This document shows positions 1 through 64,000 of a stretch of DNA of 64,000 nucleotides, in pieces (the first letter of the stretch is position 1; each line of letters begins with the position of its first letter). The notes beneath the pieces are model-generated. The model made no database searches, was not told the DNA's origin, and saw only the letters and a list, made by a program, of their open reading frames with translations. Location of the stretch: assembly GCA_020344315.1 (NCBI GenBank), contig CP070820.1, positions 109,605 through 173,604 of the forward strand, given 5' to 3'. Source of the DNA: Candidatus Bathyarchaeum sp. (lineage in GTDB: Archaea; Thermoproteota; Bathyarchaeia; Bathyarchaeales; Bathyarchaeaceae). Position numbers and translations under genes: made by a program.

Positions 1-2212
1 CTCTAAATTCTGTCACTGTGTCAAAAATTGAGTCAGGACCAGCTTGTTGTGCCGCGAAGTTGCTGTGGGACCCGACATCTGTTGAGTTGTCGACATCAAT
101 GATAGCGTTGTCTACATAATCCTCTATTATTTCGCCTTCCATATATTCTGTCAGTGTATCAACAATTAGGTCTGGACCATGTTTTTGTCCACGGAAGTAC
201 GATTGTGAACCCTTGTCATCGCTAAAATCTATGTTTGATATGTTGTTATCTACAAAATCGTAATCATAACCATCCATCGTAATCCATGGAGGATTTTCCA
301 CTATCACCCAGAGACCAACATCATCCACACTACGGTAGATGGGTTCACCCTCAAACGTTACTACTGCGCCATGCCAAATCAACTCTAAAGGATAAGTGAA
401 AGAGGCATCGTACTGCTCTACTGGATTTAACTCGATGCCCGAACCGAGTATATTTAGGGCTCCTGTCTTGTTGCCCGCAATAGAGTCGAAGATGTAGAGG
501 TTCTGGTTGTCGGTGTCCGTGAACATGAGTCCTGCTCCCGAGTCTCCTGACACGAATTGGCTCCAATGGTGTTCCCAATTTGTATCGTTGTAGAAGAGAC
601 CAGTGGAAGTGGAAGTTTCAGGGTAGCCTCCATCTGTTCCATCCTCTGTTAGTTGTGTTCCAGAGAGACTTGAGAGCTGGATGGCACTGAGATCAGAAAC
701 AGTTCTGCTCTGGGAAGAGTTCACAAAGATTGTTCTTGCTTCATACGTATAGTAAGTTGCATTTGCTGGGAAGGTTAAAACTACCTGCGCATAAAAGTCA
801 GGACTACCTGCAACTCCTCCACTATATTCAGGTTCCTGTTGAACTATATCTCGGACTACGCCGTTGTAGATTACATACGCCGGTTCAGCCCCATAGTTAG
901 GCTCCTCATTGTTGACGCGCAGGAAATCTGCCGTACAGCTGGTTGACCCCCCAACAACAGAAGAAACTACATCAAAGTTATACACGTCTAGGTTTGTTAG
1001 ACCATTGTTCAAAACACCATAGGATGGGTTGTATTCAGGGTCATCATTGAAGTATATGTTTTGCCAAGCATAAGATGTTTGGATTACTGTATCGCTCCCA
1101 TCCCACCACAATGTAGCCTTCTCGACATCGTCATTGACTAAAAACACTAACATATTATTATTGTTGAAGAGACTGGCGTTTCCAGCTAGACCCAAAGGAA
1201 CTCTGTAGTCCGATGCCCAATCCTCCACTTGAAAAGGTACCTCCCGGTCCACCCCATTTATTGTTTGATTAAGATGGAGAGCTTTGACCGGAAGAGGTGG
1301 AATAGGCCTCGCTTGAGGCAGTATTTGCAAGCTTTGACCAAGCCATAGCAAGGTACCATTTTGGAGTACTTCTATAACCATAGTGTCCGTAGTTAAAGAT
1401 TCGTAGATGTGCTTCAATCCCGTAGAGTCCCAATCAAAGTTATAAATGAACTGGGGAAATCCTGACTCAAGTGAGGCTTCAGAATAGAAAGCTTTCACCA
1501 GAAGGCCTCTTTGATTTTCAACTTGGACTGAATAAGCGTCTTGATTTACTCCCGGGGGGATGTCTATGATATAAGTTCCATCTGCAGAGATCACTGGATC
1601 ATTTTCTGGATTAACCAGCTCCCAAGTTGAGTCACCGTAGTTATACCTGTAAAACCAGAAGTTTTCTTTTCTTAATCCTAGTTCAGGTTTACTATTATCG
1701 CGTGTAACAATTATTCTGGCTTCATTTGAGTTTATTGGGTCTAGAATACTGACTTCCAATGCAGAAGATGTCTCATACTTCACTCCTTCTATTCCAAGAC
1801 CCGCCAAATCATAGGTTACTGAGATGTTCCCCATGCTGTAGCTTTGTGGCATATACCAGCGGGTAGAAACCTGACTCGCTGTAAAATCGAGGTCAAAGGA
1901 TGGGTTCCATTCCGGATGTGAACGAGCAATATTAACTAATCCGCTTGAAAGATAGCGGGTCGTGAGTCCCTGGGCATATGTTGAGTTTCCCGTGACTTGC
2001 AGGATTGAGCCGTAGTATCCAACAGTAAAGTCCAAAATTCTTTTGATGTCCGCGTTCATTTCTCCCATAGCCGTCAGGACTATGGGTGAGTCCTGCAGTG
2101 GAGCGTGGCGGATCATGCTGTAAGTGGATATGACAGCAGCTACTAGAATCACGGCTACCAGCAACGCCGCGATTATAGAGAACTGTCCCTTATTTGCTCT
2201 ACTTCTTTTCAA
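1..2212 (-). CDS. Giant prepilin-like surface protein. Only the N-terminal >730 codons are in the window; the gene runs off the left edge.
   Basis: Absent from the ORF track because it is open to position 1. I translated stretches near 2100, 1250, 700 and 1-300 in the frame set by TTG at 2212 and saw no stops. GGAGG lies 12 nt upstream of the TTG. N-terminus (M)KRSRANKGQFSIIAALLVAVILVAAVISTY is a short basic leader, then KG/Q, then about 20 hydrophobic residues, which is the archaeal class III (prepilin-type) signal peptide pattern. Function of the body is unknown. Confidence 0.6.
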   Translation of the reverse strand, partial: MKRSRANKGQFSIIAALLVAVILVAAVISTYSMIRHAPLQDSPIVLTAMGEMNADIKRILDFTVGYYGSILQVTGNSTYAQGLTTRYLSSGLVNIARSHPEWNPSFDLDFTASQVSTRWYMPQSYSMGNISVTYDLAGLGIEGVKYETSSALEVSILDPINSNEARIIVTRDNSKPELGLRKENFWFYRYNYGDSTWELVNPENDPVISADGTYIIDIPPGVNQDAYSVQVENQRGLLVKAFYSEASLESGFPQFIYNFDWDSTGLKHIYESLTTDTMVIEVLQNGTLLWLGQSLQILPQARPIPPLPVKALHLNQTINGVDREVPFQVEDWASDYRVPLGLAGNASLFNNNNMLVFLVNDDVEKATLWWDGSDTVIQTSYAWQNIYFNDDPEYNPSYGVLNNGLTNLDVYNFDVVSSVVGGSTSCTADFLRVNNEEPNYGAEPAYVIYNGVVRDIVQQEPEYSGGVAGSPDFYAQVVLTFPANATYYTYEARTIFVNSSQSRTVSDLSAIQLSSLSGTQLTEDGTDGGYPETSTSTGLFYNDTNWEHHWSQFVSGDSGAGLMFTDTDNQNLYIFDSIAGNKTGALNILGSGIELNPVEQYDASFTYPLELIWHGAVVTFEGEPIYRSVDDVGLWVIVENPPWITMDGYDYDFVDNNISNIDFSDDKGSQSYFRGQKHGPDLIVDTLTEYMEGEIIEDYVDNAIIDVDNSTDVGSHSNFAAQQAGPDSIFDTVTEFR

Positions 2213-2216
2213 GAAT

Positions 2217-3542
2217 TTAGGTCCCTCCTTGTTGACCAAGTTGGAGAGTGACAAGTCTTGATGTTCCGCTGGCTCCGAATTCACTTCTGTAGACTGTTGG
2301 ACGATAGTACATAAGGAGAGCGAGTGCAGCAACTCGTATGTCCGGAATCCTTGTCAGCCCTATTGCTGTGAGCACGCCTCCTCCAGTATGCTTGTACGTT
2401 GCAGCAGGAATGTAGTTCGGGTATGACGGCTGACGGATAAAAAGCTCTGTGGCAGTTAATTGGTAATCAGTTAAAATAGAGTCTGGAAGTGCACGCGTGG
2501 CTGTCTGGGTGATATCAGGGTAAATGCCATAATAGTTGAGGTTCTCAAGAGCTTCACTGTTAAACGTGACATCTCCGGGGCTTCCGGTGATACCTGTACC
2601 ACTGATGACGTATGGATCGCCGTCCAATCCTCTGAGAAAGGCGTTGAGTCCTGCTGGTCCAACTTGTATCATCCCATGAATACCATAACCATTGTGGTCA
2701 TCTGGGTCGGTAAAAACTTCGGTGTTAGATACATAATAGACAGGGTAGCCGACAATGCTGACCCAAGTCCAGTTATACTGCTGCGTTTTGCTACCGAGAG
2801 TATAGCAAAACTTTGCATATGATCCGCCTTCGTAGCCTTCATTTTGTTGTGAACCACCTTGGCAATAATCGGCTGGAATGGGAACAGCTTCCCCAAACGT
2901 GTTTACAACAACAGCATTTTGTATAGTCCCTTCAAGCGATGTGGAGTTCTCCAAGAGGAGCCTAAGCTGATATGTACTGTTTATGAGAATAGTACTGGTG
3001 AAGTACGGGGAAAGAAGGTCTTTGAAGTCCGAAGCAAGACTCTGACCAGTATAACCTGTGATCCACCAACCGTTAGCGTCGTTACAATTCAAGATGTAGA
3101 GGGTGATGTTTTGTCCTGTGCTCTCCCCCACTTTTTGCGGGTCCTCGGTGAAGGTGACGTTTGGGGATGTCACCATAAATGAAGCAGAGTCAGACTCGGC
3201 TCCGAAGCCAGCATCTGAGATTGAGTTCGCTAGTTGATAGGTTATGGCTCCTCCAGCGCTCGCTGAAATGTCATAAACGCTGAGGTTATAAACCACATTT
3301 GGTGGGAGAGATGCTGAGAGAGCCATTTTGAGGTCTCCCCAAGCAGGATCAGAAGAACCTTTGAAGACTGTCTCGGTTAATACACCTTTACCATCCAAGG
3401 TTTCGAGGGTGGATTGAGACAACTCTCGCAGGTTGGTTCCAAAAGATTGACGTGGCGAAGGCAAAACAGCAAACTGAGTTGCGATAATAAAGGCTCCCAG
3501 TATGATGATAATAACAAAGAGGACCTCAACAGTTCTCATCAA
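2217..3542 (-). CDS. Large prepilin-like extracellular protein (441 aa), function unknown
   Basis: ORF track. N-terminus MMRTVEVLFVIIIILGAFIIATQF has a 3-residue leader, an early acidic residue and a hydrophobic helix of about 20 residues. The body is S/T/N/G-rich with at least 6 N-x-S/T sequons. Its stop is 5 nt from the next gene start. No domain recognised in the body. Confidence 0.5.
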   Translation of the reverse strand: MMRTVEVLFVIIIILGAFIIATQFAVLPSPRQSFGTNLRELSQSTLETLDGKGVLTETVFKGSSDPAWGDLKMALSASLPPNVVYNLSVYDISASAGGAITYQLANSISDAGFGAESDSASFMVTSPNVTFTEDPQKVGESTGQNITLYILNCNDANGWWITGYTGQSLASDFKDLLSPYFTSTILINSTYQLRLLLENSTSLEGTIQNAVVVNTFGEAVPIPADYCQGGSQQNEGYEGGSYAKFCYTLGSKTQQYNWTWVSIVGYPVYYVSNTEVFTDPDDHNGYGIHGMIQVGPAGLNAFLRGLDGDPYVISGTGITGSPGDVTFNSEALENLNYYGIYPDITQTATRALPDSILTDYQLTATELFIRQPSYPNYIPAATYKHTGGGVLTAIGLTRIPDIRVAALALLMYYRPTVYRSEFGASGTSRLVTLQLGQQGGT

Positions 3543-3559
3543 CGCCCATCACCTCCCTT

Positions 3560-4717
3560 TCAGCCCCTCAATCTCCATGCAGACAACTTCACCAGATACG
3601 AAACCTCGTTAATCCTCACCTGCCTAAGTTCGGTTGCAACAAAACTGTAACCAGTCGAATCACCGCCAAAAACGGCTGTGACCCCGAGAGTGCCGATTCC
3701 CCAAGGCATAACTACAGAACCGATGCTCGCTCCCTGCTTATATGAAATCAATAGGATTCCTGTCTCGGATGCCGGAACTTTCGTTGTATTGTAAGTACCG
3801 TATTCTAGATTATCTGTGGAATTCTCTATCTGAACCTGCTGCAACTGAAATCCCTGATTCAGAATAAAAAAGGTGGCATTATAATAGACGGAATCAGCTG
3901 GGCTATTATTGGCGATTATGACTTTCCCATTCTCAAAATCTTGGACAAATGGAAGAATGAGCGCATCAGAACTGCTAGTGACATCACGAGAATAGTATCC
4001 AACACCATTAAGTCCACTGAGATGAACGTAGACCAATAAAGAATAGGCATCGTCAGAAGCATCTAAAGAAAACTTTATCGATGATGAACCGTTTTGTATA
4101 ATGCCTGAATGCGTTATTATCGAAGGAAACTCCCCGCCCTCAGGATCTAGATGAAAAAGATAGTAATTCAGGCTAGCATTCGTTAAAGGTAGTCCTGGTC
4201 CTCTTGTTTCAACTTTGAACTCTAAGGGATTCAAGGAGACCTCCGAGATGCTGACGCTCAGAGTTGGTGCAATATTGATTCCAAATCCATAGGTTCCATT
4301 GACGCCTAAAAGTTCCGCAGTTCTTGTGTAATTCACACAATCACCTACTGGAACAAGTAGATAACCTCCATAACCGAAACTGATGTTATTGTAGAAAGTT
4401 GTACCATATTGGACGAGTTGGCTATCCTGAGAAGTCCTTAGCCTCATTGGGGAATAGGTACTAAGGGAGTACCCGCTAGATTCAGGGTCTTGAAGGCCGA
4501 AACCTATTATGGCTGAGTTGGTCTGTGACCAATTTGCGGGATTTCCTGGAGATAGACATGCAGTATCTATGAGATCGACGGCTTTCATGGTGACCTGTCG
4601 GTTACGTTCATAAGCAACGGCAGATGCGAACATATTATTGAAGGTGACCATAGCTATCAGCATCGCCGTTATTAAAATCGTAACTGAAATCATGTGATCT
4701 ATGGTAGCACCCGGCAT
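3560..4717 (-). CDS. Large prepilin-like extracellular protein (385 aa), function unknown
   Basis: N-terminus MPGATIDHMISVTILITAMLIAMVTF has Gly at position 3, an acidic residue and a long hydrophobic helix. Its first ~10 residues parallel the neighbouring gene (MPNVTIEYVI). At least 10 N-x-S/T sequons by eye. Confidence 0.5.
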   Translation of the reverse strand: MPGATIDHMISVTILITAMLIAMVTFNNMFASAVAYERNRQVTMKAVDLIDTACLSPGNPANWSQTNSAIIGFGLQDPESSGYSLSTYSPMRLRTSQDSQLVQYGTTFYNNISFGYGGYLLVPVGDCVNYTRTAELLGVNGTYGFGINIAPTLSVSISEVSLNPLEFKVETRGPGLPLTNASLNYYLFHLDPEGGEFPSIITHSGIIQNGSSSIKFSLDASDDAYSLLVYVHLSGLNGVGYYSRDVTSSSDALILPFVQDFENGKVIIANNSPADSVYYNATFFILNQGFQLQQVQIENSTDNLEYGTYNTTKVPASETGILLISYKQGASIGSVVMPWGIGTLGVTAVFGGDSTGYSFVATELRQVRINEVSYLVKLSAWRLRG

Positions 4718-4721
4718 CTAA

Positions 4722-5198
4722 TCAGCCTCCAAAAGAAAAAACTATGGTGCTGTTAGAAAACTTCTGAAGTTCAAGTGAAGCGTTAGCAGAGTTACTCTGA
4801 AGAATGGGATTCTCGGTCCATATCACATTAGAGCCCATCACAGCTAACGCGGTAACCGTGGTTCCATCTTCCATCGTCAAGGTAAGGGTGAGAATTCTAG
4901 TGGAATTAGGGTCTGAGGGGCTACTCAGTGAGCCCATAGCTGTATACGGATAAGAATTAATGGTTGCCGGGATACGTAAGGCATGCGTTATAGTGCCAGC
5001 TAAGATTTCTTCCCGATTCACAGTTAGGTAAAGTTGTTGAACCGTACTCGCCAGATGGTCTGCAGCCTCCTGTAGCGCAACGTTTCTTTCAGATTCTTGC
5101 CAACTGGAGGTAATTGTATTCGCTACCAAAGGAAAAACTATCACTTGAGTAAAGAGCAAAGGAATCAGTATCACATACTCAATCGTTACATTCGGCAC
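4722..5198 (-). CDS. TadE-like pseudopilin candidate (158 aa)
   Basis: N-terminus MPNVTIEYVILIPLLFTQVIVFPLV resembles, from memory, the TadE-like N-terminal signature ([VI]-E-[FY]-[AV]-[LI]-[VI]-x-P-x-L-[LF]). Small secreted-type body. Sits inside the pilin gene run. Confidence 0.5.
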   Translation of the reverse strand: MPNVTIEYVILIPLLFTQVIVFPLVANTITSSWQESERNVALQEAADHLASTVQQLYLTVNREEILAGTITHALRIPATINSYPYTAMGSLSSPSDPNSTRILTLTLTMEDGTTVTALAVMGSNVIWTENPILQSNSANASLELQKFSNSTIVFSFGG

Positions 5199-5223
5199 CT
5201 ATGATAGTCTCCTCTCCTTATTT

Positions 5224-6093
5224 TCACCAAGTAATTCCAAATTCAACAGATACCTCGCTTAGGTAAAGTTCAAAAACTACATTGTCATATCCAGAAGAAG
5301 GAACGGGAATCTCTTCAGAGTCAAATGGAAAATTGAAAAAAGCGGAATCAAAATTCTCTGGTGAAGCTGCTCTAGGAAAACTAACAGAAACGTCGATGCT
5401 CGTGACGTTGCTCAGGGTGCGGGCTTCCACCGACGTTCCAGTTAAGGTGATAGATTGGGATAGTCTAGGGGCTTCTCCAGCTTCAAGAACCGGAAGGTAC
5501 ATCTTAACATAATATGTGCTGGTGGAAGCGTTAATCGAAGAGAAGAGGACCCTAATGGCTGGGGCTACAACTACCCGTATATAACTTCCATCATACATAG
5601 GCAACTTCTCGACGACAAACACTCGTGCGACTGGAGCAGAGGTACCCTGTAAAGTAAGAGATTCGTCCTCAGACGGAAAGACTCTTTCCCAGTAATCGTT
5701 GGCCACAGAATATTTTGATGTTGGGACTTTGAACATGAGTATTGCTGTCTCATTTGAAAATTCATTTGTCCCTTCATTGGTTTCGACGGTCACTACGTAA
5801 TTTAATACTGAGGGCTCTAGGACAGCATCCCCATACTGGCTTGCATAACGAATAGTCTCTGTACGCCCCACTGTCCAAGCTACATCATCTATTTGAAGCC
5901 CAGCTGTATGCATCAACTGTTTGGAAGAGTTGAACTCTCCCTCTGCAACCTGAGACCAGAGAAAATTGTTTGCGAAGACTAAGGCGACGCTAACTATGGC
6001 AATCATTGCACCTGTAATAACAACTGTTGAGATAACGGGGCTTACTCCGCCTTTACTTGACCGTTTCTTATGAACAGAGTTAATCATTGGCAA
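5224..6093 (-). CDS. Archaeal type IV pilin-like protein (289 aa) with class III signal peptide
   Basis: KKRSSKGG/VSPVISTVVITGAMIAIVSVALVF matches the archaeal pilin N-terminal pattern: basic leader, Gly, then [VA]SPVI[AS]T and a hydrophobic helix (Pilin_N/DUF1628-type). First gene after the platform protein. Confidence 0.7.
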   Translation of the reverse strand: MPMINSVHKKRSSKGGVSPVISTVVITGAMIAIVSVALVFANNFLWSQVAEGEFNSSKQLMHTAGLQIDDVAWTVGRTETIRYASQYGDAVLEPSVLNYVVTVETNEGTNEFSNETAILMFKVPTSKYSVANDYWERVFPSEDESLTLQGTSAPVARVFVVEKLPMYDGSYIRVVVAPAIRVLFSSINASTSTYYVKMYLPVLEAGEAPRLSQSITLTGTSVEARTLSNVTSIDVSVSFPRAASPENFDSAFFNFPFDSEEIPVPSSGYDNVVFELYLSEVSVEFGITW

Positions 6094-6112
6094 ACTTTCC
6101 TCCTGTTTTCCC

Positions 6113-7801
6113 CTAAATTATCATTGGAACAACTTTTGATGCAACGATAGCGAGCAGAACGAGCAAGGAGGAATGTTTTAAGCCAGCGGCCAAAGATTCT
6201 TCACTGATTTTTCCTGCCACCAGTCCAATCAGGTAACAGTGTGTGATTACTGAAACTGTGAAGATTAACGTAAGGAAATCTACGTCGACCGCGCCTACCC
6301 CTTGGCTAGTCCCCGCCATGGCAACTGTCTCAGTGGTGAAAATGAGAGTCATAAGAGTCGTTGCTACCAGCAATACCGCTGCAAAGTAGGGGATGAGTAT
6401 ATAGGGCCGAACGCTCATCTTCTTCTCTTTCTCCACTTCCTGAGTCATATTGTTGAATCTCGCGAGAGATTCAATCATGGATATGGTTCCACCCCCTACG
6501 TCCACAGCTTCTAAGAGGAGAAACATGACTATCTGGGACATCCAACTCCTAGTTTTCTTCACGAAATCCATGATTACATTTCGCAACGGAATCCCCCAAG
6601 CAATGTCAGACGACATCTTCTTCAATTCCTTAGAGAAAGCTCCGTAGTTCCGTTCTGAAAGATTCTCAATACACTTTTCTGGGGAAAGCCCTGTCTTTCT
6701 CGTTTCCGTCAGATCCCTGAGAAAGTTGGCTATCCCATGCTCGATGCTCGATTTTCTACTTGCGATCTTCTGGTGGACGAGGGCTGGAGGCACAGCTGAA
6801 ATTATCAAAGTGATGGCCACTGCAATTGGCAGGTCGACAAGATTTTGGGTAGGTATTTGTACCATACCAAAGAATCCTGTGAGCAGCAAGAGCACTAAAA
6901 CAGCCACACCTGAGGAGATGCCCCATACTTTGTAGGATCTATAATCGCTGAGGGGAGTTTTTGGTTGCATACCGTGGGCAAGATACAGGAAGACAACAGA
7001 AAGTAGAGGAGTGAAAACGTAGGTATACATGATCACTCCAGTACCCATGTCCATGCCTGAGCTGTATATTGACTCGACACTGAAGAGAATGTAGAAGCAG
7101 AGGGACATGAGAACCATTATAATGATAAAGGACTCCAGAAGCATTCCCAAACGCTCGGCGGCAGCCTTAACTCTCAAGGACCCCGTCTTGAAGATATCCT
7201 GCGCCTTTGTTTCGAGGAAGTGGATAACGTCACCACCTATAATAACTGTGGAAGCATAACCCGAAACGAAGTCTCTGAACATATCCAGCGGATGGTACTT
7301 TGCCGAGATCTCCAGTGCACTAAGGGGGTCAATCCCAAAGATTTCAACATCTCTGATTAGACTTCTAGCTTCTTTCCGCGTTGCAGGTAACAATTCAACA
7401 TCTGCAAGTCGCTTAAAGCTCATGTAAGGCGGTATACCTCCTGACGCCATAACAGTGATGTAGGTTGCTGCAAAAGGCATCTCCCTCTCCACGGCACCTT
7501 TCCGGTCGCTGGCCTTCGACATCGGGGCAATCATGAAGCCAATCATGATGAAGAGGGGTAGGGGCACCAAGAAGATCAGGAATATGATCCTCGTGAAATA
7601 TAGAAATACTAGTGCGATGACAGATACTGGTATAGTTAGCATAGCAATTAAAAACATCAGGGATATGTAGGTTTCAGGATAGATTTTGATTCCTGCTTTT
7701 GCCAAATGTTCCTTGAACTCGAAGACATTACTTAGGAACTTCGGAGCAACCCTTCCGAAAAGGCGAAAAGAAACCCCTTCAAGAGTTTTTAGCAGGGGCA
7801 C
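6113..7801 (-). CDS. Type IV filament platform membrane protein (FlaJ/TadC/PilC family, 562 aa)
   Basis: Polytopic membrane protein of the expected size. It overlaps the 3' end of the secretion ATPase gene by 23 nt. It shows alternating cytosolic helical regions and TM bundles, as in T2SS-F domain proteins. Assignment is by context and overall pattern. Confidence 0.7.
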   Translation of the reverse strand: MPLLKTLEGVSFRLFGRVAPKFLSNVFEFKEHLAKAGIKIYPETYISLMFLIAMLTIPVSVIALVFLYFTRIIFLIFLVPLPLFIMIGFMIAPMSKASDRKGAVEREMPFAATYITVMASGGIPPYMSFKRLADVELLPATRKEARSLIRDVEIFGIDPLSALEISAKYHPLDMFRDFVSGYASTVIIGGDVIHFLETKAQDIFKTGSLRVKAAAERLGMLLESFIIIMVLMSLCFYILFSVESIYSSGMDMGTGVIMYTYVFTPLLSVVFLYLAHGMQPKTPLSDYRSYKVWGISSGVAVLVLLLLTGFFGMVQIPTQNLVDLPIAVAITLIISAVPPALVHQKIASRKSSIEHGIANFLRDLTETRKTGLSPEKCIENLSERNYGAFSKELKKMSSDIAWGIPLRNVIMDFVKKTRSWMSQIVMFLLLEAVDVGGGTISMIESLARFNNMTQEVEKEKKMSVRPYILIPYFAAVLLVATTLMTLIFTTETVAMAGTSQGVGAVDVDFLTLIFTVSVITHCYLIGLVAGKISEESLAAGLKHSSLLVLLAIVASKVVPMII

Positions 7802-9389
7802 CAGCTAAAACCTCCCTCTCGTAGAAACTTTCAGGTTTGGCATTGTATTCCGTTATGACCCCTGCGACGTCTTTGTAGCTTCTAATGTTGCGTTCGCGCA
7901 TCCAGCGCAACACGTTTTCCCGACGTTTCATCTCTTCCATCAATTTTTGCCAGGAGAGACCTCTGCGAGTAGTTACGGAATTAAGCGCTATGCTGTTCTT
8001 GAGCAAGGAAATGTGGACGTCGTCAGTAGCGTTCCAGTTGAAAAGTTTTTTATAATCTTCGTAATCGGCAATTTCATCCACTGAAATAACTCGTCGGTAA
8101 GCCGTCATTTCTCCTGTCTTCGACTGCGGCAAGTGTACTCTTTGAATGGATACTACAATGTTCATGAGAGGCATGTATGCAGGTGCAATATCCATAGGTT
8201 TCTGGATTAAACGTTTGACAGCCGAATCGATGGAATCTGCGTGCATAGTAGCCATGCCGCCGTGACCCGTTGCCAAGGCTTGGAACAGGGTATATGCTTC
8301 GCTTCCTCGAATCTCGCCGACCACTATCAGATCTGGACGGTGCCTCATGGATGTCTTGACTAAATCAAAGAGGGATACTTCTCCGGTGAGGTTTTCTCCT
8401 AGACCGTAACTTCTTCTCGCAATCAGGGACACCCAATTTTCGTGAGGCAGATTAAGCTCTGCAGTTTCCTCAATTGTTATTATCTTGCTGCCGGGCTTGA
8501 TTAAACATGCTACTGCATTGAGGAACGTTGTTTTTCCTGATGCTGTTCCGCCTAGCACCATTAGGGAGGCTCTGTTCTCCAGACAGGTCCAGAAATAGGC
8601 TGCCATCTCTTCGGATAGGGTTCCTAGGTTAATTAGATCGATAATTGAGTAGGGGTCGTCTCGGAACTTTCTTATTGTGAAGGCTGTCCCGAAGGGTGTT
8701 ACTTCCCTTCTGTAGCAGACAGCAAGTCTGTGCTTTCCTGGTAAAGAGGCGTCAACTATGGGGAAGGCTGAGCTTACGTGCTTTCCAGCCATGTGAACTA
8801 GCTTTACCACAGAGTCGTCTAGTTCTTGGTCGGCGTGAAAGACCATGTTTGTTTCAAGGTTCTCATATCTTCTGTGCCAGATGTAAACGGGTTTCTCGAC
8901 GCCGTCACACGAGATGTCTTCTATGTTTGGGTCTCGCATCAGCGCGTCGATCCGGCCGAAACCGACAAGGTTTCGTTGGGCATGATAAAGGATTTTAGAC
9001 CACGAAACGTCTGGTAGCCAACCTAAACTTATTCGGTATTTGCCAACAATCTTTTCAGCTTCAGTTACAAAAAATTGTCGAGGGTCCTCGATTTCTTCTT
9101 GTGGATTAGCTATCTCAGCGAGGAGAATTTCTAATATTCTGTCATACACGCTCTGTTCGAGGGTGTCTAGCCTGAGTTCGTCTAGAATGTATTTGTGTTC
9201 GCCGGTTACTGGGTTTTGAGCAATGGCTGCGTGGGCGAAGGGTTCGTAGAGAGGATATTTTTCGACGACTTTGTATCCTTTTGGCAGGGGTTTTGGTGGG
9301 GGTGGTGGTAGGGTTTTAATTTTCTTTCTCTTGAAGATACCGCCTAACTTTGCTCGAAATCCCTTTTTGGATAGTTTATCCTTCGGCAT
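7779..9389 (-). CDS. Type II/IV secretion-system ATPase (FlaI/TadA/PilB-like, 536 aa)
   Basis: Walker A GGTASGKTTFLNA, Asp/Walker B region PDLIVVGEIRG, His box ATGHGGMATMHA. Unusual basic/proline-rich N-terminus (KKGFRAKLGGIFKRKKIKTLPPPPPKPLPKG). Confidence 0.85.
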   Translation of the reverse strand: MPKDKLSKKGFRAKLGGIFKRKKIKTLPPPPPKPLPKGYKVVEKYPLYEPFAHAAIAQNPVTGEHKYILDELRLDTLEQSVYDRILEILLAEIANPQEEIEDPRQFFVTEAEKIVGKYRISLGWLPDVSWSKILYHAQRNLVGFGRIDALMRDPNIEDISCDGVEKPVYIWHRRYENLETNMVFHADQELDDSVVKLVHMAGKHVSSAFPIVDASLPGKHRLAVCYRREVTPFGTAFTIRKFRDDPYSIIDLINLGTLSEEMAAYFWTCLENRASLMVLGGTASGKTTFLNAVACLIKPGSKIITIEETAELNLPHENWVSLIARRSYGLGENLTGEVSLFDLVKTSMRHRPDLIVVGEIRGSEAYTLFQALATGHGGMATMHADSIDSAVKRLIQKPMDIAPAYMPLMNIVVSIQRVHLPQSKTGEMTAYRRVISVDEIADYEDYKKLFNWNATDDVHISLLKNSIALNSVTTRRGLSWQKLMEEMKRRENVLRWMRERNIRSYKDVAGVITEYNAKPESFYEREVLAGAPAKNS

Positions 9390-9676
9390 TGGAGTTCTCC
9401 TATAGTTTAGGAGCTTCTTACAAGTATTAAGTCTTGCGTCTTAATAAAGCATACTATAGATCAGCTGTTCACATCTTCAAACATCAAAACACCTTACCAT
9501 AACGTAATGAGGAGATAGTTGAGGGGAAGCAATAATATTTAGGTTGAAACAAGGCAATTTGCTGCTTCTCCGTTGCTGCTGTCAACAAAGTAACGTTGCT
9601 TTTAGTGAAAAAACCATCAAATTAATTATTTTTTCGGGACAGGTTGTTTGTATATGTAGACGCTTTTCTGGAAAGT

Positions 9677-10249
9677 TCAGAGACGGGATTTACAGGTTAT
9701 CTCTTTTATTCTCAGATCAAAGAAAGCATGCGTGTTGCTTGGCTTCAAAACTACGGCGGTGTCTGCTCCACCCCCAGTGCCGCCGATGGCAATGGCTTCC
9801 TCATCTGTTTTGATTAGACCCGCGTCGGCTGCCATGCAAGCTACCTCGCAAGCAACTTTTACTCCCTGACCGAAAAGGCGAAGAACATTTGAGACGATTC
9901 CGTCAACTTGGAGGGTCCCAAACTTTTTGTTGACTGCTCTGCCCAGGGTGCCAAAGGCATGTGCAGTTGTTAGGATTTTCGCGCCGTTTCTTTCAATGAT
10001 GCTACGATTCTTGGGAAGAAATTCTTGAAAATTAGGCTTCCTGAATCCGGTAACATGTGTTACCACTACAACATTGTAGCCCTTGAAGACTTCGGAGGCC
10101 TTAATGCCGGTCTCACCTGTTGTCGAAGCCACGACGATGTTTTGGATACCAAGCTCTTCAGCTCGCTCTTTTGCCAACTTGAAGGTTTCTTCAGTGTTTT
10201 CGGGTCCAGATTTCTCGAAATATACTGTCTTACAAACAATTTTTGCCAT
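9677..10249 (-). CDS. Stand-alone pyruvate-kinase C-terminal (alpha/beta) domain-like protein
   Basis: Sequence pattern YFEKSGPENTEETFKLAKERAEELGI..IVVASTTGETG...GQGVKVACEVACMAADAGLI...AIGGTGGGADTAVVLKP is typical of the archaeal PK_C-only family. Start taken at MAKIV; the ORF track starts 15 nt further upstream at 10264. Confidence 0.7.
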   Translation of the reverse strand: MAKIVCKTVYFEKSGPENTEETFKLAKERAEELGIQNIVVASTTGETGIKASEVFKGYNVVVVTHVTGFRKPNFQEFLPKNRSIIERNGAKILTTAHAFGTLGRAVNKKFGTLQVDGIVSNVLRLFGQGVKVACEVACMAADAGLIKTDEEAIAIGGTGGGADTAVVLKPSNTHAFFDLRIKEITCKSRL

Positions 10250-10356
10250 ACCAAGCAGCTCCAATTAACTCTTAATGTTTCAGGGTGCCATGTAATTGAT
10301 TGAACGGGCTTATATTTGTTATAAAAGTTGTTTCTATACATTCAATGTGTTCTGCT

Positions 10357-10413
10357 GGTTTTTCAGAAAAAAGACTGTTTTCAACATAGCACTGTTATTA
10401 GGCTCCTAATATG
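10357..10413 (+). repeat. Dispersed intergenic repeat, copy A (57 bp)
   Basis: GGTTTTTCAGAAAAAAGACTGTTTTCAACATAGCACTGTTATTAGGCTCCTAATATG. 50 of 57 positions are identical to copy D by hand alignment. Contains the palindrome ATTAGG-CT-CCTAAT. Confidence 0.8.
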
Positions 10414-10445
10414 CTCGGGAATGTGGACAGCAAATCATAATCTTG

Positions 10446-10505
10446 CTTGGAAAAACAGGAAAAAGCTAGTTTACAACAATGAAGTATCATTAGGCTCCTA
10501 ATATG
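10446..10505 (+). repeat. Dispersed intergenic repeat, copy B (more diverged 5' half)
   Basis: CTTGGAAAAACAGGAAAAAGCTAGTTTACAACAATGAAGTATCATTAGGCTCCTAATATG. The 3' half, including ATTAGGCTCCTAATATG, is identical to copy A. Same orientation, about 90 bp downstream of copy A. Confidence 0.7.
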
Positions 10506-10655
10506 ATTGTTGAGATTTGGGTTAAAACAATCAAAAAATTCGTGCCAAGTGACTTGAATAAGTTTTTACGCAGGTACTACTACTCTATCTGAAAGGCGCT
10601 GTGGAATAGTGACAAGGCTGATCTTCTCCACTAGGAGATTAAGTGAGGTATAGGA

Positions 10656-11723
10656 TTGGTTTACGGCGAAAAAAGCGATGTCTTCAGCATTCAGACAATA
10701 AATCTAACTAAGAGATTTGCCAAAAAGAAGCATAGAGGCTTTTTCAGTTTTCTGCGAAGAGAACAATCAAAGAAAAATAATGCAGTTACAGTGGCCTTGG
10801 ACAAAGTCAACATCAAAATCCGTCCCAGAGAACTCTTCGGACTCCTTGGACCAAACGGGTCTGGAAAAACTACAATGATTAAATGCTTGTCCACAATCTT
10901 GATTCCAGACGAAGGCACGGCTATCGTAAACGGCTTCGACATTCGCAAAGAAACATCCATGGTCCGAGCAAGTTTAGGAATGGTCGTGGGCGGGGAGAGA
11001 ACATTATACTGGAAGCTAACAGCCAGAGACAACCTCATGTACTTCTCTTCGTTATACAAGATGCATAAAAGACATGCAAAGGACAGAATCGAAGAACTCC
11101 TAGAAACTTTGCAGCTCTCTGAGCGAGCTGACGAGAGGCTAGAGGACTACAGCACAGGAATGAGACAGAAAGTCGCCATAGCACGAGCCCTACTGCATGA
11201 TCCACCGATCTTGCTCTTGGATGAGCCTACCTTAGGTTTAGACCCAGGTTTTGCGAGGCAGATCCGGAACCAAATAAGAGACCTTTCAAAGAAGCAGGGA
11301 AAAACAGTTCTTCTAACCACCCATTATATGGACGAAGCTGATCAACTGTGCGATCGAGTAGCCTTCATTAATAACGGTGAAATCGTCGCAGTTGACACCC
11401 CAAACAGGCTCAAGGCCATGGTGAAAGAGACCGAGCTTGTGGAAGTGAGTGTTTACCGTCCACCAGCAGACATCGAAAAACAACTCCGTTCCCTGTTGCC
11501 CGAGGCGGAAGTTGTCAAGCTTATTCCCGGCGATGAGGCTGAGGGAGTTCCTTCGAGAATCAAGATAATTGGGGGAACCACAGAAGAGCACGTGGGAAAA
11601 ATCATTGATGCACTCAGACAAAAGAACATTCGTATTGGCAGTTTAAACGTTGGTGTACCTACGCTTGAAGACGTTTTCATAAAATTAACTGGCGCAAAAC
11701 TAACTGAGGGGGGAATGCAATAG
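10656..11723 (+). CDS. ABC transporter ATP-binding protein (ABC-2/drug-exporter type)
   Basis: Walker A GPNGSGKTT, signature YSTGMRQK, Walker B ILLLDEPT. Followed by two ABC-2 permease genes. Confidence 0.9.
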   Translation: MVYGEKSDVFSIQTINLTKRFAKKKHRGFFSFLRREQSKKNNAVTVALDKVNIKIRPRELFGLLGPNGSGKTTMIKCLSTILIPDEGTAIVNGFDIRKETSMVRASLGMVVGGERTLYWKLTARDNLMYFSSLYKMHKRHAKDRIEELLETLQLSERADERLEDYSTGMRQKVAIARALLHDPPILLLDEPTLGLDPGFARQIRNQIRDLSKKQGKTVLLTTHYMDEADQLCDRVAFINNGEIVAVDTPNRLKAMVKETELVEVSVYRPPADIEKQLRSLLPEAEVVKLIPGDEAEGVPSRIKIIGGTTEEHVGKIIDALRQKNIRIGSLNVGVPTLEDVFIKLTGAKLTEGGMQ

Positions 11724-11726
11724 ATA

Positions 11727-12578
11727 TTGGAAACCGTATATCAGCAGTCTCCGTTGCGTAGCAATCTTTCTGTTGTCTGGAATGAACTGGTTAAAAACAT
11801 CAAGTTCCTTCTAGCCTATCCCGTCATCATCGTTTTCTGGGCTATATTTCCCATTTTCTGGTTTATTCCCTTCATCCTTCAGGGACAAGCCTTCGTAGGC
11901 GGTTTAACGAGCGAAAGTTTTGCTCAGGCAACTGGAACCTCAGAGTTCATTCCCTTTATTGTGATAGGCGCAGTCCTCAACAGTTACGTAGGTACTCTGC
12001 TTAACGGCATGGGAGACAATATAAGACGCGAAGCACTGCAAGGAACACTCGACTACGTGCTTGCAGCTCCCTGTAACAAAGCTTCTGTGCTTATCGGAAA
12101 AGCCCTGAGTGAAAGCCTATCCAGCACAATCTTTGCAATAAGCCAACTCGCCATCTCTACGCTCCTCTTCGGATTAGGAATAAGCTTAGGCGTGATGCTT
12201 CCGGTATTTTTCATAATCATCTTGCTCATACTGGGATTGTACGGCTTATCCCTCATCTTTGCTGCCTTGTCTCTTATGTACAAGCAATCCCATGGTTTCG
12301 GGCAGACTGTGGGATATGTTTTTTACGTTTTCTCTCCCGTGCGCTATCCTATTGAGAGCTTGCCCTTTTGGGCTCAGATCTTCGGTAAGCTTCTTCCTCT
12401 CACATACGCCATCATCATTGTGAGGAGCCTCATGCTCTTAGGAGCTGACCTATCAGCCCTCTACGTGGAGGTGCTGGTGCTTCTAATCATTGATGTTGTC
12501 TTGATACTTGCTGGCTTCTATCTGTTTAATTGGATGGAAGAGAAAACTAAGAAATCTGGAACCATAAGCCACCATTAG
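11727..12578 (+). CDS. ABC-2 type transporter permease
   Basis: Six-TM-type hydrophobic protein immediately after the ATPase gene (TTG start 3 nt after its stop). Confidence 0.75.
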   Translation: METVYQQSPLRSNLSVVWNELVKNIKFLLAYPVIIVFWAIFPIFWFIPFILQGQAFVGGLTSESFAQATGTSEFIPFIVIGAVLNSYVGTLLNGMGDNIRREALQGTLDYVLAAPCNKASVLIGKALSESLSSTIFAISQLAISTLLFGLGISLGVMLPVFFIIILLILGLYGLSLIFAALSLMYKQSHGFGQTVGYVFYVFSPVRYPIESLPFWAQIFGKLLPLTYAIIIVRSLMLLGADLSALYVEVLVLLIIDVVLILAGFYLFNWMEEKTKKSGTISHH

Positions 12579-12589
12579 GAGAAAAAAGA

Positions 12590-13483
12590 TTGGATAACAA
12601 CAATGAAGATTACCGGTTGCGGGAAGTCAAATGTCCGACAGGATTCAACTGGAGCAACCTAAAGGCTGAATTAAGGGCAGTCTGGGCAGCCAACATTAAA
12701 GATTGGAAAATCGAGTTTGCATACCCGGAGAGTTTCTTCCGCCAACTGATTTCTCCCCTCGTCTTCCTCCTGCCTTTCCTCCTATATGGCCTTGTTTTAG
12801 TTGGAGGGAGATACAGCGATGATCTGGCACAGCTTGTTGGAACAGGAGATATCGTTACTTTCATTTTCACCGGTTACATGCTGATGGGATTCATAGGAAC
12901 AGCAGTTTGGGCAATGGGATTCAGCATAAGGATGGAAAGATGGTTTGGAACCTTGGAGGCAATATATGTGACACCTACCAGCCGCTTGGGTCAAGTCTTG
13001 GGCATGGCTTTGCACAGCACAATTCATCAGAGCATAGGTACCCTCATCCAGTTCATCGTCATATACCTCACCTTCGGTTTAGCATTGAAGATAGAGGGAA
13101 TCTTGCCTGCTTTGGGGATTTTTGCCCTGATGATGATTGCTCTCTACGGCTTTGGCATAGTGGTCTCCGCTGTAGGCTTACTCTTAAAGGAGGGCTGGAT
13201 GGTTTCTGACGGTCTCTACAGTATTATGATGATTCTCTCCCCTGTGGCTTATCCCCTGACTGTACTTCCCACCGTGGCTCAACAGATAAGCACCGCATTT
13301 CCAACAGCGCCAGCACTGATTGGAATGCGAAGTTTCCTGATGGAGGGCTATCAGCCAGAAGTGATTATCAACGTATTTTTGCATCTCATAGTGCTGGGTG
13401 CAGTCTGGATTCTCTTCGGCATACTTGTGTTTCGTTTAGTAGACGTTTATGTGCGAAAAAGGGGTATGCTCAAAAAATTCTAA
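12590..13483 (+). CDS. ABC-2 type transporter permease (second subunit)
   Basis: Hydrophobic protein paralogous in layout to the preceding permease. Same operon. Confidence 0.75.
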   Translation: MDNNNEDYRLREVKCPTGFNWSNLKAELRAVWAANIKDWKIEFAYPESFFRQLISPLVFLLPFLLYGLVLVGGRYSDDLAQLVGTGDIVTFIFTGYMLMGFIGTAVWAMGFSIRMERWFGTLEAIYVTPTSRLGQVLGMALHSTIHQSIGTLIQFIVIYLTFGLALKIEGILPALGIFALMMIALYGFGIVVSAVGLLLKEGWMVSDGLYSIMMILSPVAYPLTVLPTVAQQISTAFPTAPALIGMRSFLMEGYQPEVIINVFLHLIVLGAVWILFGILVFRLVDVYVRKRGMLKKF

Positions 13484-13510
13484 CTTCATCACTCAAATTG
13501 AGGAGCCAAT

Positions 13511-14095
13511 ATGATCTACGTTTACCATCAAAAGATGAAGGATGTTTGGTATGGCGCCGCCGTGAAGGAAGACAAAGTTCTTGCCACCAACTTTTCATTT
13601 GAAGAAGAGGATTTGGGGCGCCTTCTGAGAAGGTTACCGTCTGATGTTTCGTTTCAGATTGTAGAGGAACCTAATCAGCTGCTAACTGATGTTCTGGGAG
13701 CTTTGGAGGAGATTTTCAGCGGAGAGGACCGGGGCTCATGTGGATTCAAGTTAGCCATGGATCATCTTTCCAGCTACACAAGAAAGGTGCTTGATTGCAC
13801 GCGTCTGGTTCCTGTTGGATACGTGACAACGTATGGTGCCGTAGCCAAGGTTGCGGGGGGAATCGCGAGGTCTGTGGGACGTGTTGAGGCATCAAATCCT
13901 TTTCCTTTATTGGTTCCCTGTCACAGGGTTGTGCGTTCTGATTTGAGTATAGGCGGCTACGGATACGGAATGCAGGTTAAGTTGGGGCTTCTTAGGAGGG
14001 AGGAGAGAGGCTACGAAGAACCGAGGACGCCAAAGGTGGCGGGTGGAGAACTGTTACTGTTTCCAGCAGAGCGGGTGAAACAAAATGTTATATGA
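13511..14095 (+). CDS. ogt: Methylated-DNA--protein-cysteine methyltransferase family protein
   Basis: Active-site motif VPCHRVV, preceded by the YGAVA...NPFPLLVPCHRV pattern typical of the MGMT DNA-binding domain. Confidence 0.8.
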   Translation: MIYVYHQKMKDVWYGAAVKEDKVLATNFSFEEEDLGRLLRRLPSDVSFQIVEEPNQLLTDVLGALEEIFSGEDRGSCGFKLAMDHLSSYTRKVLDCTRLVPVGYVTTYGAVAKVAGGIARSVGRVEASNPFPLLVPCHRVVRSDLSIGGYGYGMQVKLGLLRREERGYEEPRTPKVAGGELLLFPAERVKQNVI

Positions 14096-14131
14096 TTGCT
14101 CGTTTTAACGTGCTGCTGAAGGTGATTTGAT

Positions 14132-14287
14132 TTGAAAGAATATGATTGTGTGCAAGTTGGTCATCACAAAAGAGTTGGTGAAGTGATTGAGAAATATCAA
14201 ATGAAGGGATGGCGTCTCCACACCTATCAGGCTCAGGGGTCTCCAACCATCGTTAACCACTATTTGCTGTTTGAACGGGACCGATAA
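14132..14287 (+). CDS. Small conserved-looking hypothetical protein (51 aa), not in the ORF track
   Basis: Hand translation: (M)KEYDCVQVGHHKRVGEVIEKYQMKGWRLHTYQAQGSPTIVNHYLLFERDR. TTG start is preceded by GAAGGTGAT, which matches the archaeal anti-SD complement, at 7-nt spacing. The minus-strand 62-aa ORF listed here looks spurious. Confidence 0.5.
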   Translation: MKEYDCVQVGHHKRVGEVIEKYQMKGWRLHTYQAQGSPTIVNHYLLFERDR

Positions 14288-14407
14288 TTCCAACTAGAAT
14301 TGTCAAGCAACCGCAATAACATGCTGGGAACTGAATTGCCCCTCAATTAGCGTTAAGTTAAAGTTCATATATACAATCATTGTTAGATTCTTCGAAGGGG
14401 AGAGAAG

Positions 14408-14935
14408 ATGGTGAAGCGCGGGGTCTTTGTGGGAAGATTTCAGCCCTTTCATAAAGGGCACCTAGGAGCCATAAAAAAAATCGCGGATAAGGTCGATGAA
14501 CTAGTCATAATTGTTGGTAGTTCCCAGTATAGCCACAGGCTCGATAATCCTTTTACCGCTGGCGAGCGCATCACCATGATTCGAAAGGCACTGGAGGAAG
14601 AGGGAATTCAGTTGTCGAGAGTCTGGATTATACCGGTGCCGGATGTTCATCAGCATATGCTCTGGGTCTACCAGATTGTGGGTTACTGTCCAAAGTTTGA
14701 TGTGGTCTATACTAACGAGCCGTTGACTTGTAGGCTCTTTATGGAAGCTGGTTTTAGAGTTGAGCAGGTGCCTCCGATAAGGCGGGAGGTGTATTTGGCT
14801 ACGGAGATTCGGAAACGTATGTTAGCTGGAGGAGAATGGGAGGAACTTGTCCCAAGCAGCGTTGCCAGTTACATAAAAGAGATTGAGGGTGATGTGCGGC
14901 TTCGGGACCTAAACAAAACTGATACGGTGGACTAG
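14408..14935 (+). CDS. nadM: Nicotinamide-nucleotide adenylyltransferase (archaeal NMNAT)
   Basis: N-terminal GRFQPFHKGH nucleotidyltransferase motif and overall archaeal NMNAT pattern, 175 aa. Confidence 0.9.
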   Translation: MVKRGVFVGRFQPFHKGHLGAIKKIADKVDELVIIVGSSQYSHRLDNPFTAGERITMIRKALEEEGIQLSRVWIIPVPDVHQHMLWVYQIVGYCPKFDVVYTNEPLTCRLFMEAGFRVEQVPPIRREVYLATEIRKRMLAGGEWEELVPSSVASYIKEIEGDVRLRDLNKTDTVD

Positions 14936-15750
14936 ATTACTCCAGTTGTGACTTTTTCCTTTTTTGAGATGAACGAGTTATAGATGTATCTTGCTGCTAG
15001 AGAAGTTAGCCAGCCGCTGACCACTAAGACAGTAGCGGGGAAACCGTTGGTCAAGGGGACATAGTTTAGTAGAACTGTCTGAAGCAGCAGGTAGACTATG
15101 GTCATCAGGATTGTGGAGTTTAGTCCAAATTTTTTTCCGTATTTTCTTGTGTTTTGGATGCTGAGTAGTCCAAAGAGGAAGATGTCGCCTAATCCGAGAT
15201 AGGTTGTCCCCATTGTTGGGAATGTTGGTAGTTTGATGAATGCAGGTATTCCTAGTTTTTGTGCTGTTTCAAAGGCTCCTTCCATGTGTCCTGTAATTAG
15301 AACTTGAATGATGTCCATGATAGTCACTAGAGCAGCAAAGGCAACAGTTGTTTTCCACGTGAATAGAACTCCCATGTAAACTGCAATGGCGATGCCGAAG
15401 AGTATGGCGAAAAGATTGAAGGTGTAGATGTTCCAGAAATAGAAGAACGATAAAATGAATAGAACAGCCGGCACTGCTGCAAGATACCATTTTGACACAA
15501 TCAGATAGGTGAACAGGAAGAGAATTGCTGTGTAAGCGAAGAGGAAGAGACCCAGCAGAGCATGTTGGGGGATAGCTATGATTACGGTTACCATTGTGCC
15601 TATAGCTGCTACCAACAATATGGCGTGTTTTGGTCGGAGTTCTTTTCCGCCGACTAGGTAGTTAACCTTCTTGTCTAGTCTAGAGTAGAGAAAGATTGCA
15701 ATCATTGCTATCAGAAAGAGAACTGATGGAAGGAAAACATCAACTATCAT
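14932..15750 (-). CDS. Presenilin/signal-peptide-peptidase-like intramembrane aspartyl protease candidate
   Basis: Polytopic membrane protein. An Asp in a TM segment (TIMDIIQV) is followed about 40 aa later by LGLGDIFLFG (GxGD motif). A PAL-like GFPATV follows about 50 aa after that. Confidence 0.55.
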   Translation of the reverse strand: MIVDVFLPSVLFLIAMIAIFLYSRLDKKVNYLVGGKELRPKHAILLVAAIGTMVTVIIAIPQHALLGLFLFAYTAILFLFTYLIVSKWYLAAVPAVLFILSFFYFWNIYTFNLFAILFGIAIAVYMGVLFTWKTTVAFAALVTIMDIIQVLITGHMEGAFETAQKLGIPAFIKLPTFPTMGTTYLGLGDIFLFGLLSIQNTRKYGKKFGLNSTILMTIVYLLLQTVLLNYVPLTNGFPATVLVVSGWLTSLAARYIYNSFISKKEKVTTGVI

Positions 15751-15862
15751 GCCAGCAGATATAGAAACCCCTAAAGATTTACCTATCGGTCAACCAGAAA
15801 CAAAAGACACACCAAGTATGCATATATACGGCGGGGTGTTTGCTTTTGAGGATGATTCATAA

Positions 15863-16450
15863 ATGAGAAAACTGCCTAAGCTGACGCCCACAATCTTTCT
15901 GGTCACGGCAAACATAGTTGTTTACATCTTCACTTCGGTGGTTGGCGGAGATTTCATCCAAACAAGCGACAGCGTCCTCCTTCAGTATGGACAATTCAAT
16001 CTCAGCGTATGGAACGGCTGGTTCTGGCAGCTCTTAACCTCCATCTTCGTCCACGTGGACATAATCCACCTTGGCCTAAACACATTATTCCTAATAATAT
16101 TCGGTTTCAGAGCCGAAGAACTCTTCACCACACCAGAATACTTTTTCGTCTACATGCTCTCAGGACTTTCAGGCAGCCTGCTAACCCTCTTTCTGATGTC
16201 CCCCTTAACCCTTTCCGCCGGGGCTTCGGGAGCAATATTCGGAATGTACGGCGCAGGCATCATATACATGCGAAAAACATTCGGTCAATCCATTGTAGGA
16301 GCATTGCTCTACTCATTTCTACTCTTGCTGCTGACCATGGGCACAGGCGTCAACATAGTCGCCCACTTCGGCGGTCTCGCAGCAGGCTTGATAATCGGTT
16401 ACGCCTTAGCAAGATCTCGCAGAGAGATTCTTTGGATAGAAGAGTATTGA
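15863..16450 (+). CDS. Rhomboid family intramembrane serine protease
   Basis: Motifs FVHVDIIHLGLN, GASGAIFG (catalytic GxSG) and AHFGGLAAG (catalytic His). Six-TM layout. Confidence 0.85.
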   Translation: MRKLPKLTPTIFLVTANIVVYIFTSVVGGDFIQTSDSVLLQYGQFNLSVWNGWFWQLLTSIFVHVDIIHLGLNTLFLIIFGFRAEELFTTPEYFFVYMLSGLSGSLLTLFLMSPLTLSAGASGAIFGMYGAGIIYMRKTFGQSIVGALLYSFLLLLLTMGTGVNIVAHFGGLAAGLIIGYALARSRREILWIEEY

Positions 16451-16461
16451 GGGGCTGAAAT

Positions 16462-17265
16462 TTAGTTGGATGCTGCCCCAGAGATACGAAAAGGTTCCCC
16501 AACCTCTGCCTTGAAAGTTTTTGAAGCACTTCCCTGATTGAGAGCCACTTCAATAAAGTCGCTGCTACCGACTAATGCCAAAGCTGTGCCATCTGGAACT
16601 TCACCATATGCAGAACAAAACTGCAGAATCAAAGTTTTGTCGCCGAGCCTAACAAGAAGCGAATCTCCCTTATGAAATCCCTCACTCTGAAGGTCTTCTA
16701 CTGAAATGTTGCTCACGATGTTGCCGAAATCGTCTATGTGAAGAACCTCTCCAACCACTTCACCCTCTCTTGCTTGTGGCTTCACGAATTCAGGGAAAAC
16801 GTAGTCTTGGATTGCTGGTCCAAACTCAGAGGGGCCTGTTCCAGCTGCTAGATGCGCTGCTGCTGGGGCGAAGATGTCCCTTCCGTGAAAAGTTCTTGAC
16901 ACTCTGGACAGCATATATTTTGGGTTATCGATGTGGTAAACCTTGATTATGCCTTCTTTCTGGGCAGCCAGCATCAGGAGACCATTGTCGGGACCCACAT
17001 AAAAGCCCCGTTTAGTTTCGACAATTATAGAGCGCCTCTTTGTTCCTACACCAGGGTCTACGACTGCCACGTGAACTGTGTTCGGGGGAAAGTAGGGGGT
17101 GGCTGAGGCTAGGATAAAGGCGCCCATGCGGATGTTAAACTTATCAACTTCGTGAGTTATGTCCACGACAGAGGCTTCTGAGTTAATGGAGAGAATCACG
17201 GCTTTCATTTCTGCCACGTAAGGGTCCTTTGAACCGAAATCCGAGAGCAAAGTAATTACTGACAT
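16462..17265 (-). CDS. SAM hydroxide adenosyltransferase / SAM hydrolase (DUF62 family)
   Basis: N-terminus ITLLSDFGSKDPYVAEMKAVI...VVDPGVGTKRR is the hallmark of the DUF62 / fluorinase-chlorinase-like family. Confidence 0.85.
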   Translation of the reverse strand: MSVITLLSDFGSKDPYVAEMKAVILSINSEASVVDITHEVDKFNIRMGAFILASATPYFPPNTVHVAVVDPGVGTKRRSIIVETKRGFYVGPDNGLLMLAAQKEGIIKVYHIDNPKYMLSRVSRTFHGRDIFAPAAAHLAAGTGPSEFGPAIQDYVFPEFVKPQAREGEVVGEVLHIDDFGNIVSNISVEDLQSEGFHKGDSLLVRLGDKTLILQFCSAYGEVPDGTALALVGSSDFIEVALNQGSASKTFKAEVGEPFRISGAASN

Positions 17266-17302
17266 AGAACCTGACCTTGAATTTAATGATGAAAATTGCA
17301 GT

Positions 17303-17336
17303 ATTTAATAACTGTTCTCAGAAACATGTTACTGAG
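17303..17336. promoter_or_regulatory. Divergent promoter region: TATA-like ATTTAATA plus a 20-bp near-perfect palindrome
   Basis: ATTTAATA at 17303-17310 lies about 36 nt from both divergent start codons (17265 and 17346). CTCAGAAACATGTTACTGAG at 17317-17336 is palindromic except for one mismatched pair. It sits where the plus-strand transcription start would fall. Confidence 0.35.
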
Positions 17337-17345
17337 TGAAAAGCC

Positions 17346-18119
17346 TTGCAAAAAGGTGAAGTGGTCTCCCTGAAAGGACTCCGGGAAAAGAAGTACTGTC
17401 AGGTTCTGTGTTATCCGAGGTGCGAACCAGAGGATTTGGGGAGACGTCTCACAGAACTGGAGAGGCTCAAAGTTAATGCTGTGGAATTCACTGGAGAGAA
17501 GAGAGTCTTTGAGGTGCCGGTTCTGGGGAAAGGCTGCGTGGGCATTGTTGTTGTAGCCTATACGAGTTTGGGGAGAGCAGCTTTGAAAATTCGCAGAGTT
17601 GATGCTGACCGGAAGGGAATGTTCCATGAAGGGGAGATGCTGAAAAGAGCGAACGCAGTCAAGGTTGGACCGCAATTACTTGAGGTTAGCGAAAATTTTC
17701 TTCTCATGGAGTTCATTGAAGGAATCCACCTTCCTCAATGGATTGAATCATTGTGGGGAAGTGATGTGCAGTCGCGTTTTCGCATGGTTTTGCATAATGT
17801 TTTCGAGCAGTGTTACAGGCTTGATGAGGCTGGTTTGGATCATGGAGAGCTGAGCAATGCGCCGAAACACATACTCGTTGACGCCGATGACCAGCCATTT
17901 CTGGTAGATTTTGAGACAGCCAGCACCAACAGGAAAGTCTCAAACGTCACATCAGTCTGCCAATATCTCTTCTTCAGAAGCCAAGTCGCAGAGAAAGTAA
18001 AGATAAAACTAGGCAAAATTGACGAGAAAGAACTGATAAAGACATTACGAACTTACAAACGTGAACGGACAAGAGAAAAATTTGAAAAAATTCTGAAAAA
18101 ATGCCGACTTCAGGAATAA
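17346..18119 (+). CDS. Putative Ser/Thr protein kinase, RIO/Bud32-like (archaeal small kinase)
   Basis: Gly-rich loop VLGKGCVGIVVVA, Lys in ALKIRR, catalytic-loop-like LDHGELSNAPKHILV, and LVDFETAS (DFG-like). The exact start (TTG) is uncertain. Confidence 0.6.
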   Translation: MQKGEVVSLKGLREKKYCQVLCYPRCEPEDLGRRLTELERLKVNAVEFTGEKRVFEVPVLGKGCVGIVVVAYTSLGRAALKIRRVDADRKGMFHEGEMLKRANAVKVGPQLLEVSENFLLMEFIEGIHLPQWIESLWGSDVQSRFRMVLHNVFEQCYRLDEAGLDHGELSNAPKHILVDADDQPFLVDFETASTNRKVSNVTSVCQYLFFRSQVAEKVKIKLGKIDEKELIKTLRTYKRERTREKFEKILKKCRLQE

Positions 18120-18260
18120 TCAGAAAATACATATCTCCAGTCTGGCCCGAGTCTCAACAGGCTAATAATTTCAGTCTTTCTAAAATTCTGCCGACGGAAA
18201 AAACATAAAACAGCTTATGCCGTAAACGTAGGTTCATAACAAAAATGGAAAGGTGAACAT

Positions 18261-18731
18261 TTGAATACGGTCGGTCATGTATTTTTCGCTAATCTACTAC
18301 TGGTCTTTGGAGCTCCATCAGCCGTCTCCCCAACAACCCTAATTATAACAAGCATAGCATCAATAATCACAGACCTGGACCACATCTCCCACTTACGAGT
18401 AGCGATGAAGACACGAAGATTCAAATCAGAAACCAGAAGCCGCTGGCACGAATTACCTGGCCTGTTGCTGGCTATGTCAATCTCCCTCACAATCATGTTC
18501 TTCTCTGCTACTGTTGGTCGATTGTTCCTCATAGGCTTCGTGAGCCATTATACTCTCGACCTCTTAACACGACCCACAAGACCATTCTATCCCCTGAGTG
18601 AAAAAGTGGTATTTCTGGGGTTAGCGCCAAGAAACCTGAAAAAACTGACCGCCTATGATACCATAATAACAGTGATTATGGGGGTGATTCTGATTGCGGG
18701 TCTACATGGCCAAGGCCTTCTCAGCATTTAG
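18261..18731 (+). CDS. Membrane-bound metal-dependent hydrolase-like protein (DUF457/YdjM-like)
   Basis: Small 4-TM protein with His/Asp motifs (TDLDHISH, SHYTLDLLT) typical of DUF457. Confidence 0.5.
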   Translation: MNTVGHVFFANLLLVFGAPSAVSPTTLIITSIASIITDLDHISHLRVAMKTRRFKSETRSRWHELPGLLLAMSISLTIMFFSATVGRLFLIGFVSHYTLDLLTRPTRPFYPLSEKVVFLGLAPRNLKKLTAYDTIITVIMGVILIAGLHGQGLLSI

Positions 18732-18747
18732 GCTGGCTCTAAAACCA

Positions 18748-19191
18748 ATGCTAACACGATTCCCTCTCCTGAAACGTATAGACGCAAACATGATTTCAGG
18801 ACTAAGTTTAGTCTGCAGTCCAATAGCTTACCTGCTGATCTCCGAGAGAGCCATTCTCGCTTCCATAATTACTCTCTTTATCATCATGCTGCTGGACGCC
18901 CTAGACGGCATCGTAGCCCGAGCCAAGGGCGAAACTAATTCTGAAGATGGCTGGATGGTGGATGTTTCAGTTGACAGAATCAGCGAAGCAGTGATCGGCC
19001 TTGCCTTAAGCCGCATCTTCATCCTCTTCACAATCATCAACATGGGCCTAGCATTGCTCAGCTGCCGCTATAGAAAACACGCAATAATCCCCCTCAGACA
19101 TGCCACAATAGTAATACTCATAGCCTATTACCTGCTGCAATCACAATCAGCTATATTCTCACTCCTAGACCAGATTCTTTTCCAGTGGTAA
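18748..19191 (+). CDS. CDP-alcohol phosphatidyltransferase family protein
   Basis: Motif DALDGIVARAKGETNSEDGWMVDVSVDRISE fits D-G-x2-A-R...G-x3-D-x3-D. Start taken at ATG 18748 (MLTRF). The ORF-track start at 18694 would overlap the previous gene by 38 nt. Confidence 0.7.
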   Translation: MLTRFPLLKRIDANMISGLSLVCSPIAYLLISERAILASIITLFIIMLLDALDGIVARAKGETNSEDGWMVDVSVDRISEAVIGLALSRIFILFTIINMGLALLSCRYRKHAIIPLRHATIVILIAYYLLQSQSAIFSLLDQILFQW

Positions 19192-19231
19192 CATCAAAAG
19201 AAATGACGTAGCCTGATTACATTGAAGAACT

Positions 19232-19831
19232 TCAAGCTTCTCCAAAAACTAGCCGGTCGGTAACTAAACAAACGGCATGAAAGACATCGTCGGGGTCCAA
19301 GTCATCTGTGGCAAGAACTAGATTGAAGGGAGAAAGATCATGTCCCAAATCGAACCCATAGAGGCTCTTGTATATCTTCCTCGTTTTTTCATCTTTCTCT
19401 CTCAAAGCCTTTACAGCCTCTTCAATGCTGATTCCATCTCTCTTTACCACCCTCTTGGCTCTAACCTGCGGCGAAGCCTCCAACCAGATCTTAAAACCTT
19501 CATTGAACAGCCAAGGCATTGTCCAGCTATCAAGAACAACGTTCCCTTCTTCCGCCAGCTCCAACAACTTTTCATCGATCCTTTTGTCAAAAACTGGGTC
19601 GCCCATCCGCTGTTGAAGAAACTTAAGCCCTGGAGCAGTTTCCCACCATCCTCTTACGTCAGGATTGTACCCCTCTTCCTGAGCCAAGGCTTTCAAAGAG
19701 TTTCCCCCAGAAAAGTAACCAAGTCCATATTTAGCGGCTAATCTTTTAGCCACTGTGCTCTTTCCTGAGCCCGTCATTCCGCTAATACATAAAACAACTT
19801 TTTTCGTATATTCTCCCCCACGATTTTTCAC
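19232..19831 (-). CDS. cmk: Cytidylate kinase (archaeal type)
   Basis: P-loop ISGMTGSGKST, archaeal Cmk-like sequence, and the conserved position after L34e in the r-protein/secY cluster. Confidence 0.85.
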   Translation of the reverse strand: MKNRGGEYTKKVVLCISGMTGSGKSTVAKRLAAKYGLGYFSGGNSLKALAQEEGYNPDVRGWWETAPGLKFLQQRMGDPVFDKRIDEKLLELAEEGNVVLDSWTMPWLFNEGFKIWLEASPQVRAKRVVKRDGISIEEAVKALREKDEKTRKIYKSLYGFDLGHDLSPFNLVLATDDLDPDDVFHAVCLVTDRLVFGEA

Positions 19832-19854
19832 AGTCTGACAGCCGCCCTTTCAAT

Positions 19855-20124
19855 TCAAAGATTCCTTGTTGCCTGCCTAAGGAGGTCTCGGAGGCAACCG
19901 TGGCATAGATTACCACTATACATGCGTTCAACTCTTCTCTGATTTCCGGGGAGATTGCTTATATTAAATGGTTCTGGGCGCGGAAGCCCGGCTAGTACCT
20001 GACCACAGTTGGAACAGTGAGGAACACTGGTCTTCTCCTTTTCATATCGGATAACTGTTCGTCCTCCAGAAGATTTGATTTGGCGGCGTTTCTTGCTTCG
20101 AGTTCGTCCAGAAGGTTTCGGCAT
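19855..20124 (-). CDS. rpl34e: 50S ribosomal protein L34e
   Basis: RTRSKKRRQIKSSGGRTVIRYEK...CSNCG...CHGC zinc-ribbon pattern, plus conserved context. Confidence 0.9.
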   Translation of the reverse strand: MPKPSGRTRSKKRRQIKSSGGRTVIRYEKEKTSVPHCSNCGQVLAGLPRPEPFNISNLPGNQRRVERMYSGNLCHGCLRDLLRQATRNL

Positions 20125-20649
20125 CTAATCGGTTCCCCCCGTCAATCCGAAGATTCGAGAGAATAGGGTTCCGAACAGGAGTGAGCAAATGAGATACCAA
20201 TAGAATATGCTTAATGGTAAGACTCCCCCCAACCAGGGAAGGTAGGCAACAGGGTCTGGACCCATAAAGGGGCTATCAAACAATTTGAAGCCAAGAATGC
20301 TTCCCGTTAGAAAGAGCCAGACTATGAAGAAAACTGCCATTGTGATTGGAAACACTCTAAACTGTTTTGAGGATAAGGAAAGGGCTTGAGATTGAAGCTG
20401 AAGAATCTGTCTCTCTTGTTTCTGTGCCTTCTTGAGCAGTTTTTTGTCGCCTGTGCTCTTCGCCTTCTTCATATTTTCGCTTTTTTCCTTAGTTAAAGCA
20501 GAGATCTTACGTCTCAGGGCCTTGACTTTTTCACGGTGTTCCCTAGGCATGAAACGACTATTGATAAGTGATGAGGCTAAGGACATAGCGATTGAAACAA
20601 AGAGAACCACGATTGTAACAACTGGAGGTTGTGCCAAGATGGAACTCAA
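20125..20649 (-). CDS. DUF106/EMC3-like membrane protein (archaeal Oxa1/YidC-superfamily insertase candidate)
   Basis: TM1, then a Lys-rich coiled coil, then TM2 and TM3. Canonical position between secY and cmk. Confidence 0.75.
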   Translation of the reverse strand: MSSILAQPPVVTIVVLFVSIAMSLASSLINSRFMPREHREKVKALRRKISALTKEKSENMKKAKSTGDKKLLKKAQKQERQILQLQSQALSLSSKQFRVFPITMAVFFIVWLFLTGSILGFKLFDSPFMGPDPVAYLPWLGGVLPLSIFYWYLICSLLFGTLFSRIFGLTGGTD

Positions 20650-20711
20650 CTTTAGTTTCTCCTCCCAGATTGGTTAACTATATTCATTATTTCGATGACT
20701 CTACTCAATTT

Positions 20712-22145
20712 TTATCCTCCTAATACACGACCTAATGCTGGATACATCTCCGCAGCCTGCTCCTGTACAAGGATTTGATAATACTGATATAAGATACCTA
20801 CTGCAAGAAGTATACCTGTACCTGTTCCGAAAACCCCGAAAAACTCCGAGACGGCAGCAATCAATCCGATTATTGCTCCTCCAAGGATTGTAACTACTGG
20901 GATGTAACGTTTGAGAATTAATTCTATAGATCTTCCTGACCTTCGAAATCCTGGAATCTGCATTCCGGAGTCGACAAGCTGTTTTGCAACGGTGCTGGGT
21001 CCTAATCCTCCTACTTCAAGCCATGTAATCGAAAAGACCACGGCAAAAGCAACCATGATGCCTACGAAGGCTAAGGCCCGCACTGGATCGGCAATGACTT
21101 GTGCTATACTTCTGGGGGCAGTTACGTAATATGCGAGACCCCCTGTAGGGTTTCCTTCGCTCCCGAAAGTGCCTAAAAGACCGACCCAGAAGTTGCCCCT
21201 GCCCCAAGGTTGGTTCGATAGAAGTGTGGCAAAGACGTAGACGTTAGCGAAAAGGGCGGAGGCGAATATTACAGGTAGGTTTGAGACGTATAGGAGTTTG
21301 ATTGGGTATTTGCCTCGGAATCCTCTGTAATTGGCGTGGGAGATTGGAAGTTCAACTCTAACGCCTTCCATGTATATTACGATGACGAAGACGACGACTG
21401 TTGTTATTAAGCCTAACATTGTTGGAAGATTCGTAAGAGCGCCGCTAGAATCAAATCTGAAAAAGGCGTTTACCCAAGACTCTCCTCCAAGAATTGTCTG
21501 GCCGAGGGCAATGAAAGCTCCAAACTGTTTTCCATCCCCCCCAGGATATGGGCCAAAGCTGGACCACATAATGTTTTGCGCTACGCCAGCTAGGATGAAG
21601 AGGCTTATTCCGCTTCCCATTCCCCAACCTTTCTGAATCATTTCGTCCAAGAGCATCAGTACTATACCAGCGAGTAGAAGTTGAATAAAGATCATGATAG
21701 CTGAAGTTAAAGGTAGAATAAATTCTTGAGTATTATATACTCCGCCTATGAGGTAGGCAGCAGCTTGGACTCCAGTTAGACCTATGGAAAAGACCTTGTT
21801 GGCTGCTGTGAAGAGGGCTCGATCCTCTGAATTGCCCAAATCAGCACGTATAATGCTGGAGCCTATAAGCAACTGCAGAATGAGACCACCCGTTACTATG
21901 GGACCTATTCCAAGCTCCGTGAGACTTCCTCTGTTAGAAGCGAAGATGACTCTGAGGTAGCTGAATTGATCCACTCCCTCCGTTCCCAAACCGTAAAGAG
22001 GAATCTCACTCATGACCAGATACAGTATCAGTGCTAGGGCTGTCCAGAAGAGCTTCTCGTTGAAGCTCACTTTTCGAGTTGGTGCGCTTACTTCGGGTAG
22101 GAACCTTGAAAGAGGCCCGAACAATGAAAGGAATCTGCCAGCCAT
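20712..22145 (-). CDS. secY: Preprotein translocase subunit SecY
   Basis: 10-TM protein with typical SecY sequence (LYGLG..., GIGPIVTGGLILQLL, ...PGFRRSGRS...). Follows L15. Confidence 0.95.
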   Translation of the reverse strand: MAGRFLSLFGPLSRFLPEVSAPTRKVSFNEKLFWTALALILYLVMSEIPLYGLGTEGVDQFSYLRVIFASNRGSLTELGIGPIVTGGLILQLLIGSSIIRADLGNSEDRALFTAANKVFSIGLTGVQAAAYLIGGVYNTQEFILPLTSAIMIFIQLLLAGIVLMLLDEMIQKGWGMGSGISLFILAGVAQNIMWSSFGPYPGGDGKQFGAFIALGQTILGGESWVNAFFRFDSSGALTNLPTMLGLITTVVVFVIVIYMEGVRVELPISHANYRGFRGKYPIKLLYVSNLPVIFASALFANVYVFATLLSNQPWGRGNFWVGLLGTFGSEGNPTGGLAYYVTAPRSIAQVIADPVRALAFVGIMVAFAVVFSITWLEVGGLGPSTVAKQLVDSGMQIPGFRRSGRSIELILKRYIPVVTILGGAIIGLIAAVSEFFGVFGTGTGILLAVGILYQYYQILVQEQAAEMYPALGRVLGG

Positions 22146-22275
22146 GATCTCATTCGCCTTTCGTCAATATTTTGTTACGGCATGTTGCTTAGCCAATTTG
22201 CGTATGTGAAACATGAATATAAACACTTTGACTTCTTGCTATTTTCATCAGCTAAGCTCAGAGAAAAATCAGCGT

Positions 22276-22719
22276 TTACTCTTTTTCTTTGAGGATTTGT
22301 CCTCCTGCCTCTTCCAATTTCCTAGAGGCAGCTTCTGAATAGGATGCAACCTTAACAAGCATAGGCTTGCTTATTTCTCCTGTTCCCAAGAGCTTGTCGT
22401 AACCAAGGCTTTCCAAGTCCAAAAAGATTTTCTTTTCTCTTTTTTCCAGATTTTTCTCGGATTCCAGTTTGTCAGCTAGGTCATCCAATTTTCCCACATT
22501 GATAACATTAACCTTTCTGCCTAGGGCTTTGGTGGACACGAAGCCTTTCTTTTCCCAATATGTGGGGTCATGTTTTAGCACGTACGTCCATTTGTGTTTG
22601 TCGTATCCTGCTTTTCCATGCCCTCCCCGTCCTCCTCCACTTCTATGTTGTCCTACTTGACCCCATCCGTGGGTTCTGGAACCCCGCTTCTTCCTGACTT
22701 TTCTGTCTTTAGTTGGCAA
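22276..22719 (-). CDS. rpl15: 50S ribosomal protein L15 (uL15)
   Basis: KKRGSRTHGWGQVGQHRSGGGRGGHGKAG N-terminal signature. Confidence 0.95.
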   Translation of the reverse strand: MPTKDRKVRKKRGSRTHGWGQVGQHRSGGGRGGHGKAGYDKHKWTYVLKHDPTYWEKKGFVSTKALGRKVNVINVGKLDDLADKLESEKNLEKREKKIFLDLESLGYDKLLGTGEISKPMLVKVASYSEAASRKLEEAGGQILKEKE

Positions 22720-22729
22720 ACGTCAAACC

Positions 22730-23263
22730 TCACTTTTTCACAGATATTTTATCCTCTTTAGCTGAATGTTCAATTTTTTTCAGCTTTACTTCCAATACTC
22801 CGTTCTTGTACGACGCATGCGCCGACTTTGGATCCACTTTAGCTGGAAGTCTCAATTCCTTATGGCATTCCAAGTTATGGGTATCAACCGAAATCGTTAA
22901 GCGATTCTCAGTTGTGCGAAGGTCAATGGCATCTCTCTTAACTCCCGGGAGGCTCGCTAAAACAACTAAGGTCTCAGCATCCTCGATTAAATCGATTAGA
23001 GGCTCCGGCTCCTCGCTGATCTCGGTTTTCTTCTGTCGGGGTTTACGGGTATTTAACTCTTGAATCCTCGGTTTTCCGTCAGGACCAATTTTAATGGAGA
23101 AACCTCGGACGCGAGTGCGGTGGACTGGGGTCTTCTCTGAGGAGGTTTCAAATGCTTTCTGCATAGTTTCATCTATCAGGTCCCCGAGCCTTTCAAGTTC
23201 TTCATAGATATCATTGAACCAAGGACCTTTCTTCTTTCTTCTTCTCCACCACGGTTCGCTCAA
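22730..23263 (-). CDS. Small heat-shock protein (Hsp20/alpha-crystallin family) inserted between rpl30 and rpl15
   Basis: C-terminal alpha-crystallin-like block PLIDLIEDAETLVVLASLPGVKRDAIDLRTTENRLTISVD...LRLPAKVDPKSAHASYKNGVLEVKLKK. N-terminal GFSIKIGPDGKPRIQE block as seen in an archaeal sHsp subfamily. TTG start with GGAAGGAG 6 nt upstream. Confidence 0.75.
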   Translation of the reverse strand: MSEPWWRRRKKKGPWFNDIYEELERLGDLIDETMQKAFETSSEKTPVHRTRVRGFSIKIGPDGKPRIQELNTRKPRQKKTEISEEPEPLIDLIEDAETLVVLASLPGVKRDAIDLRTTENRLTISVDTHNLECHKELRLPAKVDPKSAHASYKNGVLEVKLKKIEHSAKEDKISVKK

Positions 23264-23301
23264 GGCAACTCCTTCCTCAACTGAGATTGTGCTGACATGA
23301 T

Positions 23302-23311
23302 AAGTATAAAG
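23302..23311 (-). promoter_or_regulatory. TATA-like box (CTTTATACTT on the minus strand) upstream of the hsp20 gene
   Basis: Lies about 40-48 nt upstream of the TTG start, inside the 65-nt gap after rpl30. Suggests an internal, independently regulated promoter. Confidence 0.35.
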
Positions 23312-23328
23312 ATTATCGCTGACTTCGG

Positions 23329-23808
23329 CTACACCATTCGTTTCAGGAGATCATTAATTGCGTCTCCCCTATACCCAAGCTCTCCACCAGCGGCATAACT
23401 TCGTTTTACCTTTCCTTTGAAGCCCTTTTTCGGTGGACGAAGACGAAACACAGGTTTCACTTTGGAAAGACTACTGCACTCAACCTCCACCTTAAACATG
23501 GCTTCAGCTAAGTCGTCCAACGATTTGTAGCCCAACTCTTTAGCGTACTCATCCGTCAATTTTTTGTCACCGGTGAGTTTTCCCCTCTTCTTCAAAAGGA
23601 GCGCTATATTTTCTTGGGAGACCTCACCCCAAGTCAGGTAATCCTTACTTTTTCGCAACATGCCTTTGTATGCAGGGCGGTCGTCAATCAATGTGGCGTG
23701 GCAGTTTCGGGTTAGCCGAAGCATATTTAATGTGTCTTTGATTTCCTGAGAAATGTCACTCATACCGCGAATCCGAATCGCCACCAAACACTTCCTTTTT
23801 TCCTCCAC
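23329..23808 (-). CDS. rpl30: 50S ribosomal protein L30 (uL30)
   Basis: LVAIRIRGMSDISQEIKDTLNMLRLTRNCHATL pattern. Operon order S5-L30-L15. Confidence 0.95.
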   Translation of the reverse strand: MEEKRKCLVAIRIRGMSDISQEIKDTLNMLRLTRNCHATLIDDRPAYKGMLRKSKDYLTWGEVSQENIALLLKKRGKLTGDKKLTDEYAKELGYKSLDDLAEAMFKVEVECSSLSKVKPVFRLRPPKKGFKGKVKRSYAAGGELGYRGDAINDLLKRMV

Positions 23809-23809
23809 T

Positions 23810-24442
23810 TTAACTCACCCAGTCCTTCGGTGTGACCAACTGGTAGGTTTTCTTAAGAGCATCAAAGACGGCACAGGCGAAAGAGGGAACAGTTCTCGTG
23901 GAGCCATAGCTTCTCGTCCAGCAATCTTTTACACCAGCCAATCCTAGGATGATCTTGGCTGCCTCGCTTGCAACAAGACCTAGACCTCTAGGTCCCGGAA
24001 TCAGAACAATTTCAACTCCTCCGCAGCTGCCTCGAACTTGGAAGGGCAGAGAGTGGGGTTTTCCGCATCCGCATTCCCAGCATCCGCAGCCTCGACGGAC
24101 AGGAGTGATATTGAGGCGTGCGTCCACAGCAGCTTTCTCTATGGCGGAGCGCACTTGCCTTGCCTTTCCTGAACCCAAACCTACGTAGCCGTCGCGGTTT
24201 CCCACAACTACGATAGCCCTGAACTGAGATTTCTCTCCAGCGTCCGTTTGCTTCTGCACTAAACCTATGTTTATAACCTCTTCTTGGAGGCCTGGAAGAA
24301 GGACATCCACTATCTCGGGCTCCCTTATCCTTAAGCCTTCCATAAACAACTCTTCTATGGAGGAGATTTGCCCCTCAAGAATCATTCTTCCCAGCTTTGT
24401 ACGAGGCATCCAACTTTCAAGCTTGTCTTTGCTGTCCCTCAT
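23810..24442 (-). CDS. rps5: 30S ribosomal protein S5 (uS5)
   Basis: [27 protein letters not shown] and GPRGLGLVA motifs. Confidence 0.95.
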
Positions 24443-25074
24443 GTTTCTTCCTTCTCTTGCTTAACCTTTTTCTTAAATGAAGACATAATTTTGCCTTTTA
24501 TTGCAGAAAAGTGTTCAGATAGCTCTTCTGGTCGTAATTTCCTTGAAAGATACTTGGAAAACTTCTGCTGATAGACCTCGGCGTCTGGAGACAACTGAAT
24601 CCCGTATTCTGCGATGTGTTTTCCGCTTATTCTACTTTCATCAGGAAGTATATCTTCACTATGGGGAACTTCGACACCAGCATCGAGAACCCCCTTTAGG
24701 GCAGCAAAAATTCGCGATCCCTTGGAAGGAATATGCAGACCAATGTCCAAGAAAACTTTTTCCACCCCCTTGGCCATTGCCTTGAAACCGCACAGAATGC
24801 CAGTAAGATAAGCGGCTGGAACATTCCCACCGCTGCTCAGCCAACCGTAAGTCTTCGCCAATTCACGGGAGTGGGCTGAAACAAGAACCTTGTCCCCTAC
24901 GGCTTCTGCTTCGACTATTTGCAGGGTTGTGTGATTTAGAGTGAGTCGAACTACTAGGCGAGGCGACTTTGACAGAACAAGAGCCCTACGGGATCGATAA
25001 TTTGTTTTTCCTTCTCTCCGTCTGCGGAAAGGAACTCGGTAGCTTGGGCCAGTTGCCATCATCGTCTCCTCCAT
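24439..25074 (-). CDS. rpl18: 50S ribosomal protein L18 (uL18)
   Basis: [26 protein letters not shown]-terminus. The start may be 12-15 nt downstream of the ORF-track start. Confidence 0.95.
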
Positions 25075-25511
25075 AAGCCATGGGTTTTAATGTAGCGTTC
25101 TAGATCAGCCTTCGACTCGAAGACACCGCTTTCCGACATGTCATACAGTTTACGGTAAACACTTTCTGTGATAGCGCGGCTGTCTTTTAATTCGCGCATT
25201 CTCTTTCTTAAGGGTCTGATCCTGTTCATCCAAGCCTGCTTCTTAGAGATTTTTGCCCGAGCTGAACCGCTCTTTCCTCCAGGTCCTCTTCTCAATCCTT
25301 TCTTCCTCTTTTCCTTCAAAACTCGGGCTCGAGCACGACTGACTCCTTTCTCAGGAAGAGATTTGACTACGCCTTCGTGAATCAACTTTCTGATCTCTTC
25401 TCGGGTAATGGCTGCTTCAACGTAATCTATTCTTTCCGGGTCGATCCAAACTCGGCCTTCACCGACCTTCATGATCTCGGCAGCTAATCGGCGCTGGCTT
25501 TTCAGACTCAA
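25059..25511 (-). CDS. rpl19e: 50S ribosomal protein L19e
   Basis: [24 protein letters not shown]-terminus and operon order. Confidence 0.95.
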
Positions 25512-25990
25512 CTTTCCGTCTCTCCATCTGACAGGTTCTCTGTCTCTTCAGTCTCCTCTTCCTCTCCTTCCTTGAACTCCTCAGGCTCCCCGAACGTTCT
25601 TGGATTTAAAACATGGATTCCTCTTTCCTCAGCTAAGGCTAAAATCTCAACTCTTTTTCTACCCCCGACCGTACGAGCTATTCTTATAGCCTGGAATTCA
25701 GGGTCTACTCCATCCAGATCCTCCACGGCTTGAACCCGAGTCTCTACGAATCCTGACGGATGGAGCCCTCTTGTTTTCTTGGGGCTTCGGTAACCCGTGG
25801 TGGGAGAGGGGGGCCATCCCTTAATCTTTTTCCGCATTTTGCTGTCTATTCCATGCGGTTTTCTCCAGACATCCGGAACTCGTTTGTATCGCCAGCTTTC
25901 TTGGCGCTTGAATTTGGGTTTCTTGTGCCTACTGTGATCTTTTTTGGAGAACTGTTCTTCTGCGCTTGTCTCCGGTTCTTTCTTTGTCAT
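25508..25990 (-). CDS. rpl32e: 50S ribosomal protein L32e (with acidic C-terminal tail)
   Basis: KPKFKRQESWRYKRVPDVWRKPHGIDSKMR core. C-terminal [24 protein letters not shown]. Confidence 0.9.
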   Translation of the reverse strand: MTKKEPETSAEEQFSKKDHSRHKKPKFKRQESWRYKRVPDVWRKPHGIDSKMRKKIKGWPPSPTTGYRSPKKTRGLHPSGFVETRVQAVEDLDGVDPEFQAIRIARTVGGRKRVEILALAEERGIHVLNPRTFGEPEEFKEGEEEETEETENLSDGETES

Positions 25991-26535
25991 TCTTGGATTC
26001 CCTCATGCTTCTCGTAAACGTAGATGCCGTCTAGGAACACTCGCGGATCTTTTCTTCTAATTCTGGTTGCGTTTTGGATATTTGCAGCAGTTTGGCTGAC
26101 ATCTTCAAGGTTGATTCCCTGAACGATAACATCGTCTCCCTTGACTATCACCTTGGTGTCTCCCATTATCTTGGCTGTGCGTGGATTTCGTTCTCCAGTG
26201 AAGTTCTCGATGGTCAATGTTTTTTCCTTGATTTTGACGGTTATTGGGAAGTGGGAGAAAACGATTTTCAATTTATATGTGAATCCATTCGTTACTCCCT
26301 TTATCATATTCTGAATGTGCGAACAGACAGTTCCCACAAGGGCAGCTTCCTTTTTGCGGGGCCAGCTCGCCTGAACTGTTACTGTCTTCCCTTCAAGTTG
26401 AATCTTTATGGGCGCATGAGAAAAGTCTCTGGTCAACTCTCCTTTTTCACCCTTTATCGTGATGATTCTATCATCAAGCATACCCTCTACACCCTCAGGG
26501 ATTTCAACAGTTGTCAAGGTTTCAATTGCACGCAT
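25987..26535 (-). CDS. rpl6: 50S ribosomal protein L6 (uL6)
   Basis: Typical uL6 two-domain sequence (VEIPEGVEG...ITIKGEKGELTRDF...) and operon order. Confidence 0.95.
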   Translation of the reverse strand: MRAIETLTTVEIPEGVEGMLDDRIITIKGEKGELTRDFSHAPIKIQLEGKTVTVQASWPRKKEAALVGTVCSHIQNMIKGVTNGFTYKLKIVFSHFPITVKIKEKTLTIENFTGERNPRTAKIMGDTKVIVKGDDVIVQGINLEDVSQTAANIQNATRIRRKDPRVFLDGIYVYEKHEGIQE

Positions 26536-26547
26536 CTTCCTTTTCTC

Positions 26548-26934
26548 CTAATAGACAAAGGCCAAAAGACGCCCACCGATCTTCTTCTCTTTAACCTCTC
26601 GATGGGACATGACTCCTTGGGACGTAGAAAAGACAAGGACCCCAATGTCTCTGGATGGGAGAAACTGTTTTTCCCAGTTTTCTATTTCTTTAGAACTGAC
26701 AGGGATTCGGGGCTTTATGGCGCCACATTTGTTGACTCGACCGAGGAGCTGTACTCTGAATTTTCCGGAGCGGCCATCATCAATGAATTCGAATTCTCCG
26801 ATGTAACCGTTCAGCTGCATGACTCTCAAGACACGCCCTAAAAGTTTGGAAGCTTTGTTGATTACGCATTCGCGTTTTCGCCGCATCTCATTGTTAATGA
26901 TTGTTGTCAAGCCGTTTGCGAGCGTGTCCATCAT
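26548..26934 (-). CDS. rps8: 30S ribosomal protein S8 (uS8)
   Basis: [16 protein letters not shown]...[19 protein letters not shown]...GGRLLAFVY. Start set at MMDTL by comparison with archaeal S8 N-termini. The ORF-track start at 26991 would overlap the S14 gene. Confidence 0.9.
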
Positions 26935-26956
26935 AGGCAAATCTGTAACATCTCCT

Positions 26957-27121
26957 TTACTCATACTTCCTGAAGCCAAGATCTTCAGCAATCTCTCTAA
27001 AGCATTGACGGCACAAGTCTAATCCGTACCTTCGGATAAGGGAACCGTAGGAGCCGCATCGCCTGCAGGGTCGACTGCCCTTACCGAACTTTCGCTCTGA
27101 CTTAGATTGCTGTTTCACCAT
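26957..27121 (-). CDS. rps14: 30S ribosomal protein S14 (uS14, zinc type, 54 aa), missing from the ORF track
   Basis: Hand translation [54 protein letters not shown], with CxxC...CxxC and the expected slot between L5 and S8. Confidence 0.9.
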
Positions 27122-27134
27122 GGATTCACCATTT

Positions 27135-27938
27135 TCATATTATTTCAACATCAAACTCGTCTTTAATAAAGAGTATCGCTTCGTCGGTGGTCAGCAGATG
27201 GGCTTTCCCGATTTTAGACTTGGTGCGATGTCTACGTTTAACGCGATATCCCGGTCTGCCGAGGGCAACTGAGACATCCATGCCGTGAATGCCGAGTTCA
27301 GGCACGTATTTGGTGCCGGGAATATCTATGTGTTCCTTGATTCCAAAGGAAAAGTTGCCTTGGCGATCGAAACTATACTTCGAAAGCTTATTGTCGACGG
27401 CTTGGAAAGCCTTTCTGAGGAATTCCTCTGCTTTTTCATTTCGAAGAGTCACAAGGCATGCCATGGATTCTCCTTTTCTGATGCCGAAGTCACGTATTGT
27501 TTTTTTGGCTTTTCTCTTGGAGGGCTGTTGATTCGTCAGTTGCTGGAGAACCGTCACCGCCTGTTCCAAGGGTTGTCCGGACTTTCCAACAGACATGTTG
27601 ACAGTCACCTTTTCTATTTTAGGCTTAAGCATGGGGTTTTTAGCCAATTCTCCGCGTGATGGTTTAGCTACTTTAGGCTCCACTTTCTCCTCGGCTACCG
27701 GCTTTCTCTCTACAGGTGGAACCTTTGGTTTGACTAATTTCTTTTTGGGCATCTTTTTTTTAGCAGGAGTAACCTTGGGTTCAGGTGCCTTCTCTTCTGG
27801 TACCACTTTTTCTTCAACAGCAGAAACCGCAGGTTTAGCCGCTTTCTGTTCTTTAGCTGAAGGAGACTTTGCTTTGGCAACTTTCTTTTTTGTTACCACC
27901 TTTTTCTCCACAGCAGTAGCTGCTTTTTCTTCTGCCAA
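27135..27938 (-). CDS. rpl5: 50S ribosomal protein L5 (uL5) with a ~90-aa Lys/Ala/Pro/Glu-rich N-terminal extension
   Basis: Conserved core starts near [21 protein letters not shown]. The ATG at 27938 abuts the S4e stop. An in-frame GTG about 85 codons downstream would give a canonical-length protein, so the extension is likely but not proven. Confidence 0.9.
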
Positions 27939-27939
27939 T

Positions 27940-28677
27940 TCAATCCGCCTCCGGTAGGGATATGGAAGGTCTGGTGTCGCCTAGGATAAAAACGAAATCG
28001 AGGATTGTCTGGAACTGGTCCCCGTTTTTGTCTTCGATGGTGACGAGTAGGTCTCTTCGTTTTTGGTTTGGTTTTTTTTCGATAGTGGTGACCTTGCCAT
28101 ATTTGCCTATGTTTTTTCCTCCAGTGACTATTCCGGGAGCGCCTATAGTTAGTTTCGTGTGCCCAAGAAGTTCTCGATCAGGGACACTGAGCTTCAGGAC
28201 GTCAAGAGTTTGATAGACATCTTCTTCTGGAAGGAGGTAGCTTGTTCCATCGTGAAGATTAAGATGCACATGCCCACCCTTTACAACTGTTTTATCTTCT
28301 ACTCGACAGAGTTTGAAAGCAGCTTCATCGGATTTGATTGGATGAAGAAAGAGACCCTTCTTTGAAGGTAGGACTCGATAAGATTTTTTAGTGTCAAGTA
28401 TCGAGATGACATCCATCAAACCGACAAGAAAACGTTCTTCCCGTCTGACTTTTCCGTCAACCAATATCTTTTCTTGAGAAATTATGTTCTTAGCTTCCTT
28501 ACCTGTTTTAGCGAATTTGAGTATATCTCGGACGATAAGCTCAAGCGGTAAGGAACGTAAAAGGGGATGAGGACCAGGTTTGGGCTTAACGGTCCAAACA
28601 GCCTCCTTTCGGTGAATAGGCCACATCTTCGGCGCAGGTTTCCTCTTAAAATGTCTGCGTTCGCCTTTTCTTCCCAA
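27940..28677 (-). CDS. rps4e: 30S ribosomal protein S4e
   Basis: GRKGERRHFKRKPAPKMWPIHRKE...GPHP N-terminus. Confidence 0.95.
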   Translation of the reverse strand: MGRKGERRHFKRKPAPKMWPIHRKEAVWTVKPKPGPHPLLRSLPLELIVRDILKFAKTGKEAKNIISQEKILVDGKVRREERFLVGLMDVISILDTKKSYRVLPSKKGLFLHPIKSDEAAFKLCRVEDKTVVKGGHVHLNLHDGTSYLLPEEDVYQTLDVLKLSVPDRELLGHTKLTIGAPGIVTGGKNIGKYGKVTTIEKKPNQKRRDLLVTIEDKNGDQFQTILDFVFILGDTRPSISLPEAD

Positions 28678-28678
28678 C

Positions 28679-29155
28679 TCATGTTCCCTCAGATTTTTTG
28701 GTTTTTTTACTTGGCTTTCTCTTCTTTTTCGCCTTTTTCTTTGGAGGCTCCTCTTTTTCTTCAGGGATCTCTTCTTCGATGACTTCAGCTTTTTCAGTTA
28801 GCCCCTTTCTCTTCAGAATCTTTTTGCGCCATTTGTCATCAAGATTTAGGCGGGTTATCATAACCTTTGAGGGATGAATAGGAATAAGAACCTTGGTTCC
28901 GTCCACCTTTTCCCGGTCCACGCCCTCAACGAATATTCTGAAATTTTTTCGGTCAATCCGAGTGACCTTTCCTTCGGAGCCCTTGCGGTCTCCCCTCATG
29001 ATCGTGACGGTGTCGCCGCTTCTCACAGGAACCGAGTTTGTGCTGTGAGACTTTTTCAGCTTAGATGAGAGGGTTGCAGAGAATCTTCTGTATCGTTCGC
29101 TCAGAGGCGCCTGATGTAGCCTCTTTCTCTGTTTCCCAGGTTTTGTTGTTTTCAT
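28679..29155 (-). CDS. rpl24: 50S ribosomal protein L24 (uL24) with a charged C-terminal tail
   Basis: KOW region VRSGDTVTIMRGDRKGSEGKV. The extra ~40 aa tail ends PPKKKAKKKRKPSKKTKKSEGT. Confidence 0.95.
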   Translation of the reverse strand: MKTTKPGKQRKRLHQAPLSERYRRFSATLSSKLKKSHSTNSVPVRSGDTVTIMRGDRKGSEGKVTRIDRKNFRIFVEGVDREKVDGTKVLIPIHPSKVMITRLNLDDKWRKKILKRKGLTEKAEVIEEEIPEEKEEPPKKKAKKKRKPSKKTKKSEGT

Positions 29156-29166
29156 TTCTTACTCTC

Positions 29167-29607
29167 CTATACAATGATGCTGGCAGCGCTTGCGATTCTA
29201 GGCCATCTTTCCGCTGCCTCTTTCGCAATGGGTCCTCGGATTTCTGAGCCTCGCATTTCGCCCTCTGGAGTCATGATGACGACGGCGTTGTCTTCAAATT
29301 GAATCCAGATTCCTTCAGCACGGCGATATGGTTTTCTCTGTCTAACTACAACTGCATGGAAGATCTTTTTCCTCATGTCTGGAGTTCCCTTTCGAACTGA
29401 GACGGCAACTAAATCTCCAACAGCAGCCGTCGGAACTCGTCTTAAACGTCCTTTGTACCCAATAACTTGGATTATTCGCAGCTCTCGAGCACCCGAGTTG
29501 TCTGAGCACTTCACTACTGAGCCGGCTGGTAATCCTCGAGAAATCTTTGGCCTCTGACCGACGACGCCTCTTGCCATGAATGCCCGCGACTTTGCTCTTG
29601 ACGACAT
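29167..29607 (-). CDS. rpl14: 50S ribosomal protein L14 (uL14)
   Basis: [25 protein letters not shown] core. Start ambiguous: ATG at 29607, 4 nt after the S17 stop, or ATG at 29577. Confidence 0.95.
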
Positions 29608-29611
29608 TAGG

Positions 29612-29929
29612 TCATTCCTCCAGTTTCTCGATAACAACGAACGAGACGGTCTTGCTTATTGGGCGACACTCGGCTAATCTCACTCTGTCTCCAGCTTTGA
29701 CATTTAGGCAGGGAGGGTTGTGGGCAGGTACGTTGCTACGTCTTCGTTCATACCTTCTATATTTTGGCACGTAGTTCAGGTAGTCGCGGCGGACAATTAC
29801 GCTATTATCCATCTTGCTGCTGACGACGTCTCCTTCTAGAGCGTGTCCCCTCAGGGATAGTGTTCCGTGAAAGGGACAGTTGACGTCATCACATGTTTTC
29901 TTTGGTCTTTTGGAAGTAAAGGCTGCCAT
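29612..29929 (-). CDS. rps17: 30S ribosomal protein S17 (uS17)
   Basis: [16 protein letters not shown]...[12 protein letters not shown]...[15 protein letters not shown]. Confidence 0.95.
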
Positions 29930-30211
29930 CTACCATAGCCTCCTAGGCCGTTTCTTAATTCTATCTTCAGATCGTCCCACGATAACCTTACCATCTATTT
30001 CTACAACTGTTCCGTCAGGCATAACAAAATCAAAAATGGAAGTATCCTTGATGACGACCCTTCTCTTACCATTATGCAGGATTGTAAGGGTGTTGCGGGT
30101 TTCGTCAACTACTCTGCCCGCGATTCCCACTACGTCGGGGTTCGAACTTTTAACAACCGTGGTCTCGAGGCCAATGAATTCATGCTGAACTATGCTTGCT
30201 GTTACCTTCAT
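29930..30211 (-). CDS. rnp1: RNase P protein component 1 (Rpp29/Pop4 homologue)
   Basis: EFIGLETTVVKSSNPDVVGIAGRVVDETRNTLTI pattern, and the archaea-specific slot between L29 and S17. Confidence 0.9.
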   Translation of the reverse strand: MKVTASIVQHEFIGLETTVVKSSNPDVVGIAGRVVDETRNTLTILHNGKRRVVIKDTSIFDFVMPDGTVVEIDGKVIVGRSEDRIKKRPRRLW

Positions 30212-30423
30212 TTCTTTTCCTTTCCTCGTGTTTCTTCGGCTTCGATTGTGAGAAGGCGCGCGATGGTTTTGCGAAGTTCCCGGATTCGAGTAGGATTGTC
30301 GATGGACCCGCCTGCTTCAACCATGGTTTTCAGTCTTGCTAGTTCTGTTCGAAATTCGGTTACCTTGTCTCTTCGTTCCTCAGAAGACATGTCCCGGATG
30401 TCTTTTAACCGTAAGATTGCCAT
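30208..30423 (-). CDS. rpl29: 50S ribosomal protein L29 (uL29)
   Basis: MAILRLKDIRDMSSEERRDKVTEFRTELARLK. Start set at the ATG directly after the S3 stop; the ORF track extends 39 nt further upstream. Confidence 0.9.
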   Translation of the reverse strand: MAILRLKDIRDMSSEERRDKVTEFRTELARLKTMVEAGGSIDNPTRIRELRKTIARLLTIEAEETRGKEKK

Positions 30424-30424
30424 C

Positions 30425-31519
30425 TTATTTTCCAGCCTCCTCCGTTTTTTTGGCCGGAGCAACCTTGGGTTTAGCCTTTTTCTTTTTAGTTACAGTTTTT
30501 TCTTTAGCAGTGGGAGACTTCTTTGACTTAGCTGCTTTCTTTTTAGTCACTTTCTTCTTCGTTACCTTCTTTTTTTTAGCAGGAGAAACCTCAGGTTTAG
30601 ATGTTTTCTTTTTCGCTACCTTTTTCTTTTTAGCAGGGAGAGCCGCTGGTTCTGCCACTTTTTTTTCAGTTTTTCCCTTTTCTTTAGGCTTAGAAACCTT
30701 TTTTCTGGCTACTTTCTTCTTCGCCACCACTTTTTCTTCAACAGAAGGAAGCTCTGGTTCAGCTACTTTCTCTTTTACTTCTGCTTTTTCTTCAGCAGTA
30801 GGAGTCGCTGGTTCAACTTTCTTCGCTTCTTCAGCTGAAAGAATTTTTGGTTTGGCTACTTTCTCCTCTGCTGCCACCTTTTCCTCTACGATCTTGCCTT
30901 CTGGTTCGCTCTCAAATTCTTCCTCAAGTATTTGTATTTGCACTTGATCAGGAAACTTTGCATCAGGGGGTATTATCCGCACTTTTACTCCCAAAATTCC
31001 AGGTTTCAACTGGACGTGTAACTCCGCTGCTCTCATGTACTTCCTTGGAGGTTCCCCACTTTTAGGCAAGTATCCTGTTCGAAATTTTTCGTATCGAGCC
31101 CTGTCCGTCCGTAACTTTCCGCTTATAATAACCTCTGCGCCTAGGGCCCCCCCTTCCATAATTTGGTTTAAGCCCCAGAAACCAGCTCTTCGATAGTGAA
31201 CGCCCCGTTTCAATGCTGAGGCGATTCGTGATGCCACAACATGGGCGTTGAGTTCAGGAATTTCGATTTCGGCAACTGAAATCTGGGGGCTGGGGAGTTG
31301 GAACTTCTCTTCCAAGACGACCGCAAGTTCTCTTATGGTTTCTCCGCCTCTTCCGATGATCAGCCCGGGGCGCATGGTGTATACCACTAGGTGGGTTCCT
31401 AGGGGGGTTTTTGTGATGCTTACGCCACCGTATCCTGCTCTTTCAAATTCATTCCGTAAAAATTCGTCAATCTCTGCCTTCTTTATTGAATCCTCTATAA
31501 AGTGCTTAACAACAGACAT
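30425..31519 (-). CDS. rps3: 30S ribosomal protein S3 (uS3) with a ~165-aa Lys/Ala/Glu/Pro-rich C-terminal extension
   Basis: KH-domain core (GLIIGRGGETIRELA). The frame continues uninterrupted into ...AKKKKVAKKKTSKPEVSPAKKKKVTKKKVTKKKAAKSKK... Confidence 0.95.
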   Translation of the reverse strand: MSVVKHFIEDSIKKAEIDEFLRNEFERAGYGGVSITKTPLGTHLVVYTMRPGLIIGRGGETIRELAVVLEEKFQLPSPQISVAEIEIPELNAHVVASRIASALKRGVHYRRAGFWGLNQIMEGGALGAEVIISGKLRTDRARYEKFRTGYLPKSGEPPRKYMRAAELHVQLKPGILGVKVRIIPPDAKFPDQVQIQILEEEFESEPEGKIVEEKVAAEEKVAKPKILSAEEAKKVEPATPTAEEKAEVKEKVAEPELPSVEEKVVAKKKVARKKVSKPKEKGKTEKKVAEPAALPAKKKKVAKKKTSKPEVSPAKKKKVTKKKVTKKKAAKSKKSPTAKEKTVTKKKKAKPKVAPAKKTEEAGK

Positions 31520-31989
31520 TAGGTTGCCTCCATCTCTTCCAGAACAAGTTCTACGTGAGAAAGGGTGTTAACGCGAGGTGATGATCGCCCGAAGGCTCTG
31601 GGAGTGAAGCGTTTTATCTTCATTCCTGGGTAGGCTGAGGCGTGAATTATTCGAAGTCGCTCCATGTCAAGGCCCTTAAATTCTGCGTTTGCCTCTGCGC
31701 CTTCAAGCACCTTCAAGATTTGTTGTGCAGCCTTAACAGGATATCTGCCAGCGAAGGCGTTTTCTAAACCGTGGCGGTGACCTACTTTTTTGTTATGTCT
31801 GCGGAAGGGCACGGGTTTTTTCTTTAGGATAACCTGCCGAAGGTATTCTTTGGCTTGATCAAGCTTCATTCCTTTTATTGTCTTGCACACTTCTCTTGCG
31901 TGTTTAGGGGATACTCTCAATTCGCGTCCGCTAGCTTTGACCATTTTGTCAGGATCCATGTCCGTTATTGAGTATCCCCATTTTGGCAT
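31519..31989 (-). CDS. rpl22: 50S ribosomal protein L22 (uL22)
   Basis: MPKWGYSITDMDPDKMVKASGRELRVSPKHAREVC... Start at ATG 31989. The 42 hydrophobic codons added upstream by the ORF track cover the promoter and are not credible. Confidence 0.9.
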   Translation of the reverse strand: MPKWGYSITDMDPDKMVKASGRELRVSPKHAREVCKTIKGMKLDQAKEYLRQVILKKKPVPFRRHNKKVGHRHGLENAFAGRYPVKAAQQILKVLEGAEANAEFKGLDMERLRIIHASAYPGMKIKRFTPRAFGRSSPRVNTLSHVELVLEEMEAT

Positions 31990-32017
31990 TTCTATCGTCA
32001 AGTCAGTAACAAGCAGG

Positions 32018-32025
32018 ATATTTAA
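32018..32025 (-). promoter_or_regulatory. TATA box (TTAAATAT on the minus strand) of the r-protein operon beginning at rpl22
   Basis: AAAGCCTTAAATATCC is centred about 32 nt upstream of the rpl22 ATG. This spacing is typical of an archaeal promoter with a very short leader. Confidence 0.5.
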
Positions 32026-32463
32026 GGCTTTATGGCGAAAGAAAACGAGTGGATACTCAGAAACTATCACAAAGGCAACAAAGAAGAATGATGTTATTAA
32101 CAGAAGAATGTTCAATTATATAGTAGAGATGGTTGGTATTGAACTTCAGAAAAAGTAACTTTGCACTCTTCAGTGATACCCAATTTTAGAAATATACTAT
32201 ATTTTCAAAAATCCAGTCTAGGAAGTTTGGTTATCCAGATACACCATCCATCCCTAGACGAGGCTACTCGCCCAAATATTATGGCGCGACCTTCCCCGTA
32301 GAGCTTAGAAAGATGGTGAAATCTTTCACGTCAGCTTACATTTAGTTAAGGACCTTTCAAAGTATACACAAGGTGTTCGTAGGCTTTTAATAAACGTAGC
32401 TTCTTTGCTGGGATTTTTTCTCTATCTATCTTTTTTCGTATCCTGCGTAGCTCATTGTTGATT

Positions 32464-32769
32464 TTAACTCGCAGATCCATACGCTATTCCCCCCATAATT
32501 CCAGATGGGCGCGTAGGGTGCCTGATTAAAGGATAACTTGGCTTTCTGAGGCATGTGAATACCATGTGACCTCTTTTTTCAGTAATGGAATTAGCCATTG
32601 TTCTGCAGGACAGGTGTTTAACGAGGTGGTTCTGGATAATAACTTCCAGTTGTTTCTGAAGTTTCTTGTTTAAGTTGGCTTTATCCGCAATAGGCCTTTC
32701 TGTTAACGCGTTTTGCGTGTCCAAGTTTTTATCGAAGTTAATATGCGTTTCCAGCTTTGTCCTCTGCAT
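32464..32769 (-). CDS. Hypothetical protein (101 aa from ATG 32769), no recognisable family
   Basis: ATG is preceded by TGGGGGATCAATT (SD-like). A 44-codon ORF in another frame (32346-32480) follows and overlaps it, so this may be a frameshifted gene. Confidence 0.3.
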   Translation of the reverse strand: MQRTKLETHINFDKNLDTQNALTERPIADKANLNKKLQKQLEVIIQNHLVKHLSCRTMANSITEKRGHMVFTCLRKPSYPLIRHPTRPSGIMGGIAYGSAS

Positions 32770-33088
32770 AATTGATCCCCCACGCGCCAAGAACGTCTTT
32801 TTCCGTTTTCAGGATTTAACTTGTATGAAGCTTAAGTATGAATCAGTGATAATACTCCATATTCTAAATCCGAATCAAAACTGATAAATATCCTAGTAGA
32901 AAACCGAGGTGGATCACCAATTTAGGTTTTGAATTCGCGTTTCACAACTCGTTAAACTGTGGACCTATTACGGTTCTTTAGGGTCATCGGGCAGGGATTC
33001 TACATGATTCGTCACGGAAATGTTTTATGAAGAGTCTAACTTCTCATTGAGATGTTACATTCAGCAATGATGTCAATGTGGGACAGTT

Positions 33089-34147
33089 ATGGGGTCTAGT
33101 AGAATAGCCGAGTTTGAATCTAACAAGGTTGGAGATAAACTGACGGTTCAGGAGCAGGTTGTAGAAGCTTTAAGGAAGCCTGAAGCTTATGATGAAGACC
33201 CGGGTCAAATTGAACTGAAACAAACACACATATCATTCATTTTCCTAACAGGAAATTTTGTTTACAAATTGAAAAAGGCTGTAGACTTCGGATTCTTAGA
33301 TTTCACAACCCTAGAAAAGAGACGGTTTTTCTGTGAAAAGGAGTTGGACCTCAATAGACGGTTATGTGGAGATATGTATCTTGAGGTGGTTCCTATCAAC
33401 AGATCAGATTTTATCAAGATAAAGGGCGATGGAGTAACCGTTGAATATGCCGTAAAGATGAAGAGAATGCCTGAAGAAACGATGATGACCAGACTTCTTG
33501 AAGAGAATAAGGTGGATAGAAGACTGATTGACAGAATGGCAAAGATAATAGCAGAATTCCATTCAAAAGCGGAAACAAATAAGAGAATAGGCGAATTCGG
33601 GTCCTTGCCGATAATAGGAACAAATTGGAAGGAGAATTTTGATCAAACTAGGGAATTCATCGGCAAAACGATATTCCCAAAAAGTTATCGATTAATCCGC
33701 GAAAGAATAGATGATTTCATGAAGAGAAGTGTGTCCTTGTTTAGGAAGAGAGTGGATGAGAATCGTGTGAGAGATTGTCATGGAGACATTCACTCGGGAA
33801 ACATCTTTGTTGCAGACAAGATTTACATTTTTGACGCGATAGAATTTAACGAAAGATTCAGGTATTCGGACGTTGCCTCTGACATTGCTTTCTTAGCCAT
33901 GGACTTGGACTTTAAAGATCGAAGCGATCTGTCTAGTTTCTTCGTTGAAAGATATGCGAAGTATTCGGGAGACCAGGAGTTGAGGCAGCTTCTTCATTTC
34001 TACAAGTGCTATCGAGCTTACGTTCGAGGAAAAGTTATCAGCTTTAAACTGAATGATCCCAGTGTGGACAGTGAGGAAAAGAGGGCAACGATAAAAGAGG
34101 CGGAGGCATACTTCGAGTTAGCTGCCAACTATGCAAGACAGTTTTGA
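33089..34147 (+). CDS. Aminoglycoside-phosphotransferase-like kinase domain protein (N-terminal half of the bifunctional APH/ATP-binding protein family)
   Basis: Brenner-type catalytic motif DCHGDIHSGNIF, then IFDAIEFNERFRYSDVASDIAFLAMDL, as in the APH-like module that many bacteria fuse to a P-loop domain. Confidence 0.7.
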   Translation: MGSSRIAEFESNKVGDKLTVQEQVVEALRKPEAYDEDPGQIELKQTHISFIFLTGNFVYKLKKAVDFGFLDFTTLEKRRFFCEKELDLNRRLCGDMYLEVVPINRSDFIKIKGDGVTVEYAVKMKRMPEETMMTRLLEENKVDRRLIDRMAKIIAEFHSKAETNKRIGEFGSLPIIGTNWKENFDQTREFIGKTIFPKSYRLIRERIDDFMKRSVSLFRKRVDENRVRDCHGDIHSGNIFVADKIYIFDAIEFNERFRYSDVASDIAFLAMDLDFKDRSDLSSFFVERYAKYSGDQELRQLLHFYKCYRAYVRGKVISFKLNDPSVDSEEKRATIKEAEAYFELAANYARQF

Positions 34148-34160
34148 TCGAAAAAATTTT

Positions 34161-35033
34161 CTAGCAAGTGAATTGCTCTGCCACAAATTTGGGGATTTTA
34201 ACTGTTCCCATGATTATGGGGTTCTGGTGGCAATCGCTTCCTCCAGTCATGATTAGTCCGTGTTTTTTTGCAAAGTCTATGTAATGTTTCGTTGTTTCGG
34301 GGTCGTTTCTGGAGTGCCAGCACTCTATGCCATCAATGTGCTTTAGTAGCAACTCTTCGATTATGTCTGTCTGTTTTTGCAGTGATTTGGTCAATTTCAC
34401 AAGTGAGATTCCGAATGGGTCATTGGGGTGGGCTAACACTACTATTCCCCCAGCGTTTCTCATTAGTCGCGAGGCTTCTTCAACGTAAAGAGGATACTTG
34501 GGAACGTTGCACTTCACAAGATACTTGTCAAAGGCTTCTTGCCTATCTTGGACGATTCCTTTTTTTATTAGATAGTCTGCTATGTGGGGTCGGCCTATTG
34601 CTCCGTCAGCGGAGGCTTGAATGGCGCTCCAATCGTTTGTTGTTAATTTTTTGATCTTTTCTTTTTCGAATTCTGCGTTTATCTTTTCTAGGATCTTTGC
34701 GGCTCTTTCTTCTCGGTAGTTTCTTAGTTGTTGAAGTTTTTTCTTCATTTCTCTGTTGTTTATGTCATATTGGTATCCTAAGAGGTCTAATGGTATTAGT
34801 TTACCATTGGTTATTTTTGGGTGGGAAAGGGATACGCTCAATTCGATTCCATAGACGTATTGGATTCCGTTTTTCTTTGCTAGAGCCTCTGCTTTCTCTT
34901 GGCAGCCGATTGAGTCGTGGTCTGTAATCGACATTAACCCAATGTTTCTGGTTTTGGCTTCTTCGATAATCTCTTCAATGAACAAGGTTCCGTCAGAGCA
35001 ATTCTTTGAGTGAATATGCAAATCTATTATCAT
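34161..35033 (-). CDS. PHP-domain metal-dependent phosphoesterase
   Basis: MIIDLHIHS...ITDHDS...GIELS...VLAHP...GIECWHS...GGSDCH: the His/Asp motif series of PHP phosphoesterases. Start at ATG 35033; a TTG at 35051 is possible. Confidence 0.8.
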   Translation of the reverse strand: MIIDLHIHSKNCSDGTLFIEEIIEEAKTRNIGLMSITDHDSIGCQEKAEALAKKNGIQYVYGIELSVSLSHPKITNGKLIPLDLLGYQYDINNREMKKKLQQLRNYREERAAKILEKINAEFEKEKIKKLTTNDWSAIQASADGAIGRPHIADYLIKKGIVQDRQEAFDKYLVKCNVPKYPLYVEEASRLMRNAGGIVVLAHPNDPFGISLVKLTKSLQKQTDIIEELLLKHIDGIECWHSRNDPETTKHYIDFAKKHGLIMTGGSDCHQNPIIMGTVKIPKFVAEQFTC

Positions 35034-35051
35034 GATTATAACTGAGCCCAA

Positions 35052-35654
35052 TTATCTAACTTCTTTTCCGATTATATACCAGTCTTCAGGGTTGTCGTAT
35101 TCGGTGTCAACTGTCAAGTGTATTATCTCAAGGTGTGGATGTCTCTGTTTCAGGTCATCCAAGTCAATAGGTTCAAACCGTTTCTTGTTGTTAAGATAGG
35201 CTTGTCTAGTCAAGGCGTTCGATTCATACTTCTCTTTGGTTCTCCGCAAGATTCGCGTAATGGACGCTTCTTCAGTGCAGCTGGTCTGAAGGATAACAAA
35301 GGGTATTCCGGTTTTTGTGGCTATCTCAGCGGCGCGTCTCCGCAGTTTCTGGGTTACAAAAGTAGCATCTAATATTACGCCTTTACCTTTCTGTGCAAGG
35401 TCCTCTGCTTGTCGAAACATCTCATCATAGACAAGCTCTCGTTTGGACATGTTTCCTGCCACTTTCGCGTCAAAGATATCCTCATTTTTGAGAACTTCCA
35501 GCCGAATCAAATCGGTTCGAAGAATTGGGTATCCCCTAATTTTCGAAATTTCCTGGGATGTCTCCGTTTTCCAAGTTCCTGGAAGCCCACATGTAATTAA
35601 TAGAATGTTGGGGCTTAACTCAGCTTCCACAAATTCTGCAAAAGGCTCCCGCAA
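35052..35654 (-). CDS. P-loop kinase-like ATP-binding protein (AAA_33/zeta-toxin-like fold)
   Basis: Walker A variant CGLPGTWKT and Walker B-like VILDATF. Resembles the C-terminal half of bifunctional APH/ATP-binding proteins. Confidence 0.65.
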   Translation of the reverse strand: MREPFAEFVEAELSPNILLITCGLPGTWKTETSQEISKIRGYPILRTDLIRLEVLKNEDIFDAKVAGNMSKRELVYDEMFRQAEDLAQKGKGVILDATFVTQKLRRRAAEIATKTGIPFVILQTSCTEEASITRILRRTKEKYESNALTRQAYLNNKKRFEPIDLDDLKQRHPHLEIIHLTVDTEYDNPEDWYIIGKEVR

Positions 35655-35706
35655 TTAAGTGCACCCGTGTTTTAAGGTGAAGCAAAGCAAAAATAAACTT
35701 TTGCAT

Positions 35707-35761
35707 GTTTTTTGGAAAAGTACTGTTTTCAACAATACGCTGTTATTAGGCTTCAAATATG
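35707..35761 (+). repeat. Dispersed intergenic repeat, copy C
   Basis: GTTTTTTGGAAAAGTACTGTTTTCAACAATACGCTGTTATTAGGCTTCAAATATG. Same orientation as the other copies. The palindromic core is degenerate (ATTAGGCTTCAAAT). Confidence 0.7.
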
Positions 35762-35851
35762 CTGTTTTTTTCTTGGATGGGGGTTAGAATCGCGAAGAAA
35801 AAGTTAGGTGTTCTTTGGGTTGGAAAAAGTGGGATTCGAAGATGCTGGAGT

Positions 35852-36106
35852 TTATTCGTTTTTGTATTCTTTTGCGACAATCATTGTTGTTGTTAGGAAG
35901 ATGTCTGATAGTGCCCTGAGTTTGTCTGTTAGGAATTTGTCTAGGTCGGCTAGGTCTTTTACGCGAACCTTTGCGATGGCGTCGTATTCGCCGTAAAGCT
36001 CGTCTACCTGAACGACTTCTTCGAAGTTGGCAACCTTCTCGCACACGTCTCTTTCAGCTCCTGACTTTAGGGTAACTAGAATATAGCCATAGACTGCCAT
36101 TTTCAT
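35852..36106 (-). CDS. Stand-alone Lrp/AsnC ligand-binding (RAM) domain protein
   Basis: MKMAVYGYILVTLKSGAERDVCEKVANFEEVVQVDELYGEYDAIAKVRVKDLADLDKFL is the typical AsnC_trans_reg domain, with no HTH. Confidence 0.75.
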   Translation of the reverse strand: MKMAVYGYILVTLKSGAERDVCEKVANFEEVVQVDELYGEYDAIAKVRVKDLADLDKFLTDKLRALSDIFLTTTMIVAKEYKNE

Positions 36107-36289
36107 TTCATCTCCACAATAAGACTTCAACACAAAAACTTAAACATATCGTTCAAAATGCTGAAAGACAACATAAAAACTGGGCTAACAAACCACTCTC
36201 TTTGCCAGCCTCTTCTTATAAATCATAACTGCAAAAGTTGCTACCAAAAACAAAGGCATAATAATCTTATGATGAAAACTTGATATTGT

Positions 36290-36733
36290 TCATTGGGTAT
36301 TTGGGAACCTTGGAACAATATACTCATCAATAGTGACGTGGCCTAACCTCAGGGTGACTGTAACCCATCCAATTGTGTCTAAAGTCAAATAAACGTAACC
36401 ACTAATCACTCTTTTTTCTCCTGAATTAAGAACAGCCAGACTCTTGGCTTCTCCCGGACCAGAGTCCGTGCTACATTTTATGGTTAAGGTCAAACCTTCG
36501 ACATCATTGACTCCAAGGTTTTCAATTGTTACGTTAGCTTTGGACTGGATTTTTACTCCAACAATGGGCCAGAAGCCAGATGATGAAAACTCTGTAATCT
36601 TTACCAAGTTTGTATATTTGCTAAGTTGTGTTTCTTGTTCAGTAATTTGATTTTGGAGTTGATAGAATAAGAATCCGTTAACAATACCCAGTATAACAAT
36701 AGTGATGGATAAGACAACAACTAACTTATTCAT
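36290..36733 (-). CDS. N-terminally membrane-anchored hypothetical extracellular protein
   Basis: MNKLVVVLSITIVILGIVNGFLF TM anchor, then a beta-rich body. Overlaps the upstream beta-helix gene stop by 8 nt. Confidence 0.5.
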   Translation of the reverse strand: MNKLVVVLSITIVILGIVNGFLFYQLQNQITEQETQLSKYTNLVKITEFSSSGFWPIVGVKIQSKANVTIENLGVNDVEGLTLTIKCSTDSGPGEAKSLAVLNSGEKRVISGYVYLTLDTIGWVTVTLRLGHVTIDEYIVPRFPNTQ

Positions 36734-37988
36734 GAAACCTGCCCCAAACCTTCCTCTTAACAAAGACAATCGCTAGACCACCCACCAAAAAGAAAACTAA
36801 AACCAAACCTGAGGGGAACTCTGGGATTTCTGGGTTTGTTTCGGTCAGGAAGGGAATGAAATTCACTGTGCCCAGATCAAACAAATTATCTTCAAAATCG
36901 ACGATTAACTGACTGATTGTTTGTGTATCTGTTGTTCCCCACCAATTAAATGTGGCAGTGATATTCTTTGATGCATCACGCGATAATTCGATGTTGATAG
37001 AGTTGCCGTAAATATTGTTGCGTGTTATTGTTGGCGAATGAGGGTTTTTTACAGAAATTCCAACTTCATTGTTAGTAATTGTGTTGTTTTGAATTGTTAA
37101 TGATGTTTTTAGGTTATTAAAGTTGGGGCTGAAAATGAATATTCCATAGTAACTGTTAGTAATCAAATTTCTTTCGATTAAAACATGTCCACCATACCCA
37201 CGACTTCCACCAAACCAAATACACGTACGGCTACCGGATGGCCTTCCGGCACCCCCAGAAATTACATTATCAACAATGGATACAAACTCCCCGCCATCCT
37301 CTCCATAGAATGCAATACATCCGTCCGAAAAGTTGTTATTTGATATTGTAGGTGAGCCGCCTTTAATATCAATGATGCCAAGTATTTCATTTTTCGAGAT
37401 TACAGGCGAACCACCATAAACAATTATTCCACTATTGTCCACGAATGTACATTCGGTTAATTTTAGCGAATTACTAATCGTTACATCAGTTTGACTAAAA
37501 ATCGTGTCTTCTATTATGCAACCTGAATCAGTTTGCTCATTCCATCCGATACTGGATTGCGAAAAAGCAATTGAAGAATAAGTAGGCGGAATAAAAAAAG
37601 ATGGGGAATAAGCAACACCGTTTACGTGAATTGGATTAGTTCTCGTACCTCTTGCCGTCAATACACCATTTACTTGTATCGCGCTTCCAGCTGATTCAAG
37701 ATTTATAGTAACCCCTGATTGAATTATCATGGTACCATTCACCCTTATGTAGTAATCATTAGAATTCAGAATGGTACCCGCTTCGATTGTTAATGTTACA
37801 CCACTATTTACGAGGACATTTCCAGCAAGGTTGTATGGGCTGTTTGCTTGCGTCCAAGTAGTATCTGAAGCGATTATACTCATAACATCAGTGGAAGCTT
37901 TCACTGTGTCAAAATGCACATCACTGACTAGAATTAATCCGCCCACAAGCATTATTATTAATAATGCACGTGAGAATGATTTTCTCAT
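36726..37988 (-). CDS. Secreted right-handed parallel beta-helix repeat protein with a PEF-CTERM-like sorting signal
   Basis: Signal peptide MRKSFSRALLIIMLVGGLILVS. Repeated ~22-aa beta-helix units (NxITxN, ISxN motifs). C-terminus is PEIPEFPSGLVLVFFLVGGLAIVFVKRK. Confidence 0.65.
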   Translation of the reverse strand: MRKSFSRALLIIMLVGGLILVSDVHFDTVKASTDVMSIIASDTTWTQANSPYNLAGNVLVNSGVTLTIEAGTILNSNDYYIRVNGTMIIQSGVTINLESAGSAIQVNGVLTARGTRTNPIHVNGVAYSPSFFIPPTYSSIAFSQSSIGWNEQTDSGCIIEDTIFSQTDVTISNSLKLTECTFVDNSGIIVYGGSPVISKNEILGIIDIKGGSPTISNNNFSDGCIAFYGEDGGEFVSIVDNVISGGAGRPSGSRTCIWFGGSRGYGGHVLIERNLITNSYYGIFIFSPNFNNLKTSLTIQNNTITNNEVGISVKNPHSPTITRNNIYGNSINIELSRDASKNITATFNWWGTTDTQTISQLIVDFEDNLFDLGTVNFIPFLTETNPEIPEFPSGLVLVFFLVGGLAIVFVKRKVWGRFHE

Positions 37989-38132
37989 CCTATTAACTCC
38001 ACTTGACCCAATAATAACTGTGTTTGACAATCTGAAAAGCGTTTTTGTCAAGAAACCTTGACCAAAACACGCTCTTCCCTAGTCAAGAAACCTTGACCAA
38101 ACGTTACTTTCCCTTCAAATCAAAAAGCAGAG

Positions 38133-38609
38133 TTATTTTTTTCTGCGTTTTTCCTGTGCTTCTCGTTCGCTGACCCAATACGATTCACTGCTAATACCCG
38201 CTTCATCCACAAGGTGCTCCTTCTTGAAGACTGGAGCCTCATGCTTATAGCGTTCCACAGCTTCCTTCAGAACCCCAAAAACGTTCTCCCTGTGAGCCCC
38301 TGCCACCACAACATACACCAAGTCTTCGCCGACACCGAACTCTCCGACAAAATGGTGAATCTGAACATCAACAACCCCCTCCCTCTTCTTCAACTCTTCA
38401 CAGATTCCCCCAAGAACCCTGTTAGCCTTCTCCTCATAGGCCTCCAACTCCAGCCCCTCCACATTTTCGCCACCCACAGTTTCGCCACGAACCACACCAA
38501 CAAACATAGCCACGGCTCCTGCCTTCTGAAAGTCTGCCTTCTCCTTCACAGATTTAATCAGCTCAGAGAGGGAGAGTTCGCCTTTCTTGTGAATGCCCAC
38601 ATACTCCAT
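38133..38609 (-). CDS. moaE: Molybdopterin synthase catalytic subunit MoaE-like
   Basis: AGAVAMFVGVVRGE...LELEAYEEKA...VQIHHFVGEFGVGEDLVYVVVAGAHRENVF...APVFKKE matches the MoaE pattern. Confidence 0.75.
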   Translation of the reverse strand: MEYVGIHKKGELSLSELIKSVKEKADFQKAGAVAMFVGVVRGETVGGENVEGLELEAYEEKANRVLGGICEELKKREGVVDVQIHHFVGEFGVGEDLVYVVVAGAHRENVFGVLKEAVERYKHEAPVFKKEHLVDEAGISSESYWVSEREAQEKRRKK

Positions 38610-38652
38610 ACTACAGTCACCCGGTTAACAATCTATTATCTGATATACTCTC

Positions 38653-39687
38653 TCAAAAACGATTCTGGTTGTAACGGGGGCGCCCTTTCAGATTAACAGT
38701 TCTATAGATCGGGTGCTCCTTGAATCGAAGATTGGTTTCCGATTTCTCCATAGTTCCGCTGGGCAACCTTACGCAGAGCGAACTGACATTCGCTCCGGTG
38801 GAAGTGAAGCGTACCCCGTCCAAGAGTTCGCCTTTTGTGATTCCGGAGGCTGCGAAGACCAGTTCGTTGCCCTTAGCCAACTCGTTTTCGTTGTAAGTTT
38901 TGTTTACATCAACACCTGCTTCTATCAGCCTACTGAGTCGATCAGCATCATCCTCCTTATCTCTCCAAACCTTTACAAGCATAGTGCCCCCCAGACACTT
39001 CACTGCAGTCGCTGCGATGGTTGCCTCAGGTCCTGCACCAGCGCCCAAAAGAAGATCAACCCCAGAATCAGGAATACAAGTGGCAACGGCTGCCGCGATA
39101 TCGCCGTCAGGAAGCAAAATTATTCTCACTCCAAGTTTCCTTAGGCCCTTCAGAATCTTGAGATGTCTCTCCCGTTCCAGCATAATAACTGTGAAGTTTT
39201 CAAGAGGCAAACTCTTCTCCTCTGCAACTGTGGTAACAATCTCTTCAACAGACATATCCAAAGAAATCTTGCCGAGAGACTGCTCGTCAGTCGCCACTTT
39301 GAAGTAATATCCATCATCAGGTAGCACCTGAAGACAGTTGGCTGGTGCACAGACAAGAGCGGAGATAGCGTCTTTTCTGCCTTTAGAAGTTGCAGTTGTG
39401 CCGTCAACAGGATCAATGACGAACTCAACTTTTGGGCCTTTCCCTGTTCCAACCTTTTCTCTGCACATGAAGGCTGGCGCGTTGTCTTTGGGTCCTTCAC
39501 AGGAGATGACTTCGCCGTCAACTTCAGTTTGATCCAGCACTGCTCTCGAAAACTCGACGGCTTTTGCGTCTACTAGATTCTTGTCTCCTTGACCAATATG
39601 AAATGCCGCCCCCACAGCTCCGGCAATGGTTATTCTGGTTAAAGAGGGCGCCAAAGCCCTAAGAGATATCAAGTTTACCACCGCCAC
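38653..39687 (-). CDS. glpX: Class II fructose-1,6-bisphosphatase (GlpX type)
   Basis: VIDPVDGTT, LLPDGDIAAAV, AGAGPEATIAA and the overall GlpX-like sequence. Confidence 0.8.
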   Translation of the reverse strand: MAVVNLISLRALAPSLTRITIAGAVGAAFHIGQGDKNLVDAKAVEFSRAVLDQTEVDGEVISCEGPKDNAPAFMCREKVGTGKGPKVEFVIDPVDGTTATSKGRKDAISALVCAPANCLQVLPDDGYYFKVATDEQSLGKISLDMSVEEIVTTVAEEKSLPLENFTVIMLERERHLKILKGLRKLGVRIILLPDGDIAAAVATCIPDSGVDLLLGAGAGPEATIAATAVKCLGGTMLVKVWRDKEDDADRLSRLIEAGVDVNKTYNENELAKGNELVFAASGITKGELLDGVRFTSTGANVSSLCVRLPSGTMEKSETNLRFKEHPIYRTVNLKGRPRYNQNRF

Positions 39688-39900
39688 CTACTAACATGAG
39701 ATCACTTGTAAAATGTTTTCGGGAAAAAACGATGAAGCACTGTAAAACGTTGATATCTTGCCACTCACTTTCAGCATCAGCTTTCACCGTTGTTTTCTGT
39801 GTTTGTAAAAAGTTAAATGCCCAATCTTCATTTGAAATATTTATTCGAAATATAAAATATTTTTAAACTTTCGCTTGACACTGATTTGAATGAATGAAAA

Positions 39901-40098
39901 ATGTTAGTTCAAGAAGTTGAAATGGGCATCCTCGATTTGAATGATGGGAAGAAAAAGGTCATAAAACTCAGAGAGGATGAAGTTTGTACGCAAGGTTATC
40001 GCATTGACCTGAATGGGAAAATAGTAAGAGGAGTACCCCATAGAAAACAAGAGGACTGCCACAGATTCTGTTACACTGACACCTGCGATTCCTTATAG
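39901..40098 (+). CDS. Small Cys-rich hypothetical protein (65 aa)
   Basis: ORF track. AT-rich TATA-like sequence about 45 nt upstream, and two T6 runs downstream (40147-40169). No family recognised. Confidence 0.35.
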   Translation: MLVQEVEMGILDLNDGKKKVIKLREDEVCTQGYRIDLNGKIVRGVPHRKQEDCHRFCYTDTCDSL

Positions 40099-40146
40099 GG
40101 TCTTAGCTGCACGCTGCAACCAGATGAGCCATTGAGAGGTTACCAG

Positions 40147-40169
40147 TTTTTTCCGGTTGACCCTTTTTT
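40147..40169 (+). terminator. Two oligo-T runs (T6...T6) after the small ORF
   Basis: CAGTTTTTTCCGGTTGACCCTTTTTTAG. Archaeal termination typically uses oligo-T tracts. Confidence 0.35.
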
Positions 40170-40218
40170 AGCTAAACATTAATGATTTAGAAGAAGCGTA
40201 AGTTGTGGGGCTGAACGT

Positions 40219-41463
40219 TTGGTGGATTCGTTGACTGGACAGGAAGTTGAAGCTGAGGAAGCTGAGCAGCCTAGAATCAAGTTCACTTTTCCCGTGTTAG
40301 CTGTTAGGACACAGATGTTCAATAGAGTTTTTGATTGGCTTGGGTCCCTTCGATCATCACGAGTTATTGCTTGGGTTGCCCTCATTATTGTGCCAATTGT
40401 GGGAGGCATTGGACTTTACCTGATTTTAAAAAATTTGATCGATTTGTTATGGATGCCGCTTGTTAGAGAGGTAGTTCGTGATTTAGGTCCTGGAGTTTAT
40501 CTGTTGGTACCCGGGCTTAATCCTTTTCTTCCCATATTGTATGGTTGGTTAGCGTTAATCTGTGCGATTGTGGTTCATGAAGGAGCCCATGGGATTATTG
40601 CAAGAAGTCGTGGATTGAGGGTTAAGTCTAGTGGACTGTTTTTCTTATTCATTATTCCCTTCGGTGCTTTTGTGGATGTTGATGAGAAGCAGCTTGCAAA
40701 AGCAAAGGCTAAGGATTCCTTGAGGGTATTGGCGGCTGGGGTTGGTGGAAATATTGTGGTAGCCATAGTGTGTATTCTTGGTGTTATGGTCATTGTTAGC
40801 GGGTTGACTCCAGTCATTGATGGAGTATACGTCTATGAGGTTACGGAGGGTATGCCTGCTCTGGAGGCAGGGTTGCTGGCTGAGGACGTTTTCGTTACGG
40901 TGGACAATGTGGAGATTGGTAGTCGTGAGGAGTTGGCGGCGTTTTTGGAGAGTAAGAATCTGGGTGATGTAGTGCAGGTGGTTGTGGCTAGGGGAGAAAA
41001 GTGGGAGGATCGGTTTTCTACATCTGTTAATTTAACCGAAAATGAGGAGGGGCAAACTGTCATGGGGGTGACTGTAGGTGATTTAACGATTGAAGAGCGG
41101 TTAAGATATTATCAGGCGGTGACTCCTGAAACACTTTATTTATACTTGGCTCCGCCTGCTTTTGTTCCTGGTTTCGCGCCTTTTTCAGATTCTTTGGCTC
41201 CTTTCTATACGCATGGGCTGGGGGCGCAATGGCAGGTTTTGGCGAATGCCCTCTTCTGGGTGTGGTTTGTCAATGTGAATGTTGCGGTATTGAATGCTTT
41301 ACCAATTTATCCTCTTGATGGAGGGCGAATGTTCGACATTTCCTTGAAGAGTATTCTGGGTCGAAGAGTAGGCGAAAAAAACGTCTCCAGAATAACTATT
41401 GCGGTGACTGTTGCTTTAGTTTGGGTGTTGTTGATGAGTGCTGTAATTCCCTTCATTCTGTAA
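40219..41463 (+). CDS. Site-2 protease (M50 family) with PDZ domain
   Basis: HEGAHG (HExxH in a TM segment), a PDZ-like middle region, and NALPIYPLDGG (second metal-ligand motif). Confidence 0.85.
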   Translation: MVDSLTGQEVEAEEAEQPRIKFTFPVLAVRTQMFNRVFDWLGSLRSSRVIAWVALIIVPIVGGIGLYLILKNLIDLLWMPLVREVVRDLGPGVYLLVPGLNPFLPILYGWLALICAIVVHEGAHGIIARSRGLRVKSSGLFFLFIIPFGAFVDVDEKQLAKAKAKDSLRVLAAGVGGNIVVAIVCILGVMVIVSGLTPVIDGVYVYEVTEGMPALEAGLLAEDVFVTVDNVEIGSREELAAFLESKNLGDVVQVVVARGEKWEDRFSTSVNLTENEEGQTVMGVTVGDLTIEERLRYYQAVTPETLYLYLAPPAFVPGFAPFSDSLAPFYTHGLGAQWQVLANALFWVWFVNVNVAVLNALPIYPLDGGRMFDISLKSILGRRVGEKNVSRITIAVTVALVWVLLMSAVIPFIL

Positions 41464-41611
41464 TCATGTTGGTCCACGTTGTCCACGCCTTGTTCGCCCC
41501 CAGTTGTCATTATCCCAACCTTCGATCAAGTTCGAGGGGATTATCTCGAAGAGTCGCTTCGAAGAAATATATTCAGTTCATCTCAAGAGTCTTTTGTTGA
41601 GAGGTGTCTTG

Positions 41612-42256
41612 TCAGAAATAATATGTTTTTATTATGTAAAGCAGAGCTAGGTGGAGGGGGTAGTAGAGGTAGAAGAAGTATTTTCTCCAGAGGGGATAAG
41701 CAACTTTTTCATCACCTTCCCTCTGTACCCTAAAATAACCGCTATTGTGAAGAAGAATTAAGGGTATTGCAAAGACCGAAAGAAACTGGTAATTCCAAGG
41801 CACCAAAAACAACATATTAAGCAAAACCAACGCACCAGCACCAAACCTTGTGTTCTCCCTCAAGATTTGCATAAGACCTATAATAGCTATCCCATAGACG
41901 CTGTAATCAAAGGGCAAAACAAAGGAAGCCAACACCGGAACCAGCGCAAGCGGAGAAGTCTTCTTGAAAAAATAGATAAACACAAGACCTAACGAGAGAG
42001 TGAAAAAGATATTAAAGAACCCAAAGGGCTCATACCCCAAAGCTAAGAAAAAAGGCACCTGAGAAATCAAAGCGAAAAGGAAGAGACGCACAAAATAGCT
42101 ACGTACATTCCTTGTGCTCTCCATCCCCAGAACCAGCAGATAAGCGAATAAAGGAAAAGAGAGCCTACCAATATAGCGCAGAACCATAACTTCAGGATAC
42201 AGAATCGCTCCAACATGGTCCACAGTCATAGCTACTATCGCTATCCACTTGAGCAA
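41612..42256 (-). CDS. TraX family membrane protein
   Basis: MLKWIAIVAMTVDHVGAILYP... is the typical TraX N-terminus. Polytopic. Confidence 0.7.
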   Translation of the reverse strand: MLKWIAIVAMTVDHVGAILYPEVMVLRYIGRLSFPLFAYLLVLGMESTRNVRSYFVRLFLFALISQVPFFLALGYEPFGFFNIFFTLSLGLVFIYFFKKTSPLALVPVLASFVLPFDYSVYGIAIIGLMQILRENTRFGAGALVLLNMLFLVPWNYQFLSVFAIPLILLHNSGYFRVQREGDEKVAYPLWRKYFFYLYYPLHLALLYIIKTYYF

Positions 42257-42426
42257 CTCTCTTCCTAAATCAAAACCTTGCAGACCTCAGCTCTCCTCCA
42301 CCAAAAACACACAGCAGCCTACTGGACTCCCCATCTCAATTCGGGTCTTTACGAAAACCCACTGCGTATCATCTAATAAAATTTGCTAAAACAACCTCAA
42401 AAAAAGGAAGGAGAGATGATGGCTCG

Positions 42427-42714
42427 TCACTCTTTTATCATAGATATGAACTCGTTGACTGGCATCGCTGGCAAACTCATGATCTCCACAGTTCCGCGGG
42501 ACCCAAGCTCCAGAGATACAAGTGTAATTGCCTTATTATCTGGAGCTTCCACGATGTTAACGAAGTCATAGGGTCCCAAAACCGCGTATTGCGCAACAAC
42601 CTTGGCGCCAAAAGCCTCGATTTCCTTGTTAACCTCTCTGATCCTCTCAGCCTTCTTCTTAATTGTCTTCCGACCCTCAGGCGTAAGGGTTGAAAGAAGA
42701 ATATACATGGGCAT
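42427..42714 (-). CDS. GYD domain protein
   Basis: MPMYILLSTLTPEGRKTI...VLGPYDFVNIVEAPD... matches the GYD family pattern. Confidence 0.75.
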   Translation of the reverse strand: MPMYILLSTLTPEGRKTIKKKAERIREVNKEIEAFGAKVVAQYAVLGPYDFVNIVEAPDNKAITLVSLELGSRGTVEIMSLPAMPVNEFISMIKE

Positions 42715-42778
42715 ACAAAAGCCTCAGAACATATTTTCTCGCTTACGCAATTTGTGTCTTTCGCCTGATGCTAGAAAC

Positions 42779-44725
42779 TTACATTCTCTCCGGAGCCTCT
42801 ATTCCCAGAAGTTTCAGGGCGTTTCGAAGAACTATTCGAGTAGCATCCACAAGAGCGAGCCTAGCGTCACTTAGCCCAGGTGACTTGGCTTTTATAACTG
42901 GCAGCTTCGTGTAGAACCTGTTAAACTTGTCAGCCAATATGTTAGCATAGTCCGCTATCGAGTTAGGTCGGAGATTCTCTGCAGCATCCAAGAAGACCAT
43001 AGGAAAACGAGCTAAAGTCAGCACTATATCCCGTTCTATAGGGTCTTCCAGAAGGGAGTAGTCAGCGTTTTCAGGTTCTCTAGACGCTTTCCTCAGGATG
43101 CTTTGGGCTCTAGCATGGGAATACTGAATATAGGGAGCACTATTCTTCTCAAAATCTAGCACTCTGTCCCAAGTGAAGACCACCGGCTTGGTTGGATCCA
43201 CCTCAACAAGAGCATACTTAACAGCTCCTTTTCCCACAAACTCTGAAATCTGCCTCTTCTCCTCATCAGACAGGTGAGGAGAACGTTTCGAAACCTCCTC
43301 ATAAGCCCTCTCAGCGGCTCCATCCATAACCTCGTCCAAGGTTATGTAGCGACCTCTGCGGCTTGACATTCGGTAACCCGGAAGGCTCACAAGATTATAG
43401 GCAAAATGAACCAACTTCTTCGCGTAATCCACATGACCAAGAGCGCTTAAGGCAAGTTTCAACTGCAGCTGCGGAAGGGTCTGTTCCATGCCGATCACGT
43501 TGATGACCTTCTCAGCCCTCTGAAACTTCCACAGATGATAGGCAATATCCCGCGTTGTGTAGAGGGTTGTTCCGTCAGCCCTCACGAGAGTCAGGGAAGA
43601 GAGCTCATGATCATCGCTCAAGCCCAAAGTCTTCTTGAAGTCTAGGTCCTGAGCAACTTTTTCGGCGTCAAATTCCAGAACTCCGCCCAACTGAAACACA
43701 TAGGGCGTGGCTTTCAGTTCGTCCAAGACCCGGTTGACGTCGCCGTTCCAGATTAAGTCGCTCTCCCAATCCCAAGAATCTATGCTGACTCCGGCTCTGC
43801 TTAGGGTCTCTCTGAATCCACTGAGACAGAGTTGACAGACCTCTCTGAGCAACTGCTTCGCATCTTTTCTGCCAGTCTCGTATCCGCGTATTAGTTTGCT
43901 CACTTGTTCTTCTGGGTCGCTTTCCCTGCTGATTTCGTCTAGGAGGCGAGTCAAGATTTCGGGAAATCTCTTTTCTATGTCTGCTGCAACTGAGGTCCAG
44001 TCATCCAGTTCCCTCTGTAGCTTCGAAACCTCTTGTGACGCAAGCTTCTTTGCTGTCTCGACGGCTTTTTTTAGGCGCTGAATCTCCATTATGCAACTTG
44101 TAACCGCATAGATTGCGCCTATGAAACTGTCAGGCTTTCCTTTGGGCTTCGGCTTCCCAAGCTTCATGTATCCGTAGGCTATGACAGCGCTCTGGCGGCC
44201 AACATCATCCACGTAATAGTGTCTTGAGACCGTGTGTCCGTGTTCTGTTAGGATGCGGGCTAGGGCGTCGCCCAATATTGGGTTCCTTGCCTGTCCGATG
44301 TGAATTGGATGGATGGGGTTGACGCTGGTATGTTCAAGCATAATCGTTTTCGGCTCAGAAGTCTTAACGTATCCATATTCCACATCGAGGGCTCTGGCGG
44401 ATTCAAGGGTTAAACGAAAGAACTTTTCGGAGTTCACACGAAAATTGATGTATCCTGCCCCAGCAGCCTCAACTGACTGAATCAACGGAAACCCAGAAAC
44501 ATCTATCTGCTTCACGGTTTCTTCCGCGACATTCCTAGGCTTCTTTTTGGCGTGCTTGGCAATCTCAAAGCATACAGAAGTTGCCAGCTCACCGAACTGG
44601 AGGTTAGGCGGGGATTCAAGCAACATAGAGGGCAAGACGAAATTGGGATATAGCTTGTTGAGGGCATCCTTTAAAACGGCCTCGCATCCAGCATGGAATT
44701 CCTTGAAGGGGTTAACTGCAGCCAT
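42779..44725 (-). CDS. argS: Arginine--tRNA ligase
   Basis: HIGH-type motif HTSVNPIHPIHIGQARN, class I Arg-tRNA synthetase layout, C-terminal ...ERM. Start set at MAAVNPFKEF (44725). The 44 codons added by the ORF track overlap the tRNA gene. Confidence 0.95.
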   Translation of the reverse strand: MAAVNPFKEFHAGCEAVLKDALNKLYPNFVLPSMLLESPPNLQFGELATSVCFEIAKHAKKKPRNVAEETVKQIDVSGFPLIQSVEAAGAGYINFRVNSEKFFRLTLESARALDVEYGYVKTSEPKTIMLEHTSVNPIHPIHIGQARNPILGDALARILTEHGHTVSRHYYVDDVGRQSAVIAYGYMKLGKPKPKGKPDSFIGAIYAVTSCIMEIQRLKKAVETAKKLASQEVSKLQRELDDWTSVAADIEKRFPEILTRLLDEISRESDPEEQVSKLIRGYETGRKDAKQLLREVCQLCLSGFRETLSRAGVSIDSWDWESDLIWNGDVNRVLDELKATPYVFQLGGVLEFDAEKVAQDLDFKKTLGLSDDHELSSLTLVRADGTTLYTTRDIAYHLWKFQRAEKVINVIGMEQTLPQLQLKLALSALGHVDYAKKLVHFAYNLVSLPGYRMSSRRGRYITLDEVMDGAAERAYEEVSKRSPHLSDEEKRQISEFVGKGAVKYALVEVDPTKPVVFTWDRVLDFEKNSAPYIQYSHARAQSILRKASREPENADYSLLEDPIERDIVLTLARFPMVFLDAAENLRPNSIADYANILADKFNRFYTKLPVIKAKSPGLSDARLALVDATRIVLRNALKLLGIEAPERM

Positions 44726-44742
44726 TCTGTTTTCTTCCTTTT

Positions 44743-44847
44743 TGGCGGGCCCGCGGGGATTTGAACCCCGGGTTTCCGGCTCCGGAGGCTTGCGCACCTT
44801 CCCTGCGGGATGGTTCGGCGCCTTAATCCTGTCTGGGCTACGGGCCC
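44743..44847 (-). tRNA. tRNA-Arg (anticodon CCG) with a 26-nt intron at the non-canonical position 29/30; CCA encoded
   Basis: Hand fold gives acceptor GGGCCCG/CGGGCCC and T arm CGGGG-TTCAAAT-CCCCG. Removing 44790-44815 gives anticodon stem CCGGC/GCCGG with loop CUCCGGA. The junctions sit in 3-nt bulges (CGA and AAG) flanking a 4-bp helix GCGC/GCGC, which is BHB-like. Confidence 0.8.
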
Positions 44848-44873
44848 TACTTTTCACTCTTCCAGAGTCTTTG

Positions 44874-44883
44874 TATAAATTAA
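44874..44883 (-). promoter_or_regulatory. TATA box (TTAATTTATA on the minus strand) of the tRNA-Arg gene
   Basis: Its proximal edge lies 26 nt upstream of the tRNA 5' end and is preceded by the purine-rich CAACAAAGC. Classic archaeal tRNA promoter geometry. Confidence 0.6.
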
Positions 44884-44930
44884 GCTTTGTTGCCTTTACG
44901 TCTCTGTAAGGACGTGGATTTCGAGACTTT

Positions 44931-45164
44931 TTAGGAGCCTATGAGCGTGGTGGTCTGCTCGATCTCTTCAATCTGCCGTATATCCGTGATAATCTTGTCG
45001 AGATGCCCTAAACTTTGGGCTTCGATGCGAGCGATTATGTCCCAGAGTCCATAGGTAACAAGGACTTCTGTAATTTCTTTCATCTTTCGAATCTTCTCTG
45101 CAACCTTGTGTTCAGCTCCTCGTTTTACGTTAGCAAGGATGTAGGCTTTCACAAGTTCTGACAT
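44931..45164 (-). CDS. Stand-alone Lrp/AsnC ligand-binding (RAM) domain protein
   Basis: MSELVKAYILANVKRGAEHKVAEKIRKMKEITEVLVTYGLWDIIARIEA... is the AsnC_trans_reg domain only. Confidence 0.75.
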   Translation of the reverse strand: MSELVKAYILANVKRGAEHKVAEKIRKMKEITEVLVTYGLWDIIARIEAQSLGHLDKIITDIRQIEEIEQTTTLIGS

Positions 45165-45230
45165 GTCCTTTCAACCCCACAGCCTCATGGTTGAAGAATG
45201 TACTTAGAATCTTTGTCGATTAAGAGGGGG

Positions 45231-45731
45231 TTATGTTTCAGCTAGTTCTTCATTTATCCACCAAGCTTTTCTTTTTCCTGTTCTTTCTCCAGAGTAATAG
45301 AATATGATGGATTTTCCAAGTTGCTTCTTGGATGATCTCTCAATTTTTCTGAGGCGGTTGAGAACAAACCAACGGTTGGTCCCCAGAAACTCCGCAAGCT
45401 CGGTGGTTGTGGCTCCTCTATGATCAAGAAGGTAATCCACGATTTTGTTGTCAACGTCGTCGATGCAGAAGGCGTGAGGGTTTACTTTTCCCCCTTCGTG
45501 GGTTAGAATTTCAAGCTTGGCTAGATAATCCTTTATTTTGTTAACCTCGTTTTCTAGCTGAGTGACTTTCTTTTCTAACCCTAGAATCTTGTCTGGTCGC
45601 GGAGTCTTTTCCAGTTTCTCTAGTATGGCTTCGCGGATGAAGATGCTTCTTTCCCCTTCAGGAATACGTAGAGCGAGTTCCTTGTACATCTCGTCAGGTA
45701 TTTTTGCAGAAATTACTGTAAACTTGCCCAT
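45231..45731 (-). CDS. Putative transcriptional regulator: N-terminal ribbon-helix-helix, coiled coil, C-terminal winged helix
   Basis: MGKFTVISAKIPDEMYKELALRIPEGERSIFIREAILEKL is CopG/RHH-like. The C-terminal part IVDYLLDHRGATTTELAEFLGTNRWFVLNRLRKIE is wHTH-like. Confidence 0.55.
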   Translation of the reverse strand: MGKFTVISAKIPDEMYKELALRIPEGERSIFIREAILEKLEKTPRPDKILGLEKKVTQLENEVNKIKDYLAKLEILTHEGGKVNPHAFCIDDVDNKIVDYLLDHRGATTTELAEFLGTNRWFVLNRLRKIERSSKKQLGKSIIFYYSGERTGKRKAWWINEELAET

Positions 45732-45855
45732 GGACAATCCTTCCCTATGCAAAGTAACTTTAAGCAGGCTAAAGCTAAAAGCGTTTAACCTTTCTGCTGT
45801 GAACGTGAAGATTCGTTTATCTCAGGTGTGTAGTTGCTAGTTCATGGTTCTTCTT

Positions 45856-45912
45856 GGTTTTTCAGAAAAAAGGCTGTTTTCAACAATGAAGTATTATTAG
45901 TCTCCTAATATG
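45856..45912 (+). repeat. Dispersed intergenic repeat, copy D (57 bp)
   Basis: GGTTTTTCAGAAAAAAGGCTGTTTTCAACAATGAAGTATTATTAGTCTCCTAATATG. Lies 18 nt beyond the stop of the deacetylase gene and about 100 nt upstream of the regulator gene. Confidence 0.8.
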
Positions 45913-45929
45913 AATGAATGGTTTGGTGT

Positions 45930-46781
45930 TCATTGTTTTTCTTCTATTCCTTGGATAAGTTCATGAACGTCTCTGCCCACATTTTCGCCTACGTAGCCGC
46001 CTTCTAGCACGCCGAAGACTGGTTTCCCTAAAGCTCCCACAAGTCTTCCAATCTCTCTGTAACCCTCAGAAGTCAAACTCAACGAAGCCAGATCTCCTTG
46101 GTGAGCATCAAAACCCGCTGAGACCCCAACAACTTCAATGTTATTCATTTCTACCTGACCTAACGCTTTCTGCAGGGTCTCTAGATATAACGAGTCACCA
46201 GCGGAATACGATAAGGGGAAATTCAAGCAGTTGCCCTGTGAGCTGAGGCCGGTTCCTGGATAAGTTGGATATCTATGCAAGGAGATGAATGTAACGTCGG
46301 GGTCTCCTTGGAAAATTTCTTGAGTCCCGTTTCCATGATGACCGTCAATGTCCAGAATCAAGGTGGGTAAGTCCATTTTTCTGGCAGCTATGGCGATGTT
46401 GTTGAAGTAGCAGAATCCCAAAGTTGCTACTCCCAAGGCTCTACCGTCTATGCCAGCGTGATGACCCGGAGGTCTCATAAAAGAAAACCCTTTTTCCTTG
46501 GCAGCCAAAAACGCTGCGCCAGCAGAGAGACAAGCATATTCGTAGATGTTTTCAGGCACTGGCGTGTCCCCATCCAGATAGCTTCCAGCCTCTGCATTCT
46601 TTATCAAATCAACGTATTCTCTGGTGTGGACCCTCAGAAGGTCTTCCTGTGAAGCTGGCTTAGGCTCCAGAAATTCATATTGTCCTCTTAGGAGTTCAAG
46701 GGCTTTTCTAACGCGTTCAGGTCTTTCGATGTGACCGGGCCAACTATACTCCAGACATTTTTCTGAAAATATGATCTTCAT
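45930..46781 (-). CDS. Histone deacetylase-family (arginase-fold) deacetylase / acetylpolyamine amidohydrolase-like
   Basis: RPPGHHA, DIDGHHGNGTQ, and YPGTG motifs. Start set at MKIIFSEK (46781). The ORF-track extension to 47051 crosses the divergent promoter and the fbp start. Confidence 0.85.
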   Translation of the reverse strand: MKIIFSEKCLEYSWPGHIERPERVRKALELLRGQYEFLEPKPASQEDLLRVHTREYVDLIKNAEAGSYLDGDTPVPENIYEYACLSAGAAFLAAKEKGFSFMRPPGHHAGIDGRALGVATLGFCYFNNIAIAARKMDLPTLILDIDGHHGNGTQEIFQGDPDVTFISLHRYPTYPGTGLSSQGNCLNFPLSYSAGDSLYLETLQKALGQVEMNNIEVVGVSAGFDAHQGDLASLSLTSEGYREIGRLVGALGKPVFGVLEGGYVGENVGRDVHELIQGIEEKQ

Positions 46782-46917
46782 TTCTCGTTTCCTCCTCGTG
46801 AAGATTAACCTTTGGAAACATATGTAAACATGGGTTTTATTGAAGTTTGTCTCCCATTCCACCTCAAGTCTTTTAAGACTATCACTAGAAAGGCTATTAG
46901 CAAGAGGTAGGGGTAGA

Positions 46918-48045
46918 ATGCCAGAAAAAACTACAATTTCTATTATCAAATGTGATGTAGGGTCACTAGCCGGGCACCATATAGTGCCTAAACCTCTCAT
47001 TGACATTGGAAAAAAACAGTTAAAAGAAGCACAAAAAGGAGGACTAATCAACAGCTACTACGTCTTCAACGCAGGAGACGACCTTGAACTCCTCATGGTA
47101 CACCAGAAAGGAGAAACCAACCCCGAAATTCACAAACTGGCGTGGAACACTTTCCAAGAAGCCGCCAACAAAGCCAAAGCCCTCAAACTATACGGCGCAG
47201 GGCAGGACCTTTTGGGAACAGCCTTCAGCGGAAACGTTCGGGGGATGGGCCCTGGCGTGGCTGAGATGGAAATAGAGGAGCGCGGCTCAGACCCCATAGC
47301 TGTCTTCGCTGCCGACAAAACCGAGCCCGGAGCCTTCAATTTTCCCATGTTCAAAATATTCGGAGACCCCAGTAACACTGCAGGCCTTGTGATTGACCCG
47401 AGTATGATAGGCGGCTTCAAGTTTGAGGTTCTTGATGTAATGGAAAACAAGAAGGTAATCATGAAGTGCCCAGAAGAGATGTATGAGTTGATCGCCCTGA
47501 TAGGGACGCCTGAGCGCTATGTGGTCTCTCATGTGTGGCGAGCAAGGGATAATCTGATTTGTGGTTCCACAAGCACAACCAGACTCTCGTTGATTGCTGG
47601 CAAATACGTTGGAAAGGACGATCCAGTCTCGATTGTACGGTCTCAGCATGGTTTGCCAGCGCTTGGGGAGGTTCTTGCTCCATATATGCACACCTTTTTC
47701 GTGGAAGGGTGGATGCGCGGGAGCCACTGGGGTCCACTCATGCCCGTGAGCTTAAAGGACAGCCGATGCACCGTCTTTGATGGTCCTCCCAGAATTGTGG
47801 CACTTGGCTTTCAGGTCGGCAATGGGATGATTGCCAGCGACGACAATGGCGAGCCATTGATAAGCGATCTGTTTGAGGACCCAGCCTTTGGTCTGGCTCG
47901 GCGAGAGGCTATTGAGTGTGCTGCGCTTATTCGTGGTATGGGAGAATTTGAGCCTGCCCGGTTAAGTTCTCATGCTATGGAATATACTACCTTACCTAAG
48001 GTCTTGGAAAAGTTGAAGAAGAGGTTCGTGAAGGCGGACTCCTAA
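46918..48045 (+). CDS. fbp: Class V fructose-1,6-bisphosphate aldolase/phosphatase (archaeal type)
   Basis: MPEKTTISIIKCDVGSLAGHH... N-terminus and ...GWMRGSHWGPLMPV... are characteristic of the bifunctional FBP aldolase/phosphatase family. Confidence 0.9.
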   Translation: MPEKTTISIIKCDVGSLAGHHIVPKPLIDIGKKQLKEAQKGGLINSYYVFNAGDDLELLMVHQKGETNPEIHKLAWNTFQEAANKAKALKLYGAGQDLLGTAFSGNVRGMGPGVAEMEIEERGSDPIAVFAADKTEPGAFNFPMFKIFGDPSNTAGLVIDPSMIGGFKFEVLDVMENKKVIMKCPEEMYELIALIGTPERYVVSHVWRARDNLICGSTSTTRLSLIAGKYVGKDDPVSIVRSQHGLPALGEVLAPYMHTFFVEGWMRGSHWGPLMPVSLKDSRCTVFDGPPRIVALGFQVGNGMIASDDNGEPLISDLFEDPAFGLARREAIECAALIRGMGEFEPARLSSHAMEYTTLPKVLEKLKKRFVKADS

Positions 48046-48130
48046 CTTTTCCTTTTTTCTCCGTTTTATAGAACCGCCTATATACATTCTAGATTACGTG
48101 CTGGAAAGCAGCTGCAGTTATTTACAGTCT

Positions 48131-48685
48131 TTAGAAGGCAAGCTTCGCCAATTCTTCGCATCTAGACTTAACTGTTTCATAGACCTGTTTTCGGAGGTTT
48201 TCTCCAGACAACTGTGCCATTCGCAGCAGTTCCATCTTTTTGGATAATTCTCGGTCTCCTAAGGAGCGAATCCAGAGTTCGAAGTCTTTTCGCGGGACAT
48301 GAAATTCGATGGACTTCAAATCGACCTCTTGGATTTTGTCAACGAAGTCTTTGAGGCTGTCTGCGTGAAGGCCCGAGTACTGGTTGAGATCGTAGTAGAA
48401 ATGGAAGGCTCTTTCTATGGAGACGGGGCTCAGAATGTTTGATGCCAGTTTCTTGTCTACTTTCGGCAGCCCTAGCGCTTTTTTGCCTAGATTTGTTATG
48501 GCATAGTAGTGTTTCTGGGGCACAGAAACATATTTTGCTTTTATGAGACCTAGCAAGTATCCCATTGTCGAGGAAGAATTCAATTCTGTTTTTTCGGCTA
48601 TCGCTTGGAGGGTTATCGGCTTTCCTGCAGCCCACATTGCTCCTAAAATTTTTCCCCTGATTTTGCTCGCACTCATCCTCTGCAC
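48131..48685 (-). CDS. Putative regulator: N-terminal winged helix plus a C-terminal domain shared with the GH57 enzyme
   Basis: N-terminal KILGAMWAAGKPITLQAIAEKTELNSSSTMGYLLGLIKAKYV is wHTH-like. The C-terminal ~94 aa aligns by eye with the C-terminus of the 54404-55975 protein (FxFxY..SGL..SL..F....DL.SI.FHV.R.DFE.W.R..G..L...M). Confidence 0.55.
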   Translation of the reverse strand: MQRMSASKIRGKILGAMWAAGKPITLQAIAEKTELNSSSTMGYLLGLIKAKYVSVPQKHYYAITNLGKKALGLPKVDKKLASNILSPVSIERAFHFYYDLNQYSGLHADSLKDFVDKIQEVDLKSIEFHVPRKDFELWIRSLGDRELSKKMELLRMAQLSGENLRKQVYETVKSRCEELAKLAF

Positions 48686-48891
48686 GTTCCAAAAAAATAT
48701 CGTCCCTCCAGATTATTATTTCATTCGGTCTTTACAATTGAATCAAAAATTACTGTTGCGAGTTTGTGAACTGTGTCACAAGTTATAAATCCTCATTTTG
48801 ACAAATCTGTTTTTTATGAATAGTTCATGTGTAGTCAAACTTTCTGGTTTGACCAATTCAACATTATGCTTCAATCAAAGTTTGCTGTTTT

Positions 48892-49869
48892 TTGGCGAGG
48901 AGAGTGAGAAGGCTGAATGATGTTGTAGTAGATTCGGTGACTAAGCGCTTCGAAGACACAGTAGCTGTTGACAATCTTTCTATAAGTGTTGCACAGGGAG
49001 AACTGTTTGGTTTGCTGGGTCCCAATGGCGCTGGCAAATCTACACTCACAAAGATGATTTCTGGGATGCTGAATCCCACATCAGGCACAATCAAGGTGGG
49101 AAAATACAGCATTCAAGACGATCCCATGAAAGTCAAAGAACTGCTAGGCGTTGTTCCCCAAGACATAGTATTGTATGATTACCTGAATGCACGAGAAAAT
49201 CTAGCGTTTTACGGCAGACTCTACGGCTTGTCAGGAAAAAAACTCAAGAATAGAATCAATGAACTGCTGCAGTTTACACAGTTGGATGAGAAGGCAGTGA
49301 AACGTCACGTCTCTACCTACTCTGGAGGAATGAAACGCCGCGTCAACATTGCTGCCGCGCTTCTGCATGAACCTCAAGTTCTGCTATTAGATGAACCCAC
49401 CGCTGGACTCGATCCACAAAACAAACATGCCCTTTGGGATATAATCGAGGATCTGAAGAAGCAAAGGAAGACTATCGTTTTGACGACGCATATGATGGAT
49501 GAAGCAGAGGAACTGTGCGATAGAGTTGCGATCATGGATCATGGCAAAATTATTGCATTAGGCAGCCCAAGCCAGTTAGTTAAGAAAGTCAAGATGGAGA
49601 ACACGATAACTGTTGTTCCGGACAAAATCTCACCCAGCCTCATTGAACAAATTAAAGGCATTACTGGCGTCAAAAACACCTACATTGCCCCTGATGAAAA
49701 CGAAAAAATCGAGGCCATAAAGGTGATTACAGACTGCCCGGACGACATACTTCCGGATATAGTGTCCACGATTGTGAATACTGGAACAAAGGTTTTGTCT
49801 GTTCAGCTTTCACGGGTAACGCTTGAAGACGTGTTCATTACGCTTACAGGGAGAAGCCTAAGGGAGTAG
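48892..49869 (+). CDS. ABC transporter ATP-binding protein (ABC-2 exporter type)
   Basis: Walker A GPNGAGKST, signature YSGGMKRR, Walker B VLLLDEPT. Confidence 0.9.
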   Translation: MARRVRRLNDVVVDSVTKRFEDTVAVDNLSISVAQGELFGLLGPNGAGKSTLTKMISGMLNPTSGTIKVGKYSIQDDPMKVKELLGVVPQDIVLYDYLNARENLAFYGRLYGLSGKKLKNRINELLQFTQLDEKAVKRHVSTYSGGMKRRVNIAAALLHEPQVLLLDEPTAGLDPQNKHALWDIIEDLKKQRKTIVLTTHMMDEAEELCDRVAIMDHGKIIALGSPSQLVKKVKMENTITVVPDKISPSLIEQIKGITGVKNTYIAPDENEKIEAIKVITDCPDDILPDIVSTIVNTGTKVLSVQLSRVTLEDVFITLTGRSLRE

Positions 49870-49870
49870 A

Positions 49871-51139
49871 ATGGATATGAGCCTCAAAAGATCAATTAAC
49901 CAAATAGCTGCAGTAGCAAAAACCGATTTTCTTGGAGTCCTCAGAAACAAAACCGCCATCTTCTTCACGTTGCTCTTTCCGCTGTTCTTCATAGTCATAA
50001 TCGGATTCACTTTTGGTCAATCCGGAGAAGCAGACATGAGCCGCATTTCTATTGGGGTGGTTAACCTTGACGGCGAGATGATTGCCCTAAACGCCACTGA
50101 TTCTAGCAACAGCACAATCGGAGACATCTTTGTTGAAGCATTGGAGAGTGCAAACTTTACGGTTACGGGCTATGGCGAGTATGGCTACAGAGACACGAAT
50201 GGAACAGCTGCCTACGCCATTAGCCGAGGAGACATCGATGCGGTTTTGGTTATTCCCGCCAATTTCACAGAAACAATAACCTTCCTATACACCGACGATT
50301 TAGGCGCCTCAGTCCCAACAGTGTCTCACCTTGAGCTAATCGTTGATCCAACTGATTCTACTGGTGCCATGATAACGCAACAGAGCGTTTTTGGTTTCAT
50401 CTCAGCTTTCATAAAAGAATATCATGAGATCGTCATCGAACAGTTTCCATCTTACCTGCAAGATTACATTGAAGTCGTTGCCGACCCTCTCATAGTTACA
50501 ACCAGTGAAGCCGAGGTCACAGAAGCCGAGTTAAAATGGATAGACTACATGGTTCCAGGAACGCTGGGCTTGGTTCTCATTTGGAGCGGATTAAACCATG
50601 CATCCATGACCATCGCGACCGAACGTACAAAAGGAACTTTCCAGCGCATGGTGATAGCTCCTGTTTATCCCACGGTTGTTCTACTTGGTAAGCTCCTCTC
50701 CGCCTTGGCAATAGTCTATATGTCTGCTTTCATTATGCTTTTGAGTGGTGTTCTTCTCTTCCAAGTTAATCTCTACTGGGACATTCCAGTCATAATTTTG
50801 GGCATATTCCTTGGGGCACTTTCAGCGATTGGAATTGGGTTAATAATCTCTTCCCTTGCAAAGAATGAGGAAGCAGCCAACTCGATTTCTGTCATAATCA
50901 GTGTTCCGCTCCAGTTCTTCATCGGAGCTTTCTTTCCTCTCAGCATAATGCCAGCAGCTGCTGAAGCCTTCGGCAATGCTCTTCCTTTCACAAAACTGGT
51001 CACTGCCATGCAGGATGTCATGACAAGAAACCTGCCGTTTGATGCTGTTATACCCGAGATACTTTACCTAGCTGCCTCCGGTGTGATTCTGTTCCTGATA
51101 GGGACAATAGCATATCGAATAACCCTGAGAAGGCTCTAA
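49871..51139 (+). CDS. ABC-2 type transporter permease with a large extracytoplasmic loop
   Basis: N-terminal TM, then a hydrophilic loop of about 190 aa, then a 5-TM bundle. Translationally coupled to the ATPase gene. Confidence 0.75.
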   Translation: MDMSLKRSINQIAAVAKTDFLGVLRNKTAIFFTLLFPLFFIVIIGFTFGQSGEADMSRISIGVVNLDGEMIALNATDSSNSTIGDIFVEALESANFTVTGYGEYGYRDTNGTAAYAISRGDIDAVLVIPANFTETITFLYTDDLGASVPTVSHLELIVDPTDSTGAMITQQSVFGFISAFIKEYHEIVIEQFPSYLQDYIEVVADPLIVTTSEAEVTEAELKWIDYMVPGTLGLVLIWSGLNHASMTIATERTKGTFQRMVIAPVYPTVVLLGKLLSALAIVYMSAFIMLLSGVLLFQVNLYWDIPVIILGIFLGALSAIGIGLIISSLAKNEEAANSISVIISVPLQFFIGAFFPLSIMPAAAEAFGNALPFTKLVTAMQDVMTRNLPFDAVIPEILYLAASGVILFLIGTIAYRITLRRL

Positions 51140-51201
51140 TGAACGTGCAGCACCCTTTATTAGTTTGATTTTTATTTTTGTTAGTTTAGGGATTGTTATC
51201 T

Positions 51202-51435
51202 ATGACAAAGACGGTTAAGGAACAAGTGGAACAATGCATTGAAGAAGTGAGACCTCAATTGCAAGCTGATGGTGGAGACATAGAGCTTGTGGATGTAGCG
51301 AACGGCGTCGCCAAGGTGAAACTGAAGGGAGCATGCAGTGGATGTCCAATGTCAGCTATGACCCTACAATATGGAGTCATAAGCTGCATAAAGAAGAGAG
51401 TGCCGGAAATAGAGAAAGTTGAGGTAGTCCAGTAA
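51202..51435 (+). CDS. NifU C-terminal-domain-like Fe-S assembly protein
   Basis: VRPQLQADGGDIELVDVANGVAKVKLKGACSGCPMS motif (CxxC). Confidence 0.8.
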   Translation: MTKTVKEQVEQCIEEVRPQLQADGGDIELVDVANGVAKVKLKGACSGCPMSAMTLQYGVISCIKKRVPEIEKVEVVQ

Positions 51436-51478
51436 CCATTCCAGCGATAACCTCTCACTTTTTTATCTGATGCAATTA

Positions 51479-51823
51479 TTATGACCGTATCATAGTCAGA
51501 ATCATTTTGAATTTCTTGGTTGCCTTCAAGGCGTGGGGTTGATTGGCTGGCATTATCACCATTTCCCCCTTCTTTAGCGGAAAAGTTTTGCCAGATATGG
51601 TTACTTCAGCCTCGCCATCTAAGATGTGAACTAAAGCGTCGAAGGGCGCTGTATGTTCACTCAATCCCTGACCTTCATCAAAAGCGAATAGGGTTACTGT
51701 TCCCGTTTCTTTGTCAATTATTGTTCGACTTACCACAGAGCCTTCCTGATATTCGACCAGATCAATAAGCCTTACTGGTTGGGTAAGGATGCTCTCAACA
51801 TTCTGTTCTTTATTTCCTTCCAT
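51479..51823 (-). CDS. Cupin domain protein
   Basis: Small beta-barrel pattern GLSEHTAPFDALVHILDGEAEVTISGK...GEMVIMPANQPHAL. Confidence 0.7.
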   Translation of the reverse strand: MEGNKEQNVESILTQPVRLIDLVEYQEGSVVSRTIIDKETGTVTLFAFDEGQGLSEHTAPFDALVHILDGEAEVTISGKTFPLKKGEMVIMPANQPHALKATKKFKMILTMIRS

Positions 51824-51860
51824 GAATTGTCACCTGTTGCAACCATTGCCTATATTGCTC

Positions 51861-52181
51861 TTAATTTTCTCTGATGAGGCACTTTCCGCCTGTTGGACAA
51901 TACTTGTTGGCGTGATTCTCAACTGCTTTGAAGAGTGCACCGACAGTTTCTTGATTGGCGGAATAGATTCGCTTCTTTCCCTGTCTCTCAATGTAAACGA
52001 AATTGCATTCTAGTAGTGGTTTCAGGTTATGGGAGATCATGCTCTGTTCCTGCCCAAGAGAATCAGCGAGCTCAGTTACGCTCATCGGTTTTTTCATCAA
52101 TTTTTCTAATGCAGCTAGTCTTGTAGGATTCGAGAGATTTACAAAGAACTTGTAACAGGTTTCGCTTAATCCCTTCTTCAT
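51861..52181 (-). CDS. ArsR/SmtB family transcriptional regulator
   Basis: LSNPTRLAALEKLMKKPMSVTELADSLGQEQSMISHNLKPL wHTH. C-terminal Cys pair CPTGGKC. Confidence 0.8.
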   Translation of the reverse strand: MKKGLSETCYKFFVNLSNPTRLAALEKLMKKPMSVTELADSLGQEQSMISHNLKPLLECNFVYIERQGKKRIYSANQETVGALFKAVENHANKYCPTGGKCLIREN

Positions 52182-52333
52182 GACTACTTCCCTCTTTTAG
52201 CCTTTTTATGAATTATTCTTCATATGTATTATCGTTCATATAAAACCATCGGTTACTTGGAGAAACGAAAACGCACACCCATCTTATCTTCGGTTCCTTC
52301 TTTTAACAAATATTCGCAGTCTAGACAACAGTC

Positions 52334-52341
52334 TTATATAG
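52334..52341 (+). promoter_or_regulatory. TATA box (TTATATAG) for the YHS mini-gene
   Basis: Its proximal edge lies about 31 nt upstream of ATG 52372, implying a very short or absent leader. Confidence 0.4.
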
Positions 52342-52371
52342 AATCCTTCACCTATTGAGTGATGAAAGATT

Positions 52372-52515
52372 ATGCCTAGAGATCCAGTCTGTGGCGTCGT
52401 TCTAAACGAAAAGACGGGAAAATATAAAATCACGCACGACGGAGAAAAATATTATTTCTGCAGTGTTAAATGCAAGAAGAAATTCAAGAGGAACCGAAGC
52501 AAATTTGCGAAATAG
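52372..52515 (+). CDS. YHS/TRASH-domain mini-protein (47 aa), missing from the ORF track
   Basis: Hand translation MPRDPVCGVVLNEKTGKYKITHDGEKYYFCSVKCKKKFKRNRSKFAK. It has the DPVCG...YYFCS..C..KF signature of YHS/TRASH metal-binding domains. Confidence 0.75.
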   Translation: MPRDPVCGVVLNEKTGKYKITHDGEKYYFCSVKCKKKFKRNRSKFAK

Positions 52516-52584
52516 CCTCTAAAGAAGTACTTTCATAAAAACGAGAAAAATAGACCCGTTCTTTTCCAAAGCTCTTGGGTATAT

Positions 52585-54351
52585 TTACAGGTAGGCTTCT
52601 GATGCGTATCTTCGCATCATTCTGTGGCTGTTGAAGTAGTAGGCAACCTTTCCAATCGAGTTCTCCATCATTCGTATCCAATCATCCCGGTTTCTGTAGA
52701 ATTTGGGGACAACCACATACTCCAATTTGCTGTATAATTCTGTGATCTCCCGATATCTCCTCTCAGCCTCTTCCAAATCCTCTTTCGGAGAAGGACCAAT
52801 AGCCCAACCCGTAACACCCTCAACACAACCCTCCACCCACCATCCATCCAAGACACTGAAATTAATCACCCCATTATGCGCTGCCTTCATTCCGCTTGTG
52901 CCCGAAGCCTCATAAGGCGGAAGAGGAGTATTCAACCAGACGTCTACGCCAGAAGTGAGCTTAGCCGCCATCTGAAGATCATAATTTTCCAAATAGACAA
53001 TCTTCATCATACCCTTCAGATTCTGTTTCATCTCATGAATCTCCTCGATTAAGCGTTTTCCCATCCAGTCCCTAGGATGGGCTTTGCCCGCATAAATCAC
53101 CTGAATCTCTCCCACCCGGTTGATTTCTTCAAGCCTCTTTATGTTTGAAAATATCAGATTCGGTCTTTTGTAGCCGGTGGACCTTCGAGCAAAACCTAGA
53201 GTAAGCACATCACGATCAAATCGGAGACCGGAAAGTTCCCGAACATAACGTATGAGAGCTTCTTTCGCCTCCATATGAGCCAGCCAAATCTCCTCGTCAG
53301 GAATGCTGTCCACCCTGACAAGCAATTCAGGTTCGTTTGCCCATCCGGGCAGATACTTGTCATATAGCCTTCTGAAACTCTCGCAAGTCCAAGTGAAAGA
53401 GTGGACACCGTTTGTTATAGCTGAGATATTATAACCAGGAAACAGAGTCAAGGAAAATTCCTTGTGTCTTTTCGCAACACCATTCACGTATTTGCTTAGG
53501 TTAAGTGCCAGACGTGTCATATTTAGCCGGTCTTTGCCTCCAAGCTTCTTCAGGGTTTCTAGAGGAATTATTTCACCCAGCATTTCTTGGACGAGGTTAT
53601 ACGAGAATTTGTCGTGACCCGCCTCTACTGGAGTGTGAGTGGTGAATATGCAGAGGTCTCTTACCTCATCCAGCTCCATACCGTTCTTTGCCAGCAACTC
53701 TAAGGTGAGGAGGCAAGAATGTCCCTCGTTCATGTGATATTTTCCTATTTTGAAGCCTGCAGCCTCAAGCATTTTCACCCCGCCGACTCCCAAAACGATC
53801 TCTTGCTTCAACCTATACTGCTCATCCCCACCATACAGGAAAGAAGTAATCTCTCTGTCTTCCGGGGTGTTGCCTTCGACATCTGTGTCAAGAAAAAGGA
53901 CAGGAACCAATCCTCCTGTGGGACTCTGGTAATCATGAAGCCAAGCTTTCACTCTGACTTTTCGATTCTGTATATTCAACTCGACTTGGGTTGGCAATTC
54001 AGTCATTAATTTGGACGGTGTCCACTCGTCCGGGCGCTCAATCTGTTTTCCGCCTCTAAGCTCCTGTCTCACATACCCCTTTCTGCTGACAAGAGTGACT
54101 CCCACCAACGGAATCTTGAGGTCAGCGCTGGACTTTATCATGTCACCAGCCAAAACCCCTAATCCTCCGCTGTAGGTGTGAAAATCGTTGTTCAACCCGA
54201 TTTCCATGGAGAAATAGGCTATTTTCTTTCCCCGCAAGAAAGCACGTTTACAGTATTCACCGCAGAAATAGTATGTTTTTCCCCTCACTTCAGCCTTGAA
54301 TTCTTCCTTAGTTTCAGTTAAAGGCATCCCGCAGACAGGGTCTCTGATCAT
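52585..54351 (-). CDS. glgP: Alpha-glucan (glycogen/maltodextrin) phosphorylase with an N-terminal YHS/TRASH domain
   Basis: N-terminus MIRDPVCGMPLTETKEEFKAEVRGKTYYFCGEYCKRAF is followed directly by IAYFSMEIGL...YSGGLGVLAGD and EASGTSGMKAAHNG (PLP-Lys region). Start at ATG 54351 (GAGGT 11 nt upstream). The ORF-track TTG is at 54396. Confidence 0.85.
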   Translation of the reverse strand: MIRDPVCGMPLTETKEEFKAEVRGKTYYFCGEYCKRAFLRGKKIAYFSMEIGLNNDFHTYSGGLGVLAGDMIKSSADLKIPLVGVTLVSRKGYVRQELRGGKQIERPDEWTPSKLMTELPTQVELNIQNRKVRVKAWLHDYQSPTGGLVPVLFLDTDVEGNTPEDREITSFLYGGDEQYRLKQEIVLGVGGVKMLEAAGFKIGKYHMNEGHSCLLTLELLAKNGMELDEVRDLCIFTTHTPVEAGHDKFSYNLVQEMLGEIIPLETLKKLGGKDRLNMTRLALNLSKYVNGVAKRHKEFSLTLFPGYNISAITNGVHSFTWTCESFRRLYDKYLPGWANEPELLVRVDSIPDEEIWLAHMEAKEALIRYVRELSGLRFDRDVLTLGFARRSTGYKRPNLIFSNIKRLEEINRVGEIQVIYAGKAHPRDWMGKRLIEEIHEMKQNLKGMMKIVYLENYDLQMAAKLTSGVDVWLNTPLPPYEASGTSGMKAAHNGVINFSVLDGWWVEGCVEGVTGWAIGPSPKEDLEEAERRYREITELYSKLEYVVVPKFYRNRDDWIRMMENSIGKVAYYFNSHRMMRRYASEAYL

Positions 54352-54403
54352 AACTAAAAACCTCTTGACTCGCACCTTCTCTTCGTTGTTAACCAAGCCA
54401 TTT

Positions 54404-55975
54404 TTAGCCGTCCGTAGTGATTTTTTTCAATTGTTTTATTCTTTTTTCAGTTGCGGCTAGAACTTTCTTGCGTATAGCTTCCCCTTCCAACTTTTTCATT
54501 GCCCTGCTAATTTTTGCCATCTCGTCAGCTAGTTTGTTTTCGCCGACAACTTCGCGTAGCCAGCGTTCGAAATCTCCTCTTTCCACATGGAACCAAATAG
54601 AGCTAAGGTCAATGGTCTTCAGTGTTGAATAAAACTCGTTTAAGCTGTGAACTGTTAAACCAGAGGATCGTGCGAATTCGTAAGAGAAGGTGAATCCCAT
54701 TCCGGCTGGAAGACGCCTTAGCACCCTTTTTGCTGCCAGTTCTGGTTTTTCCAGCTCTACAAGGATTCTGGCTTCGAGGTCAGAGAGGACTCTTGAATAT
54801 ACCGCAAAGGCTTCGACCGGACTGCCCATGGAACTGAAGTAGTTGTGTACGTCTCCAGGTCCTCCTCCCTTTATACTGAGGTAGTAGAGGTGGTCGCTCA
54901 TCTGAAGATAACGCCATAAACGAATCAGCTCCTTGTCACCTATTCCCTTCACCAACTGTCCCAGTTCCTTCAGAGAGTCGTAACATATGTTCTGCATTGG
55001 ATTGCCAATCCATGCGCTGGGGTCTCGTTCAATGTCAGCCCATGAGACCGTGTTGTACTCATGAACGTCAATTTCACCAACTGGATCGTGCCTGCTAATG
55101 GCTTCGGAGGGTGTTCTCCAGTGAAGGTTGTGCCATTTGTTCACCTCGCCGGGTAACCATCTTAAGAATTCATGGATACCGGATTCTGACCAGTGGTGTT
55201 CCCCAAAGGTTTCGTAGTCAACGAAAATAACTATAACTTGTCCTTGGGTTGCAGCTAGCCAGCGGGCGTATTTGGTTGCGTCCAGGGGGTACTCGTTCCA
55301 CCATGGGGAGGAGAAACGGAATCCTATATCGTCGGAGAGGCGGTAGTTGCGAAGCAATACACGAAAGTTAGAGTTTTTGGCTTTGTAGACGTAGTTGGGA
55401 CTTCTTCCCAAGAGAATCCTCTCAATTCCTTCTGTAACTGTGCCTTTGTAGCCCATTCCCTCCATTGTCTTAGCTATCGCATTATTGTATAGTAACTCGG
55501 TGTTTTCGATAACCTTTGGTTCATAGTTGAAGAGGTCCTTCATGAGCTGGCGATGCATTTGAACCTGTTCCACGAATTCTGAGCGATCTGTCCCGTGAAG
55601 GCTGGCTAACGAGTGGTAGTATGTTTCCTCCATGAATTCAACGCATCCGGTTTCGGCGAGTTGTTTGAAGGACTCGATTAGGTCTGGGTTCCAGCGTTCG
55701 CACTGTTCAAGAAAGACTCCGGATATCCCGTAAGTTACCTTGAACTTTTTCCGTTCTCTCCTGCACTCTTCAATCTGTTCCAAGATTATGCTGTTTGCTG
55801 GAAAGTAACATTTCCTTGCGGCTCTCTCGAAAACGTAACGGTTAAGCCCGTTGTCAAAATATAGGTCAAAAAGGCCCTTTTTTGTGACTTTTCCCTTAGA
55901 CAGTAGGTCAGAGTGAAAATTACGGTTCAACCTGAATGGCTGATGAACCTCAAGCATTAGACAAATGTCTGTCAT
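54404..55975 (-). CDS. Glycoside hydrolase family 57 enzyme with an extra C-terminal domain
   Basis: MTDICLMLEVHQPFRL and the following GH57-type catalytic region. The last ~99 aa align with the C-terminus of the 48131-48685 regulator. Confidence 0.8.
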   Translation of the reverse strand: MTDICLMLEVHQPFRLNRNFHSDLLSKGKVTKKGLFDLYFDNGLNRYVFERAARKCYFPANSIILEQIEECRRERKKFKVTYGISGVFLEQCERWNPDLIESFKQLAETGCVEFMEETYYHSLASLHGTDRSEFVEQVQMHRQLMKDLFNYEPKVIENTELLYNNAIAKTMEGMGYKGTVTEGIERILLGRSPNYVYKAKNSNFRVLLRNYRLSDDIGFRFSSPWWNEYPLDATKYARWLAATQGQVIVIFVDYETFGEHHWSESGIHEFLRWLPGEVNKWHNLHWRTPSEAISRHDPVGEIDVHEYNTVSWADIERDPSAWIGNPMQNICYDSLKELGQLVKGIGDKELIRLWRYLQMSDHLYYLSIKGGGPGDVHNYFSSMGSPVEAFAVYSRVLSDLEARILVELEKPELAAKRVLRRLPAGMGFTFSYEFARSSGLTVHSLNEFYSTLKTIDLSSIWFHVERGDFERWLREVVGENKLADEMAKISRAMKKLEGEAIRKKVLAATEKRIKQLKKITTDG

Positions 55976-56233
55976 GGTTGACCACCATTCACTTGAGCCC
56001 ATGTAATCTTAAGAGTCATATTTGATCCACACATTAGGCGGTACAAGCATTATCTAAGTTTATCCTCTTTATTAGGACATTTACCAAGCCGTTTCCACAA
56101 ATCTCCCAAGAAATTCTGCAGTGTTTTCTACTTTTAAAATTTCAGAATGCCACATTCACATGAGATTTACAGTATTCTCACGTAGGTTTTCGGGAGACAA
56201 AAGAATTTAGAAAATTTAGTAATTGCTTTCATA

Positions 56234-56512
56234 TTATTCGAAGGTTTCAGTATATTTACAGCTTGGATAATTGCTACATCCAAGAAACATGTTAAAGCCT
56301 TTTCTTTCAACAAGATAACCATCCTCACAAATCGGACAAATTTTAGTTTTATAACTACAAACCTCATTTGAACAGTAATAAAGATGTGCTTCTTCTAAAA
56401 CACGCAAAAAACCATCCGAACATTTAGGGCAAACTGTTGGTTTGTAAAAACAATAAGGAAAATTGTTACAAGAACACCTATGATTCCATTGATGAAGAAA
56501 CGCGACAAACAT
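56234..56512 (-). CDS. Small protein with two topoisomerase-type C4 zinc ribbons
   Basis: CPKCSDGFL...CSNEVC and CPICEDGYLVERKGFNMFLGCSNYPSC (zf-C4_Topoisom-like). The start is uncertain: 56512 or 56548. Confidence 0.5.
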   Translation of the reverse strand: MFVAFLHQWNHRCSCNNFPYCFYKPTVCPKCSDGFLRVLEEAHLYYCSNEVCSYKTKICPICEDGYLVERKGFNMFLGCSNYPSCKYTETFE

Positions 56513-56523
56513 TAATTGCTTTG

Positions 56524-56781
56524 ATGGCGCAACAAGGATACGTTCCAAAGGAAGAACTTGACAAAGTAAAAAACGATGCTGAAAAGAAAATTAATAATTA
56601 TAAAAAGGAAAGCGATAGGTAGAAACGTATCGCTAACGACCGTCTTAAAGAGCTTGAAGATTTTAAGGAGCAGATTAGAAAAAAGCGTATTGCTGAAGAA
56701 AAAAAACGTGACGACCAAATAGACAAGAAGGCAGGCAGCCTTATAGCGGAGATAACAAAGCGGAAGTTAATCTCCAACTGA
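56524..56781 (+). pseudogene. Lys/Glu-rich coiled-coil ORF interrupted by an in-frame TAG at 56620-56622
   Basis: MAQQGYVPKEELDKVKNDAEKKINNYKKESDR-TAG-KRIANDRLKELEDFKEQIRKKRIAEEKKRDDQIDKKAGSLIAEITKRKLISN. The 52 codons after the TAG contain no in-frame ATG/GTG/TTG. Confidence 0.35.
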
Positions 56782-56926
56782 TACCCCCTTAGGCCCAGCA
56801 ATCTTAAAAGATGATACCCTTATCATCCGTAAAAAATTTTGCCCTTGGGAAAGCGCGCGCATCTCCAAGTTGTACTAATCATTTCAGATAGAAAATGTTA
56901 TTCCACGCCTTTTTAAAATTTCTTAT

Positions 56927-59023
56927 CTACGAATATATAAGAGTCTCTAGGACTTTTCTTTCGTGGGGAGGCCTCTTCAAAGCTACGTCCTCAACGTACG
57001 CTCTCAACGGTTCAGCTACGCTCCAGGCCTGAGCAATACAGCCTCTGGAAATATGCGGCTCATTACCATCAAAGATTTCACCGACTGTTCCTAAGCCAGC
57101 TCGGTAAATCTCTTCACGAAAGAGAGGTTGCAGAAACTTTTTGAAACCGAAGTTTCGCCAATGTGCCTCGTGATTTTTTGTTTTTAAGAAAGCTGAGGTA
57201 AAGGGGCCAATAAGCCACGCCCAAACCGTGCCGTTGTGATATGCACTATCGCGATGACCCCGATCACCGATGTATTCTCCTATATATCGGAGATCATCGT
57301 TAGGCAGAGTTTTAAGCCCGTACTTTCCCCACAATTCTTTCCAGACTATCTCAACAATCTTCTCTTCTCTTCCTCTGTCAAGAATTGGAAAGTCCAAGGA
57401 GGCAGCAATCACCTGATTTGGCCTTAACGATGAGTCAGCACCATCCTCAGATACCACATCGAAAAGGAATCCTTTCTTGGGGTTCCAAAACTTTTGTGAA
57501 AAGCTCTCTCTAACCTTCTCAGCCATATCGTGATACTTTTCTGCTTTGTCCTCATGATTGAAGTTCTTTGCTAGCAACTGCATAAGTTTCAGGGCGTTAT
57601 ACCACAAGGCTTGAATCTCAACTGCCTTCCCATTTCTCGGTGTAACAAAACGGTCAATCGTAGCGCCATCCATCCAAGTCAATTGTGAACCGTGAGCAAT
57701 CAATCCATCTTCTTCCATGTGAATACCGAAGATGGTTCCTTCAACGTGATGATCAATGATCTCGATTAATGTTTCCCATAAATTTTCTTGAACAAATTCG
57801 AAATCACCAGTATACTTGAGGTATTGAAGAACTGCATTGAAGAACCATAAGGTGGCGTCCACTGTATTGTAGATCGGTTCATCTTCAGCCTTGTCTGAGA
57901 AGCGATTGGGTATGATGCCGTTTTGGCAATAGCGCTCAAAAGTCAGCAATATCTCCCGTGCATCCTTAAACCTTCCCGTGACAAGGGTTAATCCAGGCAG
58001 GGAAATGAGGGAGTCCCTTCCCCAATCATCAAACCAATGATAACCAGCAATCACTGACTTCTTTCCGGTTGAGGCTCTCTTTACAATGAAAGAGTCAGCC
58101 GCTTGGATGAGCCACTTCAACCAGTCTTCCATTTCTAGGTCAGCGTGGTGTTCCCGAACCTCTTCCAACAAACCTTCTCGTCGTTCTAACTCCTGACGAT
58201 ATAACAGATCAATATCTTCCATTTCTTGTCCAAAATATGAAAATAGGCTCTGGGCTTCTTCCTCGCTTTTTCCAGCTGCTGCAAGGACAAAAAATCTTTT
58301 CTTCTCTTTAGGATCAACAGAAAACCGGAAAAATCCGGGTCTAAAGTAGTCGTCGATACTGCTTTCGTTTCTTGAGGCATCAGTCCTGAAGAATACTCTT
58401 TTGATCCACCAGTTCTCCTCCACGAAAGCCCCGTCGTTTCCTGAGGACATGATTAGGGCTGATAGTGGAGCAGAGGGTTGAATTATCACGCCTTTTCCGT
58501 AGCGCTTCTGAATAAATCTCCACGCCAACCTTTCCTTGGTCGTTATGTGGTAGATGTGCCGCGAATTGACGAGGGGCGAGACGCGGATAGATAGCCTTTT
58601 GTCTAGTGGGTTAGAGACTTCGTAGATTACTATGGTCGCGTTCTTTCTGTGGGGCATAAAAATCGTCTTCTGAAGGCGGACACTATCCACAGCATACTTG
58701 TAAGTTGGAAGGGAATCAAGGATAAAGTCGGAGAGAAAACGGTGTCCTTCAGGGTGTATGACATCCCTGAACTCGTTTGCCCCTAGGGCGTAGGTTTTGT
58801 TTCCGATTTTTATTTCTTCGTCAAGCTTTGTTAGTAGAACCCAGCGATTTACTGGAGGATTAAAGGCTGCAATAAGGAGACCATGATATTTTCTTGTGTT
58901 GATTCCCAGAATGGTTGAGGAAGTATAGCCGCCTAAGCCGTTGGTTACGATCCATTCTCTTCGAAGAGCTTCATTGACATTGGAGAGAACACTCCGTCCA
59001 AGACGCATTCTAGGCAAATCCAC
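56927..59023 (-). CDS. Archaeal-type glycogen debranching enzyme (amylo-alpha-1,6-glucosidase family)
   Basis: N-terminus REWIVTNGLGGYTSSTILGINTRKYHGLL and the C-terminal (alpha/alpha)6-type region ...AYHNGTVWAWLIGPF... are typical of GDE_N plus GDE_C proteins. Confidence 0.85.
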   Translation of the reverse strand: MDLPRMRLGRSVLSNVNEALRREWIVTNGLGGYTSSTILGINTRKYHGLLIAAFNPPVNRWVLLTKLDEEIKIGNKTYALGANEFRDVIHPEGHRFLSDFILDSLPTYKYAVDSVRLQKTIFMPHRKNATIVIYEVSNPLDKRLSIRVSPLVNSRHIYHITTKERLAWRFIQKRYGKGVIIQPSAPLSALIMSSGNDGAFVEENWWIKRVFFRTDASRNESSIDDYFRPGFFRFSVDPKEKKRFFVLAAAGKSEEEAQSLFSYFGQEMEDIDLLYRQELERREGLLEEVREHHADLEMEDWLKWLIQAADSFIVKRASTGKKSVIAGYHWFDDWGRDSLISLPGLTLVTGRFKDAREILLTFERYCQNGIIPNRFSDKAEDEPIYNTVDATLWFFNAVLQYLKYTGDFEFVQENLWETLIEIIDHHVEGTIFGIHMEEDGLIAHGSQLTWMDGATIDRFVTPRNGKAVEIQALWYNALKLMQLLAKNFNHEDKAEKYHDMAEKVRESFSQKFWNPKKGFLFDVVSEDGADSSLRPNQVIAASLDFPILDRGREEKIVEIVWKELWGKYGLKTLPNDDLRYIGEYIGDRGHRDSAYHNGTVWAWLIGPFTSAFLKTKNHEAHWRNFGFKKFLQPLFREEIYRAGLGTVGEIFDGNEPHISRGCIAQAWSVAEPLRAYVEDVALKRPPHERKVLETLIYS

Positions 59024-59043
59024 TTCTGTTACATCCTGCGGAA

Positions 59044-59925
59044 TCAGAATAGAATCTTGGCAATGTTTTTCCCTGTATCCACTTTAAAGTGATTTGCTAC
59101 CGTACAACACTTCGTCCGCAACATTAAAGCATGCGGAACTGGAAGCTGAAGCTCTGTAAGGGTCTCGGCGTGACCCATGCCTTTCGCTACCACAAAATCC
59201 ACTGAATTGTAAATGTTTAGGAATTCGCTGGAACATTCTTCGAGAAACAAACCAACGGCATCTGACCCTGTGGTGATTAGCTCGTCTGCTACTTTGTCCA
59301 TTCCGACGATTTGGGCATCTTCCATGGTGGCGTCGTTGAGTATAGGACCGCTCTTAACTGCCACTATGACCTTAGCACCTAGGTTTTTCAGTTCTTGGAC
59401 AAGTAGCGTGTCGAAGGCTATTTCTCCGGCGTTGTCAGTTAAGTAAAGAATACGTTTCGCCTTCTTTGCTTTGTTGAAGATTTGAGGAATCTCATCTATA
59501 GCAAGATCCTTTTCGGCTTGCTGAATCAGTTCTTCAAGGTCTGTGAACTTGAAGGGGTTGTCTGGGAGGTCGAATTCTATGATGTTGCCAACAATGGCGG
59601 AGAGACAAGCCCTCCTAAACCGTAATTCTGCTGAGGTTTCCTTCGCGAGTAAGCTCTTTGCCAGAGGAAGAGTTTCTAGAGCCTTTTGGTTGCTGATCTG
59701 CTTTCTTTGTTTGAAGGGGTCGGGGTTGCCAGTTATCCTTCTTATCAATCTGTCGCGTTTTGTGCCTAGATAGGCGGGATTGGCTGTTGGTTTGAATTCC
59801 TCGGCTAAGAAACGCAGGAGAGCTGACAGGGGTTTGAATTGGAGAGACGGATCGTCTATGGATTCTTCAATTTCTAGGTAGCCACGATTTAGAATGCATG
59901 AGATACATCTAAGTTCAATGTTCAA
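59044..59925 (-). CDS. DUF89 (ARMT1-like damage-control phosphatase) family protein
   Basis: N-terminal CISCIL, ILYLTDNAGEIAFD, and VVAKGMGHAETL patterns typical of DUF89. Confidence 0.75.
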   Translation of the reverse strand: MNIELRCISCILNRGYLEIEESIDDPSLQFKPLSALLRFLAEEFKPTANPAYLGTKRDRLIRRITGNPDPFKQRKQISNQKALETLPLAKSLLAKETSAELRFRRACLSAIVGNIIEFDLPDNPFKFTDLEELIQQAEKDLAIDEIPQIFNKAKKAKRILYLTDNAGEIAFDTLLVQELKNLGAKVIVAVKSGPILNDATMEDAQIVGMDKVADELITTGSDAVGLFLEECSSEFLNIYNSVDFVVAKGMGHAETLTELQLPVPHALMLRTKCCTVANHFKVDTGKNIAKILF

Positions 59926-60230
59926 TTGTCAATCACTTAAAGTCTGTTAATTATCAGTTTACTGCTTTTATACTTTCATGTTAAAATAATATTGAAACAT
60001 AAGATGGTGCTTTTTCTCTCTATATTTCAATGAATATAAATAAATTTAACTATAAAGAAAATCGTGAAAATCAAGACTCCTCAGATTTTCTCTAAAACCT
60101 GCGCATAGGAAGAAAGGGGTTTGCTGAGTCGTACCACGGGGCGAATTTAAGGAGAAAGACAATGAAATCTCAAGCAGCGGCTATCGCTTTTTGTGATTTT
60201 CATCTTTCCCCGTGGTGACGCCTTTTCAGT

Positions 60231-60272
60231 CCCTTTTTTTCCTCCGATGCTTTACTCCCCATAAAAAAAGGG
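60231..60272 (-). terminator. Hairpin with a T7 run just after the stop of the surface-protein gene
   Basis: CCCTTTTTTT (60231-60240) pairs with AAAAAAAGGG (60263-60272). The minus-strand transcript reads CCCUUUUUUU 16 nt after the stop at 60288. Confidence 0.35.
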
Positions 60273-60287
60273 AGGGAAAATTTGGGT

Positions 60288-62843
60288 TTATTTTCGTTTT
60301 TTAATTACCCAGTAGGCAACTACGCCTACGATTGCCACAACAGCTACAATTGCTATAATAGCTACTTCAGTTGTGATGAGAGGTGCAGTTTCAGGCTCTA
60401 TTGGTGTTACTGGTGAAGGCGCTGGACCCACTGTTACGGCGCTTGCCGCATTTGAGCTCCAGTAGGATTCTGAGCCTTCAAAAGTTGCGATTATCTCGTA
60501 GGTGCCTTCCTCGGGAGGAGTCCATGCATGAGCAAAGGTGCCGTAATATCCGTTAGTTGTGGTTGTGCCAATGTCAATTACAGAGCCATCGTCACCAATA
60601 GCTGTCAGGGCTACTGGAACACCAGTTGGGAATGGGGGATTGTTGAGCAATGTGGAGTTCTGCATATGCAAATAGTCCATGAACTCGCTCATGTCATCGT
60701 CGGCAACAGCAGGAACTCCGTTCGGGAACCGTACTTTAGAATCGTCGTCTTGGGCGGAAGGAGACATATCCAAAACTGAACCACTTATCACCATAGCTGT
60801 TCCTTTTGATACAGCAGTTTGTGGTGCTGAAACAGTTGTTTTGGTTGGACCTTTACCTAAGCAATACAGGTTTCCATCGTATATTCCCAAACCTATGACA
60901 TAACCATTAGCAGCAGCAACGGGGAGAACTCCGCCGTTTAAAGTCCATGTGATGTCTCCCGTAGTAGCGTTAACACATGTCATCATTGCAAACCTTGGAA
61001 TAGGGTTGATTTGATATAAAATGGAATAGCCTGCGTATGCATAGATATTACCGCCCACCATTATCATTCCATCAATGTAGGGCACTACATTATTAGTGAA
61101 CTCAGTTGAGGGAAAAGCCGTACTTTCCCAAACTAATTCTCCCGTTGCCAAACTTAAAGCTCTTACTACGCCGTCAGGGAAAATAGTATAGAAGTTATTG
61201 TAGTCGTTGCTCTCAGAGCCGTAGACGGTCCATGTTGTAGCCCACGGAGAGTCGGCAAAACTGGGACTTGTCCATAGCAAAGCGCCGCTAGTCAATGAGT
61301 AGCAGTGGAACGTTGTATAAGTTGGATCAAAGATAATAAACTTGTCCACGCCATACAAAGAGATTTCCTCGTTAATTAATGCCGGATATGTCAGGTTAAG
61401 GTTCCATAGTTGGGTACCGTCTTTTGCGCTGTAACCCCAGTATTGATTGGGGTTAGTTCTTATAACAATTATAGATCCATCTGTTGATGTTGCGAACATA
61501 GTTGGAGTAGATGAGGTTAATCCGCTTGCAGCTGCTAGTGGTGTTGGCAGTGGACGTTCCCACATGATCCCTGTCGGCCAGTCGCCAATAAGCGGAGTAC
61601 CTGGTGGCGTGTAAAGTTGGCTAATGAAGCTTTGATCGATAACTTTCGACATGTTCCAAGCAACCAGCTGACCACTATGTGTAGTTGCATAGGCAAGGTT
61701 GGTGCCGTCAACAAGATAGTAGCTGGCTACAGAGGCGTTAGCGATTGATATACTAAGTGCTCCAGTAAATGGATCATAATAATTCCATGTACTGCTAGGT
61801 GCGAAAAGACTTCCACCACTTGAAAACAGGTATGATGTTGGCGAGTTTCCATAAGAAGAGAGAAATACTGTCGTTTGACCTGGCGTAGCAAGAAGGCTTT
61901 GAGCATATGGGTTTCCAGGTAGGTGTATACCAAAGTTAATTTGACCAGGAGCTGTATACAATATTTTTCCAGTTGTCAAATCGATGCATTCAAAGTTGTT
62001 TTTATTGGGTATATTTATGAATGCTTTGCCATCCATTATTGTAGTACTAACAAAATTTAGAGCAGATTGGTGGCTCCAGCTGCCATAATCTCCGCCTATA
62101 AGGCCTCCCGTTTTAAGCGGTTGGCTCCAAACTATGTGCGCAGTGTTTGGTCCTGAACCATACGGCTGCCATAGGCGACTAGTGGTACCGGTAATCGTTA
62201 GACCCGTTAAGGAACTGCCAAGCCAGTCGCCTGAGATTTGGCTCCATTCTCTGTTGTTGCTGCTTATCGGGTGATCCCAGTATGTATTTTCGTTTGGCAG
62301 TTGTGCCCATGGATAACCATTTAGCAAGCCAGCAAGTTGCTCCTCTTCTGTCACAGTAAATGAAAAAGAATTACTTGTACAGGCCATGTATTGAACCGTT
62401 CCAGAATAGTCAGTTATGTCCTGTGCAGGCATCGTGAATGATACACTCCAATCACCCGCCATGTCAGGCTCATAATAGAAGTATAGAGCGCCAAGTGATT
62501 GGGTTTGTCCTGGAGCATATATGCCTGTTGCGTCTACTGGCATAAATGTGTCTTTCGTTCCGTTAGGTTTTATGAACGTCACCGTTATTCCGTTGAAGCC
62601 TAGGTAAGAGGCCTGATAAAAATAGTTGTCAGGTAGAGGAAAGATCCATAGGTTTACAGTTGCTGTTTGGCCAACTCCGATCAGTGTTGGTGCGACAGTT
62701 ATGTACCCTACAGTTTTCTCTGGCTGAGGAATACCAACTTGAGCTAAACTGGACTGAGTAAGAACCAACAAAAATGTCATTGCTAGCATCAGAATCAATA
62801 AAAGCGAGCATATTACTTTTTTGTTACCTTTTGATTTTTTCAT
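60288..62843 (-). CDS. Large secreted PQQ-like beta-propeller repeat protein with a C-terminal TM anchor
   Basis: Signal peptide KKVICSLLLILMLAMTFLLVL. Recurrent G-x-[LIV]-x-W blades (GQLVAWN, DGTQLWN, GALLWTS, GELVWES, GDITWTL). C-terminus is TTEVAIIAIVAVVAIVGVVAYWVIKKRK. Confidence 0.65.
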   Translation of the reverse strand: MKKSKGNKKVICSLLLILMLAMTFLLVLTQSSLAQVGIPQPEKTVGYITVAPTLIGVGQTATVNLWIFPLPDNYFYQASYLGFNGITVTFIKPNGTKDTFMPVDATGIYAPGQTQSLGALYFYYEPDMAGDWSVSFTMPAQDITDYSGTVQYMACTSNSFSFTVTEEEQLAGLLNGYPWAQLPNENTYWDHPISSNNREWSQISGDWLGSSLTGLTITGTTSRLWQPYGSGPNTAHIVWSQPLKTGGLIGGDYGSWSHQSALNFVSTTIMDGKAFINIPNKNNFECIDLTTGKILYTAPGQINFGIHLPGNPYAQSLLATPGQTTVFLSSYGNSPTSYLFSSGGSLFAPSSTWNYYDPFTGALSISIANASVASYYLVDGTNLAYATTHSGQLVAWNMSKVIDQSFISQLYTPPGTPLIGDWPTGIMWERPLPTPLAAASGLTSSTPTMFATSTDGSIIVIRTNPNQYWGYSAKDGTQLWNLNLTYPALINEEISLYGVDKFIIFDPTYTTFHCYSLTSGALLWTSPSFADSPWATTWTVYGSESNDYNNFYTIFPDGVVRALSLATGELVWESTAFPSTEFTNNVVPYIDGMIMVGGNIYAYAGYSILYQINPIPRFAMMTCVNATTGDITWTLNGGVLPVAAANGYVIGLGIYDGNLYCLGKGPTKTTVSAPQTAVSKGTAMVISGSVLDMSPSAQDDDSKVRFPNGVPAVADDDMSEFMDYLHMQNSTLLNNPPFPTGVPVALTAIGDDGSVIDIGTTTTNGYYGTFAHAWTPPEEGTYEIIATFEGSESYWSSNAASAVTVGPAPSPVTPIEPETAPLITTEVAIIAIVAVVAIVGVVAYWVIKKRK

Positions 62844-63139
62844 ATTTTTACCTTCATTGAGGTTTATATTTGCGGTGAGGCTTCAGTCGCGCTAAGCAAC
62901 CGCACTCAGAAATCCTACTCATCGACTTCCAATTGAAAAACTAGAAATAAGCGTAAAACATGTACCCATAGCTAGCTCTGAAACAGCAAAAGTTGAAGCA
63001 TTCATCTCTCCATTGTTCCCCTTGAATCCCCCTAGTTGTAGATCAAGTCGCCTCCAGCGACTTTACCCCATCTCACAACTACGTTATCTAATGATTCAGC
63101 GTTTAAAACTTTCTACACCAAAAAATAGTTGCACGCAAA

Positions 63140-63997
63140 TTAACCTTCAGAAGTATTTTCTAAAGCGTCAAGAACAGAGAACCCCAGATCAGTTATATCG
63201 TATTTGTAGTAGCTTTGGCTTTCTCGTCTCGGAACTACTAAGCCTCTAGCCTTAAGTCTAATGAGGGCATCATGGGAGGGCTTGCCAAACTCGTTTTTTA
63301 TCGCTTTATGGTAGGTTGGTCCTCTCCTCGTGAGGAGCGTCAATATGTCAATGTCTATCTGAGCTATTCTCTTAGCGATCTTATCCACTTGTGTTGTAGC
63401 CATAGTCTCATTTATACTGAACAGTACTTCATCAGCTAAACCACAGCGCATCTCATCATACTGCTTAAAGACGTCTAGGGGAATTTCGCCAAATTTGAAG
63501 TCTTGAAGCCACTCCTTAGACTGTCTGCTGTGCCATGATCTGAAGTCTTGCTGCTGCTTAACTCGATCATATTTGCATCTTCCTCTGGAGTAAACCCAGA
63601 GTTCATGGCTGTACTTATCTACTAGCTGCTGGGTTGGTTCGCTAGGAGAAACCATGTTGGCGATTAAAACCCCAAGTTTAGTTCCCAGAGTATCGAAAGC
63701 TCCTTTGAAGGTATCCCAGCCTCTTTCATGCTGCGTCTTCGCCTTATTGCTGTGCGCTCCAAAATCATCCCAGATTATAAGCGGAACCCTCATGTGTAAA
63801 TCGTTGTGGGTAGGCCATCTTTCAGGGATCCCCTTCTGTAGTTTATAGAGTAGCTGGTTGAGATTGAATACGATACAGTCAAGAACCTTATTCCAGTCTT
63901 TGTAAATATGATATGCTAGGAGTAGGCATAGGGTAGATTTGCCTTTTCGTGGAGGTCCCCAGCACACCATCCACGCGTACTCGTCATTATCTATCAT
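63140..63997 (-). CDS. P-loop NTPase with a C-terminal winged-helix domain (mobile-element-like); N-terminus may extend beyond the window
   Basis: Walker A GPPRKGKST, Walker B LIIWDDFG. C-terminal LTLLTRRGPTYHKAIKNEFGKPSHDALIRLKARGLV is wHTH-like. The frame stays open upstream of ATG 63997 to the window edge. Confidence 0.55.
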   Translation of the reverse strand: MIDNDEYAWMVCWGPPRKGKSTLCLLLAYHIYKDWNKVLDCIVFNLNQLLYKLQKGIPERWPTHNDLHMRVPLIIWDDFGAHSNKAKTQHERGWDTFKGAFDTLGTKLGVLIANMVSPSEPTQQLVDKYSHELWVYSRGRCKYDRVKQQQDFRSWHSRQSKEWLQDFKFGEIPLDVFKQYDEMRCGLADEVLFSINETMATTQVDKIAKRIAQIDIDILTLLTRRGPTYHKAIKNEFGKPSHDALIRLKARGLVVPRRESQSYYKYDITDLGFSVLDALENTSEG

Positions 63998-64000
63998 GTG

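Follow-up and report, generated by a model that had tools for sequence, protein, structure and literature searches.

A conserved type IV pilus-like locus of Bathyarchaeia whose five pilin-like proteins are a candidate minor-pilin and adhesin set

[quoted passage not shown] We interpret the locus as a conserved type IV pilus-like system in which P3-P7 are the minor-pilin/adhesin set of an adhesive filament, a reading whose probability we put at roughly 0.55. There is precedent for this: two papers describe type IV pilus loci of archaea in which some five minor pilins are accompanied by large adhesin-like pilins (PMC4858521; bioRxiv 10.64898/2026.04.22.720090). A preliminary description had listed the seven co-directional, packed genes, the sizes of the five proteins (289, 158, 385, 441 and >730 aa) and their N-termini, and had proposed a role in adhesion or in a tip complex. 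The genes, N-termini and sizes proved correct (P7 exceeds 737 aa), and the proposed role is the best-supported reading.

The two motor genes come first. The ATPase (7779..9389, minus strand, 536 aa) is of the PilB/GspE/FlaI (VirB11 superfamily) type and matches Pfam T2SSE (E = 2.2e-36; 125.7 bits, cut-off 24.9). The platform protein (6113..7801, minus strand, 562 aa) is of the FlaJ/TadC/PilC type and polytopic, with nine hydrophobic segments; it is encoded by a single fused gene and matches Pfam T2SSF in two stretches (78.8 bits, cut-off 25.2). These matches bear out the initial assignment to type IV filament systems. From the ATPase gene to that of P7 the intergenic distances are -23 (an overlap), 19, 25, 4, 17 and 4 nt. 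An ABC system nearby belongs to the ABC-2 exporter type.

What kind of type IV filament motor is this? The nearest solved relative of the ATPase is GspE2 of A. fulgidus (2oap, 335 bits), followed by FlaI (4ii7, 245 bits); CpaF reaches 134. Its top NCBIfam match is the FlaI equivalog (E = 8e-109; 364.7 bits, cut-off 550), ahead of BasE (242.5, cut-off 1000) and TadA (176.5), and the platform protein matches UpsF, BasF (115, cut-off 1300) and ArlJ (84.7, cut-off 550), all below cut-off. The FlaI match could point to a divergent archaellum, i.e. a motility filament, as could the label FlaG/FlaF that JGI gives to one P6 homologue. However, the FlaI and ArlJ scores fall short of their cut-offs, neither the locus nor its relatives hold an archaellin, FlaH, FlaX or FlaCDE homologue (the lack of archaellum accessory genes had been remarked on at the outset), and the cultured relative Bathyarchaeum tardum, which has an orthologous locus, is non-motile (PMC10477458). 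We regard an archaellum as effectively refuted. The term "Tad/Epd-like" first applied to the locus is imprecise. The Methanococcus Epd and bacterial Tad pili are likewise members of the type IV filament superfamily in which piliation depends on several minor pilins and a peptidase is dedicated to the system, and the xTIEY N-terminus of P4 presumably resembles the Flp/TadE motif G/xxxxEY. But those systems have two platform genes where this one has a single fused gene, and the ATPase is nearer to Archaeoglobus GspE2 and FlaI than to CpaF/TadA. Moreover, an Epd-type pilin without globular domain was seen neither in the window nor in relatives' loci, where the candidate major pilin (145 aa) has a globular domain.

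The only hydrophobic segment of each of P3-P7 is N-terminal, a pilin-like architecture. None has a match in Pfam or NCBIfam or a sequence relative in the PDB, in line with the early view that the large ones are uncharacterised. Pilin_N, TIGR02537 and Arch_flagellin give nothing at E<=1, and none of the five passes the strict FlaFind regular expression, a kind of prediction that the preliminary description had proposed as a check. The very short leaders ascribed to all five are real in P4-P6, where 2-3 residues precede the helix, but not in P3 (~16) or P7 (9), and among the five the class III-type K/R-G motif occurs only in P3 and P7. Calling all five prepilin-like is an overstatement, because P4-P6 are essentially leaderless. 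Compared with one another, the five show no detectable homology except a weak N-terminal alignment of P4 with P5 (E=0.0035), and by sequence they are single-copy and non-paralogous. The large ones had also been credited with many N-x-S/T sequons; the excess over composition is significant for P5 only (10 observed, 4.4 expected; 13/2000 shuffles), and several sequons, with conserved ones in P5, P6 and P7, are kept in at least 90% of orthologues.

P3 (5224..6093, minus strand, 289 aa) has a class III-type leader (…SSKGG/VSPVISTVV…), its N-terminus is kept in 35 orthologues as [KR][GA]/[VIL]SP[AV]IS, and it passes the relaxed FlaFind-like pattern while failing the strict one. The three proteins that follow are of a different make. 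P4 (4722..5198, minus strand, 158 aa; MPN-VTIEYVILIP…) is almost without leader and starts at a GTG, P5 (3560..4717, minus strand, 385 aa; MPG-ATIDHMISV…) has a three-residue leader and starts at an ATG, and P6 (2217..3542, minus strand, 441 aa; M(M)RTVEVLFVIII…) is leaderless and starts at a TTG or ATG. Shine-Dalgarno-like motifs at proper spacing lie upstream of all three (AGGAGAGGAG for P4, GGAGG for P5, and GGGAGGTGA 6-9 nt ahead of P6), which makes their very short N-termini credible. Cleavage of P4-P6 is unsupported; a plausible -1 Gly is present in P5 only. At position 6-7 each has an acidic residue that hardly varies, namely E7 in P4 (37/37), D7 in P5 (118/119) and E6 in P6 (119/120). 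The residues around it are conserved too: in the 37 P4 orthologues I10, P13, Q18 and P23 are invariant and Y8 is found in 35; in the 119 P5 homologues G3 is kept in 117 and H8 in all; in the 120 P6 homologues R3 and T4 are each kept in 119.

Are P4-P6, and perhaps all five, simply type II signal-anchor glycoproteins inserted by Sec/YidC, co-transcribed with a pilus motor for a shared surface role but neither extracted nor polymerised by it? The lack of a leader or K/R-G motif in P4-P6 would fit this, as would the failure of all five against the curated pilin N-terminal models and the strict FlaFind pattern and their near-complete lack of mutual homology. We nevertheless consider plain anchors improbable. 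Invariant or near-invariant acidic residues, like the strongly conserved N-terminal motifs around them, are odd for a generic membrane anchor; the K/R-G motifs of P3 and P7 are conserved and are followed by at least 20 hydrophobic residues; and dozens of genomes show the five genes in strict linkage with those for ATPase, platform protein, peptidase and pilin. Two further objections concern relatives of P5 and P6: the N-terminal module of P5 recurs as the handle to which DUF2341 and LamG adhesin domains are attached, and in a sister locus type the P6 counterpart has a conserved G/Q leader before the same MRVIE sequence.

All five slots recur in this sister locus type, and its proteins (marked with a prime) show how P6 and P7 are built. 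P6' has 136-155 aa and a conserved …[KRSE]GQ/MRV[IV]E leader, and its presumed mature N-terminus lines up with the MMRTVE of leaderless P6. Residues 2-136 of P6 align with the whole of a 136-aa P6' (30% identity, E=3e-19). In an AlphaFold2 model of moderate confidence (pLDDT 74.6, pTM 0.62; N-terminal helix of low pLDDT), P6 consists of a helix (2-24), a small alpha/beta part (38-135), an alpha/beta domain (147-415) and a closing strand (428-437), the extra domain being nested ahead of the last strand. Foldseek gave no match to the PDB at E<=0.001, consistent with the earlier remark that the P6 body holds no recognised domain. P6 has more than 2100 homologues, all annotated as hypothetical; the JGI label FlaG/FlaF is found on one.

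P7 (1..2212, minus strand) is cut by the window edge after its N-terminal 737 aa. It starts at a TTG at 2212 with GGAGGG upstream, in agreement with NCBI record P0121, and has a canonical leader (MKRSRANKG/QFSIIAALLV…) of which K8, G9 and Q10 are kept in 65, 71 and 72 of 73 homologues. The rest of the gene, whose recovery had been suggested at the outset, is only partly present in the source record, which extends the protein to 817 aa and is itself partial as the contig ends inside the gene. Orthologues have 630-1448 aa, those of the nearest relatives 1360-1448 aa. Residues 9-185 align with the 238-aa P7', and the sister-type match spans the first ~185-250 residues. The AlphaFold2 model of residues 1-646 (pLDDT 69.7, likewise of moderate confidence and with a helix of low pLDDT at the N-terminus) has a helix at 6-35, helices at 42-98 and beta domains at 104-620; Foldseek relates it to beta-supersandwich domains of GH38, PL26, YidC and mutarotase (E ~3e-4, TM ~0.2). 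The ~800-aa orthologues, that of B. tardum among them, carry an inserted F5/8 type C domain at ~aa 610-725 (43-50 bits, cut-off 28.2). The opinion that the large bodies contain no recognisable domain does not extend to P7, given these lectin domains of orthologues and the beta-supersandwich model of its core. Since P6' equals P6 2-136 and P7' aligns to P7 9-185, the large bodies of P6 and P7 are add-ons to a pilin-size module, and on these alignments both proteins can be described as modular pilins. The P5 module has been put to similar use. A profile search with P5 returned 267 representatives, among them proteins of Vulcanisaeta and Thermocladium; in giant homologues the counterpart of the first ~157 residues of P5 stands ahead of DUF2341, Laminin_G_3 and propeller repeats, and the module is also fused to InlB B-repeats. 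DUF2341 is described as PilY-associated in Makarova 2016 (PMC4858521).

The seven genes recur in identical order at 47 complete and 10 partial loci in other Bathyarchaeia (at least 47 genomes), which answers the preliminary call for a synteny check and argues that the arrangement is not due to chance. This order stays while P3-P7 diverge to 30-55% identity; the ATPase keeps 70-94% identity (80 Bathyarchaeia loci) and the platform protein 59-92% across the class. In the nearest relative, whose ATPase is 94% identical, three genes directly follow P7. They encode a peptidase (Peptidase_A24, 53 bits; Arc_PepC_II, 82 bits), a 145-aa pilin (KRG/ISPILATLLLIVIAVAA) that passes TIGR02537 (29.6 bits, cut-off 20) and has a weak full-length alignment to UpsA, and a 179-aa protein without family match. 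Among the loci retrieved, tblastn detects the peptidase in 35 and the small pilin in 33, but the 64-kb window has no homologue of either. The earlier statement that the window lacks a prepilin peptidase accordingly stands, whereas absence from the system does not follow, for in relatives a class III signal peptidase lies beyond the edge. Any such pilin and peptidase genes of the source genome would lie past the end of its contig, which falls inside P7, and the missing peptidase appears, from the gene order in relatives, to be a window-edge effect. The 145-aa canonical pilin is likely the major subunit, and with a separate candidate for that role P3-P7 are better viewed as minor or accessory subunits.

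Does the system build a long filament? B. tardum has an orthologous locus (L012, ATPase 85% identical), yet electron micrographs of this cultured organism reveal just an S-layer and an outer sheath, with neither pili nor other appendages (PMC10477458). This makes a short, non-filamentous surface complex a serious rival, which we rate as possible though distinctly less probable than an adhesive filament. The motor would assemble P3-P7, with or without the small pilin, into a short pseudopilus- or bindosome-like stalk that stays within the cell envelope, in the S-layer or outer sheath, and holds the large glycosylated domains at the surface, where they would capture substrate or organise the envelope. 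The conservation of ATPase and platform protein, unusual for an accessory system, would suit a constitutive envelope role; the five single-copy non-paralogous subunits recall type II secretion pseudopilins, whose stoichiometry is fixed; the better NCBIfam matches include BasE, BasF and UpsF; and neither the small pilin nor the peptidase adjoins the locus of B. tardum. Weighing on the other side, the BasE and BasF scores are far below cut-off, no class III-signal substrate-binding protein or linked uptake transporter was identified (the neighbouring ABC system being an exporter), and failure to see pili under a single culture condition counts for little. Furthermore, a canonical pilin adjoins the locus in most relatives, which suggests that a filament can be made.

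Several known systems offer parallels. In bacteria, four to five distinct low-abundance minor pilins are encoded together, one of them enlarged, with an adhesin at the tip; examples are GspH-I-J-K of type II secretion and FimU-PilVWXE with PilY1 of the type IVa pilus. Most such subunits have an acidic residue near the mature N-terminus, and none is known to keep its leader. Modular pilins are also known: in Streptococcus sanguinis PilB and PilC, functional modules are grafted on a pilin moiety. P3-P7, however, have no sequence or detected structural homology to the bacterial complexes, three of them are leaderless, and the adhesin-like protein itself has a pilin-type N-terminus. [quoted passage not shown] But BasE, BasF and UpsF score far under their NCBIfam cut-offs, and the locus is without UpsX or BasABC homologues and, as first noted, without sugar-binding proteins.

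Nearer in layout are the 'clade 4' or subsystem 4A loci of the TACK archaea (PMC4858521; bioRxiv 10.64898/2026.04.22.720090). In these, an ATPase gene and then a platform gene are followed by accessory and pilin genes, with several uncharacterised components of untraceable origin proposed as minor pilins and with large adhesin-like proteins bearing signal peptides; 4A occurs in some Bathyarchaeota (Sivabalasarma & Albers 2026, bioRxiv 10.64898/2026.04.22.720090). As described, the minimal form of 4A differs in having two platform genes; the pilin families named for it are arCOG11238 and arCOG06117. The portions consulted of Makarova 2016 (PMC4858521) and of Sivabalasarma & Albers 2026 give no account of the five families, of leaderless P4-P6 or of the nested P6 domain. 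The pil-2 locus of Halobacterium salinarum has the same 2+5 layout, a seven-gene transcription unit of pilB, pilC and five ORFs (Losensky 2015, PMC4292770), and a similar mix of canonical and non-canonical members, FlaFind predicting prepilins for only three of the five ORFs (PMC4292770). The sole sequence link to it consists of sub-threshold matches in the N-terminal region, of P3' to DUF7289 (five of seven members, best E=9e-5) and of P4' to DUF7266, and homology is unproven; giant modular subunits were not found reported for pil-2.

We propose that most of a nine-gene type IV pilus system of archaeal kind, conserved across Bathyarchaeia, lies within the window. The ATPase and platform protein would act as a membrane motor that draws subunits of pilin type out of the membrane by the N-terminal helix and stacks them so that their helices form a bundled core. 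The small pilin and the peptidase, lying beyond the contig end in the source genome, would supply the bulk subunit and the processing enzyme. P3-P7 would be five non-paralogous minor or accessory subunits, present once each, that join through their N-terminal helices to make a priming or tip complex; they probably form the adhesive tip or the base of a filament of the small pilin. P4-P6 would be made with no cleavable leader, or with only MxG, so that the primary N-terminus already resembles that of a processed pilin, and the near-invariant Asp or Glu at position 6-7 may act as Glu5 does in bacterial pilins. P7, and possibly P5 and P6, would display grafted extracellular domains (in P7 a beta-supersandwich plus variable modules of lectin type, in P6 the inserted alpha/beta domain) that may bind carbohydrate-rich or particulate substrates.

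The block of seven genes that the preliminary description had placed at positions 1-9389 is real and correctly placed: seven co-directional ORFs lie on the minus strand, with intergenic spacings of -23 to +25 nt. The first encodes an ATPase (7779-9389, 536 aa) and the second, a single gene, the platform protein (6113-7801, 562 aa). Five pilin-like proteins follow, P3 (5224-6093, 289 aa), P4 (4722-5198, 158 aa), P5 (3560-4717, 385 aa), P6 (2217-3542, 441 aa) and P7, which runs from 2212 to beyond position 1. P5, P6 and P7 are 100% identical to proteins of a Candidatus Bathyarchaeum sp. MAG that includes a contig of 1.56 Mb, namely JSW14_00635, JSW14_00630 and JSW14_00625. The P7 record (JSW14_00625) is annotated as partial, with 817 aa, which places the end of the source contig about 240 nt beyond the left edge of the window; the remainder of P7 is absent from the source assembly. 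Scans of the window for tRNA genes and Rfam families gave no matches.

Between the pilus ATPase gene and a divergent ABC transporter lies a gene for a 195-aa stand-alone PK_C (pyruvate kinase C-terminal) protein (9677-10264, minus strand); no ORF of at least 100 aa occupies this position in the locus of the closest relative (L001/L081). The region upstream of the pilus locus (10656-13483, plus strand) contains genes for an ABC ATPase and two ABC-2 permeases, then an O6-methylguanine methyltransferase-like gene. These ABC-2 and methyltransferase-like neighbors are kept in L081, and the Bathyarchaeum tardum locus (L012) has ORFs of equal size at the corresponding positions. A glycogen-type cluster (52585-59023, minus strand), with genes for a carbohydrate phosphorylase that bears a YHS domain at its N-terminus and for a GDE_N/GDE_C debranching enzyme, is unconnected with the pilus locus.

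To which class of filament does the motor belong? The ATPase scores 125.7 bits with Pfam T2SSE (cut-off 24.9), placing it among the hexameric secretion ATPases of the PilB/GspE/FlaI kind. The platform protein is polytopic, with nine hydrophobic segments, and matches T2SSF in two stretches (78.8 bits, cut-off 25.2). Relatives of the ATPase in the PDB are Archaeoglobus fulgidus GspE2 (2oap, 335 bits), FlaI (245 bits) and CpaF (134 bits), and its NCBIfam scores for FlaI (364.7 bits, cut-off 550) and TadA (176.5 bits, cut-off 373) are both below the equivalog cut-offs. Judged from sequence, the motor belongs with the FlaI/GspE2 type and not with the Tad type. The label "Tad/Epd-like" first given to the locus is contradicted by the low TadA score, by the poorer match to CpaF than to GspE2, and by gene content, since Tad/Epd systems (clade 1) combine a TadA-type ATPase with two platform genes (TadB and TadC) whereas the window locus has one, of 562 aa. 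That the machine is an archaellum is extremely improbable, because FlaI and also ArlJ (84.7 bits, cut-off 550) stay under their cut-offs and B. tardum is non-motile (PMC10477458). Neither the window locus nor L081 has Arch_flagellin or FlaH-type genes. The locus also differs from the Sulfolobus bindosome (Bas), BasE reaching 242.5 bits (cut-off 1000) and BasF 115.3 bits (cut-off 1300); substrate-binding-protein families have no match in P3-P7 or in neighboring genes.

The general pattern, in which the genes for an archaeal ATPase and platform protein precede those for several minor pilins of untraceable origin and for large pilins resembling adhesins, is described in PMC4858521. The Halobacterium pil-2 unit, in which only three ORFs are FlaFind-positive, shares the 2+5 layout of the window locus (PMC4292770). 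A 2026 preprint (bioRxiv 10.64898/2026.04.22.720090) names Bathyarchaeota under subsystem 4A and among Aap-like systems, without detail. The five families, the leaderless acid-bearing N-termini, the domain nested in P6 and the class-wide conservation appear to be undescribed.

Each of P3-P7 has a single hydrophobic segment, which is N-terminal. None has a family match in Pfam or NCBIfam, and at E<=1 none matches Pilin_N (PF07790) or TIGR02537, so that curated domain models do not class them as pilins; in a Pfam scan 0 of 35 P3 orthologues matched Pilin_N at E<=0.1, and the sole sub-threshold NCBIfam match of P7 is TIGR04205 (E=0.26). The N-terminal motif of P3 is [KR][GA]/[VIL]SP[AV]IS. That of P7, whose N-terminus MKRSRANKG/QFSII agrees with the NCBI record, is [KR]G/QFS (K8 in 65 of 73 sequences, G9 in 71, Q10 in 72). 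P4 begins MP[HN]VTIEY (E7 and P13 both in 37/37), P5 begins M[AT]G[AS]TIDH (D7 in 118/119, H8 in 119/119) and P6 begins MMRT[VI]E (E6 in 119/120). Shine-Dalgarno-like motifs (GGAGG variants) lie 6-11 nt upstream of the starts of P4, P5, P6 and P7, and this spacing indicates that the short extensions of P4 (MPN), P5 (MPG) and P6 (M or MM) are real and not start-codon artefacts. Because only P3 and P7 match a relaxed FlaFind-like pattern, these two look like class III signal proteins, and P4-P6 are pilin-like but essentially leaderless, with a near-invariant acidic residue at position 6-7. P3 and P7 have conserved K/R-G/hydrophobic motifs but, like P4-P6, match neither the strict FlaFind pattern nor the curated models. 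The sole window ORF that matches the strict FlaFind pattern (…SFSRA/LLIIMLVGG) encodes a 441-aa right-handed beta-helix protein (Beta_helix, NosD-like; 36726-38051, minus strand); its motif, 29 residues in, may be a plain Sec signal peptide.

In Bathyarchaeia, near-identical pairs of ATPase and platform genes precede two other subunit sets besides the large five of the window. The second type (9 loci, such as L015, L019, L020, L022, L044, L056 and L067) has the same five slots as the window, with a P6 counterpart (P6') of 136-155 aa and a P7 counterpart (P7') of 240-415 aa. The third type (7 loci, such as L017, L018, L045, L047 and L061) has repeated pairs of pilin-like proteins of ~170 and ~340 aa. 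In the examples of both types the positions are about 13200-17600 per locus. The occurrence of three alternative subunit sets after near-identical motors suggests that the pilin module is swapped like a cassette behind a conserved motor.

The leader of P6' is conserved in the second type as …[KRSE]GQ/MRV[IV]E and overlaps the end of the preceding gene (L020 15806-15860; L015 6681; L019 6793; L022 15870; L044 15738; L056 15769; L067 14929). The presumed mature start of P6', QMRVIE, is in register with the unprocessed start of P6, MMRTVE. Since P6 begins at MMRTVE where P6' has a leader, the window P6 resembles a pilin whose leader has been lost and which is synthesized in an already "processed" form. 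Were P3-P7 plain membrane-anchored surface proteins, neither this leader in P6', nor the near-invariant N-terminal acidic residues of P4-P6, nor the strict genomic linkage to the motor would be expected, and we consider that explanation improbable.

Residues 2-136 of P6 align with the entire 136-aa P6' (30% identity, E=3e-19) and residues 9-185 of P7 with a 238-aa P7' (E=7e-10), which indicates that P6 and P7 owe their oversize to domains grafted onto a pilin-size module. Both are built as modular pilins (a pilin-size N-terminal module plus a grafted globular domain), a functional class rather than a sequence family. We infer a pilin fold for their N-terminal modules, which match no solved pilin. 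Duplication was rejected as the origin of the five, as all-against-all hhalign showed no paralogy (best, the N-termini of P4 and P5, E=0.0035, probability 9%). Profile searches of PDB sequences with orthologue alignments of P3, P5, P6 and P7 found nothing at E<=0.2. The window proteins do not match DUF7289, DUF7266, DUF7288 or DUF7261. In the second locus type, five of seven P3' members match DUF7289 (best 22.6 bits, threshold 27, N-terminal 92 positions only) and three of seven P4' members match DUF7266 (best E=0.0063, sub-threshold, N-terminal only). We found no paper mentioning these haloarchaeal DUF72xx families.

P6 and P7, in whose bodies the preliminary description had recognized no domain, were modelled singly, and both N-terminal helices and extra domains emerged, for P6 without a confident fold match in the PDB. 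The AlphaFold2 model of P6 (120 sequences, pLDDT 74.6, pTM 0.62) has an N-terminal helix (2-24), a small alpha/beta part (38-135) and a ~270-residue alternating beta/alpha domain (147-415), which holds the motifs that are most conserved and precedes a last strand (428-437). From its position and the homology with P6', this strand probably belongs to the small N-terminal part. A Foldseek search of the PDB with P6 gave nothing at E<=0.001, and the best match, CTP synthase (E=0.026, TM 0.27), does not suffice to assign a fold family; a GATase/flavodoxin-like domain is a guess. The model of the P7 core (residues 1-646, 73 sequences, pLDDT 69.7) has a helix (6-35), two long helices (42-98), a confident beta domain (104-260) and beta-rich domains to 620. 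Its five Foldseek matches at E<=1e-3 are to beta-supersandwich domains of GH38 mannosidases and a PL26 lyase, and those at E 1e-3 to 3e-2 are to the YidC periplasmic domain, galactose mutarotase and cellobiose phosphorylase, all with low TM scores (about 0.2). At the level of fold, the core hints at carbohydrate binding, a resemblance that does not in itself imply homology.

P7 orthologues vary by entire inserted or appended domains. One form (about 640-670 aa) has the core only, a second (about 800 aa) has an insertion near residue 610-725, an F5/8 type C (discoidin) domain, and a third (about 940-1450 aa) has C-terminal extensions. The F5/8 type C domain scores 43-50 bits (cut-off 28.2) in the ~800-aa proteins, that of B. 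tardum among them. The extensions include InlB-type B-repeats in one homologue and, in L001, repeated ~95-aa modules, of which the 1448-aa P7 has three copies (LDLEVQWTG…W.ID..L) in its C-terminal part (L001 19100-21512). The C-terminus of the window P7 has tandem ~45-aa motifs, D.S.D.G[ST]HS.F..Q..GPD…DT.TE (window 1-275; residues 646-817 of its NCBI record, P0121). For neither repeat is there a Pfam or NCBIfam match; the source assembly may break inside the P7 gene because of these repeats.

A P5 profile found only 267 proteins among 1.84 billion representatives. Distant relatives occur in the cultured Thermoproteales Vulcanisaeta distributa and V. souniana and in a Thermocladium MAG (P0490, P0466, P0537), all annotated as hypothetical. 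Proteins of 1639 and 2446 aa carry DUF2341, propeller repeats and Laminin_G_3 downstream of the first ~157 residues of P5, and full-length P5 also occurs with InlB B-repeats added. Makarova et al. (2016, PMC4858521) note DUF2341 in PilY-type pilus-tip adhesins.

The claim that the large proteins have many sequons holds as to density, which is 1.4-2.6 per 100 aa in P3-P7 versus about 0.36 in the ATPase and platform protein, but when composition was controlled by shuffling the enrichment was significant for P5 only, and not for P3, P4, P6 or P7. Sequons kept in at least 90% of orthologues are N111 and N280 of P5, N86 and N257 of P6, and N76, N285 and N315 of P7; N345 of P7 is kept in 84%. These conserved sites would fit extracellular, N-glycosylated domains.

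When one genome per species was scanned, relatives of the ATPase turned up in 569 stretches, of which the best 80 are almost all from Bathyarchaeia (identity 70-94%). Synteny is likewise conserved: by tblastn with the seven proteins, the seven-gene order recurs in 47 complete and 10 partial loci, across which the identity of P3-P7 falls to 30-55%. In L001/L081, whose ATPase is 94% identical to that of the window, the 1448-aa P7 is followed by three genes in convergent orientation. A class III signal peptidase (263 aa; Peptidase_A24 53.2 bits, Arc_PepC_II 81.9 bits) is encoded directly after P7 there, as is, also convergently, a small pilin of 145 aa (MMKNILKTKRG/ISPILATLLLIVIAVAAVIVTYAWV; TIGR02537 29.6 bits, cut-off 20), which aligns weakly with UpsA over its whole length. 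A 179-aa protein encoded in L081 (17380-17919, minus strand) has no Pfam or NCBIfam family match. Beside the cluster, tblastn detects peptidase homologues in 35 fetched loci and small-pilin homologues in 33. The B. tardum locus is an exception, being followed by other genes, which from their sequence we take to be those for UppP, eIF-1A and Alba. The preliminary description reported no prepilin peptidase, which is right for the window (tblastn found no homologue of the A24 peptidase within the 64 kb); this absence is probably an edge effect, as the source contig stops inside P7 and the peptidase follows P7 in the closest relative. The system, as relatives show it, comprises nine genes and includes a candidate major pilin distinct from P3-P7.

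Beside the small-pilin and peptidase genes, both the window's locus type (L081 17380-17919, minus strand) and the second type (L020 20225-20809, minus strand) encode a conserved 179-194-aa protein (…RTTIILDEEEREYID…), which has no match in Pfam or NCBIfam. Its N-terminus is possibly ribbon-helix-helix-like, and the protein is a candidate regulator of the system.

What does the machine do? The preliminary interpretation as a whole was right in part. The best-supported reading is an adhesive type IV pilus system, to which we give a probability of roughly 55%. The small pilin, processed by the A24 peptidase, would be the bulk filament subunit, P3-P7 would be a minor-pilin set acting in priming or at the tip, and P7, possibly with P5 and P6, would display binding modules. 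As the main rival, a short envelope complex resembling a pseudopilus or bindosome is possible though rather unlikely; it gains from a motor conserved like housekeeping genes and from the sole cultured species, B. tardum, which has an S-layer and an unexplained outer sheath but no appendages (PMC10477458). More speculative, and doubtful, is a short surface complex of fixed stoichiometry, made of three "born processed" and two giant modular pilins, that attaches cells, or their sheaths, to polymeric organic matter. The N-termini of P4-P6, in register with cleaved pilins, would then bypass the prepilin peptidase, and the giant P6 and P7 would present an alpha/beta domain not seen before and lectin modules that can be exchanged.

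In anoxic sediments Bathyarchaeia rank with the most abundant microbes and, to our knowledge, almost nothing is known of their cell surface. Across the class, no surface-machine candidate found in this analysis is more conserved than this locus, whose ATPase is 70-94% identical in 80 loci. Metagenomes contain thousands of homologues of its five subunit families, each of them annotated as hypothetical. The families have no Pfam, NCBIfam or PDB coverage and are ready seeds for new protein-family models. For type IV filaments, the locus raises the questions of whether leaderless pilin-like proteins with a conserved N-terminal acid can enter a filament without a prepilin peptidase and of what role the domain nested in P6 plays. 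For sediment archaea, it raises the question of whether the interchangeable lectin-type modules of P7 set specificity for substrates or particles.

Follow-up and report, generated by a model that had tools for sequence, protein, structure and literature searches.

The controls described for glycogen phosphorylases comprise phosphorylation, effector metabolites such as AMP, the binding of HPr and shifts in oligomeric state; to our knowledge, none that depends on a metal has been described. Pairs made up of a free small metal binder and a fused partner bearing the same domain are known from CopZ and the metal-binding domains of CopA, and from the TRASH proteins CopM and CopT of Sulfolobus. The TRASH motif itself reportedly has the form C-X19-22-C-X3-C, a definition said to go back to Ettema and colleagues in 2003. 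The clade 2 glycogen phosphorylase of Segatella copri (ScGP; PDB 9L6I/20YR) assembles into AMP-regulated pentamers and decamers, is devoid of a metal finger and has Lys609 as its PLP lysine (PMC12912991). The only YHS-tagged enzyme that we found with an experimentally established metal switch of activity is the class IIIc adenylyl cyclase of Mycobacterium phlei, whose YHS domain (one Asp, three Cys) follows the catalytic domain after a very short linker; 1-10 uM copper switches the enzyme on (Linder 2015, PMC4626032).

Here we describe an alpha-glucan phosphorylase with an N-terminal YHS finger from Candidatus Bathyarchaeum sp., encoded in a stretch of 64,000 nucleotides (contig CP070820.1, positions 109,605 to 173,604) that we term the window (Table 1). 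The 588-aa protein matches both the Pfam YHS model PF04945 (residues 3-40, aligned to positions 2-38 of the 47 in the profile; E 4.3e-10, score 39.9 bits, cut-off 30.3) and the Pfam Phosphorylase model PF00343, while residues 44-587 cover positions 1-598 of the 600 in the NCBIfam model TIGR02094, 'alpha-glucan family phosphorylase' (score 547 bits, cut-off 191.7). These matches bear out the preliminary description of this locus, which had called a YHS/TRASH domain fused to an alpha-glucan phosphorylase. The AF2 model of the whole protein, finger included (pLDDT 89.4, pTM 0.90), has the two-Rossmann GT-B fold of phosphorylases; in Foldseek its best solved match is ScGP (9L6I; E 3e-50, TMq 0.86, 34% identity), and the other top matches are all glycogen or maltodextrin phosphorylases. 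The TIGR02094-type core is likewise common to the two proteins (phmmer E ~1e-97), as are the catalytic motifs and the PLP lysine, Lys489 aligning with Lys609 of ScGP (position 629 in the tagged chain), and the EASGTSGMK motif that ends in this lysine (E481-K489) is invariant in 66 sequences. The gene product is best explained as a TIGR02094/GT35 alpha-glucan phosphorylase, predicted from its intact motifs to be catalytically competent. Its gene is the final one of a glycogen-breakdown cluster (GDE-GH57-phosphorylase), in which the order of the GH57 and phosphorylase genes is kept in relatives, and phosphorolysis of an alpha-1,4-glucan would agree with the presence of GH57 and debranching enzymes in one cluster. 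The spacer downstream likely holds the terminators of both the phosphorylase gene and the convergent gene for a YHS mini-protein.

Table 1. Features of the phosphorylase locus, in coordinates of the window
Feature	Position	Strand	Basis and remarks
ArsR-family regulator	51861..52181	-	PF01022; divergent from mini-YHS gene
Conserved ~50-nt segment with ATGAA/TTCAT repeats	52204..52254	.	blastn
47-aa YHS mini-protein, basic tail (type 2)	52372..52515	+	PF04945; convergent with phosphorylase
Convergent spacer, 69 nt	52516..52584	.	Oligo-T runs on both strands; direct reading
YHS-tagged alpha-glucan (glycogen/maltodextrin) phosphorylase CDS	52585..54351	-	588 aa, stop codon included; ORF, Pfam, TIGR02094
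Truncated YHS/TRASH finger, codons 1-40	54232..54351	-	Pfam match, conservation, predicted structure, purifying selection
SD-like GAGGT	54361..54365	-	9 nt 5' of ATG, within 52-nt gap after GH57 stop; direct reading
GH57 glucan enzyme with C-terminal DUF5752	54404..56002	-	Pfam PF03065, E 5e-86; directly upstream of phosphorylase
Archaeal-type glycogen debranching enzyme	56927..59023	-	GDE_N + GDE_C; TIGR01561 at 498 bits; first gene of cluster

The putative ligand set of the fused finger is Asp4, Cys7, Cys30 and Cys34, and direct reading of the fused and mini proteins gives the TRASH spacing in both (C7-X22-C30-X3-C34). In the AF2 model the finger consists of a beta-hairpin (residues 19-28) and a helix (residues 32-40), with pLDDT values of 81-88, and a five-residue link, Leu39-Lys43, connects this helix to the first strand (beta1) of the catalytic core. 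A comparison of 66 fusions from archaea and bacteria finds no variation at D4, C7, G8, F29 or C34, and conservation of at least 90% at P5, C30 and F38. Among archaeal variants, Asp4 is replaced by Cys in one finger (CPVCG) and Cys30 by Asp in another, swaps that would be expected at metal-ligand positions. Met9 of the CGM motif is replaced by Leu in close relatives and is therefore not a required Cu ligand.

The YHS-phosphorylase architecture recurs in all of the 120 best homologues and in about half of the sampled phosphorylase-bearing genomes of Bathyarchaeia; overall, it is found in many archaea and more than 100 bacterial species, with representatives in one class of archaea and over a dozen phyla of bacteria. 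Bacterial loci and organism names were obtained with a degenerate DNA pattern that covered both motifs, and at least 118 loci (118 of the 119 bacterial loci among the matches listed) carry a long-linker form of the fusion in frame. The preliminary description knew of no glycogen phosphorylase with such a domain. The fusion is not unusual: a check of domain architectures finds it to be common and visible in databases in Bathyarchaeia and many bacterial phyla. It does appear to be uncharacterised, as a search of the open-access literature for YHS or TRASH in combination with phosphorylase or with copper yielded nothing on it. The bacterial forms (e.g. those of Nitrospira moscoviensis, NZ_CP011801, of Kuenenia and of Nostoc/Tolypothrix plasmids) agree with the window protein in the order of the fusion, the subfamily and the D/C/C/C set, with 48-56% full-length identity. 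They differ from it in having the full 47-position YHS domain, a PxxY tail, a linker of ~20-25 residues and a length of 610-620 aa, whereas the archaeal form has a truncated finger and a tight junction and is found here in a glycogen cluster. Unfused forms of ~560 aa occur within the same clade in ~11 sampled Bathyarchaeia genomes, and one genome of the same genus has both a fused and an unfused phosphorylase; since such unfused sister enzymes exist, the finger is dispensable for catalysis.

Genes for copper or heavy-metal efflux, counted as those for a YHS/HMBD P1B-ATPase, CusA, CusB or an outer-membrane efflux protein (OEP), lie within 8 kb of the fusion at 44 of the 119 bacterial loci among the matches listed, a sample picked by the fusion pattern and an enrichment judged against general expectation alone. 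These efflux-associated loci come from at least 11 phyla, and include those of Nitrospira moscoviensis and of the Nostoc/Tolypothrix plasmids. We posit, with a probability of about one half, that the finger is an accessory module that senses a metal, probably Cu(I), and gates glycogen phosphorolysis. The finger would bind a metal, probably Cu(I) and possibly Zn(II), and would become ordered thereby; as its helix (residues 32-40) is predicted to lead, by way of the five-residue link, to strand beta1 and the GGLG loop of the active site, the state of metal loading could alter the activity or the oligomeric state of the enzyme. The release of glucose-1-phosphate from stored glucan might thus be tied to metal status. 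Metal-dependent control of the phosphorylase, one of the roles raised in the preliminary description, is plausible given the invariant or nearly invariant Asp and Cys residues, the siting of bacterial relatives in efflux clusters, the copA-containing gene string of one archaeal relative (L150, below) and the precedent of the copper-activated cyclase. In the cyclase of M. phlei the YHS domain is C-terminal and belongs to an unrelated enzyme, whereas that of the phosphorylase is N-terminal and its response to metal is putative.

Certain features count against metal sensing. The archaeal finger stops ~9 positions short of the end of the YHS profile. Further, the genomic context here and in near relatives is one of glycogen catabolism and hcp/arsR rather than copper efflux. 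By synteny, the arsR homologue is the gene that follows hcp in relatives, and the conserved segment of ~50 nt is 81-92% identical in blastn to the region upstream of hcp in five of them. In those relatives the segment lies just upstream of hcp; in the window, which is without hcp, it is found just upstream of arsR, opposite the mini gene.

The Cys3-Asp site could fit structural zinc equally, and the finger might be a permanently zinc-loaded structural module that replaces the DUF3417-type N-terminal helical region and contributes to stability or oligomeric state without sensing. We consider this rather unlikely, even as several lines of evidence point towards it. L24e and the YHS region of phenol hydroxylase, probable fold relatives of the finger, are structural sites and contain zinc. 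A variant in one genome (G038) has a classical CxxC...CxxxC set, and the finger is connected to the core by a very short, rigid link. [quoted passage not shown] Nevertheless, the unfused forms of the same clade persist without any N-terminal domain, and the core therefore needs no replacement domain. Moreover, a purely structural role leaves unexplained the recurrent siting of the fusion in copper and heavy-metal efflux clusters.

The convergent neighbour, in which the preliminary description recognised the same domain, proved to be a genuine YHS protein (PF04945, E 2.7e-12, 46.9 bits against the cut-off of 30.3), with 42-47% identity to the fused finger in a gapless alignment from Met1 to Phe38. 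Its homologues form ~50 clusters at 62-96% identity, all from Bathyarchaeia where named, in which D4, C7, C30 and C34 are invariant; the gene is under purifying selection (pN 0-0.10 against pS 0.30-0.96). The model of the mini-protein has a pLDDT of 85.5, and its top Foldseek matches are the YHS region of phenol hydroxylase (2INP), L24e and the TRASH domain of ZMYM5 (2DAS), with RLP24 also among them; these matches are weak (E > 0.1), as expected for a domain as small as 47 aa. The mini-protein probably shares with L24e and the TRASH-FCS treble-clef fingers a small fold class, and it has weak sequence matches to L24e. An identity as ribosomal protein L24e is rejected, as it scores under the cut-offs of that family (Pfam 20.6 against 27, NCBIfam 29.7 against 73) and the true L24e gene of the genome (70.8 bits) is located elsewhere. 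Nor does it resemble a copper chaperone of the CopZ/CopM type in gene context or sequence type: no copA is found near the mini gene in the window, and the protein has a basic tail as against the acidic PxKY type of the CopA-linked minis of the genomes G090 and L150, to which it is 40-43% identical while those two are 68% identical to each other.

The presence of a same-fold free protein next to the fused one raises the alternative that the finger serves for docking or hand-off, as a site to or from which the mini-protein delivers or removes metal, or with which it competes. This is the chaperone form of the 'interaction handle' previously suggested for this locus, and it is compatible with metal sensing. 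The exchange of metal between CopZ and the metal-binding domains of CopA offers a model for it. In the CopZ/CopA and CopM/CopT systems, as in the window, the free and fused proteins are encoded close together; there, however, the partner is a pump or a regulator, whereas here it is a soluble catabolic enzyme, and the window mini, a putative partner in metal transfer, has a basic, L24e-like tail and is encoded away from copA. A mini-YHS gene lies at most three genes away from the fused phosphorylase gene, in three different arrangements, and with 1-3 such genes per genome of ~1,500 genes this proximity is, by our estimate, far above chance. In the first, the type-2 mini is convergent with the fused gene, as in the window and in the relatives L148, L149 and L153, where the 47-aa gene had escaped the gene callers. 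The second is a PadR-copA-YHS48-pfkB-YHS-phosphorylase string in the archaeal relative L150 (76% identity), and the third a YHS48-rhodanese-x-phosphorylase arrangement in L154; in these Bathyarchaeia the mini-YHS differs from that of the window, and in one case copA accompanies it. The fused finger and the mini-protein are also the sole YHS domains in the assembled part of the genome. This count is valid for that part and not for the whole: the genome is 88% complete, with 66 contigs joined by N100 spacers, and the end of a contig truncates its copA-like gene, so further YHS genes may be unassembled.

Against a docking role, the adjacency is absent in L157, L158, G090 and G098, the type-2 mini of the last two lying beside the genes for aIF2-alpha and a ribosomal protein, and L159 retains only a 62-nt relic of the mini gene. 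It is also missing in the other seven genomes with a fused gene in the sample of the class. Carriers of the adjacency lie on both sides of the clade in the tree; it is ancestral in the genus-level clade and was then repeatedly lost. The notion suggested by G090 and G098, that it is a private accident of this genome, is ruled out by L148, L149, L153 and the relic in L159. Given these losses and a mini-protein that is basic-tailed and not of the CopA-linked type, the proposal of the preliminary description that it competes with the finger finds no direct support, and we hold docking in general to be doubtful. Comparably doubtful is an extended scheme in which free YHS minis would load Cu(I) on the finger or strip it off, turning on glucan breakdown such that glucose-1-phosphate fuels ATP-driven pumps of the P-type and RND classes under metal or ion stress.

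The translation of the YHS segment as the N-terminus of the phosphorylase, which the preliminary description had assumed, is confirmed on several counts. The ATG at 54351 is the start common to the homologues (588-589 aa, all beginning M-x-R/K-D-P), and the SD-like GAGGT ahead of it may act in translation start. In five related genomes, codons 2-42 show pN of 0.03-0.12 against pS of 0.19-0.98, values similar to those of the core; the finger is under purifying selection. A TTG at 54396 was rejected as the start, being unneeded in light of these three observations. An artefact in which translation starts downstream near Ile44, with the YHS-like stretch an untranslated leader, has nothing more in its favour than the general uncertainty of start sites in metagenome-assembled genomes and can be practically dismissed, as direct reading shows no in-frame ATG, GTG or TTG between Met9 and the start of the core at Ile44, the protein sequence of the finger is conserved with pN far below pS, the identical junction is seen in more than 200 sequences and the SD-like motif precedes the upstream ATG.

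If the finger were only a structural zinc site, the fusion would amount to a minor note on domain architecture. Were the chaperone-gated scheme true, it would establish a post-translational link between metal homeostasis and the energy reserve, common to Bathyarchaeia and many bacterial phyla. If, as we favour, the finger is a metal sensor, it would constitute a new regulatory input into the use of carbon reserves, and may offer cells a way of meeting the energy demand of metal efflux. Such an input would bear on the management of carbon stores in the Bathyarchaeia, which are abundant archaea of sediments.

The alpha-glucan phosphorylase of the window carries at its head a truncated YHS/TRASH segment, the finger: residues 3-40 match the YHS domain in Pfam (PF04945; 39.9 bits, cut-off 30.3), the remainder matches Phosphorylase (PF00343), and NCBIfam assigns the protein to TIGR02094, "alpha-glucan family phosphorylase" (547 bits, cut-off 191.7). 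All 120 of the best homologues are 580-600 residues long, nearly all of them combine PF04945 with PF00343, and their N-termini read M-x-R/K-D-P-V/I-C-G. An SD-like GAGGT stands 9 nt 5' of the ATG at 54351; codons 2-42 display, like the catalytic core, a pN of 0.03-0.12 against a pS of 0.19-0.98 in five related genomes; and the reading frame holds no other start codon between Met9 and the core. These observations therefore dispose of the caveat, raised in the preliminary description, that translation might begin past the YHS segment. By these sequence signatures the finger appears to be both translated and conserved.

Features of the window in and around the phosphorylase gene
Feature	Positions	Strand	Remark
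Small winged-helix regulator	48131-48685		6 kb from the GH57 gene
Conserved segment, ATGAA/TTCAT repeats	52204-52254		about 50 nt, within 52182-52371
YHS mini-protein	52372-52515	+	ORF, 47 aa
YHS-tagged alpha-glucan phosphorylase	52585-54351	-	ORF, ATG start, 588 aa
GH57 enzyme	54404-56002	-	5' of phosphorylase
DUF5752 match in GH57 C-terminus	54404-54710
GH57-debranching spacer	56003-56926		encodes a 104-aa protein
Archaeal-type debranching enzyme	56927-59023	-	5' of GH57 gene

Across 66 archaeal and bacterial fusions, Asp4, Cys7, Gly8, Phe29 and Cys34 of the finger do not vary, and Pro5, Cys30 and Phe38 are kept in at least 90%. The cysteines are spaced C7-X22-C30-X3-C34, as in the TRASH motif. 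One Bathyarchaeia finger has Cys in place of Asp4 (CPVCG) and another Asp in place of Cys30, swaps of the kind expected at predicted metal-ligand positions. The archaeal finger covers positions 2-38 of the 47 in the YHS profile, without the PxxY tail, and in the predicted structure its helix (32-40) is linked by five residues to strand beta1 (43-47), which comes before the GGLG loop. The best solved relative is the clade-2 glycogen phosphorylase of Segatella copri (phmmer E ~1e-97; Foldseek TMq 0.86), the PLP lysine of which (Lys609; PMC12912991) aligns with Lys489 of the window enzyme. As EASGTSGMK is invariant in an alignment of 66 sequences and the AF2 model is confident over the whole chain (pLDDT 89.4, pTM 0.90; 81-88 in the finger), the window phosphorylase looks active.

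Phosphorylase was found in 22 of 121 sampled Bathyarchaeia species genomes, fused to the finger in about 12 and unfused (~560 aa) in about 11, the latter count including one genome (G105) where N's directly 5' of the gene may hide a finger. Both forms occur in G090, a genome of the window organism's own genus; G093 carries two copies with the finger and one without. In a catalytic-core tree rooted on a single distant outgroup, the archaeal fused and unfused enzymes form one clade (SH-aLRT 97) with at least five switches between the two states, which argues that the finger is accessory and that catalysis would proceed without it.

A search with the first 110 residues against 1.84 billion representative proteins recovered diverged YHS-phosphorylase fusions with longer linkers. 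A degenerate DNA pattern over the CGM, FCxxxC and AYF[ST]ME motifs matched in at least 119 species genomes, with the junction in frame in 118 of the 119 matches listed; bacterial carriers among the latter include Nitrospira moscoviensis, Kuenenia, Brocadia, Gemmata, many Acidobacteriota and Myxococcota, and plasmids of Nostoc and Tolypothrix. Archaeal and bacterial clusters combining YHS and Phosphorylase are likewise present in the protein atlas. The preliminary description had allowed that the architecture might prove common and already characterised: common it is, in archaea and at no fewer than 118 bacterial loci, and an open-access literature search found no paper on the fusion. Among the hits of the 110-residue search were also proteins, 240-840 aa in length, in which YHS is repeated four to six times in tandem (P0132, P0139, P0144, P0262 and P0269).

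Genes within 8 kb were clustered around the 119 bacterial loci listed, which were selected by the fusion itself. The commonest neighbours are P1B-type ATPases starting with their own YHS and HMBD domains, found at 24 of these, CusA-type RND pumps at 19, outer-membrane efflux proteins (OEP) at 11 and CusB-type adaptors with HMBD at 8; at least one of the four is present at 44 of the 119, from at least 11 phyla, an enrichment gauged against general expectation only. The complete Bathyarchaeia genome CP070759, with a phosphorylase 76% identical to that of the window, encodes on one strand PadR, copA, a 48-aa YHS protein, pfkB and the YHS-phosphorylase. Another relative encodes a 48-aa YHS protein and a rhodanese and then has one further gene before the phosphorylase, and at L152 a P-type ATPase follows the fused gene. 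In G090 (locus L156, C1:606500-622000) the genes for a P2-type cation ATPase and a Na+/H+ exchanger immediately precede the unfused paralogue, and a GT4/GT5 glycogen-synthase-like gene follows it. Phosphorylases of this subfamily seem to pair with ion pumps generally, beyond copper pumps. In CP070759 the gene that separates copA and its YHS partner from the phosphorylase encodes a PfkB-family sugar kinase (5881-6840 of locus L150), and phosphofructokinase genes (PF00365) adjoin bacterial fusions at 8 loci.

The "single contig" of the window genome, which is 88% complete, strings together 66 contigs with 65 spacers of 100 N each. A copA-like ORF of 326 aa that lies beyond the window (C1:1168980-1169957) ends in such a spacer, and it matches only the first 196 residues of the 814-aa copA product of G090 (65% identity). 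The count of only two YHS domains in this genome therefore applies to its assembled part; a copper pump and any YHS gene behind the ORF may simply be unassembled.

With the GH57 and debranching genes 5' on the same strand, the phosphorylase gene is the last of a glycogen-breakdown cluster, and in the window's own lineage, unlike at the pump-associated loci, it stays with both, followed by hcp and arsR. The GH57 C-terminus and the winged-helix regulator both match DUF5752 (E ~1e-7 and 6e-8), and thus have a domain of unknown function in common. The slot between the GH57 and debranching genes, which here encodes a double zinc-ribbon protein (Zn_ribbon_Top1), holds a collagen-repeat gene at L148, is empty at L149 and has other genes at L157 and L158. 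In relatives, hcp (hybrid-cluster protein, Prismane, ~546 aa) lies between phosphorylase/mini-YHS and arsR; it is absent from the window genome and L148. The ATGAA/TTCAT segment, elsewhere 5' of hcp, stands here directly 5' of arsR, facing the mini-YHS start, such that the loss of hcp looks like a clean deletion sparing an operator or promoter.

The mini-protein is YHS alone (46.9 bits in Pfam) and aligns without gaps to the finger over Met1-Phe38 (42-47% identity), bearing out the earlier proposal that the neighbour encodes the same domain. With homologues in about 50 clusters (62-96% identity), a pN of 0-0.10 against a pS of 0.30-0.96, and a confident small predicted model, the gene is to all appearances real and conserved. 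An assignment to L24e was rejected, its scores being below the Pfam and NCBIfam cut-offs and the true L24e gene lying elsewhere in the genome. Basic-tailed minis of this type share 40-43% identity with the acidic-tailed ones that follow copA (type 1), which are 68% identical among themselves. The gene is convergent to the phosphorylase 3' end in the window and at L148, L149 and L153, in all three of which gene callers overlooked it, and at L159 a relic of 62 nt from its 3' half is left in the corresponding position. It is absent beside the phosphorylase in L157, L158, G090 and G098; in the two latter genomes the orthologue adjoins an aIF2-alpha gene and a ribosomal-protein gene. As carriers occur on either side of the genus-level clade in the phosphorylase tree, the adjacency is ancestral there and was lost several times. 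With the two type-1 cases counted, fused phosphorylases have a free YHS gene no more than three genes away in three different arrangements; in the class sample, the seven remaining genomes with a fused gene have none there. The proximity is, by our estimate, above chance, but the link is evolutionarily labile.

We hence interpret the finger as a conserved, translated and, by its predicted ligands, metal-binding accessory module of a glycogen phosphorylase that is ordinary in other respects. It would sense metal, most likely Cu(I). We give this role a probability of about one half, because catalysis appears to have no need of the finger, because the fused gene adjoins copper pumps in many lineages, and because the YHS-tagged adenylyl cyclase of M. 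phlei, which is activated by copper (PMC4626032), offers a precedent, the only biochemical one we found for a YHS-tagged enzyme. That the finger is instead a purely structural zinc finger is distinctly less probable. Less probable still is a hand-off site for free YHS proteins, which would be compatible with sensing. That ATP-driven ion pumps are encoded beside these phosphorylases again and again suggests, speculatively, a logic by which reserve glucan would be mobilised when the pumps need energy.
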